A stretch of DNA of 64,000 nucleotides from NCBI GenBank assembly GCA_051362555.1, contig CM120641.1, positions 9,114,001 through 9,178,000 on the forward strand, read 5' to 3'. This stretch comes from Lingula anatina (Eukaryota > Animalia > Brachiopoda). Below the pieces are notes generated by a model. That model did no database searches, was not told the origin of the DNA, and was given only the letters and a program-made list of their open reading frames with translations. This document shows positions 1 to 64,000 of the stretch, piece by piece; position 1 is the first letter of the stretch, and every line of letters begins with the position of its first letter. A program made the translations under genes and the position numbers.

Positions 1-443
1 CTTCCTACAGATGTGATGATAGAAGCAACAGATGAAGCACAGGTTGCCATTAAAAAACTTTTGGACATCATGGCTGAGACCCTCCCAACATACAGATCAC
101 AGAAGAAGGAAAATGCTCCTGTTACTGGTCAGCTTAGTTCTTGTGTTTGAATTTTATTTGGCATTTTGGGGATATTTTTTAAAATTCAGTTTATTTTACT
201 ATTGTATTTTTTGATTAAATGCATACATTTTTTGGCAGTTCATGTAATTCTGAAGACTCCATCCAGTATCTGTTATTTTACCCTTGCCTTTTTTTTCAGA
301 AAAATTGGAGTTACCCTTGTCCAAAAGAGCAAAATTTGTAGGTCCTGGGGGATACAATATTAAAAAATTAAGGTCTGAAACAGGTGAGCATTTTTTGAAA
401 GAAGATTATATGCAGACACTGTAAATGTCTTTTTGTTCTGCTC

Positions 444-478
<35 letters not shown>

Positions 479-3400
479 TATATTTACAACCAAAATATGG
501 ATGATGCATTTATAACACTACAAGTGGTAATTCTAAGAAAGACATATTGGACATTATTACATATATTAAAACAAGACATATTTAAACTTTTTCTGAAACA
601 TTTTCAAGTAATGCATTGGTATTGAAATTTTTGGATTCATTTGGTAAAATCACAAAATTACTTAAAAGTTGACAAGACTTGGGGGGAATAATAGTACCTG
701 AGGCTCTTGCTGTTCTCAGTTTTAGCACTCTAAATATTTGGGCACTTCATAGCTTATAAAAGTGTCCACTCCATAATGGTAAAATGTGGACTTGGTGGTC
801 ACTTGTGTACATTTTTTGGTATCACATTGTTGTGATACAGTTGTGTCATCCATATTTAAGTTGTGTGAAGGTCATTTATTTTTTTCACAACAGAATAAGT
901 CTGAATTTTATTCCTTTGATACACTTGTTTAGATAATATGCAAATCGGAAGTTGAATTTTCAATTTTCACACTTAGTGCCATATTTTTGTGTAACCTATG
1001 TGGCTTTTTTTGCAATGTAAATATTGCATACTAAATATTTCAAAGTTGGATAATGTTTTTGTTAGTTCACTGGAATTTGTCTGTTCATATGACAGTGGAG
1101 TAATGGGAATGACTTTTCTTTGAAGTGTCTGTTTGTTTGCCACCCTGAGGTTCAGAGATAACTTGAAATAAACCTCTACTGTATAGCATACCCTTGCTGT
1201 TTCAAGTTACCTCTGACCAGATTCCTTAGGCCTGGTTGCCCACCACTCAAGTTTAAAGGCTGCCCCAAATGACCCATTGAAGGATCTAGCCAATAAACAA
1301 AAATGAGTCAAAGCATGGTTCGTTCAAATTCAGAAAAGGTAACAAAGATATATTTTGCTGCGCCAGAAAACAAACACATGCGTTGCCCTTGTCTCATTGG
1401 ATATATTTCTAGACTTCTATCCAATCAGTGTTTTCACCAAACTTTGGAGAAAGATCTTGAAAACATGAAATTGATTGATTTAATAAACTAGGTCAAAACG
1501 AATCTGGTCAGAGGTAACTTGAAACAGCAAAGGTTGCTATAGTGTAGAAGTTTGTTTCAAGTTATCTCTGAAGCTCAGAGTATGTGTTTGCTAGCTTCAC
1601 TGTATAGTTATCAAGTTAAAACTTAATTGCTCTGAATTAAATGCAAGAAAGGATTAAGTATAATGTGCAACTTGAGTCCCTGAAATGCCCCTATTTTTCA
1701 GATAGATTATTCTAAATTGAGCAATGGAAATGTCATTGTTTTTAAGAATTATTTAACCCCATAGCGCCATAAAACCACACATATGTGGTTCATTTTTAAA
1801 AATCCCCAGTGCTGGCAACCACCAAAACGTAGTTTCTGTGTTTACATGCTCTTACTTTCCCCTGTCGTTTGTAACAATTCATGCTTCCATCACAAGAGTA
1901 ACCTGATGTTCTTTGTTTACTACCGGCTTTTGAAAGGCGTTTGACGAGTTTTAGATAACGGAAAAGCAATTTACTTCAACCCTTGTCGAGGCGCTAAGAA
2001 GTCAAAATGGTGATGAGAGGTCAACAGAAGTTATGGGATGAGAAAATAGCTCTAGAATTGTTAGAAAATTCAGACTTCGGGGAAGAATCCGTGATAGATT
2101 ATGATACTCTGACAATGGCAAAGGTGGCTGACATACTTGGCTTTCTTAAAATGTACAGTTCTTAGGTGTTTTCCAGACAAATGAATATATTCTCATTGAT
2201 TAAACCATGGGCACTTTGTAGGTCAGATGCTGTCAGGCTCTATGGGGTTATTGCATAATTTCTTTTTTACTGATTCTCATGATAGTTTGATTTGAAATTG
2301 AAACATTTTACTTATATGCTGACCTCAGTACAAGCAGTGTTTTTGGTAGTGTAGGTATACATATTTTTTCCAGGTATAACAGTTTCAAGTGTTGATGAGA
2401 CAACTTTTCAATTATTTGCCCCTAATAAAGATGCCATGGAAGAGGCCAAAGAAATGATAGACAAACAGCTGAAAAGTTCTGTAAGTTTTGCTGTGATAGT
2501 CATGATAAATGAAAATCTATAATCTCACTTTCATTCTGTAGAGCCTTTTGCAAGGGTTAAAAAGTGATTTTAAAATGCAGAAAAAAGGTAGGAAAGGGAA
2601 AGATTGGTTTTCTTTGAGTGAAAATACTGTACTACAATATTAGTAACTGTGCTTATTTTAAATTAATTAAGTTGAGATCTAAATCGTTGACTTGTGATTT
2701 GAAAGCAAATGCCCTGCAATTAACTGAAATGAAAAGCACAGAAAATAAAGCAAATGATATGTTCGGGTAGTTTTTGCTGGATAGAAAGTAATTGTTACAG
2801 TCGATACCTTTTCTGAAGGGTTTGAGGAAAGAAATACCACTGATTTAGGAAAATTTCTGAAATACTTATTTATTTTTTCTAGAAAGAACCAGATCTAGAG
2901 TTTTCTGCTGTTTATACTGCCAAAATCGTGGAAGTAAGGTAAGACTAAATAGTACTAAACACCTTGTAAAATTGCATGTTTATGAGCACTTTGAGGTCAG
3001 TCTTAAAAAAATTGGGAGCAAGTGACTTTTTTATAAGACTGGTTAATTGATTTCCCCCCCTCTCTCTTTTAAAGTTAAGCCATGGTTTTCATTACTGTTT
3101 GTGAATAGGTTTTGTCTGTTGGTACCATTCTCCTACACAAAAACCGACACTTCATATTACATTAAGAATAAAACAACACAAACAACATATAAAGTGCATA
3201 TGGATGCAGTTAGTGCACAAGTTTTCAAACATCTTCAATAATTAGATAAATAAATTATAAACACGAGGAGACCCTCTCCTCACCAAACCTCTGTATCATC
3301 TCTTCCTTTTATATATAAAAAGGAATCACTGGGATATCACATCCCAACAGCTCTTCTGAGCTCATTATTTCCCTTACCTAGGGAATCAGCGGGATATCAC

Positions 3401-6059
3401 ATCCCAACAGCTCTACTGAGCTAATCTTTCCCTTACCTTGGGAATCACCGGGATATCACATCCCAACAGCTATTCTGAGCTCATCTTTCCCTTACCTAGG
3501 GAATCACCAGGATATCACATCCCAAACAGCTCTTCAGAGCCCATCTTTCCCTTACCTAGGGAATCACCAGGATATCACATCCCAAACAGCTCTTCAGAGC
3601 CCATCTTTCCCTTACCTAGGGAATCACCAGGATATCACATCCCAAACAGCTCTTCAGAGCCCATCTTTCCCTTACCTAGGAAATCACCAGGATATCACAT
3701 CCCAAACAGCTCTTCCAAGCTCATCTTTCCCTTACCTTGGGAATCACTGGGATATCACATCCCAACAGCTCTTCCAAGCTCATCTTCTCCCTTACCTAGG
3801 GAAGTCGTCCCAAAATATCAAAACTCGGACATTTTGTCATAATATAAACCATATTGCCAGTAACAAAAGACGTAGAAATGATCTGACCTACTTAACTAGC
3901 AACATAACGCACATGAACACTGCCTTTTCTTCTAAACAAAGAATGGATATCCGTTATAGTCTGAAAAATTTTAAGAAGTCTGTAATCAGGAATAGAAGTA
4001 GTGCCTTTCTCTAAATTCAAATTATACCCTAAAATAAATTCTCAGATATGTCTCTTGATAAATAGACGGTCATTTTGGTCTGTTGACAACAGAGATATTT
4101 CCAAATTTCCAAGAAAAAAACAAGTGTGAGACTCGAAAATATCGATATGATGATATGCAGAATGTAAATCAGATTTGAAACAAAAATCTCCCTGTTTTAA
4201 ATACAACATAGCACTACGAAAATCTTCAAATGGCCTAAGGATTAGCTTCATAAAAGCGGACAGTGCCCAACCCTCCTTCACTGGAATCAGCTAGTCTAAT
4301 AAGCTTATTCCTCTTCTTTAGCTTATCAGAAATAGTAAAGGCAACTTCTTTAGCGTAATCAGGCTTGTTATTGTCTACTGCCCAAATTACCTGCGTCAAT
4401 TGCTTTTCTTGACACCACTTGGTAGAAATTTCAGTCTTAATCTTCTTAACTTTGTCAGATGAACGGTGTACTTCACTCTTTAAGTTTTCCAACTCAGAAG
4501 TTATTTGAACCTTTAAGTCTTATAGATTCTGCCTGCGACTGCACAGAATCTAGTATTTGTTTTAAGGAAACGCCCTCTGACTCCATTGAAAAAGATGCGC
4601 TCGAAAGTTTACTTGTCAACTGGTCTGCGCTAACTGGTCGAATGAACAACTATGGTAACTTACCCACAATTCTTACCAATAACACAACTAACACAATATA
4701 TACAGTGTCAAACCCTAGGAGAAAATTTTTATTTTTATTCACTTCACTCAACCAAATAGAATTATATTTATTATTACCTCCAACAAGGAGTTTATGTTTT
4801 GCAGATTCTTAATTTGTCTGTTAACAGCATTATTAAAAAAAAAACAAAGGCAGATTCTGATAAAATTTCAGAATTGGTCACAAATGGACTAAGGAAGGAA
4901 TGGTTAGATTTGGGAAGGGGGGGGGGGGGTGAAACAGCTTTCCAAGCAGTGATAATTATTTCTGTGACCTATTTCAATGGCAGTACACCTCACATACATT
5001 ATTTGCGAACTGGGATATAACCTCTTGCATTTGCACTTCTTGGACAAAGTGTAAGGCATGGATTGATGACCTTGCTTAGACAGAAAACTGATACTCTTAC
5101 ACCTGTCGGAGGTCTGCAATCTCTGAGTGCTTTTCTAGATATTATAATTATAATTATTATTATCATTTAGGAATAATGGTGTGTTGGTGCAAATACACCC
5201 AATGCTGGAACCAGCCTTACTACACAACTCTCAGCTTACAAAACGGAAGGTGAGTAAATAACCATGCACCAAAAGATAAAGTGTGTATACAGTTGGATCA
5301 CAAAATAACAGGAAAGCCATTTATTGCAAAACTTATTATAATATTTCTTAAAAGAAAAACAGTTACAAGAAAGTAATTGACATCATTTCCTTGAAGTAAA
5401 ATGCCATGTGAAGAAAATATAATAATTATACCCAAGTGGTCTTTGAAAAAAATGTGGAACTATGATTCAAAGTAAAATAAGAATGTTCACCCTTATTTCT
5501 CCATGTGGAAAGAGAGAGTTATGGCTGTAAAATTTTTCTGGCCTATTCTTGTTATCTTGTGGCAACCTTTTTTTATGTCTTATATGGTCATTATAGTTGA
5601 TAAAATTTATATTTATCTTTTGTATTGACATATGCCTAACACTCATTTTCAAGTTTTTTATCAGTAGACTATTAATCCTTTAATAGAATTTACTTGTCAC
5701 TTTTTTTTGTAAATCTTAGCTGATCTGCAACACTGAAACAATTTTTAGTAAGTTTTTACTGTTCATTTAAGTTTAAATATTGACATTTGATTCTTTTTAT
5801 GTTGCAGATACAACATCCAAGTGTCTTAGGTTTAGAAGTAGGACAAGAAATAAGTGTGAAGTACTTTGGAAGAGATCCAGTGTCAGGAAAAATGAGATTG
5901 TCAAGGAAAGTTATATACTCCACACCCAGTAGTGTGGCCAGAGACATAAGTGGAAGTTCTAAAGAACAAGCAAGTTCTGAAGAACAACCAAACTTTGCAA
6001 ATGGATTAGATACAGATAATGTTGAAGATCAAATAAGTGATGAAAAAATGGACAGCTGA
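1..6059 (+). CDS. PNPT1: Polyribonucleotide nucleotidyltransferase 1 (mitochondrial PNPase), 3' exons (end of RNase PH2, KH and S1 domains); 5' part lies outside the window
   Basis: GT-AG exons 1-127, 300-383, 2374-2480, 2883-2938, 5171-5249 and 5808-6059 splice in frame to ...[36 protein letters not shown]...[15 protein letters not shown]...[33 protein letters not shown], matching the human PNPT1 C-terminus. AATAAA signals at about 6508-6540. Confidence 0.96.
443..474. repeat. (AAT)n microsatellite
   Basis: About 10 AAT units seen directly. Confidence 0.95.
1142..1582. mobile_element. MITE-like element with ~80 bp terminal inverted repeats in a PNPT1 intron
   Basis: 1145-1224 (ctgaggttcagagataacttgaaa...gttacctctgaccagattc) is the reverse complement of 1500-1579 with a few mismatches. 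Confidence 0.85.
1757..2247 (+). mobile_element. Non-autonomous piggyBac-like element
   Basis: TTAA|CCCCATAGCGCC ... GGCTCTATGGGG|TTAT: CCC-starting TIRs and a TTAA-type target site. Contains a short acidic N-terminal transposase-like remnant near 2007-2160. Confidence 0.7.
3321..3802. repeat. Minisatellite, about 8 copies of a 59-61 bp unit
   Basis: Unit gggaatcaccaggatatcacatcccaaacagctcttcagagcccatctttcccttaccta; the central copies are identical. Confidence 0.97.
3803..4700 (-). mobile_element. Degenerate DIRS/Ngaro-type (tyrosine-recombinase) retrotransposon fragment, gag-like plus RT
   Basis: [24 protein letters not shown] (gag-like), [18 protein letters not shown] (RT) and VLIFWDD (YLDD equivalent); frameshifted and internally deleted. 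Confidence 0.75.
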
Positions 6060-6639
6060 TAAGATGTCCATCTCATGCATATTTAGGAGTGATTCCCCCA
6101 TGCTCAAAAAAGAAAAGATACAGTGTATGTGCTTGTAAATAACGAAGAGAGTATAAGTACTTGTGGGTGTTTTTGATCACCATATTTGAAACTGATTGCA
6201 TGTTTTAGAACTAACGTGTGCATACCTTTGACCCCTTTGTTCTGTGCACTGTCTGTGACCACTTCTAAAAATTGCACTGATGTAGTTTAATTGCTTCCAG
6301 CCTAAAGATTTCTATTTCTATCTGCAAATGGCTCCATAAAGACGACCTCCAATTTGAAATGTGCTTTCAACTATTTGATTTTAGTATAATTTGATGTTTA
6401 AGGTTAAACTATAGTGCGCATAAAGAGACTAATTGAAACAAACTTAGAAATTGAAATTTTGAAATACCACTCTTTCCTGCCCCCCCCCCCCCCACAAAAA
6501 AATCAATCAATAAATAAATATATAAATAGACAAAAATAAAAAATACAAAGAAATATAAATAGTAAATGGACACACCACAGCTCTTTAGAGACAGAGGGAC
6601 TTTTCAGAATGAGTTACGTTGACCTAGGTAATCCATGGG

Positions 6640-7550
6640 GACTTTTGCTGAATGCAATCAGATTATTAGTCTAGCATGTCTCCTTGAGCAGCAAGGGGGT
6701 AACTGAATTTTGTGCGCGCTCAGCTTCTGGAAGCTACCTGGACACACTGCAGTGTTTTTTTCATTATTGCTTCCAATGTATGGCTTATGGTCACTATTCA
6801 CCATGGTACGCCGTCCACAAGTGTACTGGTGAAATTTCCCAAGAGAATAAACTATGGCAAGCATCTCTTTCTCGATTTGAGCGTAATGAGTATCTGTGTC
6901 AGTCAGTGCACGACTGGCGTTTGTGATTGGGCATCCGTTCTGGAGTAACACTGCTCCTAAGCCTTTCTCACTTGCATCGCACTGAATGATAAGCTCATCT
7001 TTAGGATTGTAGTATGCTGACTAAGGCGCTTCTGTGACAAGTCTCTTTACTTCTGTAAATGCTTTATCATGTATTGGTGACCATGCCCACTCGGCGTCTT
7101 GTTTTGTTAGTTCCTGTAGAGACATAGTTGATCTAGCCACAGAATCTTTGCACTTCAATATGGCTTCTACCTTTTCTGGGTCTACCTTTAGTCCATTGTT
7201 TGTGACCTTGTGGCCCAGAAAGGAGATCTCTTTTGCTCTTATCTCAGATTTTTCTGCATTTAACTGGATCCCAATCTCCAGGCATCTTGCTAACAGGGCT
7301 CTAAGTTTTTTTATCGTGATCTTTCAAGGCCTTGTCCTCGGTGTCACATACACCATAAATGATAATACACACACTATACACACACCACCTTCGAGTCTGT
7401 CTAGAGCATTGTTGAGTTTTTTCTGAAATATCTCTGAGCTTACATTTAGACCAAAGGGTCTGCGCCACCTATATCTGCCAAATGGTGTTTGGAATGTGGT
7501 TAATTTGCTTGACTCTTCATCCAAAGATACCTGCCAATAACCTTGGGACA
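6640..7550 (-). mobile_element. Ty3/Gypsy RT-RNase H fragment, decayed
   Basis: DLSQGYWQVSLDEESSKLTTFQTPFGRYRW..PFGL and ASRALTDTDTHYAQIEKEMLAIV..SDHKP, with stops and frameshifts. Confidence 0.9.
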
Positions 7551-7735
7551 GGTCAGTCTTGTGAATATTTTGGCATTCGCCAAGTCTGGCAGGATCTCCT
7601 CTATTACCAGTAATTGGTATCTTTCCCTTTTTAACACCTTGTTTAAAGGTCTTGGTTCTAGACACGTTTGTGAGGGCAATCTCTTGCGAAGTGTCCAACA
7701 TTATGACACTCGTAGCACTCCACACCCGGCTTTAT
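7551..7735 (-). mobile_element. Gag CCHC zinc-knuckle fragment
   Basis: The minus strand reads GVECYECHNVGHFARDCPHK. Confidence 0.7.
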
Positions 7736-7759
7736 ATTTCAAAAATTAAACAAAACTTA

Positions 7760-8410
7760 CCTGTAAGTTGAAGTTTGATGAGAATTCTACTTATCAGCTG
7801 ACGAAATGGAGATTACATGAGATGCGCACGCATATCTACCCAGAATGCAAAATTTAAAGCTTGTTTATTGGTACAAGGGAAAAAGAAATGGAGAGATTTG
7901 GGAGGGCTAGAGGTGGGCATGTCTCTGAAAGTTCTGCTGTGCATGGCATCTGCCAGAAAAAAAAGTGCTGCTGCAAGCCTGATCTTGGGAAGATGATCTT
8001 GGGCATTCAAGAGAGGGTGATGGATGACCGATACTGACCTGTCCCTGTGAAAGAGAGAAACAGGAAAATCAATAAGCATTGAACCCAGCAAGGAATACTA
8101 GTGCTGAGTAGGCCATAAGGGAAAAATTATGATACCTGTCACACCTTCCACTTTCATTTTTTGTAAAACTTTGCCCATCATGCAAAAAGGTGGGAAGGCA
8201 TAGACAAATTTATGGGCCCAAGAAACTGTTAATGCATCCACCTCCATACAATCTGGATCTGGTTTCCATGAGTAGTAGAGACTCACTTTATTGTTTATTC
8301 TAGATGCACACAAATCAATCTCAGGCTTGCCCCAAAGTCTGCAGATTTTTAGAAAAATATTTCTATCTAGCTCCCACTCACCATTGTCATGGTATGTTCT
8401 GCTCTCTGCA
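7760..8410 (-). mobile_element. DIRS1-type retrotransposon fragment (post-RNase H methyltransferase-like domain)
   Basis: DLCASRINNKVSLYYSWKPDPDCMEVDALTVSW..YAFPPF..PLWPTQH is a typical DIRS1 pol C-terminal motif. Confidence 0.85.
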
Positions 8411-8923
8411 AAGCTGGAACGATATTGAGTTTTCTTAGGTCCCCCAAGACCGCTCTGCGTAATAATTTACAACACTCAGGGTACCCCTGACCAACCGTGG
8501 GTCAACTCATTAATACTTAATTGCAACGCACCCACCATTTGCACCAGCATCAGATCATTCCAAGCAACCAGACCACAGAGTCACAGATAGAATGCAAGAT
8601 TATCGCCTCATCATCAATACGCTACAACATCAGATCGGCAGAAGGTAAGTTGCATGTCTATATCATAATTTTCACCTGCCTCCGCATGATGTCGAAATTC
8701 ATCAAATGGGGCATTGGAAAATTCGCTATCAATGCGACTCCTTTTAGCCATGGAGTTAAAAAAAACAGAACAGAGAGCACTTTCAGTGCTTCTCTTCATT
8801 GCAGGTGCTGTAAAACGCCTCATCATCATGCATTGCATTGGTAGCCAATGTGCGTGACGCAGAGGAACAGGACAAAGCGTCATCTGCTACTGCACTTTTC
8901 CCAGGTGATGGTAGAATCGTATT

Positions 8924-9590
8924 TCATTGCTGATTTTCTCTTCGTTTTAAATTCGCTTGCGGAGAACTCCGTTTCTCGGCTTGAATAAGAGCCTTCAACT
9001 CGGCAAACTTTACATCCATATTTTGCTTTATTTCTCTTCCATACACCGCCAACCTTTTCTCGGTGACGTACTCCAGTTGCTGCTGCACCGTGAGAACCTG
9101 TGCTTTTCTCCCCTTTTCTTCCTTGAGGCTATTAAACATCTCTAGTGCTTCTCTCGCCTCGTCTATCGATGTCGGATTCTTAATGCCTACAGCTAATGCG
9201 GCCTGTTGGTCTGTTAAACCTTTCAGGAAATACCAAAGACTGATAGAATTTTTAGTCTTCTGGTCAGCCAGGGGGTAACACTTTAACACTAAGCTCTTGA
9301 TGTCAGCGGTGTTATGTGAAACTTTTTCCTTGGGATTAAGTCATTTCAATTCTAGTTTGGTTAAGTATGAAGTCAGTGATCGTCTTTAAAATGACTAGAC
9401 AGTTCTGAAATTAACTTGTGAAAAGATCTTAAAGCACCTGGCTCTAGCTGTGTAAACGCATATTCTGCTGCCTCCCCTTGTAGACTGTTTGTTAACCTAA
9501 ACAGTTTTTTGTCATCTGCCCAACTACACGACTCTGAGAGGGCCAAGAAAGGCTTCACAAAGCTCTCCCATCACATTTCCCCATCATAGG
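8924..9590 (-). mobile_element. Ty3/Gypsy gag (capsid) fragment
   Basis: WADDKKLFRLTNSLQGEAAEYAF and FLKGLTDQQAALAVGIKNPTSIDEAREA; frameshifted. Confidence 0.75.
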
Positions 9591-9959
9591 TCATCTGACG
9601 GGGTAACGGCACACTGCTTGATTGTACACTCCGGACTGTCTACTGCTTGATTCTCTGCCCAGCAACATCAGTGCTTCCATGCCTTCCATGCCACGTGTGT
9701 TAGCTCCGCCCTGGTCTCGGCAGACCTGCCAAGGGGGTATAACAACTTTGCTGGAGATTGGTTGAAATTTTGCTTGAGATTGGACAAATTTGCTCAAATT
9801 TTGCTTGAGGTTCCTGGCGATATCTTCACTAACTATCAAACTTTAAATATCCTAAAATATAAGACTTAACTAGTCATATTACTTTAATAAAAAACATTTT
9901 ATTTCATGTAAACTATATTACATCCTCTTTATAATAAAGAATACCCATAATAATGCCAA

Positions 9960-10500
9960 TTCAATTGAGGAGGTCTTAGACCAGTCATTACAAGACGGAC
10001 TTCACTCAATTTTTATGAGCTTTATTGTTATTCCAAGTTGCTTTCTTAGCATTGTTTAGCATTGATTTGCTTGGTCGGAACTCATGGCAAGGTACTTCAA
10101 AGAACTGATTTACTTTACATGTGGTTATGGATGACAGGGTGCCTTCAAGAGCCAGATCAGCCCTACTCTTAATTTTGTTTTTCCCTATCAAACTGAAAAC
10201 CCTTTCAGCATCAGCATTGCTATGTGGGATAGTCAGAACCAGTTTAGCTACTTTTGAAAGAATAGGAAATTTCAAATTCCCAGACGCATCCTTAACCTTG
10301 GAGAGATGCTCCCAAACAATATCCATTCTTAGGTAATTCTGTCCTTTTGTTCCAGTTACTGTAGCTAACTTAACAACACTCAGGTAAGTCAGATGAGGTC
10401 TTGTAGGCTATAAGTTCATCATGTAGGTCATCCAGATTGAGATTCCTGAAGAAATTGGGATACCTGTTGATAAAAAACTCAACAGAGGATATATCTACAC
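9960..10500 (-). mobile_element. hAT transposase C-terminal (dimerization domain) remnant
   Basis: W..KFPILSKVAKLVLTIPHSNADAERVFS, a hATC motif; ORF 10006-10326. Confidence 0.9.
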
Positions 10501-13080
10501 TGTGTTCGTCGTTGCTTCTTTAGCTCGACTATCCAAAGACACACATGAATCCAGAAAACGCATGTTTCATGTTCAACCCTTTATTCAATCTCCTTCTACT
10601 AGAGAATACACATATAACTCTAATCAAGACAATCAACTGCACAACATCTCCTTTCCTTTAAAAAATTAAATCTGCTTTCATCTCCTTTCCTTTAAAATTT
10701 CTTTCTTTTTTCTTTCTTTCTTTCTTTCTTTTTGAAACATACTATATCTATCTATATCTCTATATCATATATAACAATTTTAACTTGAAACATACTACTT
10801 TAAACAGTTTTTGCAACTTAAAACTTTTAGCATACCAACACAAAAATGGAAAAAGGGGTGGACTATCCCTTTTCCAGACAAAAGCGAGACATTAGGGATT
10901 ATTCTGCCCTATATCCAGCGTCTCTTTACTTGAATCCTTGTTCTGATTCTATCTTGAACTGATTCTATCAACATGCAAGTCAAATGTAAAAGAAAAAAAA
11001 ATTGAACTAGCAATTTCAGTCTATGCACTATAATTAATACTAGTCTGTCTTTTGAGAAAAAAAAATTAAGTCAAGTATCTATCTGGCCTTTTAACAATCC
11101 TGCCAGATCTTGTTTTTATTGGTGAATCAACTGAATTACTTTTCTCATTGGCACTTTGTTTCTTTGTAACAGTCTCCGACTGAATTTCAGTCACAGTCTC
11201 TGGTTTAAGATCAGAATTCAATTCTTCTGGCTTCGAAGGTATACATTGAGCATCAGTGTTCTTAGTTTCTTTTGTTTTCCTTATGTGTTTCCGATTTCTC
11301 CTGTATTTTCCTTCCTAAGTTTCTATCAAATATGATCTTGGTCCTACTTTACTAAGACATTCACCTTTTTTCCAGGCTTGTTTTTCTTTGGTTCCTAGTG
11401 GCTGCAATCGAACAGCTTCTCCAATTTCCAATTCAGGTAGTTTCCTTGCATTTTTGTCATAACTTTGTTTGGCTCTTTTACGTTTGATTGTGAGGTTATC
11501 ATATACTCCATCAATCAATCTTGGTTTTAACAATTCTTCGCTTGTTGGCATCTTTGTTCTTGTTCTCCTTGACATTAGTTTTTGCACTGGGCTGCTTCCA
11601 AACTTATCTGGTGTATTCCTCCATTCTAAAATAGCTATGTGCAAGTCTTGTTTGCATTTTTTCCTTAGTCTTTTTGCAATCTTGACTGCCGATTCAGCTT
11701 TACCATTCGCTTGGCTATGATATGGAGAGCTTGTTTTGTGTTCAAAACTCCATTCCTTTGAAAATTCTTCATACTCTTGACTGATAAACTGTGGTCCATT
11801 ATCCGTTATGACTTCTTCCGGAATACCATGTCTTGCAAAATGAGCTTTAGTAGCTTCAATAACCGTGCTACTAGTAGTGTCCTCCAGCTTATCTAATTCA
11901 AAAAAGTCACTAAAATAGTCAACAGTTACTAAATAATTCTCTCCATGCAAAGTAAACAAATCTTGGCCTACTTTGCTCCAGGGCAAAGTTGGTAACTCGT
12001 GTGTCATCATTGGTTCTTTCTGCTGCTTGGCCTGATATTCATTACACACAGTGCATGTGTTTACTTTCTCAGCCATGTCCTTTGCCATGCCAGGCCAAAA
12101 AACAGTATCTCTGGCTTTACGTACACATGAGTCAACTCCAAGGTGACTTGTATGAGAACGAGTTATGATCTGGGGTCTCATGCTCAAAGGAATAAGTACT
12201 TTCATTCCCTTAAAAATCACTCCATCTTGCACTGTCAATTCATCTCTGTAAGTCCAATATTCTCTGATACATACAGGTACGTCTGAACGTTGCTCTGGCC
12301 ATCCATTCATTACAGTTTGAGCTAACGTTTGTAGAACTGCATCTGACTGCGTACTTTGCTGTATCTGCTTATGCGTAGCATGTGACAGTGACGTGTTCCT
12401 TCTGTTTAATGTTTTCTATATCCTCACACAGCTTGTCTTCCTCTGTCATTTTGAATATGTAACATCTTGGAACTTCTTCTTTCTTCAATTTCGCGCTTGG
12501 CGGCACATATGCTCTTGACAGCATATCTGCTATGTGCATTTTGGATCCAGGTAAGTATTTCAAATTCAAATTATATTTCTGCAAACGCATCACATTCTCT
12601 GTAATCTCTTTGGTGTAGAGTGGATTGCTTTCTTGTATATGGAAATCAATGGCTTATGATCAGTCACCACATTTTTAACTTCACGACCATGCAAATATTG
12701 GTCAAATCGTTCACATGCGAGCACAATTGCTAGTAGCTCCTTTTCAATTTGTGCATATCCTTGCTCTGTTTGTGACAATGCTCTTGATGCAAATGCCACA
12801 GGCCTTTCTTCCTGAAATAGCGCCATCCCTACTCCTTTTTCTGATGCATCGCACTGCACTGTTACTGGTTTCTGAATATCATAATGCTGAAGCACAGGTG
12901 CTTGTGTCATGGCCTCTACTATGGATTTGTATGCCTTTTCTTGATCCTTTTCCCAAACAAACATCACATTTTTCTGGGTCAATCTACGGAGTGGCTCTCT
13001 CATCTCCGACAGAGAAGGTAGAAATCTTGACAAATAGTTGACACATCCGAGGAATCTCTGAACTGCCTTTACATTTTCCA
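10501..13080 (-). mobile_element. 5'-truncated Ty3/Gypsy element: RNase H, integrase, PPT and short 3' LTR
   Basis: RNase H (CDAS..YAQIEKELLA..TDHKPL, 12590-13080); integrase 11315-12310 (H..H..C..C, D-D-E). Polypurine tract at 10647-10660 next to a TG...CA-bounded 146 bp LTR (10501-10646) that contains AATAAA. Confidence 0.9.
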
Positions 13081-14413
13081 CATAATGTTGAACATAACAG
13101 TTCTCTCTCCACAACATGTCTGAACGTGGCCCTTGCGACAACATCCAAAACAATAACCGTATTTTCTCATGATATACTTCTGTTCATTTGGGCTTTCCTG
13201 TCCAAATACTCTGGACTCTCCGAGTTCATGGTTTGTGCCATGCAGTGGGCAATCTTCTTTTTGAGCAACATCAGTTTTCCTGCTTGTTATCAAATTTCTT
13301 TCCTTGTGTTTGTCCTTAATGGTAGTATTGTGCGTGGAGTCATATTGAAAACTAGGGTTGTTTTTGGTCTGGCTCAGTTTCTTAATAAATTTGATGAATT
13401 CAGGAAGTGGAGGGTAATGGACTCTGTTATTCTCTTTGTATTTTACAGCATGAGATGTCCACTTGTTCTGTTGGTCTTGAGTTAATTTGGCCACTATTGG
13501 GTTTATTCCTACGGCTGAGTCAAGATAGGACAAGGTCAATCCACACACTTTGTCTTCTTTAAAAGCCTGTATCTCTTAGAGGAGATCTAAAAGTTTGTAC
13601 AGTTTAACTGTATCCCTTGGTCAGTTTTGTGATTCAGCTTCTGCAGCAGCATGAGATTTTCTTTCCTTAAGCAGCTCAAGCCCTGCTTCTAATTCTTCTT
13701 TTTGTCTGTTTTTCTCTGCTGCTCTGATGACATTTTGTTCTTCGAGAATTGCATGTCATTTTTTCAGTTTCACTTCTTGTTCCGCATACTTGAGGCATGC
13801 TCGTGCTGCTTCTGCCTTTGCCCTCTTTCTGATGGTGGATGAGCCATTTGCAGATGATACGGATCTTGAACTAGCTTGAGTAGCTAACTCTGCCCCCAGG
13901 TCTGGGACTGTGTTTGTTAGCTCTTCACTGCCTTACCTTTTTTACTGGTTTGCTTCCAGAAGGCAAGAAGATAACCCTCTTTGTTCGCATGTTAAAGCTA
14001 TCTTATTTCCATCAGAGAAATGGTAAAAAACTGAAATAAAATATAAAAAACACTTGTCAAAAATCCTGACGATGATATTGCGCTTACTTATTGCGGCACT
14101 TACAAGCCACCGTACTTTACCAAACGAGCGGGAAATATTGCAGTGACAACTTTAAATGTGAATACATTATAAACACAGCTTAGAGATACTACAAATGTTC
14201 TTTACATAACCACAAATATCAAAACAACACAAAATGTTGAAAAACTCAACAATGTGCTTAGCCTATCTTTAGAAAGACTGCTGATGAGCGAGCTTGGAGC
14301 CTCGACATGAAAAATTAGGTCAAATTACAGAGGCCCATAACAACACAATGACCGATATCCAAAGATACCAAGCCAATCATACTGGCATTGTTAGTTTATA
14401 GGCCATTTGCACA
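13081..14413 (-). mobile_element. BEL/Pao retrotransposon 5' fragment (gag and probable LTR)
   Basis: KWTSHAVKYKENNRVHYPPLPEFIKFI, CPLHGTNH..CFGCCRKGH and RAKAEAARA are BEL gag motifs. The internal region starts CAGTAAAAAAG at about 13948; the outer LTR boundary is uncertain. Confidence 0.75.
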
Positions 14414-14544
14414 TTGGGTGAAGACTTGCACACTTCTCTTTTATTACGGTTTTTGGTTGGAGACGGTGTGTGGTCTTCGGTGCTGGAACCAGCAGTGCAG
14501 CGCTGGCAGTCAAAAACCAGGAAAACACCTGTCAGGAGGTATAT

Positions 14545-15610
14545 TGTAGCGGTTTTTGAGTCTAAAGGTAGCGTGCTAATAAAAGTTCAATCCCAAGAAA
14601 CAGAGTTCTTTTTGTCAATAAACGGTTTTATTTAAATCCAACGAAGTTTGTAAGAAGGCAATAAAAAGTTCAATGTGTCCAGATATAATTTAAATGATAC
14701 TGATGAAGAGTTTAATATAAATGCATAATCCAGGGTGCTACTAGGTAAAGTCAATAATCCTAGGAGGTGTAGACATCGGTTGACATCGTACTGGTACTGG
14801 TGGGCTTCACTTCGGAATTATTCCTGCCGACGGTAACCTAGGGTCCTGTAGCTACGCTGACCCTGTCGGGATAATCTGACCGAGATATCCCTTAACGTTG
14901 GTGCCCCCGGCCAACGTATTGCTTGTCCTAATCGACCTCCTGCCTAAGGTCTGCCTACTCTACACGGGAGATATTGCCCTCGTCATTGGTGCCCCAGCCA
15001 ACGTAACTCAGGCCTTCGTTGCTACGCAAAGCCTGTCGGGAGAATCTGACGGAGATTTTCCCTGTCGTTGGTACTCCTGCCAACGTATCACTCTTCCTAA
15101 CTAACCAACAATCAACCGTCCCAGTGAACCTGCCAGAGAAAGTAGAAACTTTCTCAATCGGAGCCTCGAGCATAGCCTTGTCCCATCAGATTCGACCAAC
15201 CGCCCCAGTGAACCTGCCAGAGGGAGTAGAAACTCCCTCAATCGGTACCTCGAACGAGTAGTATCCTCTGTGTCTCTTCCGTGGTATCTTCACCCAGCAT
15301 GAGGTGGGCTCTGTGTCAGGAGATAATTTTATCGTTCTCACCTATGAAAGGGGAAGGGGTATAGGTAAGCTCGTAAAGACGTTGTTAGCACCAGAATGTT
15401 ACTTCTGTACCGCAAGGTCGTCCTGCTCATGTTGTATAACTCGCCAGAATTATTGGCCACAGTGCTGACGAGGGTAATGGTTCCAGTCACATGAATCAAT
15501 AAATTGTTACAAACGCCGAAATATTTACCGGACGCTCCCATGGGGGTCTTTATAGCCCATAATGATAGGAATTACTTTGATAACGATTGTTAAAAATTTG
15601 TTTCATTACA
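14545..15610 (-). repeat. 3' LTR of the Gypsy element
   Basis: Near-identical to 20866-21931 and adjacent to the PPT (AGAGGAGGGGGCAT on the minus strand). Confidence 0.98.
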
Positions 15611-15680
15611 ATGCCCCCTCCTCTCGCAGGACTCGTCCTCGAGTCCATTAAAATCAGTGAAATAAAACAGTTCTAACAAT

Positions 15681-18600
15681 TTAAATAAAATCTTTCAACC
15701 AAGGCGGTGTTTTTCTTCTTCGCTGTGGCCGTCTACTGATACCTTCGCTAGACGGGAGTTCCTCTTCCACTGGCATCTCCGGGGATGAGGAAGATACCGA
15801 CATGTCATTGTCGGTATTTTGCGACAGTCTAATTTCTTCTGCAGTACTTTTCACGGCTGCGTCTTCTTCAGATGTTGGTTCTATGTCAAGGATCTCCTTG
15901 GTGGGCGAAGATGATACCCTAAAATCAGCGCCAGAATCTTGGAACTCTTCCTTGGGGTGAAACCATGCTTGGACCTGGGTGCCGTAATACTTCTTCAGTC
16001 GATCGCCATGCACTGTCTGGCTCTTAGAATGTGGCCCTTTCTGAACTTTGTATACAGCGTCGCTAATTCTATGTGTGACGGTAAACGGGCCTTGCCACTG
16101 ACACTGTAACTTGGGTGACAGTCCTTTCTTTCTGTTGGGACAATAGAGCCAAACAAAGTCACCGGGACTATGGTTCTCCTCACGGGCTGTGTGGTCATAG
16201 TACTTTTTCTGCCTTTTTGCTGCCTGTCTCAAATGGATGCGGGCTGTTTCAAAGGAAAATACCATCCTCTCTTTCAGTTTCCAAGCGTATTCGGTTAAGT
16301 CCTGATCTTCCTCATCGATAGTGGAGGGCAGGGTCAGGTCGACCGGCATAGTAACTTCTCGACCTAACATAAGCATGTTAGGTGTCATATCAGTGCTTTC
16401 ATGCACGGTGGAACAATAAGCTAGAAGCAGGTATGGGAGACACTCGTCCCAGTCTCTCTGGTGTTCTGAAGTAAATGCTTTCAACATCACCTCGAGAGTC
16501 CGGTTAAATCGCTCTACCAGTCCGTCACTCTGAGGCCTGAATGGTGTGGTTCTTGTCTTCCGTATGTGCAGAAGGGAGCATACATCAGCAATCAAATTTG
16601 ACTCAAAATTCCTTCCACGGTCGGTATGAATCTGATATGGAACTCCAAACCGGCAGATAAACTCCTCAACAAGCTTTTCAGCTATGGTGCGCGACTCCTG
16701 GTCAGGGATCGGATATGCCTCTGTCCATTTGGTAAAGTAATCGCTAACAACCATAATGTACCGGTTACCTCTATCAGTGATATGCAGTGGTCCTTTTATG
16801 TCAATAGCAATTCGTTCCAAAGTGCAACCCACTGGAAGCTGGCCTAATTTTGCTTTTACTCTTCTTGGTGGATTTTTGGTAGCTCCACATGTGTGACATT
16901 GTTTTATCCATAATCTCACGTCCACCTTCATGTACGGCCAGTAGCAGCGTTGTTTGAGAGCCTTCATCATCTGGTTAAGTCCCAAGTGGCCACCTGCATG
17001 AATTTGTTGAAAAAGATCCTTTCTCAGCGGTTTAGGAGCAATTAGTTGTATCACTGGGTGTCCATGCATTTGCCATCGACGGTATAGAACACCATTCTTT
17101 AAACACAATTGATCCCACTGGCTCACAAATTTCTTCAGGGTAAAACATTCTGATGCAATTTCATCTGCACCTGGACGACTATCATTTTCCTTCCAGGCAA
17201 TCAACTTCCCTAGCACAGGGTCTTTCAATTGAAGAGATAGAATTTCCTCAGGTGAGAGGGGTTGTACCCAGTCACTTACTGGGGTAAAAGCACAGCATTT
17301 AATTGATTTTCCTTTAACAACAGTCGGTTCTTCTTCACACTGCCCTCCACATTGATTACAGGGCCTCCGGCTAAGACTATCAGCATTGGCATGCTTGGTT
17401 CCAGGATGATGCTCTATGGTATAGTCATACTCTCCCAACACCTGCAACCACCGGGCCCATTGCCCCTCAGGATCCTTAAAGTTCATAAGCCACCTTAATG
17501 ACCCATGGTCTGTGCGGATAAGAAAATGTCTTCCATAAAGATAATGCCGAAAGTACTTTACAAAATGCACCACTGCCAAGAGTTCTTTCCTGGTTACACT
17601 GTATCTTGTCTCTGGCTTACTAAGCGACTTACTTGCGTACGCTATGACTCGTTCATGGCCATCCTGAACTTGACTAAGCACCGCTCCAATCCCACGGTGG
17701 CTGGCATCAGTGTCTAAGATAAACTGGGCTTGTGCATTTGGAAATGCCAGCACTGGGGGTGTGCTGAGCGCAGATTTAAGCTTCTGAAAGGCACAAACTT
17801 GGTCTTCTTCCCAGATGAACGGCTGATCCTTCTCAGTAAGACGATGTAGGGGACTGGCGATGTTGGTAAAATTTCTAATAAACCGTTGGTAATAGGAACA
17901 GAGGCCCAGGAAACTTCTAACATCTGACACATTGTTTGGAGTCGGCCAATCCACTACTGCTCTTGTCTTGTTTGGGTCAGTTTCTACCCCTCGTTCGGAG
18001 ACTATGTGTCCAAGGTACTCAACCTCTTTTTGAAACAGGGAGCATTTAGATGGTTTGAGTTTAAGTCCTGCTTGTCGTAGGCGCTGAAGGACGGTTTGAA
18101 GACGTTCTAGGTGTTGCTCTACTGTACTTCGCAAGATGATGACATCATCCAAGTAAATTAAACAGGTTTTCCAATGGAGGCCCGCCAAGATTAACTCCAT
18201 GAGCCGTTCAAAGGTCACAGGGGCATTACATAATCCAAATGGCATTACCTTGAACTGGAAAAGACCCTGACGTGTGCAGAATGCCGTCTTGTGCTTGTCT
18301 GCTGGACTCATCTCAACTTGATGATAGCCGCTCATGAGGTCTAGTGTGGAGAACCACTTAGCGCCGTACAAAGTGTCTAACGTTTCATCTATACCAGGCA
18401 ATGGATATGTATCTTTCTGTGTAACATCATTCAGCCGACGGTAATCTATGCAGAACCTGATGGAACCGTCCTTTTTGGTAACCAACACTATCGGTGAAGC
18501 CCAGGCACTGCTTGAAGGTTCAACCAAACCTTGGGACAACATCTTCTCTAGTTCATCGTCTGCTTCTTTTACCCGATGTATTGGAATTCTTCTTGCTGGC

Positions 18601-19523
18601 TGGCGGATTGGATGACTGTTACCAGTGTTTATTGTATGTTTTATCAGTCCAGTTTTCCCAAGATCATTTGAATCCTTTGCAAACACATCGCTATTTTCAC
18701 GGAGTACTTTGGCTACTTTCTCCGCCTCTGTCGGGTTTACTTTAGTTTTGTCCCATAGAGGTTCCATATGAGCCGGTAAACTTTGGTCAGTAGTCTCAGC
18801 ATCAGCCTGGTCGACCTGTCCTTCGTTCCCAATGACACTGGCTACGTCGGGTTTTATCAAAGCTGCTACAGTTCCACGTCCAAGTTTAAGAGGATATTCA
18901 CCCTTATTCATGATGTGCAGGGGAACAGACGTCCCACGGAGATCAACCAACGCATAAGCAACTGACGCGTGTACATTATTCTTCAATCTTGACTCTGTAA
19001 TACCCTCAGTGAGTGTGGGACCAGATTTATGCAGCTGTCCAGTAATAACCATCTCCGACTTTGGGGGTATAACTGTATCTTCTTTGAATGAGACACGGCA
19101 ACAACGATAACCATTTCTTTTGGCAGTTATCAGCGGAATTTCCTCCCTATCCCCTTCGCCAATGGTCACAGTTAGTTTTTTCAAATTAATTGTACAGCGT
19201 AATTGTCTCAACACGTTCATTCCAAGTATACCTTCCCAAGGTACATCGGCAACAATGACTGGGATATCAAACTTGTGGTTATTTATAGACATGGGGACAG
19301 TCGTCTCACCTTTCAAGTCCATGAAGGTACCCATAATTCCCTGTATCTGCTTTGTTGAGGGCCTAACACTTGGTCTTTCTCCTTTCGGAAACTGTAAAAA
19401 CACACGCTCTGCAATAATTGTAAGATCTGATCCGGTATCCACCAAAAATGAACAATTCCTCCCAAACAAACTTACATGAAGGAATATGGAATCATCTTGT
19501 CGAGAGGTCTTACTGTTCTCCAC
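15681..19523 (-). CDS. Gypsy Pol polyprotein (protease, RT, RNase H, integrase)
   Basis: 1280 aa ORF with LVDTGS, YLDD, DTDAS, H..H..C..C, D-D-E and GPF motifs; probably reached by -1 frameshift from gag. Confidence 0.98.
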   Translation of the reverse strand: MENSKTSRQDDSIFLHVSLFGRNCSFLVDTGSDLTIIAERVFLQFPKGERPSVRPSTKQIQGIMGTFMDLKGETTVPMSINNHKFDIPVIVADVPWEGILGMNVLRQLRCTINLKKLTVTIGEGDREEIPLITAKRNGYRCCRVSFKEDTVIPPKSEMVITGQLHKSGPTLTEGITESRLKNNVHASVAYALVDLRGTSVPLHIMNKGEYPLKLGRGTVAALIKPDVASVIGNEGQVDQADAETTDQSLPAHMEPLWDKTKVNPTEAEKVAKVLRENSDVFAKDSNDLGKTGLIKHTINTGNSHPIRQPARRIPIHRVKEADDELEKMLSQGLVEPSSSAWASPIVLVTKKDGSIRFCIDYRRLNDVTQKDTYPLPGIDETLDTLYGAKWFSTLDLMSGYHQVEMSPADKHKTAFCTRQGLFQFKVMPFGLCNAPVTFERLMELILAGLHWKTCLIYLDDVIILRSTVEQHLERLQTVLQRLRQAGLKLKPSKCSLFQKEVEYLGHIVSERGVETDPNKTRAVVDWPTPNNVSDVRSFLGLCSYYQRFIRNFTNIASPLHRLTEKDQPFIWEEDQVCAFQKLKSALSTPPVLAFPNAQAQFILDTDASHRGIGAVLSQVQDGHERVIAYASKSLSKPETRYSVTRKELLAVVHFVKYFRHYLYGRHFLIRTDHGSLRWLMNFKDPEGQWARWLQVLGEYDYTIEHHPGTKHANADSLSRRPCNQCGGQCEEEPTVVKGKSIKCCAFTPVSDWVQPLSPEEILSLQLKDPVLGKLIAWKENDSRPGADEIASECFTLKKFVSQWDQLCLKNGVLYRRWQMHGHPVIQLIAPKPLRKDLFQQIHAGGHLGLNQMMKALKQRCYWPYMKVDVRLWIKQCHTCGATKNPPRRVKAKLGQLPVGCTLERIAIDIKGPLHITDRGNRYIMVVSDYFTKWTEAYPIPDQESRTIAEKLVEEFICRFGVPYQIHTDRGRNFESNLIADVCSLLHIRKTRTTPFRPQSDGLVERFNRTLEVMLKAFTSEHQRDWDECLPYLLLAYCSTVHESTDMTPNMLMLGREVTMPVDLTLPSTIDEEDQDLTEYAWKLKERMVFSFETARIHLRQAAKRQKKYYDHTAREENHSPGDFVWLYCPNRKKGLSPKLQCQWQGPFTVTHRISDAVYKVQKGPHSKSQTVHGDRLKKYYGTQVQAWFHPKEEFQDSGADFRVSSSPTKEILDIEPTSEEDAAVKSTAEEIRLSQNTDNDMSVSSSSPEMPVEEELPSSEGISRRPQRRRKTPPWLKDFI

Positions 19524-19555
19524 GGCTGGCCAATGCCTCTCTTCTCCAACCGCTG

Positions 19556-20836
19556 CTAGTTTAACTGATTCGCACTGACTGCCTCTGCTCTTCTAGGTGC
19601 TGGTGGGGGTCCAACTTTTACTGGTACGCAATTTCTGGCCACATGTCCAAATCCTCCACAGTTAAAGCACTGGACATTCCTACGGGGTGGAGTGACTGGT
19701 TTTACATTCAGTACTTGACATTCTCGGGCAAAGTGTCCCCTCCTACCACAATTAAAACACTGCACTGTCCTAGAGGGCGGTGGCACTTGTTTGGTTCGCA
19801 ACATTTGAGCTTCTAATAAATCCACTTTGGATGAGATCTTTTCCAAGGAACGAGTTACATCATCCAACACCTTGCTCGTCGGGTGAGATTCGTCAGAAGG
19901 GGTAATTGCAGCAGCAGAACGTACCAAATTTAATCTCCGCCCTCTTGCAGTCTCGGCATCTTGGCAAGCTTCCAATTCAATAGCTAACGATTCACAATCA
20001 TCAATGGTTCTTGGCCGATATCGCATAACATCCAATCTCAAACGGGTATCATCTAACGCGTCTAGAAAATACTCTCGCATAAAAGTGTCCTTCACTTCAG
20101 CAGTTTCATTGGTCCAACCCAGGCTAACTAAACGCCTTATTGCCTGAGCTAACTCACTAAGCGTCTCTTTAGGACTCCTTTTCCTCATCCTTGCTTGCAC
20201 CCTGTAAAATTCGGTTCTGTTTTTGGGGCTGAATCTCCTCTCTAGTGCTGTTGTCAATAGGTCGTAGTTAAAGCGGTGTTCTGGTGGGAGATCGCCCAAT
20301 ACTTGCGCAGCATCTCCTCGTAGGTTGGTTGCCAAATGGCCCATTTTCTCTTCATTACTCCACTGATACACCATGGCACAAATGTCAAATTGAGCTTTAT
20401 AATCATCCCATGAAGATTTTCCATCAAACGTGCCTAGCTTAATAGACGGGCCTGCTTTTTCCTTGACACGGGTCTGCATACTGGTCGGCATGGGATAAAA
20501 GGGGTTAGGAAATTGTTCTGACACATACTCAGGTTTGGCTCTAAGTGTAGACGGTACCCTCTCCCATCCAATCGTTCGGGCTGCCTCCTGGTTCACAAAC
20601 AGGTTGGGGTTGATGAAATGATCGTCGTCCAGGAATGGATTGGTGTTAACAGTAATAAAGGGATTAGTGTTACAGGAAGTATCAAACTCCAGTCTTCTCC
20701 TCGGGTCTGCAAAGAGCGGAGTATCATCCAACACCGGGCTCAAACATGGATTACAACTCCCAAAAGCACTGTCCCATTGTCTTGAGTGGTCGTATATCCT
20801 AGTTTCATCTGCCATAATTCTTAGAGGACGTGACAA
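19556..20836 (-). CDS. Gypsy Gag with two CCHC zinc knuckles
   Basis: 426 aa ORF: FDGKSSW..LRGDA capsid region, then CFNCGRRGHFAREC and CFNCGGFGHVARNC. Confidence 0.97.
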   Translation of the reverse strand: MSRPLRIMADETRIYDHSRQWDSAFGSCNPCLSPVLDDTPLFADPRRRLEFDTSCNTNPFITVNTNPFLDDDHFINPNLFVNQEAARTIGWERVPSTLRAKPEYVSEQFPNPFYPMPTSMQTRVKEKAGPSIKLGTFDGKSSWDDYKAQFDICAMVYQWSNEEKMGHLATNLRGDAAQVLGDLPPEHRFNYDLLTTALERRFSPKNRTEFYRVQARMRKRSPKETLSELAQAIRRLVSLGWTNETAEVKDTFMREYFLDALDDTRLRLDVMRYRPRTIDDCESLAIELEACQDAETARGRRLNLVRSAAAITPSDESHPTSKVLDDVTRSLEKISSKVDLLEAQMLRTKQVPPPSRTVQCFNCGRRGHFARECQVLNVKPVTPPRRNVQCFNCGGFGHVARNCVPVKVGPPPAPRRAEAVSANQLN

Positions 20837-20841
20837 CTTTT

Positions 20842-20861
20842 GAATCCCACCGCTGCCACCA
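20842..20861 (-). promoter_or_regulatory. Primer binding site complementary to the tRNA-Leu 3' end
   Basis: TGGTGGCAGCGGTGGGATTC, 4 nt inside the 5' LTR; complements the ...GAATCCCACCGCTGCCACCA end of metazoan tRNA-Leu(AAG/TAG). Confidence 0.9.
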
Positions 20862-20865
20862 AATT

Positions 20866-21931
20866 TGTAGCGGTTTTTGAGTCTAAAGGTAGCGTGCTAA
20901 TAAAAGTTCAATCCCAAGAAACAGAGTTCTTTTTGTCAATAAACGGTTTTATTTAAATCCAACGAAGTTTGTAAGAAGGCAATAAAAAGTTCAATGTGTC
21001 CAGATATAATTTAAATGATACTGATGAAGAGTTTGATATAAATGCATAATCCAGGGTGCTACTAGGTAAAGTCAATAATCCTAGGAGGTGTAGACATCGG
21101 TTGACATCGTACTGGTACTGGTGGGCTTCACTTCGGAATTATTCCTGCCGACGGTAACCTAGGGTCCCGTAGCTACGCTGACCCTGTCGGGATAATCTGA
21201 CCGAGATATCCCTTAACGTTGGTGCCCCCGGCCAACGTATTGCTTGTCCTAATCGACCTCCTGCCTAAGGTCTGCCTACTCTACACGGGAGATATTTCCC
21301 TCGTCATTGGTGCCCCAGCCAACGTAACTCAGGCCTTCGTTGCTACGCAAAGCCTGTCGGGAGAATCTGACGGAGATTTTCCCTGTCGTTGGTACTCCTG
21401 CCAACGTATCACTCTTCCTAACTAACCAACAATCAACCGCCCCAGTGAACCTGCCAGAGAAAGTAGAAACTTTCTCAATCGGAGCCTCGAGCGTAGCCTT
21501 GTCCCATCAGATTCGACCAACCGCCCCAGTGAACCTGCCAGAGGGAGTAGAAACTCCCTCAATCGGTACCTCGAACGAGTAGTATCCTCTGTGTCTCTTC
21601 CGTGGTATCTTCACCCAGCATGAGGTGGGCTCTGTGTCAGGAGATAATTTTATCGTTCTCACCTATGAAAGGGGAAGGGGTATAGGTAAGCTTGTAAAGA
21701 CGTGATTAGCACCAGAATGTTACTTCTGTACCGCAAGGTCGTCCTGCTCATGTTGTATAACTCGCCAGAATTATTGGCCACAGTGCTGACGAGGGTAATG
21801 GTTCCAGTCACATGAATCAATAAATTGTTACAAACGCCGAAATATTTACCGGACGCTCCCATGGGGGTCTTTATAGCCCATAATGATAGGAATTACTTTG
21901 ATAACGATTGTTAAAAATTTGTTTCATTACA
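20866..21931 (-). repeat. 5' LTR of the Gypsy element
   Basis: Near-identical to 14545-15610 and adjacent to the PBS. Confidence 0.98.
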
Positions 21932-22128
21932 ATATTTTGCACTTACATAATATAGTAAATTTTAAAATTTCATTGTGACATTCAGTTAAAACAGCAACTC
22001 ATGGCAAAATAGTTAATGCTCAGTGCTTGCAAATAACATGAACATGAGCAAAAATTTTCATCAGCTTGGTGGTTGAATCATAAATGAAAATTATCAAACA
22101 CAAGCTGAAAAACTTTTATACCAATAGC

Positions 22129-22262
22129 TATAACGGCCATTCTGGATGTAGGCCTTCATCAGACTGATGTGAGTAGATGTTGTTTCTCACTGACTGCTAG
22201 GCCTACTGACTGATCACTCACATCAGTCTAACAAAGATCTACATCCTTGTTGGCCATTTATG
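22129..22262. repeat. Short palindromic MITE-like hairpin
   Basis: ataacggccattctggatgtaggccttcatcagactgatgtgagt pairs with actcacatcagtctaacaaagatctacatccttgttggccatttat. Confidence 0.7.
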
Positions 22263-22880
22263 AACATGAGCAGGAGTGTATGACTAATATCTGACCGCAT
22301 CTTTGGTTGTTTAGTATATACCAAGTATACACGGTACATCAATCAGTTGTGTGGGATTCTATATACGTGTGATCATATTTAACAATTACTGCTAAAAGTG
22401 AATAAAGATTTGTATGCACTATGGCACTATGGCATGCAGAAAATTTTGTTCCTGAACTCAGATGTGCTAAATCTGCAAAGACCTGTCTCGTGGGCACAGA
22501 CAAATTTTAAAATAAACTTTGTTGCCTTGAACTATATTAAAGATGTTGTGTTTGATATGGTAACCACTCAATTCTTGTTTCATGTACAATTTCCTAAATG
22601 CGTTTTAGTTACTTTGAATTATCACTCTCCCTTGTCCAATCAAAATTAAAGTTGCAAAAATAAAAGTATTATTATTATTTTTATTATTATTGACATTCCT
22701 AGCAAATAATTTTTTATTGGCCAGAGACGCATCAATCACAAAGGCTGCTTGAATAGAGGTAGGGTGGAGAATGAACATACGTACAGTAGAGACAGCAGTG
22801 TACCTTAATATATAGGGTGGCAATTTCATCCAACAGTACAAAATTCTTTTCATATCATGATTTATTAAAACGTCAGTCCC

Positions 22881-25200
22881 AACTAGAGGATCAGAGAGGC
22901 GATGCCGCCTCCGAATATTGTACCACCAGCTGGAGCAAGCGCATTTGTATAGACCCCCACATACACAAAATAAGGGACACAGCCACCAGTCTTTTGCTTG
23001 ACAAGCTGTAAAAATGCAATCAAGAATTTTCAAAATATGCAAAAAAAAATATATAACTTAAAATGGTACAATCAAAGTTAAGTTCATCAAAAGGTAGGTC
23101 AAAGGTCAATTTCACAGTAAGATTGCCAGTATATGACTTCCTATTCAAGTTCAATAGTAACAATGGACCTATCTCTGCCAGGTTAGGAGTTAAAAGAGAA
23201 AGAAATTAGCAGAGTTCAGTTCATGGTGAAAAGTAGGTCAAAGGTCAATTTTAAGCTCACATTTAGATTGCTAGTATATGACTTCCTATTCAACTTCAAT
23301 AGTAACTTTGGACCTATCTCTGCCAGTTTGGGAGATAAAAGGGAAGCAAAATTTGCAAAGTTCAGTTCATGGTGAAAAGTAGGTCAAAGGACAATTTCAA
23401 GGTCACGTTAAGATTGCCAGTTTATGACTTCCTATTAAAGTTCAATAGTACCTATGGACCTATCTCTGCCAGTTTTGGAGATAAAAGGGAAGCAAAATTT
23501 GCAAAGATCAGTTCATGGTGAAAAGTAGGTCAAAGGTCAATTTCAAGGTCACATTTAGATTGCCAGTGTATGACTTCCTATCAACGTTCAATAGTAACTA
23601 TGGACCTATCTCTGCCAGATTTGGAGATAAAAGGGCAGCAAAATTTGCAAAGTTCAGTTCATGGTGAAAAGTAGGTCAAAGGTCAATTTCAAGGTCACAT
23701 TTGGATTGCCAGTATATGACTTCCCATTCAAGTTCAATAGTAACTATGGACCTATCTCTGCCAGTTTTGGAGATAAAAGGGACGCAAAATTTACAAAGTT
23801 CAGTTCATGGTGAAAAGTAGGTCAAAGGTCAATTTTAAGCTCACATGTAGATTGCCAGTATATGACTTCCTATTCAAGTTCAATAGTAGCTATGGACCTA
23901 TCTCTGCCAGTTTTGGAGATAAAAGGGAAACAAAATTTGCAAAGTTCAGTTCATGGTGAAAAGTAGGTCAAAGGTCAATTTTAAGGTCACATTCAGATTG
24001 CCAGTATATGACTTCCTATTCAAGTTCAATAGTAACTATGGACCTATCTCTGCCAGTTTTGGAGATAAAAGGGACGCAAAATTTACAAAGTTCAGTTCAT
24101 GGTGAAAAGTAGGCCAAAGGTCAATTTTAAGGTCACATTTAGATTGCCAGTATATGACTTCCTTTTCAACTTCAATAGTAACTATGGACCTATCTCTGCC
24201 AGTTTTGGAGATATAAGGGACTAAATGGTATAATTTTGGAGTTACCATAGTGTGCCATAAATTTCCTACAGAAAAAAATTAATTAAGATAAAGAAAAGGT
24301 CATTTTGGTCAAAATTCTTGAAATGGGAGGTGCTTTGAAGTTCCAGATGTTCAAATTTGATGAAATAATGTCATTTTTGACCACAAGTTGTCTGCTTTGC
24401 CAAGCCCGCACATTTTGCTTTCACCACCAGTATATGACTTTTTGATAAAGCGTAACTCGAAAACCGTATGGAATACAAAAAAACGGAGACCACCTCCAGT
24501 GTTGGGCTTTACATGCTCTACAAAATGCAAAAAAGAATGGGTGTCTAGCATTAACGGTTCCCGAATTAGAGACAATTTTCAGTTTTGATATCTTATGGCC
24601 GCTACTCCCGTGAAAATGCACCGATTGACCCCAAATTCACGGAGATGAAAGATGACCCGAAGGGTAACACTTTCCATTAATATTATTAGTTAAGTCTGTG
24701 TGGTGTCTGAATAAGAGCGCAAAAAAATTTTTATTCGGCAAAAATTTTGTTTTTTTGAAAATTTTGGCCCGTTTGACCTTGAAATAAAGGTCAAAGGTCA
24801 AATCCAAGGGCATATTTGAAATCTACACATATGACTTTTGGAAAGCTGTCTGTAGAAATTTTTCCCATAATTCCTTCCGTAGGGGAGATAATTAGCATTT
24901 AATTTTGCCATTTTTGGACAAGGGTGCATTGCAATGAGTGCCACACCTAGACCCCAATACCGACAAAGCCCAAATTTTACGTGGAACGAGTTGAGATTAT
25001 AGGTGACCTAAATCCAAGAGATGGGTTTGGAGGCCCTTACCGTCTAGGAGGAGAAGCGGTAACGGTGACTTGGCGGCGGAGCCGCAGGAGCCGGCGGAGC
25101 TGCAGGAGCCGGCGGAGCCGCAGGAGCCGGCGGAGCCGGCGGAACATACGGGTCGGGACTAAAACCATGAGTACCGCCAGCGCCTACGCTGGTGGTACAA
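22881..25200 (-). mobile_element. Helentron-associated non-autonomous element (HINE/DINE-1-like), copy 1, with 8 x 146 bp internal tandem repeats
   Basis: Sub-terminal inverted repeat GTACCACCAGC/GCTGGTGGTAC; terminal hairpins GAGGCG..CGCCTC and GTACCGCCAGCG..CGCTGGTGGTAC; core repeats 23076-24220; GCGGAGCCG 9-mer array 25074-25143. A second copy lies at 32834-35199. Confidence 0.85.
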
Positions 25201-25370
25201 TTAAATTTTACCAAGCAAAGTCAAGTTTTATAGTGATTTTTGTTTGTCCAAATTAACAAGTGGATGTTCAACTTATTGACAATACTTTGTGTGAAAACTA
25301 ACTTTGCAGTTATTCAGTTTGTATTGCATACTCCTGGCACTGAAACATATTGTTCATTATTTGACTGCCT

Positions 25371-28300
25371 CTAAGGATTGACTGTGCTGTCTGCTCCAGC
25401 AAAATATGCATCTGTGTGTTTGTTATGGTGAACAATTTCCCATTTTTTCATCCATGGTCCGGAAAGTGTTGAATCAAACTCATCAACATCCTATGCACAA
25501 ATATAAATACATCTTTAATAAAGACTATTAAAATGAATATGTGGAACTGGAAAAATATGTTGAAAGAAAAAAATGTGTATATTTAAAAGTGTAAAAAAAA
25601 AAAAAAAGACATGCATCAGTTTTAATCACACTTCTGAAAATGTGTTATAAGACTATTCCTAGATAATGGTTTCATAATTTTCAATAAAATAATAAAGGAA
25701 ACTTTAAACAATAAGTTCCTTCGGAAGGAGCTGTCATAAAATAATAAAATTTGGCAGTGGGTATACCTTTCCAAGTATTTTCTCCTGTGATGCAGTCCTG
25801 TCTACCTTGGTAAAAGCGTCCCAGTCAACTTTTAGGTTTGGGTCTTTAGAAGAACGTAAAAGAACCCCTTCTTTGAGTCCCCACAATCCAACTGGGTCTG
25901 TCGGTTTAGACCATCGCAAGTCCAGGCTCCATCGAATGACATTTGAGTAGTTGCTCAAGCTGAAAAACAGCATAACATACATAAAACATCCTGGAAGTTA
26001 AAACATAATGAAGGTTATCAATACTGAAAACCAAATTAATTAAGCTATACCTTATTTAAATATAGACAGGTATATTTAGAAACAACATATTAATTCAATC
26101 ACATCATCTAATGTTTGACAGACACAAAATGAATAATGATACAAAAAGGTGCACTATTTTTGTGTGTCACCTAAAGCTATTTTTTGTAAACTGAAACATG
26201 GAAAATATGGAACTTTTAAATCAAGATATGTTTCTCAAAATGTTTGGGCGTTTCCAAAATTTCTTCTCTGGTTGCATTTGGCATTTTCAGAATTTTTGGT
26301 TGGAACTAACCACTTTTATTATTGGGAAATGGTTCACTGTAGAAAAATTATTCCTTGGAAATGTTTGGGTCAACCATCCTAACAATACACAGCCTGTATA
26401 TGACTCCGTTCACATGAAAAATCTATTTTCTAAAAATCTATTTTCTATTCGCGGTATCTTGTGATCACTCCGAGCGCAGCCGAGAATCAATTACAGCTTT
26501 GGAAGTAACTGGCTCACGCTGCCAGTAATTACGCCGCAGGGTAGTCGGGGCACAGACCATGATCACAAGATACTGCGAATAGAAAATAGATTTTTCATGT
26601 GAACGAAGCCTTTGTTTAAACCAACCTTCTGTGAGGTAAAAGATTATTAAAGAAGAGGAAGCCTCCATAAGGAATAGGACAGGTCATGATGTCTTCTTCC
26701 ATATTGGCTCCTGGGAATAAAAGAGACCCTTTTAGTCATTTCCTGTTACATTAATTTTTTCTCTATCACTCTGTAACTGATGAGGGCAATTCTACTCTCA
26801 TATTTTAGTACATGTTAAAAGATATGCTTACACACAACATATTTAATCTACACAGCCTTCCTTACATATGAATTATAAAAACAAATCTTGCACTTGCTTT
26901 TTTATCCACAATATACTTACCAAGGGTTTTTACCATCTCTTCTTCTTCCAGCATCACATACCAGGTTGGTCCAGCACAGCAGGTGTGGGTGGCTAAACGA
27001 CCAGACCTGTGGGCTTTCTTAACCAACTGAATTCAAGGGGATACAAGTTATAAAACTAAGGCATACATTTTAAAAACAGTGGTGTATCTCTCAAACACCC
27101 CTTTTGTGAGGTAAAATCATGTAGGTGTAAAAACAAAGGTGAAAGGGTCAAAATGAAAAAAAAAAAAAAGTCCACAGTAAAATTAACACATTGTCTCTCT
27201 ACATTTCTAGCTTTAATTTCTTAGCTGGAAGTGTCTTTGGTCACGTAAACCGCATAATAAGCCCCATCACTGTAGAAAATATTTTGCAATGTACAATACT
27301 TCCAAGATAACCAAAAGACTTGCCAATAAGGTAATATCAAGCAACATTTCATGAGATTTGGGGGAGAGTGGGTTCTTTAAATAGTGAAGATATATGTACC
27401 TGTAGACATCCATTGTTTTCATTGGCATCCAGCAGTGGTATCCAGGCTGTTGGAATCATAATCTTATGGGCATCATTGTCCATATATGCTGCATCTAGAA
27501 AATAGCAAAACTATAAATAAAAAACATTTACCCACAATATTTATTGGACAGTATTAAAAACTTAATATCGAGAGCTATGCAAACATGGAAAATGTGTCCA
27601 CTTTATCGTCAAGATATCAGGATAATTTGAGAGGTTCATGTGATTTTGCGATAATATTTTATGATCGTAATAAAATCAATCCTAATACTACTCCTCTATT
27701 TAAAATAAAAAATATAGACATTTGCCAAGCCAAAAGATTATTTCCATGTAAAAATGATACCTTGGTGCCAGGGAACCACAGTCTGTTCATTTTTGGGTGT
27801 TTTGGTGCGCAGATTCCATACAGGGTGCCCCATGATGTCAGGTCCAATAATTTGTTCCACAACATTCAACAGTCTCTCATTAGACAGCAAGTTCTTGAAA
27901 GCCTTGAGAAACAAGGGAGAATTATTATTTTGGATATTAAGTAAATGATCACCTTCTATTTTCAGAGGTATATGTTTGGAAAACTTTAGTTCTTTAATTG
28001 AAGGGATAATAACTCTTCGTATGAGATCTATATTTCACAATAAAAACATTGTGAATAACTCATAGAAATATAATATATTCTGTTTTACCACAAAAACGGC
28101 AGTTATAGCTATTTTTTCTGATATCTGAGCTTGTCTTTAGACCACGTGACCTCCATTGATGGCTATACTCTGTTAATATCTCTTAAGAGATTTTAACAAA
28201 AAACCAACCTTTTTAGAAAAAAACCAGGGACTAACTTTGAATGTAAAAATGGATTCATTAACCATTGGTAAGTATGGGAAAATTGTTGTTTACTCCAGGA

Positions 28301-29936
28301 AAATTCATTTTTTGGCCAAAACGAAAAGTTATTATCCCTTTAACTTTCAATGAATAAGAAAATTGAATTCCCTGCTCTTCAATATATATGTATGGGATTG
28401 TACATATAATGAGATTGAAAAACTCTTGTCATATTCATAAAGATGTACATTTAAAAAATATATAGCCCAATCATAAGATAATATTAATGATCCATTAGAA
28501 TAAATGTCAAAATTACCATTGGCATTTTCCCAGATTTATGTAGCACTACACTGGCCCCAGGAAAGTCTTTTTCTATCTTTGTTAATCTTTCAAAGAAACC
28601 ACTGTCTTTGTATAACTCTGAAATAAACCCCTAGTGTTGGTGTCATATGCCATGGCCAGTCCAGGTTCGTATACCATGTTGCTGTCGTGTGGAAAATTAT
28701 TCAAGCAACTGTTTAATTAGTGTATTAATTGAATTAATAGTGTGAATAAATAGACTATGTTTTGATATTAAGTTTTTTAGAAAGCAAGACAATTTTCTTT
28801 AAAAATGCCAGAACACTTTATTCATCAAATAATTCACTTGTGGAACTATTCCCTCACTTCTTATTTTCCCAGCATCATACAGTCTCTGGGCAAATTCATC
28901 TACCAGACTGTTTACACCCTCTCTCACAGGGTCTAGTTCCTCTGGGCTGAAGAAGTCTTCCACTATTACATAACCCTGGAACATATGCAGATGTTATATC
29001 ATAAATCAATGTACAGACTGAGTATATGAAAAGTTTATAAAACTCTGTATGGGTAAGTAGATCTTAAAATATAAATTACAATGGATACACTTGCATTATA
29101 CATGAAACAGTAAGTCTACTAAATATATATACTCAGTAACCAACATCAGACAGGTGCAGTAAAAAAAAAAAAAAAGCACTCAGAGAGCGCAGACCTCTGC
29201 CAAGACAGCAAAGTCTCCACCCAATGCCGTTTCACCCCTAAGTTTTCATTCTATAATGATTTAGTTTTTTTATTTTCGATTTTTGATTGATAATGATCCT
29301 GATGACCACCAAAAACTAATCATCTGTTCCTTGGCCCACTTCTGACAGTTTCTGAAAATTTCATCAAAATCGGTCCATAACTTTTTCTGAAATGTTGCTA
29401 ACAGACGGACAGAGAGACAGACAGACAAACTAACGGAACCAAAAACATAACCTCCTTGGTGGAGGTAATAAAAAAAAGTAATAATAACTTGGAGATTTCC
29501 ATCACCTCAGCCATAATAAATTTTAATGAACTGTAGGGCACATTAGATATGATATTTTCAAATGTGTATCCACATGTGCATTACATTTACTCTAAAAAAT
29601 CATGGAAAATTTACTAAGGACTACAATACTTAAATATGGAAAATAAACATCTTTATTTTAAATAAATGTGCTAAATACACATAATTAGTTGATATATATT
29701 GTTTAAACTAGAGCAAAGATTTTACTTAAAAAAGTTATAACAATATGATGACATACAATAGAAGAGTAGTGAAGATTTATAAAAGCATAAGTGAAGGTTT
29801 TATGTACCTCTTCAAAGAACTGCTTGATTTGCTTGTCACTCAGTTGTCCAGGTTTCTTCTCCTTGACTGGGGGTGGTATGGTGCAAAACAGTTCTGGATA
29901 AGCCTCTGAGATGTTTGCTGGTGCAATGTTGGACAT
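25371..29936 (-). CDS. Phytanoyl-CoA dioxygenase (PhyH) family 2OG-Fe(II) dioxygenase, paralog A
   Basis: Exons 29936-29808, 28975-28858, 28617-28517, 27902-27761, 27494-27400, 27026-26921, 26710-26626, 25959-25767 and 25490-25371 splice in frame. Motifs QFFEEGY, PWHQD (HxD), AWIPLLDANENNGCL and PHRS..N.S..IRWS.D.R. Confidence 0.93.
26406..26608. mobile_element. Palindromic MITE in an intron
   Basis: cgttcacatgaaaaatctattttct..attcgcggtatcttgtgatca is mirrored by tgatcacaagatactgcgaatagaaaatagatttttcatgtgaacg. Confidence 0.8.
27269..27372. repeat. Dispersed ~105 bp repeat, also present at about 30223-30335
   Basis: cactgtag..aatattttgcaatgtacaatacttccaagata.ccaaaa..cttgccaata is shared by both sites. 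Confidence 0.75.
28002..28339. mobile_element. Kolobok-like MITE
   Basis: TTGA|AGGGATAATAACTCTTCGT ... ACGAAAAGTTATTATCCCT|TTAA. Confidence 0.65.
29176..29469 (-). mobile_element. Short HINE/mermaid-like Helentron-derived element
   Basis: gcactcagagagcgcagacctctgccaag ... (acag)n microsatellite ... aaaacataacctccttggtggaggtaat terminal hairpin. Confidence 0.75.
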
Positions 29937-30431
29937 ATTGGCTGCGGTCTGTATATTATAACCAGCTGTTACTGCTGGATAAAAAAAAGATCAAACTCAG
30001 AACATCAGTACTTTACTAACTAATTAATTGTAACATTTTTCCTCCCAAAACACTCAAATACACAATGCATACACAATTAAGTGATTGCACGTACTATTAG
30101 GACCAATGCTAAACCTCTTAGTTGTTCAATGTAAATGACTTTCATTTCCATTTTTGTCCTTCAAAGACTTGAATTTACATGTATAAGCTTCCTCACCTCA
30201 AACCATCTCTAAAAGCCTCCTACACTGTAGGGAATATTTTGCAATGTACAATACTTCCAAGATAGCCAAAACTCTTGCCAATAGGCTTAATTTCAAACAT
30301 CAAGCTATATTTCATGGGATTTGGAGGGGGTGGGGTCAGAAATAAATTATGACAAACTAAAGCTAGCGAGTGCAGCATGACAACAAATTAAATACGACAG
30401 AAAATATACTTTTACACATATATTTTTCTGG

Positions 30432-30740
30432 GTGTTTTTACTTAATTTTAGCTGAATTACTGTCTTGACAATAGTATGAATTCCTCATGGCTTGTGTATC
30501 ACTTTTGTATTGCTTTTCAAGACATCATGTACAAGCCATCACTCTAAAAATACCATGCTTGTGCTATCAAAGCAAGATATTTCCAAGTGTTTTCACTTAA
30601 TTTTGGCTGAATTACAGTCTATTGCACAACAGTATGAATTAGTCATGGTTTGTGTATAACTTTTGCATTGCTTTTAAACCCTTTACATACAAACCAGCAC
30701 TCTAAAAATATCATGCTCATGTTATCTAAACAAGCAGGTA
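30432..30740. repeat. Diverged tandem duplication, 2 x ~155 bp
   Basis: gtgtttt.acttaatttt.gctgaattac ... cactctaaaaata.catgct occurs twice. Confidence 0.75.
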
Positions 30741-31250
30741 CTTTGAGAGATTCTTAAAAAAAATAGAATTGTTTTGGTATATTTCTTGTGGTATACCGAC
30801 GATATCTTGTGGAATTACTCACAATAGATTTCTTGCCTATGACCTTGGTTTCTCTCTTCACCTAGTTACCCCAGACAGTTAAAGTGCAAGCTTGCGCTAA
30901 AAAGATGACCTACATACTACACCAGCTGCAAGAAATATCCAGGCCTCATGAAATCCTGTCAGTGTTACATTCCTTGTATCTTATTTACTCTAGAGATTAC
31001 ATTCAATTATCAACTTCAGCTGAGGTCAAGATGTTTTGCAGACAACAGAGTATGCGACCCCAACTTTCCTTGAGCAAAATATACTGAAACAAAACATAAA
31101 CCCATGAATCCAAACTACTGAATGAAAATATACTAACTTACATGAAGTGTACTCAAATTTATGTATTATTTGTGTATTGATTAGTTTGTTTTGCTCAAAT
31201 CAACTGGTAAACTTTCATTTGGCCTCCCAGTGAGTATACACTCTTCTTTA

Positions 31251-31473
31251 GGGGAAAACGGGGCTTGTTAGACTCCGGGGTAAGTTGCCTCCCCCCCCCC
31301 CCCCCCCCATCAAGTCTCTTTAATAAAGTTACTTAAAGATGCTAAATTATTTCATTGGGACTCACTGCAGACGCTTTCTTTGCACTATTGGATACGGTCA
31401 CGTTATCAATTCTTATACCCCATAGTTACTTTGTCATAAATTGATGGGGGCCCAACTTACCCCCGGTCTCCCC
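31251..31473. mobile_element. TA-flanked MITE
   Basis: TA|GGGGA..CCGGGGTAAGTTG ... CAACTTACCCCCGGTCTCCCC|TA. Confidence 0.65.
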
Positions 31474-32045
31474 TAGTACATTTCCACCAAGTTGGGTAGT
31501 GGACGGACTTGTGACCCCCCCCGCTGTGCTCTTGATGAAATTGCTCTGGAATTGATTTAAAATTGACTGTAACACCCATAAACTAATGTTTAATTATAAG
31601 GAATATATACTGTTATTGACATTATACTTTTTTTCCTCTGGCATTTATATTTTAGTTCAGTATAAATGCACTTTGTATAAAGATTCCTTATTTAAATGGG
31701 TTTATCCAAGAAAACCTTAAGTCTTGAGATTGTATAAATCAAAGCAAAATTTCACAGGATTTGGAGAAGCATGCAGTCGGAAACAATATCATATATGTAT
31801 ACAACAACAGAAAAAACTTAAGAGTACAGGTTTTTAACTAAAAAATGGAATTTTTTTGCACAATAATAGACAAAATATTAAACCATAAAAAAGGGCCCAG
31901 TGATATTAGCCTGCAGAACATTCAAACAAAATTTGAAAAATCATAGGAGTCCATACTTTGCCAATATATAAATGGGCAAATAAAAACATGCAAATACATC
32001 ATCAATCTAGTAACCTTGCTTTTTCTATAGTCCATTTGCTTCATT

Positions 32046-32212
32046 CAGGGGCGGATTTAGGCCGTCTTCTGGGTCTTCCGGAAGACGGTCAGATTTTCAA
32101 GTTTACATTGACGGGTATCTAATGTTTTCTGTCGGAAGACGGTCAAAATAGAGGATAGATAAACAAAGATAATTTGGAAGACTGTCAGAAAATATCTCTG
32201 GATCCGCCCCTG
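32046..32212. mobile_element. CAGGGGCGGAT-type MITE; second copy, inverted, at 58848-59005
   Basis: TIR CAGGGGCGGAT/ATCCGCCCCTG; internal sequence homologous to 58848-59005; flanking TCATT direct repeat. Confidence 0.85.
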
Positions 32213-32833
32213 TCATTCATTATAAGAAAGTGACAAAAAGGAGTTTCCTATGTATGAGGAGATATAAAGCGATCATCTTTCCATGCAAAGCTGTTTGAAT
32301 ATCAACAGATTGTTTAATAAAATGTTCCATTCATTTATTGCAGCATTCTTCTTTGTTCAATTAAATTACAGAATTTTAGAATTTGATATGATCACAAAGA
32401 AAATGGTTAAAAGATACATATCATAATTATGACAAAATAAAGACTTGCATATCAGAGTACATTATAAAAGTTTTATAAAAGTAATCATGAATATATCATA
32501 AAAATGTTGAATTTACCCTGATGCATGACACAGAAAAGACTCAAATGTAACTTTGTAAGATAGAGATACTGGATTTTTTAGTTGTGCCTTCAAACAAGTG
32601 AGAAATCAGGCATAAGAAATTAATGTTTTAAAAACTTTTCATGTTTGTGCATATCATACGAGTACTTCCTTGAGTATGATAGAAAATATAATTGTAAAAA
32701 AAGGGCAGCACGTAAGTTTAAAAATCTAAAGTTCTTGCTTTAAGAAAAATGTAAAATTAAATCTTAAAACATACATATTTAGAACACATTTTATGAATCA
32801 ACTTCTTCTGGAATGCAGTATCTGTAGTTATAT

Positions 32834-35199
32834 AACTAGAGGATCAGAGAGGCGATACCGCCTCCGGATATTGTACCACCAGCTGGAGTAAGCGCATTCG
32901 TATGGACCCCCCCCCCCCTCCTAAAAGGGACACCATCACCAGTCTGGTGTTTGACAAGCTCTATAAGATGCAATCAACAAGAGTTCTCAAAATATGCAAA
33001 AAAATATGACTAAAAATGATACAATCAAGCAGATTTTTGAATTGACTTGCATTTTCATACCCTTGATCACTCCTGTATTCTCTAGACAAAAGGCCTATTG
33101 GTTTTCCTTGAAATACGTTGTCAATGGTGCATATATGCTGACAAAAGATAAAACCTAGGGGAAACAATGGGGACATCTCTGCTAGATTTAAAGATATGAG
33201 AGGCAAGAAAATATGCAAAGCTCAGTTCATGGTGAAAAAGTAGGTCAAAGGTCAATTTCAATATCATAGTATATGAATTTCTATTCAAGTTCAATAGCAA
33301 CCATGGGCATTTCTTTGCCAATTTTGCAGATTTAAAGGCCAGAAAACATGCAAAAAGCAGTTCATCATAAAAAGTAGGTCAAAGGTCAATTTCAAGGTCA
33401 CAGATTGCTAGTGTACTTCCTATTCAAGTTCAATAGTAACTATGGACCTATCTCTGTCAGTTTTGAAGATAAAGGTGAACGAAAATTTGCTAAGTTCAGT
33501 TCATAGTAAAAAGACGGTCAAAGGTCAATTTTAAGGTCACAGTAAATTGCCAGTATATGACTTCCTATTTAAGTTCAATAGTAACTATGGACCTATCTCT
33601 GCCAGTTTTGGAGATAAAAGGGAAGCAAAATTTGCAAAGTTCAATTCATGATGAAAAGTAGGTCAAAGGTTAATTTCAAGGTCCCACTTAGATTGCCAGT
33701 ATATGACTTCCTATTCAAGTTCAATGGTAACTATGGACCTATCTCTGCCAGTTTTGGAGATAAAAGGGAACAAATATTTTCAAAGTTCAGTTCATGGTGA
33801 AAAGTAGGTTAAAGGTCAATTTTAAGGTCAAAATAAATTGCCTCTAATGACTTTCTATTCAAATTCAATAGTAACTATGGGCGTATCTTTGCCAGTTTTG
33901 GAGATAAAAGGGAACAAAAATTTGCAAAGTTCAGTTCATGGTAAAAAGTAGGTCAAAGGTCAAATTTAAGGTCATAGTAAATTGTCAGTATATGACTTCC
34001 TATTCAAGTTCAATAGTGACTATGGACCTATCTCTGTCAGTTTTGGGGATTAAAGGGAACGAAAATTGGCAAAGTTCAATTCATGGTGAAAAGTAGGTCA
34101 AAGGTCAATTTTAAGGTCACTGTTAAATTGCCAGTATGTGACTTCCTATTCAAGTTCAATAGTAACTATTGACCTATCTCTGCCAGTTTTGGAGATAAAA
34201 GGGAACAATAATTTGCAAAGTTCAGTTCATGGTGAAAAGTAGGTCAAAGGTCAATTTCAAGCTCACATCTAGATTGCAAGTAAATGACTTCCTATTCAAC
34301 TTAAATAATAACTATTGACCTATCTCGGCCAGTTTTGGAGATATAAGGGACTAAATGTTACAATTCTGAGTTACAATAATGTGCCACCACAAAGTACTTT
34401 TTAATACAGCATAACACGAAATCCGTTTGGAATACAAAAAAACGGAGACCACCTCCAGTGTTGGGCTTTACATGCTCTACAAAATGCAAAAAAGAATGGG
34501 TCTCTAGCATTAACGGTTCCCGAATTAGAGACAGTTTTCAGTTTTGGCATCTTATGGCCGCTACTCCCAAGAAAATGCACCGATTGACCCCAAATTCATG
34601 GAGATGAAAGATGACCTGAAGGGTAACACTTTCCAATAATATTATTGGTTAAGTCTGTGTGGTGTCTGAATAACAGGGCAAATAATATTTTTTTTCTTAA
34701 AAAATTTCATTTTTTTTTTAATTTTGGCCCGTTTGACCTTGAAATAAAGGTCAAAGGTCAAATCCAAGGGCATATTTGAAATCTACACATATGACTTTTG
34801 GAAAGCTGTCTGTAGAAAATTTTCCCATAATTCCTTCCGTAGGGTAGATAATTGGCATTGAATTTTCAAAAATTTTGACAAGGGTGCATTTCAAGGAGCG
34901 TCACGCCCAGGTCAATGCAGCGACTGAGACAAAAAAACCTGGGGGTTCAAGTTGAGGTTATATGTGACCTAAATCCAAGAGATGGGGACAGGGGTCCTTG
35001 CGGTCTAGGAGGAGAAGCGGTAACGGTGACTTGTATCCGGCGCCAGTACGCGGAGCCGGCGGAGCTTACGGAGCCGGCGGAGCCGGCGGAGCCGGCGGAG
35101 CCAACGGAGCCGGCGGAGCCAACGGAGCCGGCGGAGCCGGACGAGACGGGTCGGGACTAAAACCATGAGTACCGCCAGCGTACACGCTGGTGGTACTAA
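32834..35199 (-). mobile_element. HINE/DINE-1-like element, copy 2 (about 8 x 145 bp core repeats)
   Basis: Same termini, core repeats (about 33217-34350) and GCGGAGCCG array (35050-35140) as 22881-25200. Confidence 0.85.
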
Positions 35200-35228
35200 T
35201 TATAACAGACCAATCAACCCAATACCAA

Positions 35229-35231
<3 letters not shown>

Positions 35232-35266
<35 letters not shown>
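35232..35266. repeat. (TA)n microsatellite
   Basis: Seen directly. Confidence 0.95.
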
Positions 35267-35270
<4 letters not shown>

Positions 35271-35641
35271 CACTATTCATACTGTAGCAATTTGGTGACA
35301 CTATTGGTTTGATTTAAATTCAATTCCTTAATTATATCATTTGCAGTGTTCATTAAATTGTACAATCATTCATAGGCTTGCTTCTGTTTAATGTTGTGTA
35401 TATAAAAGTTAAACATTTCAAGAAAGTTCATCTCAAAGTTAAGCCTATTAAAATCAAAAGCAACTGCAACAATAAAAACTCATATATCATTTTGAAACAA
35501 AGTTGAAATAAAACTTTACAAGTGTCATTCAGTCATTCCTCAAAAATTTCTTAATATCAATTTGGACCCTGCTTATCACATTCCATCAAGTGGGTTAACT
35601 ACCATAACAAACACTGTAAGCCATAAGATGTTCGTCATTGT

Positions 35642-38600
35642 CTACGGGTTTCCTGCCTGTCCTGTTGCTGCAAAACCTTTTGTGTGCCTGTTGTGATTAA
35701 CTATGTCCCATTTCTTCATCCATGGACCAGATATAGTTGTGTTAAACTCATCCTCTTCCTATTATAAGCAAATAAACACAGAACAACTTTTAAAAGTTCT
35801 CATATAAAAGTTCTATTTGTAAATTTTACTGAATTAAATAGAAAACATTCCCATACATCTTGGAGAACCAAGTGCATACAGCATTCAAACCTATGCTCAT
35901 TCATGTGTACAGAGAAAAGAATTATTATTGATACTTTTTATTGGGGGGGAGGTCAGTTAATTTAATGTAAATGCTTCCTGTCATTCAGTGTCCTTTATGT
36001 TAAAACATTTCCATGCACATCCGAAATGGCACCTTTAACTGTAACTTTACCTTATTCAGCGCTTTGCTCTGCACTGTAGTTCTATCCACTGCCAAGAAAG
36101 GCTCCCAGTCCAACTTTAAATTTGGATCTTTGGATGATCTTAAAAGAACTCCATCTTTCAAACCCCAGAATGCAATGGGGTCATGAAGGCTAGACCATCG
36201 AAGATCAAAGCTCCATCTAATGACACTGGAGTAGTTGTTCAGACTAAAAAAGAGATCTTCTTTTGCATTACGTGGGATATTGCGAGTCCAGACCATGATT
36301 TCTTCAGGTCTGACCTTTTGAAGTACAATCACTCATATTCAAAGTCATAATTTAAAGTAAAGAAAATTGGTATTTAAAATAAAAAAAAATAAAATTATAG
36401 AGTGTTTAAAATTATATATAATAATGTTTATAAATACTTACCTTCTGTGAGGGGTTAAATTGTTGAATAAAAGAAACCCTCCATAAGGCACAGGCACTGT
36501 GACCAGATCTTCATTCAGATCAACATCTGGATGGAGAATAATACATTTTTATTCAGTAATATCTTATTTACAAGTACTTTGATTACATTTTTCACAACAT
36601 CAGTATGGGTCATGGAGGAGAACAAATATGGAGAAGTAAAGTAAAAATTACAGCTGATGGAGATGAGCAAATTATAAGGGTTGGAGAAAACAAAACGATC
36701 ACACCATTGACGTCAAACCGTGTTAGAGACGCCATGTAAAACATGGGAATGCAGATTAATTTTGAGTTCAGGATTTTGCAGTTAAATCTGTAAGCAAACA
36801 ACCCTGGGAAACATTGTCTAGTTTAATTTTATCCATGTGGTAAAATCATCAAATTCAATATTTGAGTAACAACTCTATCAATGGAAACCCATTTTCTTTT
36901 GCCATCCTTTCTTACCCAGAGATTTTTCCATCACCTCTTCATCCAGCATCACATACCAGGTTGGTCCAGCACAGCAGGTGTGGGTGGCCACCTTCCCTTT
37001 CTTATGGCCATTTTTCACAACCTGCAAACAGAAGTCAAAATGTTATCATGCAAACATAGATGTGAGATATACTGTATGTATTACTTTAAATCACAATCAT
37101 GCCTTTGATATCCAGAGACAGATTCTTTAATACCATCTGCTAAACTTCTGATCTGCACCAGACCTTAGTGGTGAAAATGTTTTATTGTATTGGTAATTCT
37201 GACGTTGTGCACAACAGATAAGAAATATACTTCAAAGCCTTCATATCAAATTATTTAAGAAAAACAACTGGATTGAATGAATGAAAAAAAATGAGCTAAC
37301 CATGCAAATCATTTTCCAACCTTTAGGAAGGATTATTTTAAATCGTGATCAATCTGTTTTTTTTTTACAGTGTACATTACAAAGAACAAAAGTACAAAGA
37401 AAACCGATTTACAAAATGGAATGAAAATGTGTGATTGACCCAAAATATAAACATAAGTAGATAAAACAAGTGCTAGTTGACAAGATCATCCATATTGGCC
37501 TATTATCAGAGTGCCAGATACAAGAAACTAACAGTGTTGTCTTTTGTGACTTAATTTCTTCATTTAGCAGAACTGATTGACAAAACTGATTTCCTAGCCT
37601 AAATTTGCAAGAATTGAAATTACTGTTTTATAATGGTACTTGTTTTGATATTGATGCTTAAAATCACATACCTGCATACATCCATTATTTTCATTGGCAT
37701 CCAGTAAAGGAATCCAGGCTGTTGGAATCATCATTCTGTAGGACTCATTGTCAAAATATGCAGAGTCTAACATTTAAAACAAATATCCATTAAGAAATAT
37801 ATAAAGGTGCCAAACTATGAGTAATATAATAAGCTGTTTATCTTGAAGTTTGTAAATATTACAGATTATGATTTAAGCAGATTTTATGTACAATGAACCA
37901 TAAAATACATAAGAAAGTGCAAAACAGTGAAAGAACTATAATATTTATCTTGCTTCCTCTAATGACAGTTCATAGAAACTAATCACCATGCACTCTTTCG
38001 GCCAATCTTATTCCCAATTATCTGATTTCATTAATTAATCGAGACCCATGTTCAAATACTTTAAAATTAAAGAGTACAAAAATATTACCTTGGTGCCAAG
38101 GAACAACTGTGGCATCATTCTTTGGAGTTTTGGTCCTTAAATTCCACACAGGATGGCCCACAATGTCTGGACCAATCAGCTGCTCTACCACATTTAATAG
38201 CCGTTCATTGGACCACAAGTCTCGAACAGCCTGTAAAACAAGAGCAGAATTCATAATAATCAAGATCTCAGATCTTTTAAAAGTATGAAATCAAAATCGG
38301 TACAATTGGAGCATTGATTATATATATATACAACAGAATTATTTCAGAAATTCAACAAAAACATTTCCTCAAAATATCCAATATGTATCCTTACTTGTGG
38401 CATTTTCCCATTTTTGTGAAGAAGAATGCTTGCCCCTGGAAATTCTTTTTCCAACATTGTGAGTCTTTCAAACAGACCATAATCACTGTAAAGTTCTGCA
38501 ATGAAATTGTGTAGAACTTACTACAGTTCCATAGTTAAACACACACAAAAAAAAAAAAAAAAAACTCAAAGACACATGGGTCTTCTGTTTAACTTTAAAA

Positions 38601-40170
38601 TTCTCTCTAACTGGGAACACTTAAACTTTGCAAACTGACAGAAAGACCAGACAAAATCGATAAGTCAGTACACCAGACTTCACAAAAGGCCAAGAAAACT
38701 GTCAGATATTCAGTCTGACAAGCTTGAAAATTCTGTCAGACTAAACAAAATCTTTCAGACCAAAGCAAAATTATACAAAAATGGCAAATTATTTGATTTT
38801 TTCAAGTTTTCAGGGATATTTTTATTGTTAATTTATGGACTCTTTAAATAAATTTTTCCATGTATTTCACACTCAAACTTTGCAACAATACAAAACAAAT
38901 AAAACAGATCACAATATAAATTCACAAGTTCATTCAGTCTACTGACCTGTTTACAACGAGTCAATGTTTTTTAACCAACTTAACAATTTTGTCTGGCCTA
39001 ACATTATAATTAAAGTAGATGCAGTGCTAAAAGAATCATGGAAATTCAATTTAAGATGAAACACATTTTCCATAAAAAGACAAAAGTCTGGTATACCAGA
39101 TAACAATTTGCTTTCATGTCTTTTTGTGAGTGTGTATCTGTGTTTATATCGGCTACTATGTATAGACACAAATTACTGTCATGTCTTACTTTTTACTTTT
39201 CCTGCCTTGTATAATTTTTGTGCAAGTTCTTCCACCAAATTGTCAACAGCGTGTCTCACTGGTTCAAGTTCCTCTGGTGTAAAGAACTCCTCAACTAATA
39301 TATATCCCTAAAAAAAGAATCAGGTGATAAGTATATGGTATTTAAAAGTTAGATAAAATGAAAAAAAAAATCAAATTTACAACTGCTCAAAAAAGAAATT
39401 TACTCTTCCTAATAACAGCCTGCTATTAAAACTCTCACTCTCCCTCATCATTTTATTTCTCTTCACCTGGGAGATGGGATATTGATGTGGGCAATGTCAT
39501 AAACTTTATAGCAAGCAGTAACAAATTGATGCTGGTAGTAACTAGTGTGATATCTAAAATCATTTTATGGAGCTTTTCATTTTCATCAAAGAAGCAGACG
39601 AGCATGGTGGAAATAATAATTTCAAATGGCCTAAATATCTTAAACATAAATTGGACAATTTTTATTTTTTAAAATACTCCTTGGTGGTGATGATACCACA
39701 TGTTAGTAAATGCATCACTGCAATAAATGCAAAACTCTCAGCAGTCAAATTTTTGTTTTGCCTGTTGCCAGTATTGGTGAGTGGTGTGGATATCAATTTT
39801 AAGTTGGAGTGTGAACCCTCACTCTGCTGTCAAATTGATCGATTAATGGACCTAAACAACCCCTCTAGAATACCAGACTTGTCTACTACAGTGCACAAAT
39901 TCACTTGTGGGCCTTTTGCCTCAGTTTTCGGTCTGACACGCTAGGTACTTACCGCTTAGCATGTAAGAAAAACACTGAAACAAGTAGACCCTACCACTAA
40001 TACATGCATGATGTACTGCCAGTGAAAGTGGCACTGACCTCTTCATAGAACTGTTTTAGCTGTTCTTCGTTTAACTGTCCAGGTTTCTTCTCATTGGTTT
40101 GTGGAGGTATTGTGTTAAACACCTCTGGATAGACCTCTTTTACTACTCCTGAATCAACTGAGACATCCAT
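35642..40170 (-). CDS. PhyH family 2OG-Fe(II) dioxygenase, paralog B
   Basis: Exons 40170-40039, 39307-39190, 38495-38395, 38230-38089, 37766-37672, 37021-36916, 36526-36442, 36243-36051 and 35758-35642. Intron positions are identical to paralog A; PWHQD and PHRS motifs present. Confidence 0.93.
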
Positions 40171-42415
40171 AGAGTATAACGTACAGCTGTTTCACAGCAC
40201 ACAAACCACAAGCACTCCACAAGATGAAGACGTTTCAGCCTCGTTGCAGAAGTAGGTCACGCAGACAAGTACTTGGGGCTGGTGGGCTAGTGACTTACAC
40301 AAATTATCAATTTCAAATAATTTATATGTCAAACGACGTGTTTTTTTAGTAATACATTTTGTATACGTAATTAATGAAGATTTTTCTTCAAAATTAACCA
40401 AAGTCTTACATCTAAGAATCTTATCTTATCACCAAAGCCCACGTGCTCATTGTTTACTTTGCCTCGTTTTCAAATAACTTGCAGGAGAAGCCTTCTCCAA
40501 AAAATTGGTGTAAACAAAAAGAGTACTTAAAAAGAGGCTTCCTTCTAATTTGTGTAAAAATAGCAGACACCTGTCTCAGTGAAAGAATAAAAAACGACCA
40601 TTTTACTGATAATATTGTTTAAAAGACTGTGCAATAGTATGATTGAAAACGGAAACATTATTATAACTTCAATGGGGTGCATTCTCATAAACACCATGGG
40701 TATACGTGGACTGACCCAAATCTGAGGAGACCCTTGCTGAGTGCAATCAGCTTGACACGCCTCTTCCTGGTGTTAAGTAGAATACAGCAAAGCTGGTGAT
40801 CATATGAGTATGTTGGAAACAAATGGAGGCATGTCACTGAATTAAGCTGGTTGCACTTAGGAGTAGCTGCAGAGTTGTGTCGATCCATGTATCCAATGAT
40901 GCCTTTAAGGGAATGGGGTCAAAGATAGGATTGAAAAGCCTGTTCACAATGTTCCAAAACATTACCAATATGCAGTTATCTTTTTCAAACATTTATGCTT
41001 TAATGTGCATTAGAAGTCCATTTTTGCCATAAATCCCACCGTATAGTTTCAATTGGTGGAACTTCAAGAAATACCAAAGGGCTTTGTTTTACATTTCCTG
41101 AAAAATTATATTAACATGGGTGTTTCGTGCTCTTTATAACCTTCAGTAGTTTAACTGCACATGCAGTAATGTACCATTCACTGTCATTCATTTTGGTGAA
41201 CTTTCATGAACTGAAGGGAAGGGCAAGTAGGTAAATACATGGCAAGAAATTTGAAGAAAGTGCAGTTTTAAAGGACAGTTATGGCTGATCAAGTGATGAA
41301 TTTTTGTCTCAGCTAGAGTTGATCCGAGCCATAAAATAAACTACTAGAAGTGTTTGGTTGCAAAAATTTTTTACAAGATTCTTATGGAGGGTAGCCAACT
41401 ATGAGCTTCTCATTTCAGCATAAAGAATTCAAGCTAATAAGATTAGTTAACACATTTCATCACATAATCTGTATAATGTTTTTTGGCATAAAATTATTGA
41501 TGAATCTGCTGGGCATAAAAGATGGGTCAGATTGTACTGTAAAACTGAAGAATCCAGGTACATTCCAGACAATACTTTTTTCCAATGAATGGTAATAAGA
41601 AATTCTACTTTACAAAATACTGACACATTTAACACCTCTTAAACAACAACTGTACACTAATAGCCCATTTTATTATATACAAAAATGTCAAATTTACATG
41701 ATCTATATTTTTCCCAATATAGGTGACTGTTAACACAAAGTTGAAAAATATTTCACAAATATTTAAATTGAGAAATGTGACCAATCTTTCTAATAATGTT
41801 ACATTTCATTATGAAGCAAATTGCTATATAACACATAGAACATCTGTAAACAGTTGACAAAGTACATAAAAACAAATTCTAACCTTAGAAAATACCTGAT
41901 TAGATACACTTATGTAATCTTTTTTTTTTTTTACTGAATAAAAAAATGCAACACAATCTATATTACTAATACATGTAAGTGGTTATACCCTTCTACATTT
42001 CACATAGTGTGCCAACATCAATTTTAGTCTTCATTATTCAAATTAAACTGCTACATGTTTTTTTTGTACACTGCCAAGTCTAAAACTTGAAGACAAAAAG
42101 CTTACTATTCCCAATCTGTCAAAGATATCCCAAACATCTTCAAAATGATATTTTTTTGGTACAAGTCTAGCAGTGCCAACTTACTTAAAATAGAACATTG
42201 CCCGTTAAATAATCTTCATTAATGGGTATATCATTTCCAAATTCACTGCAGTCTAGAAATTTCTGAACAACAGCTGCATAATGGTTTGTGGTGAATTCTA
42301 ATAGCCTTTAAAAGAAAAGTTCTTCAGTGAGGTCTATATACTTTTCACTGTTATTATGTACAAGGATTCATATCAGTCAGTTGGAACTTTTCAAAAGGAA
42401 ATGTTCACTTCTCCT

Positions 42416-45400
42416 CTACTTGGAGTATGACCCGTATCCTCCCCATCCCTGACTGTAACCTGACTGCCCACTCTGGCCATAGGAGCTTGGTTGCTGAGAC
42501 CACTGGTTACCATAGCCACTCCATTGCCCTGATGAACTACCAGACTGACTGGAACTGCCACTACTTGCTCCCTGATTATAATAATTCTGTAGAAAAAAAT
42601 ACCAGTTAATACCAACTATCCATCCACTTCAATTCAAAATCAAGAAATTATACTTACTGCATCAAAAAATAGTAACAACAGTAGCCCATCTTTATGAATT
42701 TTGCCATAATTACTGTTGTCAAACTGACCTTTAGAATGTATAAAAATAGGAAGTAGAGGATTCTCAAAAATAGGAGTTTTATTGCTAATTTACAATTTAA
42801 ATAGGAAATATTGTACTACAAAGTTGGCCTCTGACAGCTATCTTGATCCAGTATAGTTAATCAAACACATTTTAATTAGTTTACATGAATTGTAAGAAAC
42901 TATATAGGTGTATCAAATGGGTGCCTACCTGCCCATAACCTTGGTTATATCCTCCTCCCCACTGGCCTTGGTTCCATTGACTGGACTGACCCCACTGGCC
43001 TTGTCCACCCCATTGCCCTTGTTGACCCCATTGTCTCTGACCACCCCACTGTCCCTGCTGACTGCCACCTCCCCAACTGCCTTGCTGTCCCCATCTACTT
43101 CCACCATAGCTGCCACCACCACCAGAATGGCGACTCTGGTAGCCCTGTGAAGACAATGTGGAAAATAAAAGTGTACTGTTAGGAAAAAAAAATTTTTAAA
43201 TAATGCTAAATACACATGCATGTGCATGCAATTCAAACAAACAGTTAAGATGGAAGAACGCAAATAAAACCAAAATGGTCTGTTTGTGTAATAATAGGGA
43301 ATATAAAAGACAGCTAAAAGACATTAACCACATCTTTCCTTGTCAATTTAATTTTATATTGAATGGTTCATTCATTTTCATCGTGATTTTTACCTGGCGA
43401 TCATCTTTTCCGCCATAGTTATGTGCTCTATTTCTGTCATGAGATGAGTATCCCATGTAACCACCACCACCACCACGTCGATCATAGCCACCTAGAACAG
43501 ATCAAATTTGTTAACATCTACATCACTCCATGTAATATCTGGAAATAAGAAGCAGAATTATCTGAAGAGTATAAAATTTCACATTTTAAGCTACCACTTG
43601 TAACTACTTCAAAGGTAACCAACCAGTATCTATACTCTTGATAGTCTGTAATGTCTACACTACTCAATGTCCAATATGGAAAAAAAGATCACACTGCTCA
43701 ACAGTAAAATCTCATATCATGGTGTTTTTACAAGTTATTTTATCCCACAACATTTAACCAGCGTCTTCTGGAGGCAGATTTTCAGTTATGCAACACTCTC
43801 TCTAGATCTCCATTTTATACGAAGCAGAAGGTTGAATTGCACTGGTTACTGGGTCGAGATGAACTAACGATCAACAGTGACAAGATGATGTGTCCATCCT
43901 TGAGGCATTGAGCATTGAGGCTGTTCGTAAAAGTGGATGAACTACTTCATATAATGCTCATTTACCCCTGCCTGAATGAGATCTGCCCTGGTAGCCATGA
44001 TGGTCTCCATAAGAACCTGAAGAAATTGTGAATCTTAAATACCCTGATAATCTTACTGAGTCCACTCTGTAGAGTACAGAGTAAAATAACTGTCACATAA
44101 AATCAAATACATACTTCAAAGCTAGTTGTCTATTTGCAACATTTTGTCATTATTGTCCATTTCTTTTGTGTATGTGTGGCATTGAGAGCCTCCATGTCAG
44201 TTGACACTCATGGCTTAAAGGCAGAAGTCTTTAAAAACCATTATAAATATAAATTGCCTCAATTTTGCTCAGATATAAACACTGGAAATTCTTTCTCAAA
44301 ACATTCTACTGTAAAATGCTGTACACTCAAATAATGACCCTTGCAGCACTAACAATCAACCCCATACAATTTTTCAATAAGTCAAATTTTAGAAGTCTAA
44401 ACAAAGAATTTGATGGAAGAGAAGAGATTGCAGAAAAGGTTAAACTTATATATTCCCTCATGCTTACTGATTTGAAACTTTGGTTTCTCTATGATAGATA
44501 CAGATGCTTACTGCTTATTTGTCAGTCTGATCAATGTACAAACTTAGTGCACGTGCAAGATTTTGCTAACCACCTACTTCTATACAATATCTTATTAGTA
44601 CATAGGTTAATGCTGTCATAACCTTATGTTCAATAAATTATACAGTCATTCAGATATATCTTGAGACAGTCTCCTAAATAACTATTCATCAAGCACAATA
44701 ATTAATTTATGTAAAAATAAAATGAACATGGCTCATGCATCAATATCTAAATATAGTTTTCAAATTCTAACATGGCTGAAGACATTCTCTGCCTTAAGAC
44801 ACTAGGCAAGAAACACTCCTTGGATCCTCCAACAGAGAGGATGACCCACCCATTTTTTGTCAAACAACAAACTAACCTCTTCCTCCCCTTCCACGGTCAT
44901 CCCTGCCTCCATATCTGTCCCTGAAGCCACCCCCGCGGCCACCACCACCACCTCCGTAGCGATTGCGATCTTGGTAACCACCTCCGCGACCCCTGAAATC
45001 ACGCCTATCTCCACCACGGAAGTCACGACCTGAATTCATATTTTTCAAATTTTGAACTAAGGATATATGTGATAATAATACAAAAAATGAAAATAATTGT
45101 GAATATAAAACAAAGCTAACTATTTTCAACACTTTATTTAAATTCTAAGACCGACTAAAAAACAACACTGGATCATCAAAATCATTATCATCTTACAGCT
45201 TTTTTCCTAGCTTTTGTTTAAGCTGATGTCTACAATTTGAGATCAATTTTGGATTCATCAGACAGGAAAATTTCAGTGCACGTCTTATACTAAAGTCTCA
45301 CCTCCACGCCTGTCATCACTGCGGAAACGTTTATGAGGAGGAAACATCTTCTGACCCTCCTCATTGTACTGTTTCACAAGCTTCTCAGCTTCTTCTTTGC

Positions 45401-48400
45401 TTTGCTCTACAAATTCCACAGCATCAAAGGGACTGCCAACCTCTGGCAGGTGAAAGTTAGCTGCAATTACAACCAAATCTAATATTAATTTAGTTTTTCT
45501 TTCTCCCCAGTGGGTTTTAAAGAACCTAGCCTGCTGTTTTGCACTTATTAGCAAAAACTGTGTGCTTGACCAAAACAGCAAACTAGGTTGCCTCAAAGCA
45601 AACATAGAGAAGAAGATATTGCCTCCAAGTCTCTGTTTGCTTTAAAGAACATCGATATCCTTCTGTCAAATAATATACATATAAACATGTGCATCTACTA
45701 AGGCTAATTGTCTAACCTACAACTGCCTGCATGCTGGGCTGACAAATCCTACCTTTCATTTCAAGTACTGCATGTTCAGGCACATCTTTGCCCTCCTCTT
45801 TCTCCCGACCTGCAATCCTCTCTTTGAACGTCTCATCTGTTGGTATTACCACTATAGCCTTGCGTTGAAAGCCTTCAAAAGGGCGCATTTTACGTCTCTG
45901 GGCCGATGGATACACATTTGTCTGCACATGACGGTAAAAGACAATAGGATATTCAATGTGTCTTGATTCTTAATTGTGTCCATACTGACACCATACTCCA
46001 TTTGTTTTTTTTTTCCTTCTGCAAGATAAGTCCATAAGACATGATAGACTGGCCATCGGCCCCTTTGCTGTTACTCAGTACAGAGTAGCAGCTGACCATT
46101 TTCCTTGGGATATACTCACCTCCTACTGACTGGGTGGTACTAAACCTACAACTGAAATTTTTGACTCTTGTGAACTAAGCTTATAAGTAAACTGCCCTGA
46201 TGTTTAATACACATATATATGTGTATATATATGTGTGTGTGTGCCATCTCTGCAGACTTAATTCCTTCTTGTGCTTGGCATATCTTTCTGCTCCATGCTA
46301 CTGCTAAATCACGGAAAAAATGTGATTAGTTTTCTTGCTTAACAATTACATTCTACATCCTGTTGGATCATCACCATATAATGCTTAAGTACATTAGCAT
46401 CCCAGTGCATTATGTTTTCTGTGAAGCTCCTGTTGTTGTGTATCCTCAGCCATTTGTCACCCCTCCATTAAAATAATGAAAAGCTACTCACCTTCTATTA
46501 CTTTGTTCTTCTTCATGTCTACTCACCCCCTATCCCAGTAACCCAAAGGAAAATAACTTACCTGTACCTACCCATGTTAATCCTCTACTTCAGACCTCAA
46601 ATGGTACTTACCCAAGTTTTTTTCACTTTTCAGCTTGGTCCACCATACACTTGCCCTCCCCAATTGACAGATAAATATTTAAACAGTAGGTTCACTCAAT
46701 CAACCAAGGTCAGCTCACAATACATACCCTCTGATACCAGTTTGTGAAAAGTTTATTTACCACAAAGATATAACATAAGTAAATATAACATATGATACAA
46801 AAAGATACTGAATGAGATAAGCATGCATCAACTGTTGCATCATTAAGTTGAAGGTTCTTCACTTTATTAAGGCCATTTCCTTATCAGACTCCCATTATCC
46901 AAATGAAGCATAACTCAACATCCTCTTATGGTCTGGTTCTGTTACTCTGCCCAATACAAACTGCAAGTTGCTACTGAAATAAACTTCTGTGCTATCCACA
47001 TCGCTGTACCGAAACTGCTGCATCAAATGAAAAACTTTCAGGTAAATAATTCTTTCTGCTTCTGCATAGCATTTTCTCAGGTTGTAATATTAACAACACA
47101 ACTAACTGCTGAAAAAAATTCTCTTTCAATTGATTTCAACATTCCAGTTCATAATTTGCTCATGGGCAGGTATAATCTTAGATTAAAAGCATGAAAATAA
47201 AATGACAGTTTCACTGTGTAGTTTAGCATGACCTTTAGCTCTTTGTACTAAACAAATTCAACTTAAAAACCTAAAACAACTTGTTATAACTAAGATTTCA
47301 ATCCTAATGCATCCAATGTGCTCTTCTTCCAGGATGAGCGTGCCTTCAATTAATGTGCAGGAGGCCCAGCTTTCAGAAAACAATAAATCTACTACCACAA
47401 GAGCTGCAAATCAAACATCCTCAGGATCACAATAACACAACTAACATGAAATAGAGGCATCTTATACAGATAATGAAGTAGTACTGAAGTATGAAATCTG
47501 CAAAAATTACAGGAACTATAATAACCTTTAAATGGTGTTGACATGTATATTATTATCTTAACTAACAAACAGTTCATTATGACCTAATACTTATAGAAAC
47601 CTGGCTGAGTGAGTGAACCAAACTGCAATGACAAGAGGACTTATATGGTAATGTGAATCATATGAACTGCCCATAGTCATCATCCCACCCCACACCTTCT
47701 CTGCGCATAGAACATTGAAACTAAAAATCTGTTTTTACCTGATCTAAAATGTAGTTCCTTTTCTTTCTGGCAGCCACCTCCAAAAGCCTGTTCAGGCATC
47801 TTGTAGATTTGTCAATGAGAACGTCCCAGCGTCCTGCATAGTTCCTCTTGCGAGGCAAGCCCATCACCTGAAAGAAGTTATATCAATATTCTTGAAATTT
47901 GCTGGCACAGTGGTTTGTTTTACCATTACAAAGAATTTTAACAGGGATGACGTGATAAATGTTCAAGAACGGAAATGAAACGATACCAAGGACCCTGATA
48001 TATTTTTTCATTTAATCATTGAACAATTGAAACAGATTACATTCATCTTCAATGATATTACCTTCATCTTATCAATAATGTTGTTTGTACCAAGAATGCA
48101 ATATTGTTTATCTGGAAACTCTGCTACATGTTTGTTAGCCCAGTAGGTCTTGCCACTTCCAGGCAGTCCACACATCATAAGGACCTGAAGAGTCAAGCAG
48201 CAAGGAATATACAAGGAAGGCATGTGATATTCCTTTATTGAGATGGGGTCATCCAGCCAAGATTTTACACCTGAACACCTCACAGCTCAATTCAAACTTT
48301 TTTGTGGAGGTAGAATCCAATTCAACAAGAAATGCTGAAGAGGAAAAATACTGTACCAAACCATCAAATAGTGCTTTTTCTTTGCTGTTGTGATCAGTGA

Positions 48401-49559
48401 GATCTTGCCTGTAAAGACCCTCTTAAAAAACTAAATAATTCAGGCACCTCAGATTTTTGGCACAACTCATCAGTTCCAAGAATGTTGTAACATTTTTCCC
48501 TGTGTTCTTCTGCATAATTCAATGCCCATCTAGTTTTTCCTGATCCAGGTAACCCACACATCATTATTACCTGTATATGAAATTATTACAGTTCAGTAGA
48601 TCTATCCAAACAAGAAGTCAACAGCTGAGAAAATGGTACAAACAGTAAGTCATATTTCATTTTCACTTATAATTTACCCTTCTTGGCAGGGAACATCAAC
48701 AAATAGTTCTTGTATAATAGCAATCCACAAATAACTGTTCAGTAAGACAGAACCTGTTAACAAGAACAATAATGTAACATCAACTAAAAAAACATCTATC
48801 TGGGAGATACCTCACAGTCTTCCTTCTTTTCTGGTGGTAGTGCACCTCTCTGGCGGCTCTCTACTGGCACAGCATTCAGAAAAGTGAAGCCTTCCAAGAT
48901 GGTACTCATTGGTTCCTCCTAGAACATACAATTGAAATCTATGAAGGAAATGATGACACACACTTTGCATAATGCCAAAAATTCTAAGACTGAATCATGG
49001 CTCAGAATAGCGTATAATATATGATCATCTTACATCATTAAAATGTTGTCCTCATTGCCAAAGATTCGGTACGTCATGTCAGAACTGTTAAATCGACATC
49101 TTTAAGATTTTAATATTTTTGGCCATTGGCTGGCTATTTTGGTTGACCTGAATTTCACTAGCAGAATAACTTGAGTTGTAAGATTAAGCTAATTACTGAA
49201 CCCGACAGGAATTTAGCATCTCAATTCTGTGCCAACTTACTTTCTGCCCAAAGTTGGCCTCAAATTCTGTGTTCTTTGTGAGGACATGGGGGAACAATGC
49301 TTTCCCTTCAAGTTCAGAGGCAGGGACTTCAAAACAGTTGCCTTGGTCAACACCATTCTTGGTGAATTTTATGATGACTGGATCACTCTCAAAGTCCTAC
49401 AGAAAAATGGAAATAAGAATGAACACAAACACTGGCATTGTATCAAATTTTTGTAAATCCACCACACAAGTTAACCCCAAATTTCGTATTCTTGGCTCAG
49501 AATAGTGTATTGTTGAATGATCACTGGCAATCACATTAACATATCCTTGCCATTGAAAA

Positions 49560-49627
<68 letters not shown>

Positions 49628-52600
49628 AGTTAATTGATTACTTATTAAAGGTATAAATAAAATAATTGCAAAAAGAAAACTAAATTACCAAGACTTTGAT
49701 AGTCTAAAATAAAATCTGCCAACAAAGACAACTTACCACATAAGCTCCAATGACATCTCCCTCTCCAAATGTCTCACCATAGTCATTGAATTTACAGTTT
49801 ACTGATGATTTTGCAGTACCACCATAACCATAGGAATGGGGTTCTTCACCTATAATTTGAAAGGCCTTCTTTACAAAAAATATCTGCATGATCATTAATC
49901 CAAACAATGTACCCGTTTACTTAGAAACTTCTGTTGCCAAATCTACCAGAAATTGGGAATACCAAAGGTGCTGCTTTAACCTCTATATAAGACTTGTAGT
50001 CAATATTACCAGCTCTTACCTAGCTGCATACTTGTATCCCCTGTGGACCAGCCAACACGGACCACATGTCTGCTCGTCTCTTCATCAGGGAGATGGTCTA
50101 CTTTGATTTGCTCCATGATCTAAATACAACACATGAAAGTAAAAATGTGTGCAAAGAAGATTAATTAAATAATTATGTGTAATTCTTAGATACTCAAAAT
50201 GTTTTAAAGAACTGAATTTCCAGCATTTACCTTGACCTCATAGCAGACCTTCCCTTCCTTAACTCCCCACATAGCTCTTGCACCTGCCCACATGAATGCA
50301 AAGCCTTCCATGGTTAGAGGAACACATTTGAAACCATCCTTGTCAATCTTCAGATTCAAGTCAGAGTTATCTGGAATGATGCAATTTTTTCAGTACAAAG
50401 AGTGCATAAATAAAATTCTACAGATTAAATGTGACAATTTACTATTCTATAACATAGACTCATGTCCCTTTGTAATGTATTATATGTCCAAGACAGATAT
50501 TATGCCAAATACTTTGACTAACTTTTTCTATGCCAATCACATCTGTGTAGCATATCTAACAAACATGTTCTTTGAGCCTTTTGCGAACAACTCACATCTG
50601 TCCCACTGTACATCTGTAGCACTCAGCCATTCTTCACTCTCTTCTTCCCTTGGTGGACTTTTTCCCCTAAAATACACATGGACAGCATTGTAATGACCAA
50701 TTATAGTGCCTATCAAAGGTCCATTTCTTTATTATGCTATACCTCAGGGCGAGCAGGCATGAGTTTCCCCCCAATTTATTCATAACTATGTCCACAGTAC
50801 TTGCTATTAACAGAAAAAATGCTTGAGAAATGTGCACCAATGCATTGTAAAGTACCTCGGGGAATGTCTGTGCCTATCTCTCGACCTTGACCTAGACTTC
50901 TGTCTGTGGGGTGAGCCCGATTTCCTTCTGCTCCGGTCCTTTGATCGACTTCTTGAACGAGATCTTTTCCTGCCTCTCTTCTCTTCTATAACACAAGACA
51001 ATAAAACACCATAAATTTTAAGAACTGCCTACTCTCATGTGGGTCTCAACTCCATTACATGCTAAATTTTTTCAATGATACTATCAGTATAGAACACAAT
51101 TCTACCCCCCCCCCCCCTTTTTTTAATGAGGCTGGCCACAGTCATGACACACTAAGTAATTTTGATTTAAATACCTTTTATTAGTGCTATACAAATTAAA
51201 GCTTCCACTTGCCCAAAAACTAATAAAACTACTACAATGAAAGCAAAACTAAAAAAAATTTACAACTGCACACTTTACCTATACGTTGTCTTGCATGCAC
51301 TTCTACAGAGACCCATATCAAGTAGTTTCAAAATGTTCTGTTCAGCACACTTAAGTTACCTTTGTTATCTTGGTTATTATCTTCCCGTTTCACATCATCC
51401 TCTGCCTTTTCTTTTTCCTCCTGCATCTCTTTTTGTCTATCCATCTTCTCTTCAGTTTGTGCTACATCTACAGCACTCACACTATTACCTTGTTCCATAG
51501 ATTCTTCCTCTTCAGCTGGTTGTTCGGATGCTTCTTCACTCTTTTCATTCATTACTTGGTCAGCACCCTCTTCCTCTTTGTGGTTTTCTGATTCCTGGAG
51601 TTAAGAATTTTATTCTTTATTTTCAAAATTAAAAAGTACCTTAATATCTCAAACTTCTTGCTATTCAAAAGAAATATTAGTAGTTATTCACCACAACAAT
51701 AACATTTTGGTTAGGTAGCAATGTTTCAATTTACATTACGTAACATTGAGCTTTTGCAGCATTTCTCCATTACTGCACTTCTCCCACTTCTCTCTAGGTT
51801 TAACCTTCTTTAAAAATCAAATGCAGCAATCAAGCCAATGTTAATCAAATTAAAAGACTTACAAGAAAAGAAAGCTGGTGAAAAGCTTTATGTATAAAGC
51901 CACCCCTCCTCTCTTCGGTTTTCATCAGAAACCAGGCACTGGACAAAATCACTCACCCAAAGAACTTTTCCAAATTCCATCTTCTTTATCTTCAGTTCTC
52001 ATTCTTCAATTGGATTTCTCATTAAATTGGTAACACAATTGGAAAAAATTTCCACAACAGACCATTCTTACACAACACCAGATTTATTAAATCGATACAT
52101 TCCACAACCAATCCCTCATGCCTTCCTGTCACTTGTAGATCACAATGTAAATTTGAGAAGCCCCAAAACTGTCAAAAGTTTCCATTTCAATTGACAGAGA
52201 TAATGCATACAGGATTCACAGGTTGATTAAAAATTGTGTTATTCCATTCAATTAGATTGATTATCACATCTTTTTGATGAATCAATTCATTTACATCAAA
52301 GTCAAGCCCAAATAAAAGAACACATACATTAACAGAAATGTTAACCAATGTCCACGACAAGGCTCTTCAAGCTTAAATATATTATTCTCAAGCGTCTGTA
52401 CAAATCTCTTCTTTTCTTTACAGTATATAACTTATGTTGGTAAGGCAGCTCTACAGGCTTCCTGCTGGCATTGCTTTTAACCAAGTGTCTTCCATTCTTC
52501 CAAGACATTTATATACACAAGTCTTAACTGTCATCTTCAACCATAAATGGATATTTTTGTGTGCAATGATATTGTAATTGTATATATGTGCTAATTAACA

Positions 52601-55600
52601 CTGTCCCCTTCAACTGACATTTTCATTACATACAAAAAGCTTTACATATATAAAATAAAAATTCTATGACCATCAAAATTAAGTGTACAGCAATTATTAT
52701 TAGCGAGATATTAAAATGTCATAATTCCTGTACCTTCAACTAGGTCCATAAATTCAATATTAGTATCTCTTGTTATGTGGACAACAAGAGCCGGTATGTC
52801 CTCTACGACCACAGCCAAGGCATAGTTTAGTAAGAGACAAGCACACCACATCAGCATGACCCTCTCTACCACATCTATAACAGGTGCCAGTAAAATGGCA
52901 ACCTTCATGGGCACTGTGTCCAATGCGACCACAATGCCAGCATTTGTCTGGCCACACATGGGACAAGTTGAGACGAACTCCAATCAAGGCATCATCCCAC
53001 TGTCTGCCTGCTATTTTCACCACATCCTTCACTACCTTTCTGAGGGCTCCAAGTTGCAGGTTCACCCCACTCACTGGATCTATCCAGCCTTCTTGATTAC
53101 TGTTGCCATCTGCTCCCCTCATCTGGCTGGCTATGCTGTAAAATGGTGTCTGGTATTTACTGCTCAGGAGACGGCACATGTTGTCCAGATGGTCGGTGTG
53201 GTCAGCTGGAATGTCTTGCCTATAACCAGGGGCCACAATGATTGGCTTCACATGCATACGGTGCAGAAATGCTATCAACTCCTCATAGACAAAACTCACT
53301 TTTCCAGTGATCCAAGCTATGATACTCTCATTTGGTACCAGCTGGTAGTCGGCCAAGTCATTGGATCCCATACAAATAGCTGCCCATTCTGTATTTTCTG
53401 CAAGGTCATTGGTTGCAAGGACATGTTTAACAATCTCGCTTGCTCTTCCTCCTGCTATAAATCTGGCTTCCACAGAAAGTTCGTATAACAGTCTTATGAT
53501 GTCAGCATCTTCTGCCAAACCTTTCAACAAATTATCTCCTATGAAAACCATTGGTTTAACATGAACAGAAAAGGCCAAGGGTACAGAATATTTGGCCCTC
53601 TTACGGTCAGTGCCCCTGTCACTGCTCTCTCTTCTTGAATTACTCTTTTCCCTTTCAAAAGGTCTCTTCTCTGAACTTCTTTGTTCATTTTTATAAAGTG
53701 CCCTATATCTGTCAGCTTCTTTCTCCAACCCCTTTATCTCAGCTTCTTTCTCCTTCAGTTTCCGGGCAAGATAACGAACCTCTTTCTTTTGCTTATCTAC
53801 TTCATGTCTCAGGCGCTCTTTTTCCTTCTCAGATTGATCTTTCATTTTTTCAAACTTAAATTTGGTATCACGCAAAACCATTTCTTTGCGCTTTATTTCA
53901 CCTTTCAATCCAATGGCCATGTCCTTTCCATTGCCATCAGTTATCTTACCAGTCTCCAACTTGATTATATAATCCTGTGAACTTCTCAGCTTCTTCTTCA
54001 GTTGACTATTCTCCAATGTGATTCTCTTTACCTCCTCCTGTAATTTACCCCAATCTCTTGCCATTTTCTCAATCAGCAACTGGGATTCTCTGCACTTAAA
54101 ACACCTCCAGTGCCTGTGCCCAATAGCCTTCTCATCCTCTTCACCAAGACAATTTTTATGATAGATTCTAGGGCAACCATCACATTTCACCCATTCTTTC
54201 TTCTCTTGGTCTTCTTCCTCATCTTCCTCTGTCTCTAGGCAGATAGGACAGGCATCCAAATCTAAGTCTTCTTGGTCAAAGTTGTCTCCGGACACCTCTT
54301 CTACTACAACCATATCTTCACCCTGATGGGAAAATATAGCCTGCTCAACAAAACTTATTATTCTTAATAATTACTAATGCAGTAAGGAGGTACCTTAATT
54401 ATAAACTAAAAAATACAGAGCAACCCTCTTTGATATCTCTCCACCACTGCAACTAAACAAAACATTTCAGTATGCAGGAAAAAAACTTTGTCAACTTCTC
54501 TCAAATAACCTACCTTCCTTTAAAACTCTTGGTTTCATTGTATGAATGAAAATTTGAACCTGTTTTATCAAGATACAGTTGTATGAAATATGCTATTTCA
54601 GAGTGGGAATCTATTTAATCGAATGGGAACCAAAAAAGCCCGAAGTCTTGTGGCTCAGGATAAAAATTAAGCGAGAAGCATGTATTCACTATGTTTTGCT
54701 TGTTATGATATCATGCAATAATTGGTAGCCCCATTTCACACTATCTTTTAATGGTTTCCATGATAAATAAGTCTAGTTTTTTTTCTGGTTCCAATTGCTA
54801 CTTACAAACTTTATGTAAGGTCATGTGTCGTGAACTGGTGTCTTAAAATCAAGGAAATGTTTACACAAACTGAAATATTTTCCTTTGGCGCAACTAATGT
54901 ATTTGTTGCAGTATAAACCATGGCTTTCTTGGAACCAGCTTTTAGCATTTTTTGTCTATTTTCAGGGAGAAAATATAGATGGGACACAGTAACTTAGACC
55001 CTTGCAGCACACTGAAAAAGGTATTTGCAATACTAATGTGAAAGCAATGATACTTTCAAACACTATATATGACAAGTAGTTCCAGTTTTATGATGAGTTT
55101 TCTAAGGAAACCCACACAACAAGAAATATTACCCATGTAACACAAATAAGACCAGTTCAGGACGCATGAACATACAAGCTTGCTACTTTATATTGACAAC
55201 AAATGATAACAAAGTGCATTACTATCAAAAAACACAAAAATACTCAAAGTTGCTCCATTACTAACATTAGTTTGCATGTAACTTGCCAATGTCATTGATT
55301 TTCACAAAAATCTTATGACATATTGCATAGAAATGTTGACATGTAAGGTTGGGAAGTGAACAATGGTATACAACATGAACTGGGTCATTGCTCAGCCAGA
55401 GGCATTTATATATCATTTTGACAACTGTATCCACAAAGAAATGTGGAAAGCAAAGTTTAAAGTTTAGAGCAGAACAAAAAGTTAGTCATTCATTCTTACC
55501 TCTTCCTGTTGTTGTTCTTCTGGTTGTTCACAAGTATCTGCTGCTGGCTCTGGTTCATTTTCTAATTCTTCTTCCTGGGGTAGTTGTTCTGGTTCTACGT

Positions 55601-56301
55601 CTGGTATTTCTACAGGTGCCTCTCCCTTTCTGGGTGAAATGGACTCATCTAAGTCTTGACTCCCATCATCTGTTGTATCAAGAATAGAGTCATCCACCTG
55701 GCTGTCATCTGCTGGAATAACCACATACAGCAATGAGTTTTGTTTAACATTTTTTAAAGAAATTCAAGACCTTCTCTTCAAGTTTTGTATTTTACATTTC
55801 ACAAAAACAGAAATTTTGAAGTGATGATGGTTTACAAGAACAATTCATTTCTCACATTTTTGATGGGAAACAAGCCCTTTTCAAGGCAACAAATATAAGC
55901 AATACAATATAAAGTGCTTTTCAGGGCAACAAATTCATTGTGCAGATCTTAACTCAAACACTTTTCAAGCCTGGTAAGCCATACTTACAGCAGGCCTAAA
56001 GTTGAAGGAAATACAGACTCTTAATTATTTTTGTTGGAATCAATATTATTCTGTGGTGACCATTTTTTAAAATAAACTAAATGGAATGAGATTGCATTCC
56101 CTCAATTTAAAACCCAATTATGAGATTTGAGTTAAGTGGCTATATAAAGGGTTTACCGGTCTCTATCCCTTGTTCTTTGTCTAATGCATTCTGCAGTCTT
56201 TTCACCAACTGGGCTTTGTTTCCTTTGCTGTCCAGGCCTCGCGTCTTTAGTTCCTCCCTCAACTCCACAACCTTCAACTTTTTTGGATCAATTTCACTCA
56301 T
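42416..56301 (-). CDS. HNRNPUL1: hnRNP U / hnRNP U-like protein (SAP, SPRY, AAA_33 P-loop, RGG, prion-like tail); co-ortholog of vertebrate HNRNPU/UL1/UL2
   Basis: Exons 56301-56157 ([18 protein letters not shown]), 55711-55500, 51594-51360, 50985-50856, 50666-50596, 50370-50231 ([16 protein letters not shown]), 50119-50020, 49849-49737, 49396-49241, 48918-48811, 48184-48062 (GLPGSGKT), 47867-47739 ([10 protein letters not shown]), 45921-45753 ([18 protein letters not shown]), 45460-45302, 45029-44877 (RGG), 44016-43966, 43491-43394, 43144-42929 and 42586-42416. An in-frame upstream ATG exists at 56334; polyA signal near 41670. Confidence 0.95.
48448..48570 (-). CDS. Duplicated alternative Walker-A exon of the hnRNP U-like gene
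   Basis: CAG|123 nt|GT, phase 0/0, encodes [41 protein letters not shown]; paralogous to exon 48184-48062. Confidence 0.75.
48998..49060 (-). ncRNA. SNORD54: Box C/D snoRNA, SNORD54/U54 homolog (guide for 18S Gm644, human numbering)
   Basis: TGGCA-ATGAGGA...TATACGCTATT-CTGA-GCCA. Terminal stem, variant C box as in human U54, and an 11 nt guide complementary to 18S AAUAGCGUAUA; the D+5 rule gives the G of AAUAG. Intronic and sense to the host gene. Confidence 0.88.
49493..49552 (-). pseudogene. Degenerate second SNORD54-like copy
   Basis: TGGCAAGGATA...ATACACTATTCTGAGCCA: D box and stem are kept, the C box is damaged, and the guide has one mismatch. Confidence 0.6.
49557..49625. repeat. (AAAT)n microsatellite
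   Basis: About 17 units seen directly. Confidence 0.95.
52760..54322 (-). CDS. Intronic transposon-ORF1/Gag-like ORF (PHD, coiled coil, SGNH-like, 3x CCHC); candidate alternative terminal exon of the hnRNP U-like gene
   Basis: 517 aa uninterrupted ORF: CPIC..CDGC..H..C..WRCFKC (PHD), long coiled coil, IGDN / GG / MGSND (SGNH blocks) and three C-terminal zinc knuckles. Acceptor TATTTTCCCATCAG at 54323 is in frame, phase 0. Confidence 0.85.
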   Translation of the reverse strand, partial: GEDMVVVEEVSGDNFDQEDLDLDACPICLETEEDEEEDQEKKEWVKCDGCPRIYHKNCLGEEDEKAIGHRHWRCFKCRESQLLIEKMARDWGKLQEEVKRITLENSQLKKKLRSSQDYIIKLETGKITDGNGKDMAIGLKGEIKRKEMVLRDTKFKFEKMKDQSEKEKERLRHEVDKQKKEVRYLARKLKEKEAEIKGLEKEADRYRALYKNEQRSSEKRPFEREKSNSRRESSDRGTDRKRAKYSVPLAFSVHVKPMVFIGDNLLKGLAEDADIIRLLYELSVEARFIAGGRASEIVKHVLATNDLAENTEWAAICMGSNDLADYQLVPNESIIAWITGKVSFVYEELIAFLHRMHVKPIIVAPGYRQDIPADHTDHLDNMCRLLSSKYQTPFYSIASQMRGADGNSNQEGWIDPVSGVNLQLGALRKVVKDVVKIAGRQWDDALIGVRLNLSHVWPDKCWHCGRIGHSAHEGCHFTGTCYRCGREGHADVVCLSLTKLCLGCGRRGHTGSCCPHNKRY

Positions 56302-56430
56302 GATCGTAATGCTTCCTTCACCTGGAATATCCATAGTACTCCTTCTTTAAAATTCCTTTATAAAAACATTAATTAAACGACATGAGCTACTGAAATTTCC
56401 AGAGCATTTAAGAGTAAAATAACCGGCTTG

Positions 56431-57005
56431 CACTTACCAGATCATTCAAAATGGCGGCACATTGAAGCGTGGGCGATCGCAGCGCCACATTTAGCAGTCG
56501 GAATTTTTATTAAAATCTTTTTCATTGGTTAGATTTCTTAAGCACTTCCTCGTAAATCAACCATATAAACCATAGCGGAAACTTATTCAGTACTGTTAAT
56601 GAATCCTAATATGACTACAAACATACTTTGACTCTAATTAACTATAGACTGTTACTTAATTCCAGCTACTATAGAATATGCTGAGGGCATTGTTGGTGAA
56701 GAACTGACCAAGGACTTAAAAAACAACAACAAATCAAAAAGCAGTTTGGAAAAAGGGAGCAACTGACAGTTTGCATGGAGTTATCTATACATTATAGATT
56801 CATTGGTTATATTTATTCATAATATGAAATTTGATGAATATGTAATTGATATATTGATGTTATTTAGCTTTCTAAATACAACTTTATGTTCTGGAGACAA
56901 AATGCATAATTGTTTTGTAAACACTAAGAGCTTCTCCCTCCAATGCGCAGCTGAGAGTTCATTTTGTTATTTACTGCGCAGGGTAGCAACACATTAGTTT
57001 ACATC
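56431..57005. promoter_or_regulatory. Bidirectional promoter region between the hnRNP U-like gene and EFCAB2
   Basis: The two ATGs are about 700 bp apart and divergent. A YY1-type motif CAAAATGGCGGC (56447-56458) lies in a short 5' UTR exon with donor CTG|GTAAGT. An RFX half-site-like GTAGCAAC and a forkhead-like GTTTAC (56983-57002) precede the ciliary gene. Confidence 0.6.
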
Positions 57006-60000
57006 ATGGCGGACGAAAAGGAAAGTTCGGGTGAGTTAAATTTCTCGTTTTAGTCACTACTTGAAACGATACAAAAATACTCGATTTCGCATATTACCTG
57101 TATTTGTATTTCTAACAGAATTGTAATTGGTTTTACATATTTTATAGATAACTATTTTTTTATTTATTTGAAAAACTTTATACCACTATACACTACTGTA
57201 TATATATATATATAGGCCAAATACACAGCAAATTTATTTTTAGAAATGATTTTTTCATTTAAATCCTTATTCAAAACTTATGAAGAGAGGGGTACTGATG
57301 TGTGTGTGTGGAGGAGGGGGGTATAGATATGGGGAATACCATGCAGATACTTATCAATGCTGGTAAGGTAATTTTCCTAATGGTGTAACTGTTAACTCAC
57401 AAGTCCACCTGTTTGCAGATGACTGCATAGGGGCTTACTTTACAGAATCAGAACCATTAGGAAAATTACTGACTACATCCTTTTGCAACAGGAATTGACG
57501 ATCTTTAAACATGGTCTACAGCATGTAATAGGAAATGTCCTTTAATGCTAAAATGCTACATGTATATCAACCAAAAATCCTCTCATTTTTATCAACTTAA
57601 AAAAAAATCATACCTGTACATGTATATATATTGGAACAAGTTTCCAAATGTCTTTATCTTGGTGTAACTCTTTCTGGTTATCTGAAATGGACCCCCACAT
57701 TAGAAAAGAAACTGAAAAAGCTAGCTGCTCACTCAGTCTCCCCCCCCCCCCCAAAAAAAAAGGGGGGAAATTAGTCTGTCAGTCTGTAGCAGTGGCAGAT
57801 TAAAGGAGTGTATCAGGGGGTCCTGCCCCCCCCTTTCAATTTCTGAAAAAATCAATGGTCTCCTCTTGAAATTAGAATTACTGTGATTAGTTCTAAATTG
57901 TACCAAATGGCACCTTTCGGCCTTTAAAAAACCAAAATTTTCTGGGGCCCTTCAGCTTCCCAAACCCACGCCAAAGGAGCTAGGGTGGGGGTGGGGGGCG
58001 GGGGGCTTTGCCCCGCCCCCCCTTCAAATAATCCTGGGTCTGCCCCTGCTTAGTCCCCTCTACACTAGAGTACAGTCTTATAGTCTGGGATCCCTTTAAC
58101 CAGAAAGATATTGACAAAATTGTTCAAAGCTGAGCAGCACACATCATAACAGGTGACTAAGCTGACAGAAAGCATTGGGTCTGGAAAGGCAGCTCGAAGT
58201 TAAAGCTGAAATAAAGAAAAAGAAAAGGCTTTGCAAGTGGATTTGTTAAATGTTTGAGTATACTGTATAGTAGGTAATAATCATTGTTCATTTGGCAAGT
58301 GGTTATTATTCTGTATGTTTTATATATATATTATGTCTTATTTTGTTTCAATTTTTCACATCAGAGTCCATGATAGCAGATGTGCAAAAAAGAATAACAG
58401 ATGCATTTGACATTTTTGACCATGAATCAAATAAAACAGTTGATGTCAGGTATGTCACACAGTAACAATTCTGTTTTAATGTAGTAATGGTTGATGAAGA
58501 ATTGTCTACATAAATAAAAAGACTCATAATTAGTTTTTGTATTTTTTGTATGCATTTCTTAATATGTTATATGTTTTTCTCATTAATTTGGCATCATGTA
58601 ACATGTATGTTAGGTTAGTCATTATTCATAACTACTTGAATAGAAATAATATAAAGAATTTATCATTTGCCTTGTGTAGGGAAGTTGGAACAATTGTGCG
58701 GTCCTTAGGCTGCTGTCCAAGTGAAGCAGAGCTGCATGATATGTTGGAGGAGGTAAGGGGATAGTCTTTGGGGATAACTTTAGATGCCAGCCATATGGTC
58801 ACCATTCACATGTATATTGATAATTAAGGAGAGAAAGCAATCAGTCTCAGGGGCGGATCCAGAGATATTTTCTGACAGTCTTCCAAATGATCTTTGTTGA
58901 TCCATGCACCATTTTTGACCATCTTCCGACAGAAAAAATTAGATACCTTTCATTGTAAACTTGAAAATCTGACCATCTTTCAGAAGATGCCTTAATCCAC
59001 CCCTGAATCTTTTTTGCAATATATTTGATATCCAAACCAGTTATGAATTTCAAATATGCACATCCAGAACAAGCAGGTGGCATACTACAAATAGAAGATG
59101 ATTATTAGTCGATTATCTTTTCATGAAAACAATATGTAGGATGATTTGTGATTATCTTTTCAGATTGAGGAAGAAGAACCAACTGGATACATTAGATTTG
59201 AAAAGTTTTTAGCTATGATGACTCATGTTTTAATGGAGAGAAGGTAATTAATGGTCACCAATATGAAATAATCCATTGAAACACATCTTTTCTGGACATT
59301 TTGATAAAATGAGTCATTCAATAATACTGCCACATTTTGTTTTTGTTTGCTTACATTTTTTGTTTCTTTTCAGGTACAAACCTTCTCCAGAGGATATAAT
59401 TTTAAAAGCATTAATGACATTAGATGTTGAACATAAAGGGCATTTAACCCAGGAAGAGATTACAAAATATATGACAACAGAAGGTAAGTACTGAATCCAG
59501 CACAAGAGATTTTAATGCAGTAAAATGTGAGATGGTATACTAAAGCATACCCCATTTAGAATGAGAGCTGTGATTTCCATATAATCTTGATCATGTCTGA
59601 TTGTAGAATTCAACAGGTCTGTGTCACAAAAATCAACTGAAGCAAAGAAGATAATTATGTTTTTTATGAAACACTCTATGAAAATCTCAATGGGCCATAC
59701 AAAATGTGACTATTAAAAACAGGGGCAATAAATCAGAAAATGTCACTGACAATTAAAAAACAAAATAAAATAACATTTAGCAAAAGTACTAGGTTAAAAA
59801 TATTATTAAACACTTTGTAAACATTTTTAAAAATGTACTTTACTGAAGTTTCAAAAGTCAGTATTTTTGCTTCACATTTTGTTACCAACAAGTTATTCAA
59901 AAGTTTAGGAATATACATCTGAAATGCTTTGTTCCCACTTTATGGAATTGCTTTCCTATCAACAGGTATTAACATGAAAATCAATAAATCTAGATCTAGA

Positions 60001-60269
60001 CATCTTTTCTGAATGTTTCTCCTGGATATATTTTCATTTGACTGGGCATTCAGTTTACCAAAGATTAATTTTATATTTAAAAATATCTTATACATGTGCT
60101 TCTTCTGAAGGTTATCTAGATAAAAGCACTGACGTTGAAATCTTCTATTTCAGGGGAACCATTCACACCTGAAGAAATGGAAGAGATGCTCTCAGCTGCT
60201 GTGGACCCAGACAAGGGTGTGGTTCTGTATAAGGACTATGCCTCTGCCATGGCACTGGAGGAAACATAA
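57006..60269 (+). CDS. EFCAB2: EF-hand calcium-binding domain protein 2 / dynein regulatory complex subunit 8
   Basis: Exons 57006-57030, 58365-58449, 58680-58752, 59164-59243, 59374-59483 and 60154-60269 give MADEK..AFDIFDHESNKTVDVREVGTIVRSLGCCPSEAELHD..EEEEPTGYIRFEKF..EGEPFTPEEMEEMLSAAVDP, matching human EFCAB2. Confidence 0.96.
57380..58160 (+). mobile_element. Decayed CR1/L2-type LINE RT C-terminal fragment, interrupted by a GC-rich MITE (about 57790-58048)
   Basis: VHLFADDC, YLGVTLS..LKWTPHI and LEYSLIVWDP remnants; insert bounded by CAGTGGCAGAT ... TCTGCCCCTG. Confidence 0.7.
58848..59005. mobile_element. CAGGGGCGGAT-type MITE, second copy
   Basis: Reverse-complement homolog of 32046-32212. 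Confidence 0.8.
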
Positions 60270-60581
60270 CGTGGCAGAAATGACTGTATTTGCATTGCCA
60301 TTGTAGCTTAAATATGGTATTTCATAATGATGAGAGAGACACTGATAACTTTTTTAAAAAATGTGAAAATGCCCCCCCCCCACAACACACCCACACTAAA
60401 GGAAAGAAAACAATTCACTATTTATATTCATAAATTTAATATTCACTGTACATTATGTTAATTTACAAAAAATGTATCAATGCCTGTCTTTTTAGAAAAT
60501 GCACAAACTGCACATAACCTGATGTTCACAACAAAAAAGTCATAAAGGCAGGTTTATTTTTCTTTATGAACAATATATCAA

Positions 60582-60608
<27 letters not shown>
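60582..60608. repeat. (CT)n microsatellite
   Basis: Seen directly. Confidence 0.9.
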
Positions 60609-60614
<6 letters not shown>

Positions 60615-60931
60615 CACAATAATGACATTTCATTTTAAATAAATCCACCATATTTACTACAAGTTCTTTTTTTTCGTCAATAAAAATTATTGTATTACTG
60701 TTGACTACAAGGGGTATTATTTATCACAATTGTTTGGTAAATACGATGAGTGTCCAAAACAGAAAAATTTCAGTAGTTACCAATTGTAAACCAGCAAGTG
60801 ATAAGGTTCATTATATCAACAAATTGAGCTATGAATTGGGTACATTTCTGGCATTTATGATATAATAATTTTTGGCAATGTACATAAAATGAACCAGTTT
60901 GTAAAGCACTGCTACAAGTTCTTTTTTTTCG

Positions 60932-63900
60932 TCAAAGTTTTGAGAACTCTGCTGGTTTCTTCTCTACTGCTGCCATGGCAGCTGTCATAACATCTTCACT
61001 CTGTAGCATTGCTGAATTCCAACATGCCTGTAAAATAAGTATGGAATAATTACGTCATCATAAATATGGTAGCAAAGACTGACAATTTTTATATGCAGAA
61101 GATGTCCAGTGTATACCAAACAAAGTTTTACAAATAAAAGAAAAACAGACTGCAAATAATTTTAAGTTGAACATGATAATAAAAGCAGCTCTATAATGTA
61201 TTCCAAAATGAAAAATTCATACTATGTGTTCTAGTCCTTCTTGTACTGAATGGTCTCTGGAGTATACTATGCTAACTTTGGATCCCTGGACAGCTATTGG
61301 ACTTTTGCTGGCAATTAGTGCTGCTGTTTCTATGGCAGCCTCTATGGTAGATTCTCTGTCTGGCAGAATTCGACTTAAAAAAACATTTGTATATTTATAA
61401 CCAACTTTTGAAATACATTTTCAAAGATGTAGACTCGCCCTTCAAGAAATCGATGCCTTCAAGAAATCGACGAAAACCGGAAGTGCGTGTTTTTTGCACT
61501 GTTTTTCCTGTCATGCCCATCGCAAACACTCTGTTGTCAAGTAAAATGAAGCGTCTGATACAAAGTATCAAACGCGGCATTCACGTGCTTGCTTGCGATG
61601 CGTTCAGTACACTTTGTTTACACTGACAAGTCGAGGTCAGAAATGCACAATGTTTTTCTATGTAATTACGCAGTTTCAATTTTGATTAGTGAATCTTATT
61701 TTATCTGCATCGTCATTTTCCGAACATTTGTATAAGCCACGAAATATTTCTCATCGGAAAATCACCCAGCAGCTTTCCAAGTGCAAGCGAGTGACGTCAT
61801 GACGCACTTCCGGTTTTCGTCGAGATCTTGAAGGGATAAGCGTTACGGTTTGCTGCACATTTAAAGCGTTCTGTCTCAAAATGTACTTAACTGCTTGGAT
61901 TGAAATTTACGGAACTTTTTCTTCACATGATATCACACATATGTGCTTAATTTGAGAGCTTTAGCTGTCATATGTTTTCTACAGTGCCCATTCAAATTTG
62001 AAAAAGAGCTATTTTCCGTCGATTTCTTGAAGGGCAAGTCTACCATTTGCTATTAGTGTTGTAGTGGGTATATGAGTATACACAGTACAAGAACAACATC
62101 ATAAATCATGTTGACTTAGGAGCAAACAATGGGATTCATAAAACACTTGTCTTTTCACCTCTTCACTTTGCAATGGAAAATTGCTAAATCTGTAATTTAT
62201 GATTCTTTTCCACGCCTTCTAAATTTCTTAAATGTCACAAGATGATGTATCACCAGAAAATGTTGGTATTCCAATAGCTTTTCTCCCACTGAACTACTGT
62301 AAGTGTATATCCTAATTTTGGTCAGCAAAGCCAATTTTGACATCCAGTCATGTAAGGGGCAGGGTATTGACTTTGTGTGCAAATCTGAAATGATAGTTTT
62401 TTGTTTTGACCATCAACAATCGATTAAATAATTCAGTTTCTTTTCATCAATCCAGTTGTCATTTACCTGACAAGTCCACATCTCATTGCTTCATCTGCCA
62501 TCATCTTTCTTGCTGTATATGCCAGTTCTCTTGCTAGACTGTCATTGCCCACAACTTTTGGTAGTCTCTGTAATGTTCCCACATCTGCAGCCAAACCTAC
62601 ATCCACTTCCTGAAATATTCAAATTTAACACCTGACAATCTAACACACAGGGGGAAGCAGAGCAAGGGGGGGGGGGAGCAGTGGTCTCAAAACTTTATGT
62701 AATCATCCAATATTGTCAATATTTGTCATACCTTAACCTGGAACCAGGCATCCTGGGAGCAATATCTGATATCACAAGCTGTGATCAGGTCTATGCCACC
62801 ACCAACACAGGCATTGTGCACAGCCACTATCACAGGCTTGGGGCACTATGAAAGAGAATTTTAAAAATATACATTGAAAATTTTGGAACAACTGTCATGC
62901 CTGTATTATATACTGATCCTTGTACAGTACCATAGCATAAAAATAATTTTGCACTTTCATATCAGTACTTAAATACATGTAAATTGCATGCCATAATCCT
63001 AATAAGGCATCCAAATACTTAACTTCTGTATAAAAAAAATGACAGACTGAAGAACTTCCATGCATGTGTAAAAATGTCACCAAACATGCAAATATAAACA
63101 CAATTAGTACACAAAAACAGCTTCTCTACTGAGGCAACAAATATATACACCAACCTTTTCCATACAAGTAAATGTGTCCTGATATCTAGCAATAGCACCC
63201 TTTAACTTCATGCTCTTCCTTCCCACATCACTTTCCATGGGCATTAGAGATGCTATTTCTTGCAAGTCAATTCCTAACAATAAATAACTCTTTTCATTTT
63301 TCTTGTGATTGAAGACAAATGATGATTAAAATGCAGGGATTAGAACATGTAATTTTACTTAACTTTTGAGCAAATCTTGAGAAAAAAATGTAAACTGAAA
63401 CTGAAATATGTTAAAAAGGGTAAAATGTCCTTGTCTATTGTGCATGATTTTAGTGTCTCACCTGCTGTGAACAGTTTCCCAGCACCTGACACAACAACTG
63501 ATCTACAGTCTGGGTCTGTGGACACCTTGTTAAAACATTCCACCATTTCCCTAAGTATGAAAGAGAAAAATAGATAACTTGTTTCATCGCAGTCAATTTT
63601 CAAATTTAGTTTAATTCATTTATGGCAATCAAGAATTTCTAATCATACAACAACACTCTCTGTACATACTCTCTCTATGTTTATTGTTTTTGAAAATAAT
63701 CGTAAGTTGTAACATGTTATTTTTCTATATCAATTTTTTTATTAAGGAAGCAGCAAATGGTAAGTGACAGCCTACAAAAAATTTTAAAGCTTTCATATAT
63801 ATTTATAAGATATCTGTATACTAGTACTGTACCTCCAAAATGCTGCGTTCATGGCATTTCTCTTTTCTGGTCTGTTGAGTTCCACTTGCAGCACATACTC

Positions 63901-64000
63901 TCTGGGTTTTGTCACTTTCAGGGTCTCAAAACTATAGCCTGCAGCTTCCAAGCCTCCTGACGACATTTTTCTGCTAGTCAATGTTAGTTTAGCTACATTT
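60932..64000 (-). CDS. ECH1: Delta(3,5)-Delta(2,4)-dienoyl-CoA isomerase (crotonase fold); 5' end lies outside the window
   Basis: Exons ..-63833, 63550-63462, 63273-63155, 62845-62732, 62609-62467, 61373-61223 and 61027-60932. Motifs VELNRPEKRNAMN, FTAGIDL, GGGIDLITACDIR and KEVDVGLAADVGTLQRLPK; ends AEFSKL* (PTS1). Confidence 0.96.
61429..62044. mobile_element. MITE with nested inverted repeats in an ECH1 intron (Kolobok-like)
   Basis: GTAGACTCGCCCTTCAAGAAATCGA ... TCGATTTCTTGAAGGGCAAGTCTAC; an internal copy of the IR at 61801-61835. Confidence 0.75.

What the first reader, a model, noticed from the sequence alone, without database searches (positions are those of the whole stretch)
48062..48570. 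Tandemly duplicated Walker-A exon in hnRNP U-like: candidate mutually exclusive ATPase variants
Seen: two 123 nt phase-0 exons 263 nt apart encode [41 protein letters not shown] (48570-48448) and [41 protein letters not shown] (48184-48062). The P-loop peptide is identical although most of its codons differ synonymously (GGG TTA CCT GGA TCA GGA AAA ACT vs GGA CTG CCT GGA AGT GGC AAG ACC), which points to protein-level selection on both copies. The upstream copy has a weak donor (GAG|GTGCCT) and is absent from the ORF track. Known: ATP binding controls hnRNP U/SAF-A oligomerisation on chromatin-associated RNA. Inference: splicing could switch the nucleotide-binding module.
Basis: partly seen in the sequence, partly recalled or inferred. 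Interest (0 to 1): 0.7.

Follow-up and report, generated by a model that had tools for sequence, protein, structure and literature searches.

The report
Alternative exon may revive dead kinase
A lamp-shell gene for a nuclear RNA-binding protein carries two old copies of one exon, and the rarely used copy puts back the catalytic residue whose loss makes the human protein a dead RNA/DNA kinase, so splicing may switch it between an inactive and a predicted active enzyme.

Summary
Both 123-nt phase-0 exons are real and lie in the HNRNPUL1-like gene of the brachiopod Lingula anatina. Exon B (48184-48062) dominates. Exon A (48570-48448) has RNA depth in 7 of 8 runs, pooled 6.6%. It is spliced straight to the next exon, skipping B (4 reads, one run), and RefSeq already lists this isoform (XP_013416101.1). 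Synonymous sites are saturated while the P-loop is intact, so exon A has been under protein-level selection.

Walker A is identical in both copies; the change is at codon 34, Asn in B and Asp in A. That position matches human hnRNPUL1 N456, where Asn-to-Asp revives polynucleotide kinase activity (PMC13066744).

Against this reading: Asp is the first residue of an 8-codon tail that scores below all 153 family peptides, and human hnRNPU is not revived by the same change. No second species with this exon pair was found, and no other brachiopod could be checked. Splice switch about 0.93; active kinase about 0.4. The scan's notes hold no look-alike of this exon, only similar catalytic-exon swaps in other genes.

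The parts
48448..48570 (-). Exon A: minor alternative copy, 41 codons (strand, Walker A, helix, strand, GTD, divergent helix ELCQKSE)
   Evidence: RNA depth in 7 of 8 runs; joint to 47867 in run X2; RefSeq isoform X2
48062..48184 (-). Exon B: major copy, canonical [10 protein letters not shown] (dead-kinase Asn)
   Evidence: both flanking joints listed in 8 of 8 runs
48469..48471 (-). Exon A codon 34, GAT = Asp, equivalent to human hnRNPUL1 N456 and to the PNKP general base D396
   Evidence: ungapped numbering reproduces G433, K434, T435, W437, W477, D505, T507, R516; paper
48083..48085 (-). Exon B codon 34, AAC = Asn
48532..48555 (-). Walker A codons GLPGSGKT in exon A, identical in protein to exon B, 6 of 8 codons synonymous
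48448..48471 (-). Divergent 3' tail of exon A (codons 34-41, DELCQKSE)
   Evidence: scores below 153 of 153 family peptides
48811..48918 (-). Upstream constitutive exon (ends KEDCE)
47739..47867 (-). Downstream constitutive exon (lid and Walker B Asp, D505 equivalent)
45753..45921 (-). Next exon, 169 nt (T507 and R516 equivalents); sometimes skipped
42419..56301 (-). Host gene: HNRNPUL1-like (SAP, SPRY, polynucleotide-kinase fold, RGG tail) of Lingula anatina

Best explanation
The Lingula HNRNPUL1-like gene splices in one of two old duplicated exons, and the minor exon A keeps the ATP-binding loop but replaces the dead-kinase Asn with Asp, which likely turns a small share of the protein into an active 5'-OH polynucleotide kinase. 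Shown: two intact copies; B dominant; A transcribed and joined to the next exon in place of B; the Asn/Asp swap; intact Walker A, Walker B Asp and acceptor Thr/Arg equivalents; a predicted fold like PNKP. Inferred: strict exclusivity, translation of the A form, and catalysis. In polynucleotide kinases the Asp takes the proton from the 5'-OH so that it attacks the gamma phosphate (PMC3902929). The A form would then phosphorylate 5'-OH RNA or DNA ends that the B form only binds. The altered helix after the Asp may retune the acceptor pocket. The splice switch alone I put at about 0.93; the figure below is for the kinase step included.
For: Joint from exon A to 47867, skipping B: 4 reads from 2 starts in run X2. 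Depth on A stops at its acceptor in X3, X9 and X6 (0, 0 and 0.1 in the next bin). RefSeq XP_013416101.1 has A in place of B. pS 0.85 against pN 0.35, and pN 0.17 in codons 1-16. Ungapped numbering puts codon 34 at human N456. Human N456D phosphorylates RNA and dsDNA 5'-OH ends. The model of the A isoform is confident over the exon (10-residue blocks 89-95). Its best non-SPRY match is mouse PNKP 3zvl (Z 11.3, rmsd 3.3, 138 aligned), tied within 1 Z with other P-loop kinases; T4 PNK has Z 9.4. The differences at conserved positions cluster on the acceptor side.
Against: No activity was measured. Human hnRNPU N512D and hnRNPUL2 (Glu) stay dead, so the acid is not sufficient. The Asp starts a tail that scores below 153 of 153 family peptides and loses Met40 (95% conserved) and Ile/Met/Leu37, whereas named natural Asp-bearers keep the tail. 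Asn-to-Asp arises in 7-8% of neutral simulations and stands in 14% of family peptides. The DxxR arginine of phage and bacterial kinases is absent in both exons. Inclusion is low (0-18% by depth, pooled 6.6%), and the two high values include unspliced reads. The joint 48811 to 48570 was listed in 0 of 8 runs (threshold 3 reads). No other species with the pair was found.
Confidence: 0.4

Rival explanations
1. Exon A is a functional mutually exclusive exon, but the A isoform is still a dead kinase. The changed helix and lid alter RNA-end binding or the nucleotide-linked control of the disordered arms, and the Asp is incidental.
For: The whole tail, not only codon 34, departs from the family. In human hnRNPUL1, changes in the pocket's hydrogen-bond network alter RNA and FUS binding without catalysis. 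Human hnRNPU is not revived by Asp.
Against: The Lingula domain keeps every residue the paper names for the revived human protein except R468 (Pro in both isoforms). Asp is exactly the substitution that is sufficient in hnRNPUL1.
Confidence: 0.35
2. Exon A was once selected but is now a decaying, leaky relic: low-level inclusion through a weak donor yields a minor, perhaps unstable protein with no present role.
For: Weak donor GTGCCT. No depth in run X4 and 1-6% in five other runs. Tail unlike any relative. A non-synonymous variant, E25K, in 3 of 5 reads of run X6. No relative found.
Against: Positions 1-33 score at the family median (88 of 153 lower) despite saturated synonymous sites. Frame and splice sites are intact. 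Reads lie on exon A also in runs X7-X9, which carry several fixed differences from the window in neighbouring exons.
Confidence: 0.17
3. Exon A is not strictly exclusive: it is also used together with B, or in intron-retaining or internally started transcripts.
For: Depth of 1-3 in the intron upstream of A in run X2 and 2.15 just downstream of A in run X6. The A+B form would be in frame. No exclusion device was found.
Against: No A-to-B joint and no skip-both joint was listed in 8 of 8 runs, though few reads lie on A. The only listed joint from A's donor skips B. RefSeq annotates a substitution.
Confidence: 0.08

Closest known systems
Human hnRNPUL1 dead polynucleotide kinase domain and its engineered N456D revertant (PMC13066744; preprint 10.1101/2023.07.22.550030)
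   Same: SAP, SPRY, P-loop kinase fold and RGG layout; identical spacing of the named residues; Asn in the major form; Asp in the alternative form.
   Different: In human the Asp form is an engineered mutant with the tail unchanged. Here it is a natural splice isoform with seven further codons changed after the Asp, and it is untested.
Mutually exclusive homologous exons from tandem exon duplication (PMC8373072, PMC9741552, PMC5740500; seen as search listings with abstract starts)
   Same: Equal length, same phase, adjacent, old, homologous, used as a substitution.
   Different: The swap falls on a catalytic general-base position of a pseudoenzyme. I found no paper on such a swap in this family.
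RefSeq XP_013416101.1, Lingula anatina HNRNPUL1-like isoform X2
   Same: Exactly the exon A substitution.
   Different: An automatic annotation with no functional comment in its name.
Natural Asp-bearing family members: Asterias amurensis, Clavelina, Ciona, Candidula, Physella records
   Same: Asp at the N456 position with the downstream DQTN motif mostly kept.
   Different: Encoded in all fetched isoforms of those genes rather than by an alternative exon; most keep the canonical D/E-K-M-K/R tail; activity untested here.
Mammalian PNKP, T4 Pnk and Clostridium thermocellum Pnk kinase domains
   Same: Predicted fold; Asp after the second strand as general base.
   Different: About 17-19% identity; no DxxR arginine; embedded in an hnRNP with a SPRY domain.

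Membership tests
Mutually exclusive homologous exons | Adjacent homologous exons of equal length and phase with intact splice sites | tested here: met
Mutually exclusive homologous exons | Each copy is spliced between the same flanking exons | tested here: met
   B: both joints in 8 of 8 runs. A: downstream joint seen (4 reads); upstream joint inferred from depth edges and RefSeq X2, not listed as a joint.
Mutually exclusive homologous exons | Joint inclusion and joint skipping are absent or rare | tested here: inconclusive
   Neither listed in 8 of 8 runs, but a joint needs 3 reads and depth on A is at most 5.
Mutually exclusive homologous exons | An exclusion device (steric limit, frame incompatibility, competing RNA pairing, distant branch point) | tested here: inconclusive
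   263-nt intron; all four forms in frame; AG-free zone of 48 nt; no duplex beyond shuffles. Regulation by proteins not testable.
HNRNPUL1 / hnRNP U family | SAP, SPRY, AAA_33 P-loop domain and RGG tail | tested here: met
HNRNPUL1 / hnRNP U family | Closer to hnRNPUL1 than to hnRNPU or hnRNPUL2 | tested here: inconclusive
   RefSeq name and top hits are HNRNPUL1-type. The quick tree places it among invertebrate Asn-type genes but held no named hnRNPU vertebrate row.
Active 5'-OH polynucleotide kinases (PNKP, T4 Pnk) | P-loop kinase fold with intact Walker A Lys and Thr/Ser | tested here: met
Active 5'-OH polynucleotide kinases (PNKP, T4 Pnk) | General-base Asp | tested here: met
   Exon A only; by numbering against PMC13066744. 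No residue-level structural alignment was obtained.
Active 5'-OH polynucleotide kinases (PNKP, T4 Pnk) | Acceptor Thr and Arg of the PNKP type (human hnRNPUL1 T507, R516) and Walker B Asp | tested here: met
Phage and bacterial RNA-repair Pnk | DxxR motif | tested here: not met
   Exon A reads DELC; motif from PMC3902929. The revived human mutant shows activity regardless, so this lowers membership of that subfamily only.
Active 5'-OH polynucleotide kinases (PNKP, T4 Pnk) | Measured phosphoryl transfer to 5'-OH ends | not testable with these tools
   needs a biochemical assay

The most novel reading that the evidence does not exclude
One gene makes both a pseudoenzyme and a live enzyme by exon choice: Lingula re-evolved the catalytic Asp in a duplicated exon, giving a natural, splice-regulated polynucleotide kinase form of hnRNPUL1. 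Together with Asp-bearing relatives in sea stars, tunicates and snails, this would mean that the 'dead' kinase of the hnRNP U family is alive in many invertebrates.
Probability: 0.35. Interest if true: 0.8.

Novelty: new variant of a known kind. Interest (0 to 1): 0.58.

Why it matters
The human study called it remarkable that hnRNPUL1 stays one residue away from an active kinase and reported no natural Asp form in the parts I read. A natural Asn/Asp pair inside one gene, identical elsewhere, is a ready-made controlled experiment on why the fold was kept and what a live version does at RNA or DNA ends. It would also be a clear case of splicing that toggles a pseudoenzyme. If the A form is dead, the finding is an ordinary, already annotated minor isoform.

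Tried and rejected
No whole genome is held for this window, so other Lingula paralogues were not searched. Searches with exon A's peptide found no candidate among 73-2000 or 22-72 residue proteins; the tool calls this weak evidence. The best of 150 listed representatives was 69% identical and of the Asn type. A family profile found one copy in each of 40 of the 80 metagenome loci scanned (L001-L040; L041-L080 left out as weak P-loop matches). In 10 of these the exon stands alone and its upstream intron is fully covered; none is known to be a brachiopod. Among 174 records with enough flank, only Lingula pairs were near-identical outside the exon and different inside; a scorpion pair that looked like a swap differed throughout. 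An 11-nt inverted repeat between the upstream intron and exon B suggested competing RNA pairing, but none of 7 region pairs beat shuffles (best 7 of 40 shuffles as strong). No long AG-free zone for a distant branch point. Intron flanks of the two copies share no detectable similarity. A shifted match of exon A codons 33-36 to exon B codons 37-40 (9 of 12 nt, read) could give the Asp another origin; I judged it chance and did not test it. Sequence searches of the PDB reached T4 Pnk only over the Walker A. No model of the B isoform was made, so the lower confidence of the lid cannot be assigned to exon A. The careful tree did not finish; the quick tree was used.

Full report
Observation. Both are 123 nt, phase 0, bounded by AG and GT, and 263 nt apart. 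They share 68 of 123 nt and 22 of 41 residues; 13 of those 22 use different codons, including 6 of 8 in GLPGSGKT. A family profile finds these two copies and no third in the window.

The gene. A neighbouring exon matches Lingula anatina HNRNPUL1-like RefSeq proteins at 100%. The gene runs from about 56301 to 42419 on the minus strand and encodes SAP, SPRY, an AAA_33 P-loop domain and an RGG tail. Of 7 full-length Lingula records in the two clusters, 6 carry exon B and 1, XP_013416101.1 (isoform X2), carries exon A in its place. The substitution is therefore already annotated.

RNA. I laid 8 of 9 listed runs; 6-30% of each was read. Exon B's upstream joint has 8-27 reads in seven runs and 6 in X4, and its downstream joint 6-30 reads, in 8 of 8 runs. 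Exon A has depth in 7 of 8 runs, none in X4. By depth its share is 2.4, 0, 4.9, 18.1, 5.7, 1.1, 3.5 and 16.7% (X1, X4, X7, X2, X3, X8, X9, X6), pooled 6.6%. The two high values are upper bounds, because X2 and X6 also have reads in the flanking introns. One joint from A was listed: 48448 to 47867, skipping B, 4 reads from 2 starts in X2. The joint 48811 to 48570 reached the 3-read threshold in 0 of 8 runs. With bins set to the exon's edges, depth fell to 0, 0 and 0.1 just upstream of A in X3, X9 and X6, as spliced reads would give. No A-to-B and no skip-both joint was listed, which is weak evidence at this depth. Runs X7-X9 carry several fixed differences from the window in neighbouring exons and still have reads on A. 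Tissues are coded and unknown.

Selection. Between the copies pS is 0.85 (saturated) and pN 0.35; in codons 1-16 pN is 0.17. Under neutral decay, frame, splice sites and P-loop survive together in 0.14% of 20,000 runs at 0.3 substitutions per site and in at most 0.005% at 0.5 or more. Against 153 distinct non-Lingula peptides, a sample biased by how they were fetched, positions 1-33 of A score at the median (88 lower; B 73 lower). Positions 34-41 of A score below all 153. Selection has kept the ATP side and the strand up to Gly-Thr; the last eight codons have gone their own way.

The key residue. PMC13066744 (I read parts 1-3 of 9 of the text, the Discussion and searched passages) shows that human hnRNPUL1 is a dead polynucleotide kinase. 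N456 stands where PNKP has catalytic D396, and N456D phosphorylates 5'-OH RNA and dsDNA. Setting the Walker A Gly at 433, the Lingula protein reproduces K434, T435, W437, W477, D505, T507 and R516 without a gap; R468 is Pro. Position 456 is codon 34: Asn (AAC) in B and Asp (GAT) in A. I did not fetch the human sequence; the mapping rests on this numbering. The general-base role of the Asp, and its loss on change to Asn, is described for T4 and Clostridium Pnk in PMC3902929 (passages) and PMC2831316 (abstract). A model of the A isoform is confident over the exon and puts the Asp at the start of the helix after the second strand. Its best non-SPRY match is PNKP (Z 11.3, rmsd 3.3, 138 aligned), tied with other P-loop kinases; Foldseek on the domain alone ranks PSTK first and PNKP fourth. 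The alignment behind the model is mostly B-like, so the fold is not independent evidence that the tail is tolerated.

Against the kinase reading. The same paper found hnRNPU N512D and hnRNPUL2 inactive (the data are in its Figure S3, a supplement I did not see). The Asp opens the divergent tail, which loses Met40 (95% conserved). Asn-to-Asp arises in 7-8% of neutral runs and Asp stands in 14% of the family peptides. Named Asp-bearers are Asterias, Clavelina, Ciona, Candidula and Physella records. In the quick tree they fall in three separate places, the Asterias gene among Asn-type echinoderm genes, and the Lingula gene lies among Asn-type genes. Asp has thus probably been gained or kept several times, which fits either tolerance or repeated use.

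Other species. No second case was found: none by word search with exon A, one copy in each of 40 scanned metagenome loci, and no non-Lingula substitution pair among 174 records. No other brachiopod was knowingly examined, so this shows only that the pair is not common to the animals sampled.

Exclusion mechanism. Unknown. All four splice forms are in frame, the intron is too long for steric exclusion (recalled rule of thumb), there is no long AG-free zone, and no intron-exon duplex beats shuffles. The weak donor of A probably makes B the default (inference).

Literature. Searches for HNRNPUL1 with mutually exclusive exons, with polynucleotide kinase, for pseudokinase or pseudoenzyme exon swaps and for Lingula with hnRNP U listed no paper on this event; I saw listings only, and the library lacks most subscription journals. 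The class is covered by PMC8373072, PMC9741552 and PMC5740500 (listings). From the preprint 10.1101/2023.07.22.550030 I saw two passages. PMC5473940 on SAF-A I saw only as a listing. The scan's own notes hold no look-alike of this exon and several unrelated duplicated-exon cases.

Verdict. A real, old, minor mutually exclusive exon, already annotated but apparently not interpreted (about 0.93). It most likely matters because it swaps the acceptor side of a dead kinase and restores its catalytic Asp. An active kinase is my best single reading at 0.4, close to a non-catalytic retuning at 0.35. One assay would decide.

Noticed in passing
window 47739 to 45460, skipping 45921-45753 (minus): Loose ends in X4 (4 reads), X8 (3) and X9 (5) match the exon at 45460, against 20, 22 and 12 for the normal joint. 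Skipping the 169-nt exon shifts the frame and gives a stop 17 codons later, a candidate for decay-coupled self-regulation.
   Followed up: partly
window 54370-52763 (minus), inside an intron of the gene: A 535-codon open frame with a PHD finger (Pfam E 1e-5), a coiled-coil-like stretch, a weak GDSL/SGNH esterase hit and CCHC knuckles; resembles a LINE ORF1 protein (recalled resemblance).
   Followed up: partly
window 48498: Variant in 3 of 5 reads of run X6 that changes exon A codon 25 from Glu to Lys.
   Followed up: partly
RefSeq XP_013416100-104 and XP_013416105-106: Two near-identical copies of the gene are annotated on contigs of the same length; the window matches one copy in exon 49396-49241 and the other in exon 48918-48811, and site 48866 is polymorphic in reads, so the copies may be uncollapsed alleles.
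   Followed up: partly
L027-L033, L035; proteins P0223, P0270, P0250, P0251, P0032: hnRNPUL1-family genes with a constitutive Asp at the N456 position and a canonical tail; candidates for natural active kinases.
   Followed up: partly
protein P0137 (unnamed): One open frame holds two tandem Walker A stretches, the first incomplete; possibly an independent partial duplication of the same exon.
   Followed up: no
window 40191-38021 (minus): Exons of a neighbouring gene whose peptides look like a phytanoyl-CoA dioxygenase family protein (recalled resemblance).
   Followed up: no

Follow-up and report, generated by a model that had tools for sequence, protein, structure and literature searches.

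An HNRNPUL1-like gene of the brachiopod Lingula anatina lies on the (-) strand of the window, the 64,000-nucleotide stretch of DNA analysed here, and the intron behind its second coding exon contains a long open reading frame (ORF) on the same strand. Has a transposon ORF become an alternative coding exon of this gene, and what would the hybrid protein do? The initial annotation had proposed such a fusion, with a junction 55500->54322 joining a SAP domain and acidic linker to PHD, coiled-coil, SGNH, and CCHC modules. The host exons are:

56157..56321 (-): coding exon 1 of the HNRNPUL1-like gene, ATG at 56301, SAP domain (splice joints, loose ends)
55500..55711 (-): coding exon 2, acidic linker, with a phase-0 donor common to both isoforms and an alternative acceptor at 55708
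51360..51594 (-): canonical coding exon 3 (RNA joints and protein match)

The translation of exon 1 was a 100% match to residues 1-48 of XP_013416100.1, and the coding parts 56301-56157 and 55711-55500 gave 119 codons in phase 0. A non-coding exon upstream of coding exon 1 ended near 56438. The RefSeq protein cluster of the gene had five members (X1-X4 and X6), with the length of X5 expected between 690 and 622 aa.

RNA reads crossed the predicted junction at exactly those sites in 4/4 runs from three studies, and the fusion exon is absent from the annotation. Two features follow from this splice:

54323..55499 (-): intron removed in the fusion transcript, 1177 nt, GT-AG, 27 junction reads
52760..54322 (-): coding part of the alternative exon, related to LINE ORF1, with 520 codons and a stop (open frame, RNA, family profile)

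The fusion junction made up 27/150 exon-2 donor reads, or 6-35% per run, with 14 fusion reads against 26 for the canonical joint 55500->51594 in run X13, 2 against 27 in X16, 9 against 39 in X19, and 2 against 31 in X20; inclusion was just 6-7% in 2/4 runs. Two of the runs with the fusion junction came from a diverged lineage (same species label, many fixed exon differences). RNA depth in X13 was 8-33 over the ORF vs 0-1.4 over the upstream intron, all on the host-gene strand. The acceptor (...CCCATCAG at 54323/54322), the phase-0 donor after 55500, and the AATAAA at 52088 were all where the initial annotation had put them, and its estimate of a ~639-aa fusion also held, with exons 1 and 2 joined to the ORF giving 639 codons and a single stop. 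A LINE-ORF1-related exon is spliced in frame to the SAP and acidic-linker exons and expressed as RNA. The 639-codon SAP-PHD-coiled coil-SGNH-3xCCHC frame turned up in none of the protein searches, and the ORF had no match by word-index search (also with alignment A1) or by exact look-up in two forms.

The frame ran open from 54322 as far as its stop codon (52762-52760), which verified the uninterrupted 517 codons claimed from ATG 54313 (9 nt into the exon) and gave 520 codons from the acceptor. In the non-coding flanks 6.9% of triplets are stops; at that frequency such a frame has a chance of ~1e-16. GC content was 43.7% in the ORF vs 32-33% in the flanks. The proposed contrast with broken old transposons elsewhere in the window needs correction: a young Gypsy element lies there with both gag (446 aa) and pol (1303 aa) open and LTRs 99.25% identical, and in the Lingula genome an open TE ORF therefore cannot by itself signal domestication. 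Active TEs would also suit a neutral LINE fragment of recent date, whose youth would explain the open frame and a fortuitous acceptor the exonisation; protein libraries may also lack the LINE ORF1s of Lingula itself.

Two observations already weigh against a neutral fragment: the identical junction in the diverged lineage and a synonymous bias among the variants listed (40 of 95 variant rows, one species label). Six of the eight listed ORF variants were synonymous, where a share of 0.20-0.27 was expected (P 0.001-0.006; omega ~0.1), vs 2/11 in the host linker exons (Fisher P 0.024). Indels among the variants listed occupied five rows (~3 events) in the 3' non-coding part and none in the ORF (P 0.039). 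The set is small, with RNA depth of 0.4-6 over the ORF in the divergent runs, and it hints at purifying selection on the ORF. Listed substitutions numbered 14 in the 3' non-coding part vs 8 in the ORF, an excess that listing can bias and that was not used.

The predicted modules of the ORF product were borne out, the PHD by passing its Pfam cut-off, the coiled coil by model, the SGNH domain by model and structure search, and the three knuckles by motif and alignment:

54092..54250 (-): PHD finger, aa 25-77, Cys4-His-Cys3, Pfam PF00628 at 25.5 bits vs a cut-off of 24
53675..54100 (-): coiled coil, aa 75-216, predicted parallel homodimer, helices 75-123 and 132-216
53564..53674 (-): disordered basic/acidic linker with an RKRAK patch (pLDDT <50 at aa 217-253; sequence)
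53000..53560 (-): SGNH-fold domain, aa 255-441 (VIA-align Z 19.6, Foldseek E 1.5e-8, alignment counts)
52781..52942 (-): three CCHC zinc knuckles, aa 461-514 (motif; cysteines at least 90% conserved in alignment A1; weak nucleocapsid matches)

The best solved relatives of the PHD were AIRE PHD1, CHD4, and PHF21A. An H3K4me0 reader of the AIRE/BHC80 type would have Cys4-His-Cys3 with one Asp for R2, another for K4, and no aromatic cage; the PHD has a Cys-Asp aligned to AIRE and no Trp two before the His, and Asp23, two before the first PHD Cys, presumably equals AIRE Asp297 by numbering. Cys-Asp binds H3R2 in AIRE (PMC2685098). The PHD would likely be a reader of unmethylated H3K4. For the coiled coil a dimer is predicted: the homodimer model scored 0.58 vs 0.00 for the best control, runs agreed in at least 89% of contacts, and pLDDT was at least 78. 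The dimer-score mark was reached by 21/30 solved pairs and 0/23 single chains from microbes and by 7/16 animal pairs, and coiled-coil passes possibly reflect memory of solved structures. Weak Pfam matches on the coiled coil were compositional and were discarded. The RKRAK patch may be NLS-like or RNA-binding. A single-sequence AlphaFold model was poor (pLDDT 42).

For the SGNH-esterase that had been proposed, the fold stood (Foldseek and VIA-align), with 3mil_B (Z 19.6, rmsd 4.8, 195 aligned) and 3p94_A (Z 19.2, rmsd 3.3, 174 aligned) as matches, but the initial annotation had missed the loss of the catalytic triad. The Ser-Asp-His residues are replaced by N264, S418, and N421, with the oxyanion Asn321 kept; an active esterase was rejected, and the domain is a predicted pseudo-esterase. 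Both Ser and His were retained in 20/23 covered relatives and neither in the exon; P0025 and P0057 (2/23) also lack both, so triad loss need not follow domestication. A viral fold search gave generic phage SGNH domains. The ZfL2-1 esterase was not among the structure matches listed for the domain, which excludes nothing. The OSK domain of Oskar, whose SGNH fold has no catalytic activity and binds RNA (PMC5785220), matched with Z 14.6 at rank 31 of the best 50 listed (11% identity). The exon resembles OSK in that it would place a dead SGNH fold within a fusion protein; OSK ranks below bacterial and yeast esterases as a match, making this analogy, not kinship.

Where did these modules come from? 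The exon falls in a family whose ORFs run to 700-890 aa, at 22-29% identity, and a family HMM built from 11 relatives with the Lingula sequence excluded matched aa 28-519, PHD through knuckles (E 6e-69, single target). One relative, P0021 (26% identity, E 4e-26 to the exon product), is located upstream of an ORF with Exo_endo_phos and RVT_1 domains at locus L001, and the best PDB matches of this ORF2 were R2 and LINE-1 reverse transcriptases. L001 is the one locus (1/1) where a relative has DNA context, at 25% identity and with its ORF1 split over two frames; because it precedes an APE-RT ORF2 there, we read the family as LINE ORF1. By profile and context the exon is a LINE-ORF1-family sequence, as had been suggested. 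An LTR or Penelope origin was rejected, as L001 carries APE and a non-LTR RT; the C-terminal Cys/His motif of its ORF2 may resemble that of RTEX-like elements. No relative loci were found in viral contigs or prokaryote genomes. A tree of the relatives (25/28 rows; P0039, P0054, and P0050 were too short and dropped) gave no resolution and put the exon on a long branch, and alignment A2 was too diverged for patterns.

Family members carry an extra N-terminal domain, for which an Atlas search gave no match, and an HMM scan of intron 54323..55499 found no remnant of it. The claim that no ORF2 lies beside the ORF was upheld by tblastn near the exon (best E 4.0); the stop is just 1166 nt from exon 3. 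Neither a tail nor a flanking target-site duplication was found at the locus (17 short repeat families checked). What normally survives in a 5'-truncated LINE copy is the 3' end with ORF2, rather than ORF1 by itself. The locus has neither ORF2, N-terminal domain, tail, nor duplication, and a recent neutral fragment is very improbable. Among the relatives is a gene annotated in Patella (XP_050411120.1). Together with the ATG just inside the exon, it might suggest that the ORF is an independent nested gene starting at 54313 or belongs to a family of host genes with no transposon ties; RNA depth is absent upstream at 54509-55141, the exon-2 splice accounts for the 5' edge of the exon, and the relative with context precedes an APE-RT ORF, making this scarcely credible. 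ORF1 sequence was present in 0/17 hnRNP U-like proteins (other animals or isoforms) and SAP in 0/85 matches, by which we rejected a fusion conserved across animals.

The 3' part of the exon bears on how the transcript ends:

51957..52759 (-): 3' non-coding stretch of the exon, transcribed, with its AATAAA at 52088-52083 (RNA depth, variants)
51957..51980 (-): in-frame lead into exon 3 (ATG 51980, donor after 51957), matching the RefSeq isoform X6 start with one allelic change

The proposed terminal 3' exon fared partly well. The AATAAA is in place, and depth in X19, 9-13 over 52173-52288, had dropped to 2 by 51965, in keeping with a transcript end near it and with the proposed poly(A) end at 52060-52080; but a second donor at 51957, missed by the initial annotation, downstream of the AATAAA and 803 nt past the ORF stop, joined exon 3 in nine reads (X13 7, X20 2). 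Transcripts that carry the ORF and use this donor may be NMD targets. Inclusion could then be regulatory, taking transcripts away from full-length hnRNPUL1 by a premature stop, by NMD, or by poly(A) addition early on. Alternatively, the SAP-less, 622-aa isoform X6 could have the 3' part as its first exon; in either case the ORF1 protein would be incidental. Use of donor 51957 and the X6 start at the 51980/51957 site fit this, and poison exons are a frequent autoregulation route of RNA-binding protein genes. An early stop would suffice for such a role, whereas here 520 codons are open, the listed variants are mostly synonymous and free of indels, and the X19 drop fits an end near AATAAA; we consider a purely regulatory exon quite unlikely.

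Fusions of this kind have precedents. L1 ORF1p forms last coding exons in NUP42-L1 and USP4-L1 and first exons in Lyosin and L1-RFX5 (Kitao et al. 2025, PMC12129022), and according to that study three of these four are under purifying selection. Lingula likewise uses a LINE ORF1 as an alternative coding exon in frame with its host. Those fusions are vertebrate and L1-type (coiled coil-RRM-CTD), whereas the Lingula fusion is from a brachiopod, with an esterase-type ORF1, PHD, and three knuckles, and its exon joins a chromatin scaffold protein, replacing its oligomerisation and RNA-binding modules. As in CSB-PGBD3, an intronic transposon ORF is spliced in frame as an alternative 3' exon on a chromatin-protein N-terminus (Newman et al. 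2008, PMC2268245); CSB-PGBD3 differs in carrying a DNA transposase, with the protein shown, conservation for 43 Myr, and the terminal exon shown (PMC2268245). The coiled coil, basic linker, and SGNH domain are shared with CR1/L2/RTEX esterase ORF1p such as ZfL2-1 (Schneider et al. 2013, PMC3905857; PMC4120745). In Repbase esterase ORF1ps the active sites are reported to be conserved and a structured RNA-binding domain to be absent (Schneider et al. 2013, PMC3905857), and Table 1 of PMC4120745 has no esterase with CCHC or PHD. Unlike CR1/L2 type IV esterase ORF1, three CCHC follow SGNH in the Lingula exon and relatives, and unlike the esterase ORF1ps surveyed (PMC3905857; PMC4120745), the family of the Lingula exon joins PHD, SGNH, and three CCHC, with the triad lost in the exon.

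The retained modules also permit a domesticated restriction factor. The fusion would either co-assemble through its coiled coil with the ORF1p that related, still active LINEs make, or bind the RNA of those LINEs, and SAP would keep the particles on nuclear DNA or scaffold, unable to retrotranspose. All RNP-building ORF1 modules are kept and catalysis alone is lost, and the same idea was raised for L1TD1 and Lyosin (PMC12129022). However, no close cognate ORF1 was found (best identity 29% over long matches; long branch), Lyosin had no effect on L1 activity in human cells (PMC12129022), and the few variants listed look purifying, not fast-changing; restriction is unlikely.

We favour an old domesticated insertion, fused to the SAP and linker exons in 6-35% of exon-2 splices, whose product would be a dimeric, ATP-independent chromatin-RNA tether (probability roughly 0.55). 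Of the exapted fusion first proposed for the hnRNP U promoter, the splice in RNA, LINE-ORF1 family, and absence of ORF2 stood and the variants hint at purifying selection; for its terminal exon the RNA points both ways. The exon is likely a domesticated LINE ORF1 fusion isoform. A LINE would have inserted in intron 2 in sense orientation, an acceptor 24 codons before the PHD would have captured ORF1 minus its N-terminal domain, and ORF2 would have been lost while selection kept ORF1 open. The hybrid protein likely tethers RNA to chromatin. SAP would anchor it on DNA, and the PHD would likely recognise H3K4 that lacks methylation; the coiled coil is predicted to pair two copies, and RNA would likely be held by the dead SGNH domain together with the three knuckles, with retroelement transcripts as a first guess at targets. 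Where the normal protein oligomerises through its ATP-driven AAA domain and binds RNA through RGG, the fusion would use retrotransposon equivalents. The protein would resemble hnRNP U/SAF-A in its SAP start and its logic of oligomer plus RNA-binding C-terminus (Nozawa et al. 2017, PMC5473940), and differ in having coiled coil and pseudo-SGNH/knuckles for AAA ATPase and RGG, with no ATP cycle predicted.

A bolder version, which is possible but doubtful, is that the brachiopod rebuilt the hnRNP U chromatin-RNA scaffold from retrotransposon parts, with splicing switching between the ATP-driven AAA/RGG protein and a SAP-PHD-coiled coil-pseudo-esterase-knuckle protein of undescribed LINE ORF1 architecture. 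The latter would read unmethylated H3K4 and trap RNA of retroelements on silent chromatin, and the exon would double as the source of the SAP-less isoform. LINE ORF1 fusion exons were known from four vertebrate genes, all L1-type; the Lingula fusion adds an expressed invertebrate case, another ORF1 class, and a core nuclear scaffold gene, as a testable module-for-module swap. It also exposes an ORF1 architecture (N-terminal domain, PHD, coiled coil, SGNH, three CCHC) absent from the published ORF1 surveys compared, and as a natural dead esterase the exon can probe the role of the ORF1 esterase beyond catalysis.

The fusion of an ORF1-related frame to the HNRNPUL1-like gene, proposed in the initial annotation, was recovered in RNA. 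The uninterrupted ORF was confirmed at 54322-52760 (-), open for 520 codons (chance about 1e-16), and the proposed splice sites and AATAAA were present. We mapped four RNA runs (X13, X16, X19, and X20) from three studies to 50500-56800, with about 6-26% of reads sampled, and the junction 55500->54322, which joins the SAP and acidic linker exons to the ORF, appeared in all four (27 reads; 14, 2, 9, and 2, respectively). The canonical joint of coding exons 2 and 3 had 26, 27, 39, and 31 reads, and the fusion share of exon-2 donor splices was 27/150 overall (35, 7, 19, and 6%). These counts leave out four more X20 reads, whose canonical alignment was shifted and whose clipped ends were short. ORF RNA in the stranded run X13 was on the host strand only, with most of the upstream intron free of depth; that the ORF is an independent gene seems highly improbable. 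Exact look-up and word search of protein collections gave no match to the ORF, and HMMER, run in full against 1.84 billion representatives, returned relatives only; the ORF is therefore unannotated in those collections.

The SAP exon was a 100% match to XP_013416100.1 (Lingula anatina HNRNPUL1-like), and the exons of the RefSeq isoforms were placed one by one on the minus strand, between 56301 and 43961. The ORF was absent from the five clustered RefSeq isoforms (X1-X4 and X6). The host gene has these further features:
55711/55708 (-), tandem acceptor of coding exon 2, used in 4/4 RNA runs, in agreement with the RefSeq X3 and X4 set
51489/51360 (-), alternative donor of exon 3, used in 4/4 RNA runs, in agreement with the same set
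48573-48445 and 48187-48063 (-), paralogous P-loop (Walker A) exon pair, ~53% identical, alternative to each other in RefSeq isoforms X2 and X1
48995-49060 (-), intronic C/D snoRNA snoU54 (56.6 bits, cut-off 35)
43500-42400 (-), RGG- and Gly/Gln/Trp-rich frames past the RefSeq stop (~43961), resembling the C-terminus of the Owenia ortholog

By their use in these isoforms, the P-loop pair are mutually exclusive ATPase exons, and the RGG- and Gly/Gln/Trp-rich frames are probably unannotated 3' exons. Opposite-strand (+) X13 reads lie just upstream of the gene at 56619-56800, and EF-hand-like exons (+), presumably EFCAB2-like, lie farther upstream at 58274-60269; a bidirectional promoter is likely at the 5' side. 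We take exons at 61200-63600 (-) to be enoyl-CoA hydratase-like.

The initial interpretation largely stood for splice, frame, and LINE ORF1 homology; the 3' end it predicted near the AATAAA may be only one of two forms, since a donor after 51957 also joins exon 3 (7 reads in X13, 2 in X20). Translation from an ATG at 51980 reads in frame into exon 3 and reproduces the beginning of RefSeq X6 (622 aa, without SAP) except for a single allele present in X13. Two readings follow: the ORF exon can form a 2366-nt cassette, its stop lying 803 nt ahead of the junction, or X6 has a separate start within the intron. Under the usual rule, a stop at that distance would expose the transcript to NMD; a purely regulatory exon is an unlikely reading. 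Depth dips are weak evidence with this mapping, but the drop in oligo-dT run X19 (9-13 at 52173-52288 vs 2 at 51965) fits a transcript end near the AATAAA, and the rise in X13 (4 at 52154 vs 23 at 51965) fits a separate start. Both 3' forms may coexist.

HMMER with the ORF gave 73 matches, 9 at E <= 1e-10, the best being unnamed ORFs (700-890 aa) that combine a conserved ~100-aa N-terminal domain with a PHD, a coiled coil, an SGNH domain, and three CCHC knuckles. Top Atlas clusters were GDSL + zf-CCHC proteins (score 0.93), with Annelida the commonest taxon on 9 records. Another relative comprised four members of 875 aa, each on a different large contig, consistent with repeats or with more than one assembly. 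One relative, P0021, was retrievable with its surrounding DNA (locus L001), where the ORF1 frames are:
1-1467, PHD-coiled-coil frame
1329-2270, SGNH-knuckle frame

A 1155-aa frame follows, in which Exo_endo_phos and RVT_1 exceed Pfam cut-offs and whose RT is closest to R2 and LINE-1 RTs; on these sequence grounds L001 is therefore a LINE. This and the family homology bear out the transposon ORF1 identity first proposed. The L001 ORF1 is split over two overlapping frames (1329-1467) just before the esterase, through mutation, assembly error, or a frameshift signal. The exon begins 24 codons before the PHD, without the family's N-terminal domain (residues about 1-110, conserved in relatives P0019, P0022, P0023, P0025, P0026, P0028, P0056, and P0057), for which no Pfam or Atlas match was found. 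As the annotation had held, no ORF2 remnant was matched near the exon by sequence search.

It described every other old TE in the window as broken; the window also contains a young Gypsy-type element, whose gag (446 aa) and PR-RT-RH-IN pol (1303 aa) are both open and whose LTRs are 99.25% identical. This and the other repeats and fragments lie at:
14544-21933 (-), young Gypsy-type LTR retrotransposon, LTRs 14544-15612 and 20865-21933
23073-25203 and 33163-35202, pair of related tandem arrays, 10 kb from each other and 83-92% identical
3322-3803, repeat of 60-nt period
6658-13575, broken LTR-retrotransposon pol pieces
10006-10407, hAT dimerisation fragment
8098-8466, Dam-like fragment

X19 and X20 differed from the window at many fixed sites, and both had the fusion junction. 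Among the variants listed (40 of 95 rows), 6/8 in the ORF were synonymous (expected share 0.20-0.27; P 0.001-0.006) vs 2/11 in the host acidic linker exons (Fisher P 0.024), and indels were absent from the ORF but took up five rows (about three events) in the 3' non-coding stretch. The synonymous bias and indel absence point towards selection on the ORF in a small sample, and a young neutral insertion appears improbable.

A structure model from a 28-row alignment (mean pLDDT 82) predicted an SGNH hydrolase fold at aa 255-441, a region that matched SGNH hydrolases in structure searches. The nucleophile, Asp, and His positions of the exon read N, S, and N; relatives have Ser in 21/24, Asp in 21/26, His in 24/26, and both Ser and His in 20/23. 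Mutation of Ser or His abolishes activity in ZfL2-1 (PMC3905857), and the exon's SGNH domain is therefore predicted to be inactive. As an alternative to the tether favored below, the fusion product could be a LINE restriction factor, which we consider unlikely, if less so than the other alternatives. The PHD keeps its canonical His, found at that column in 1/12 covered relatives, and its closest solved relatives are AIRE PHD1, CHD4, and PHF21A; AIRE and PHF21A (BHC80) read unmethylated K4 (PMC2685098). The coiled coil modeled as a parallel dimer (0.58 vs 0.00 for the best control), supporting predicted dimerization.

LINE ORF1 fusion exons (Lyosin, L1-RFX5, NUP42-L1, USP4-L1; PMC12129022) and CSB-PGBD3, the prototype of a 3' exon trap (PMC2268245), are established, and this kind of fusion is therefore already known. 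The available portion of PMC12129022 mentions no invertebrate, esterase, CR1, or hnRNP. In the open-access literature we found no description of an hnRNP U or HNRNPUL1 transposon fusion, of a Lingula hnRNP case, or of an ORF1 with SGNH, knuckle, and PHD. Repbase esterase ORF1ps are described in PMC3905857 as without structured RNA-binding domains, Table 1 of PMC4120745 has esterase ORF1s without CCHC, and esterases move among retroelements (PMC5408684).

Human SAF-A oligomerises via its AAA domain and binds chromatin RNAs by RGG (PMC5473940). The fusion, if translated and nuclear, would retain the host SAP, a constitutive coiled-coil dimer would take the place of host oligomerisation, the PHD would likely read histones, and likely RNA-binding modules would be added. 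We favor, at a probability of about 0.55, a domesticated exon that would give Lingula a chromatin-RNA tether.
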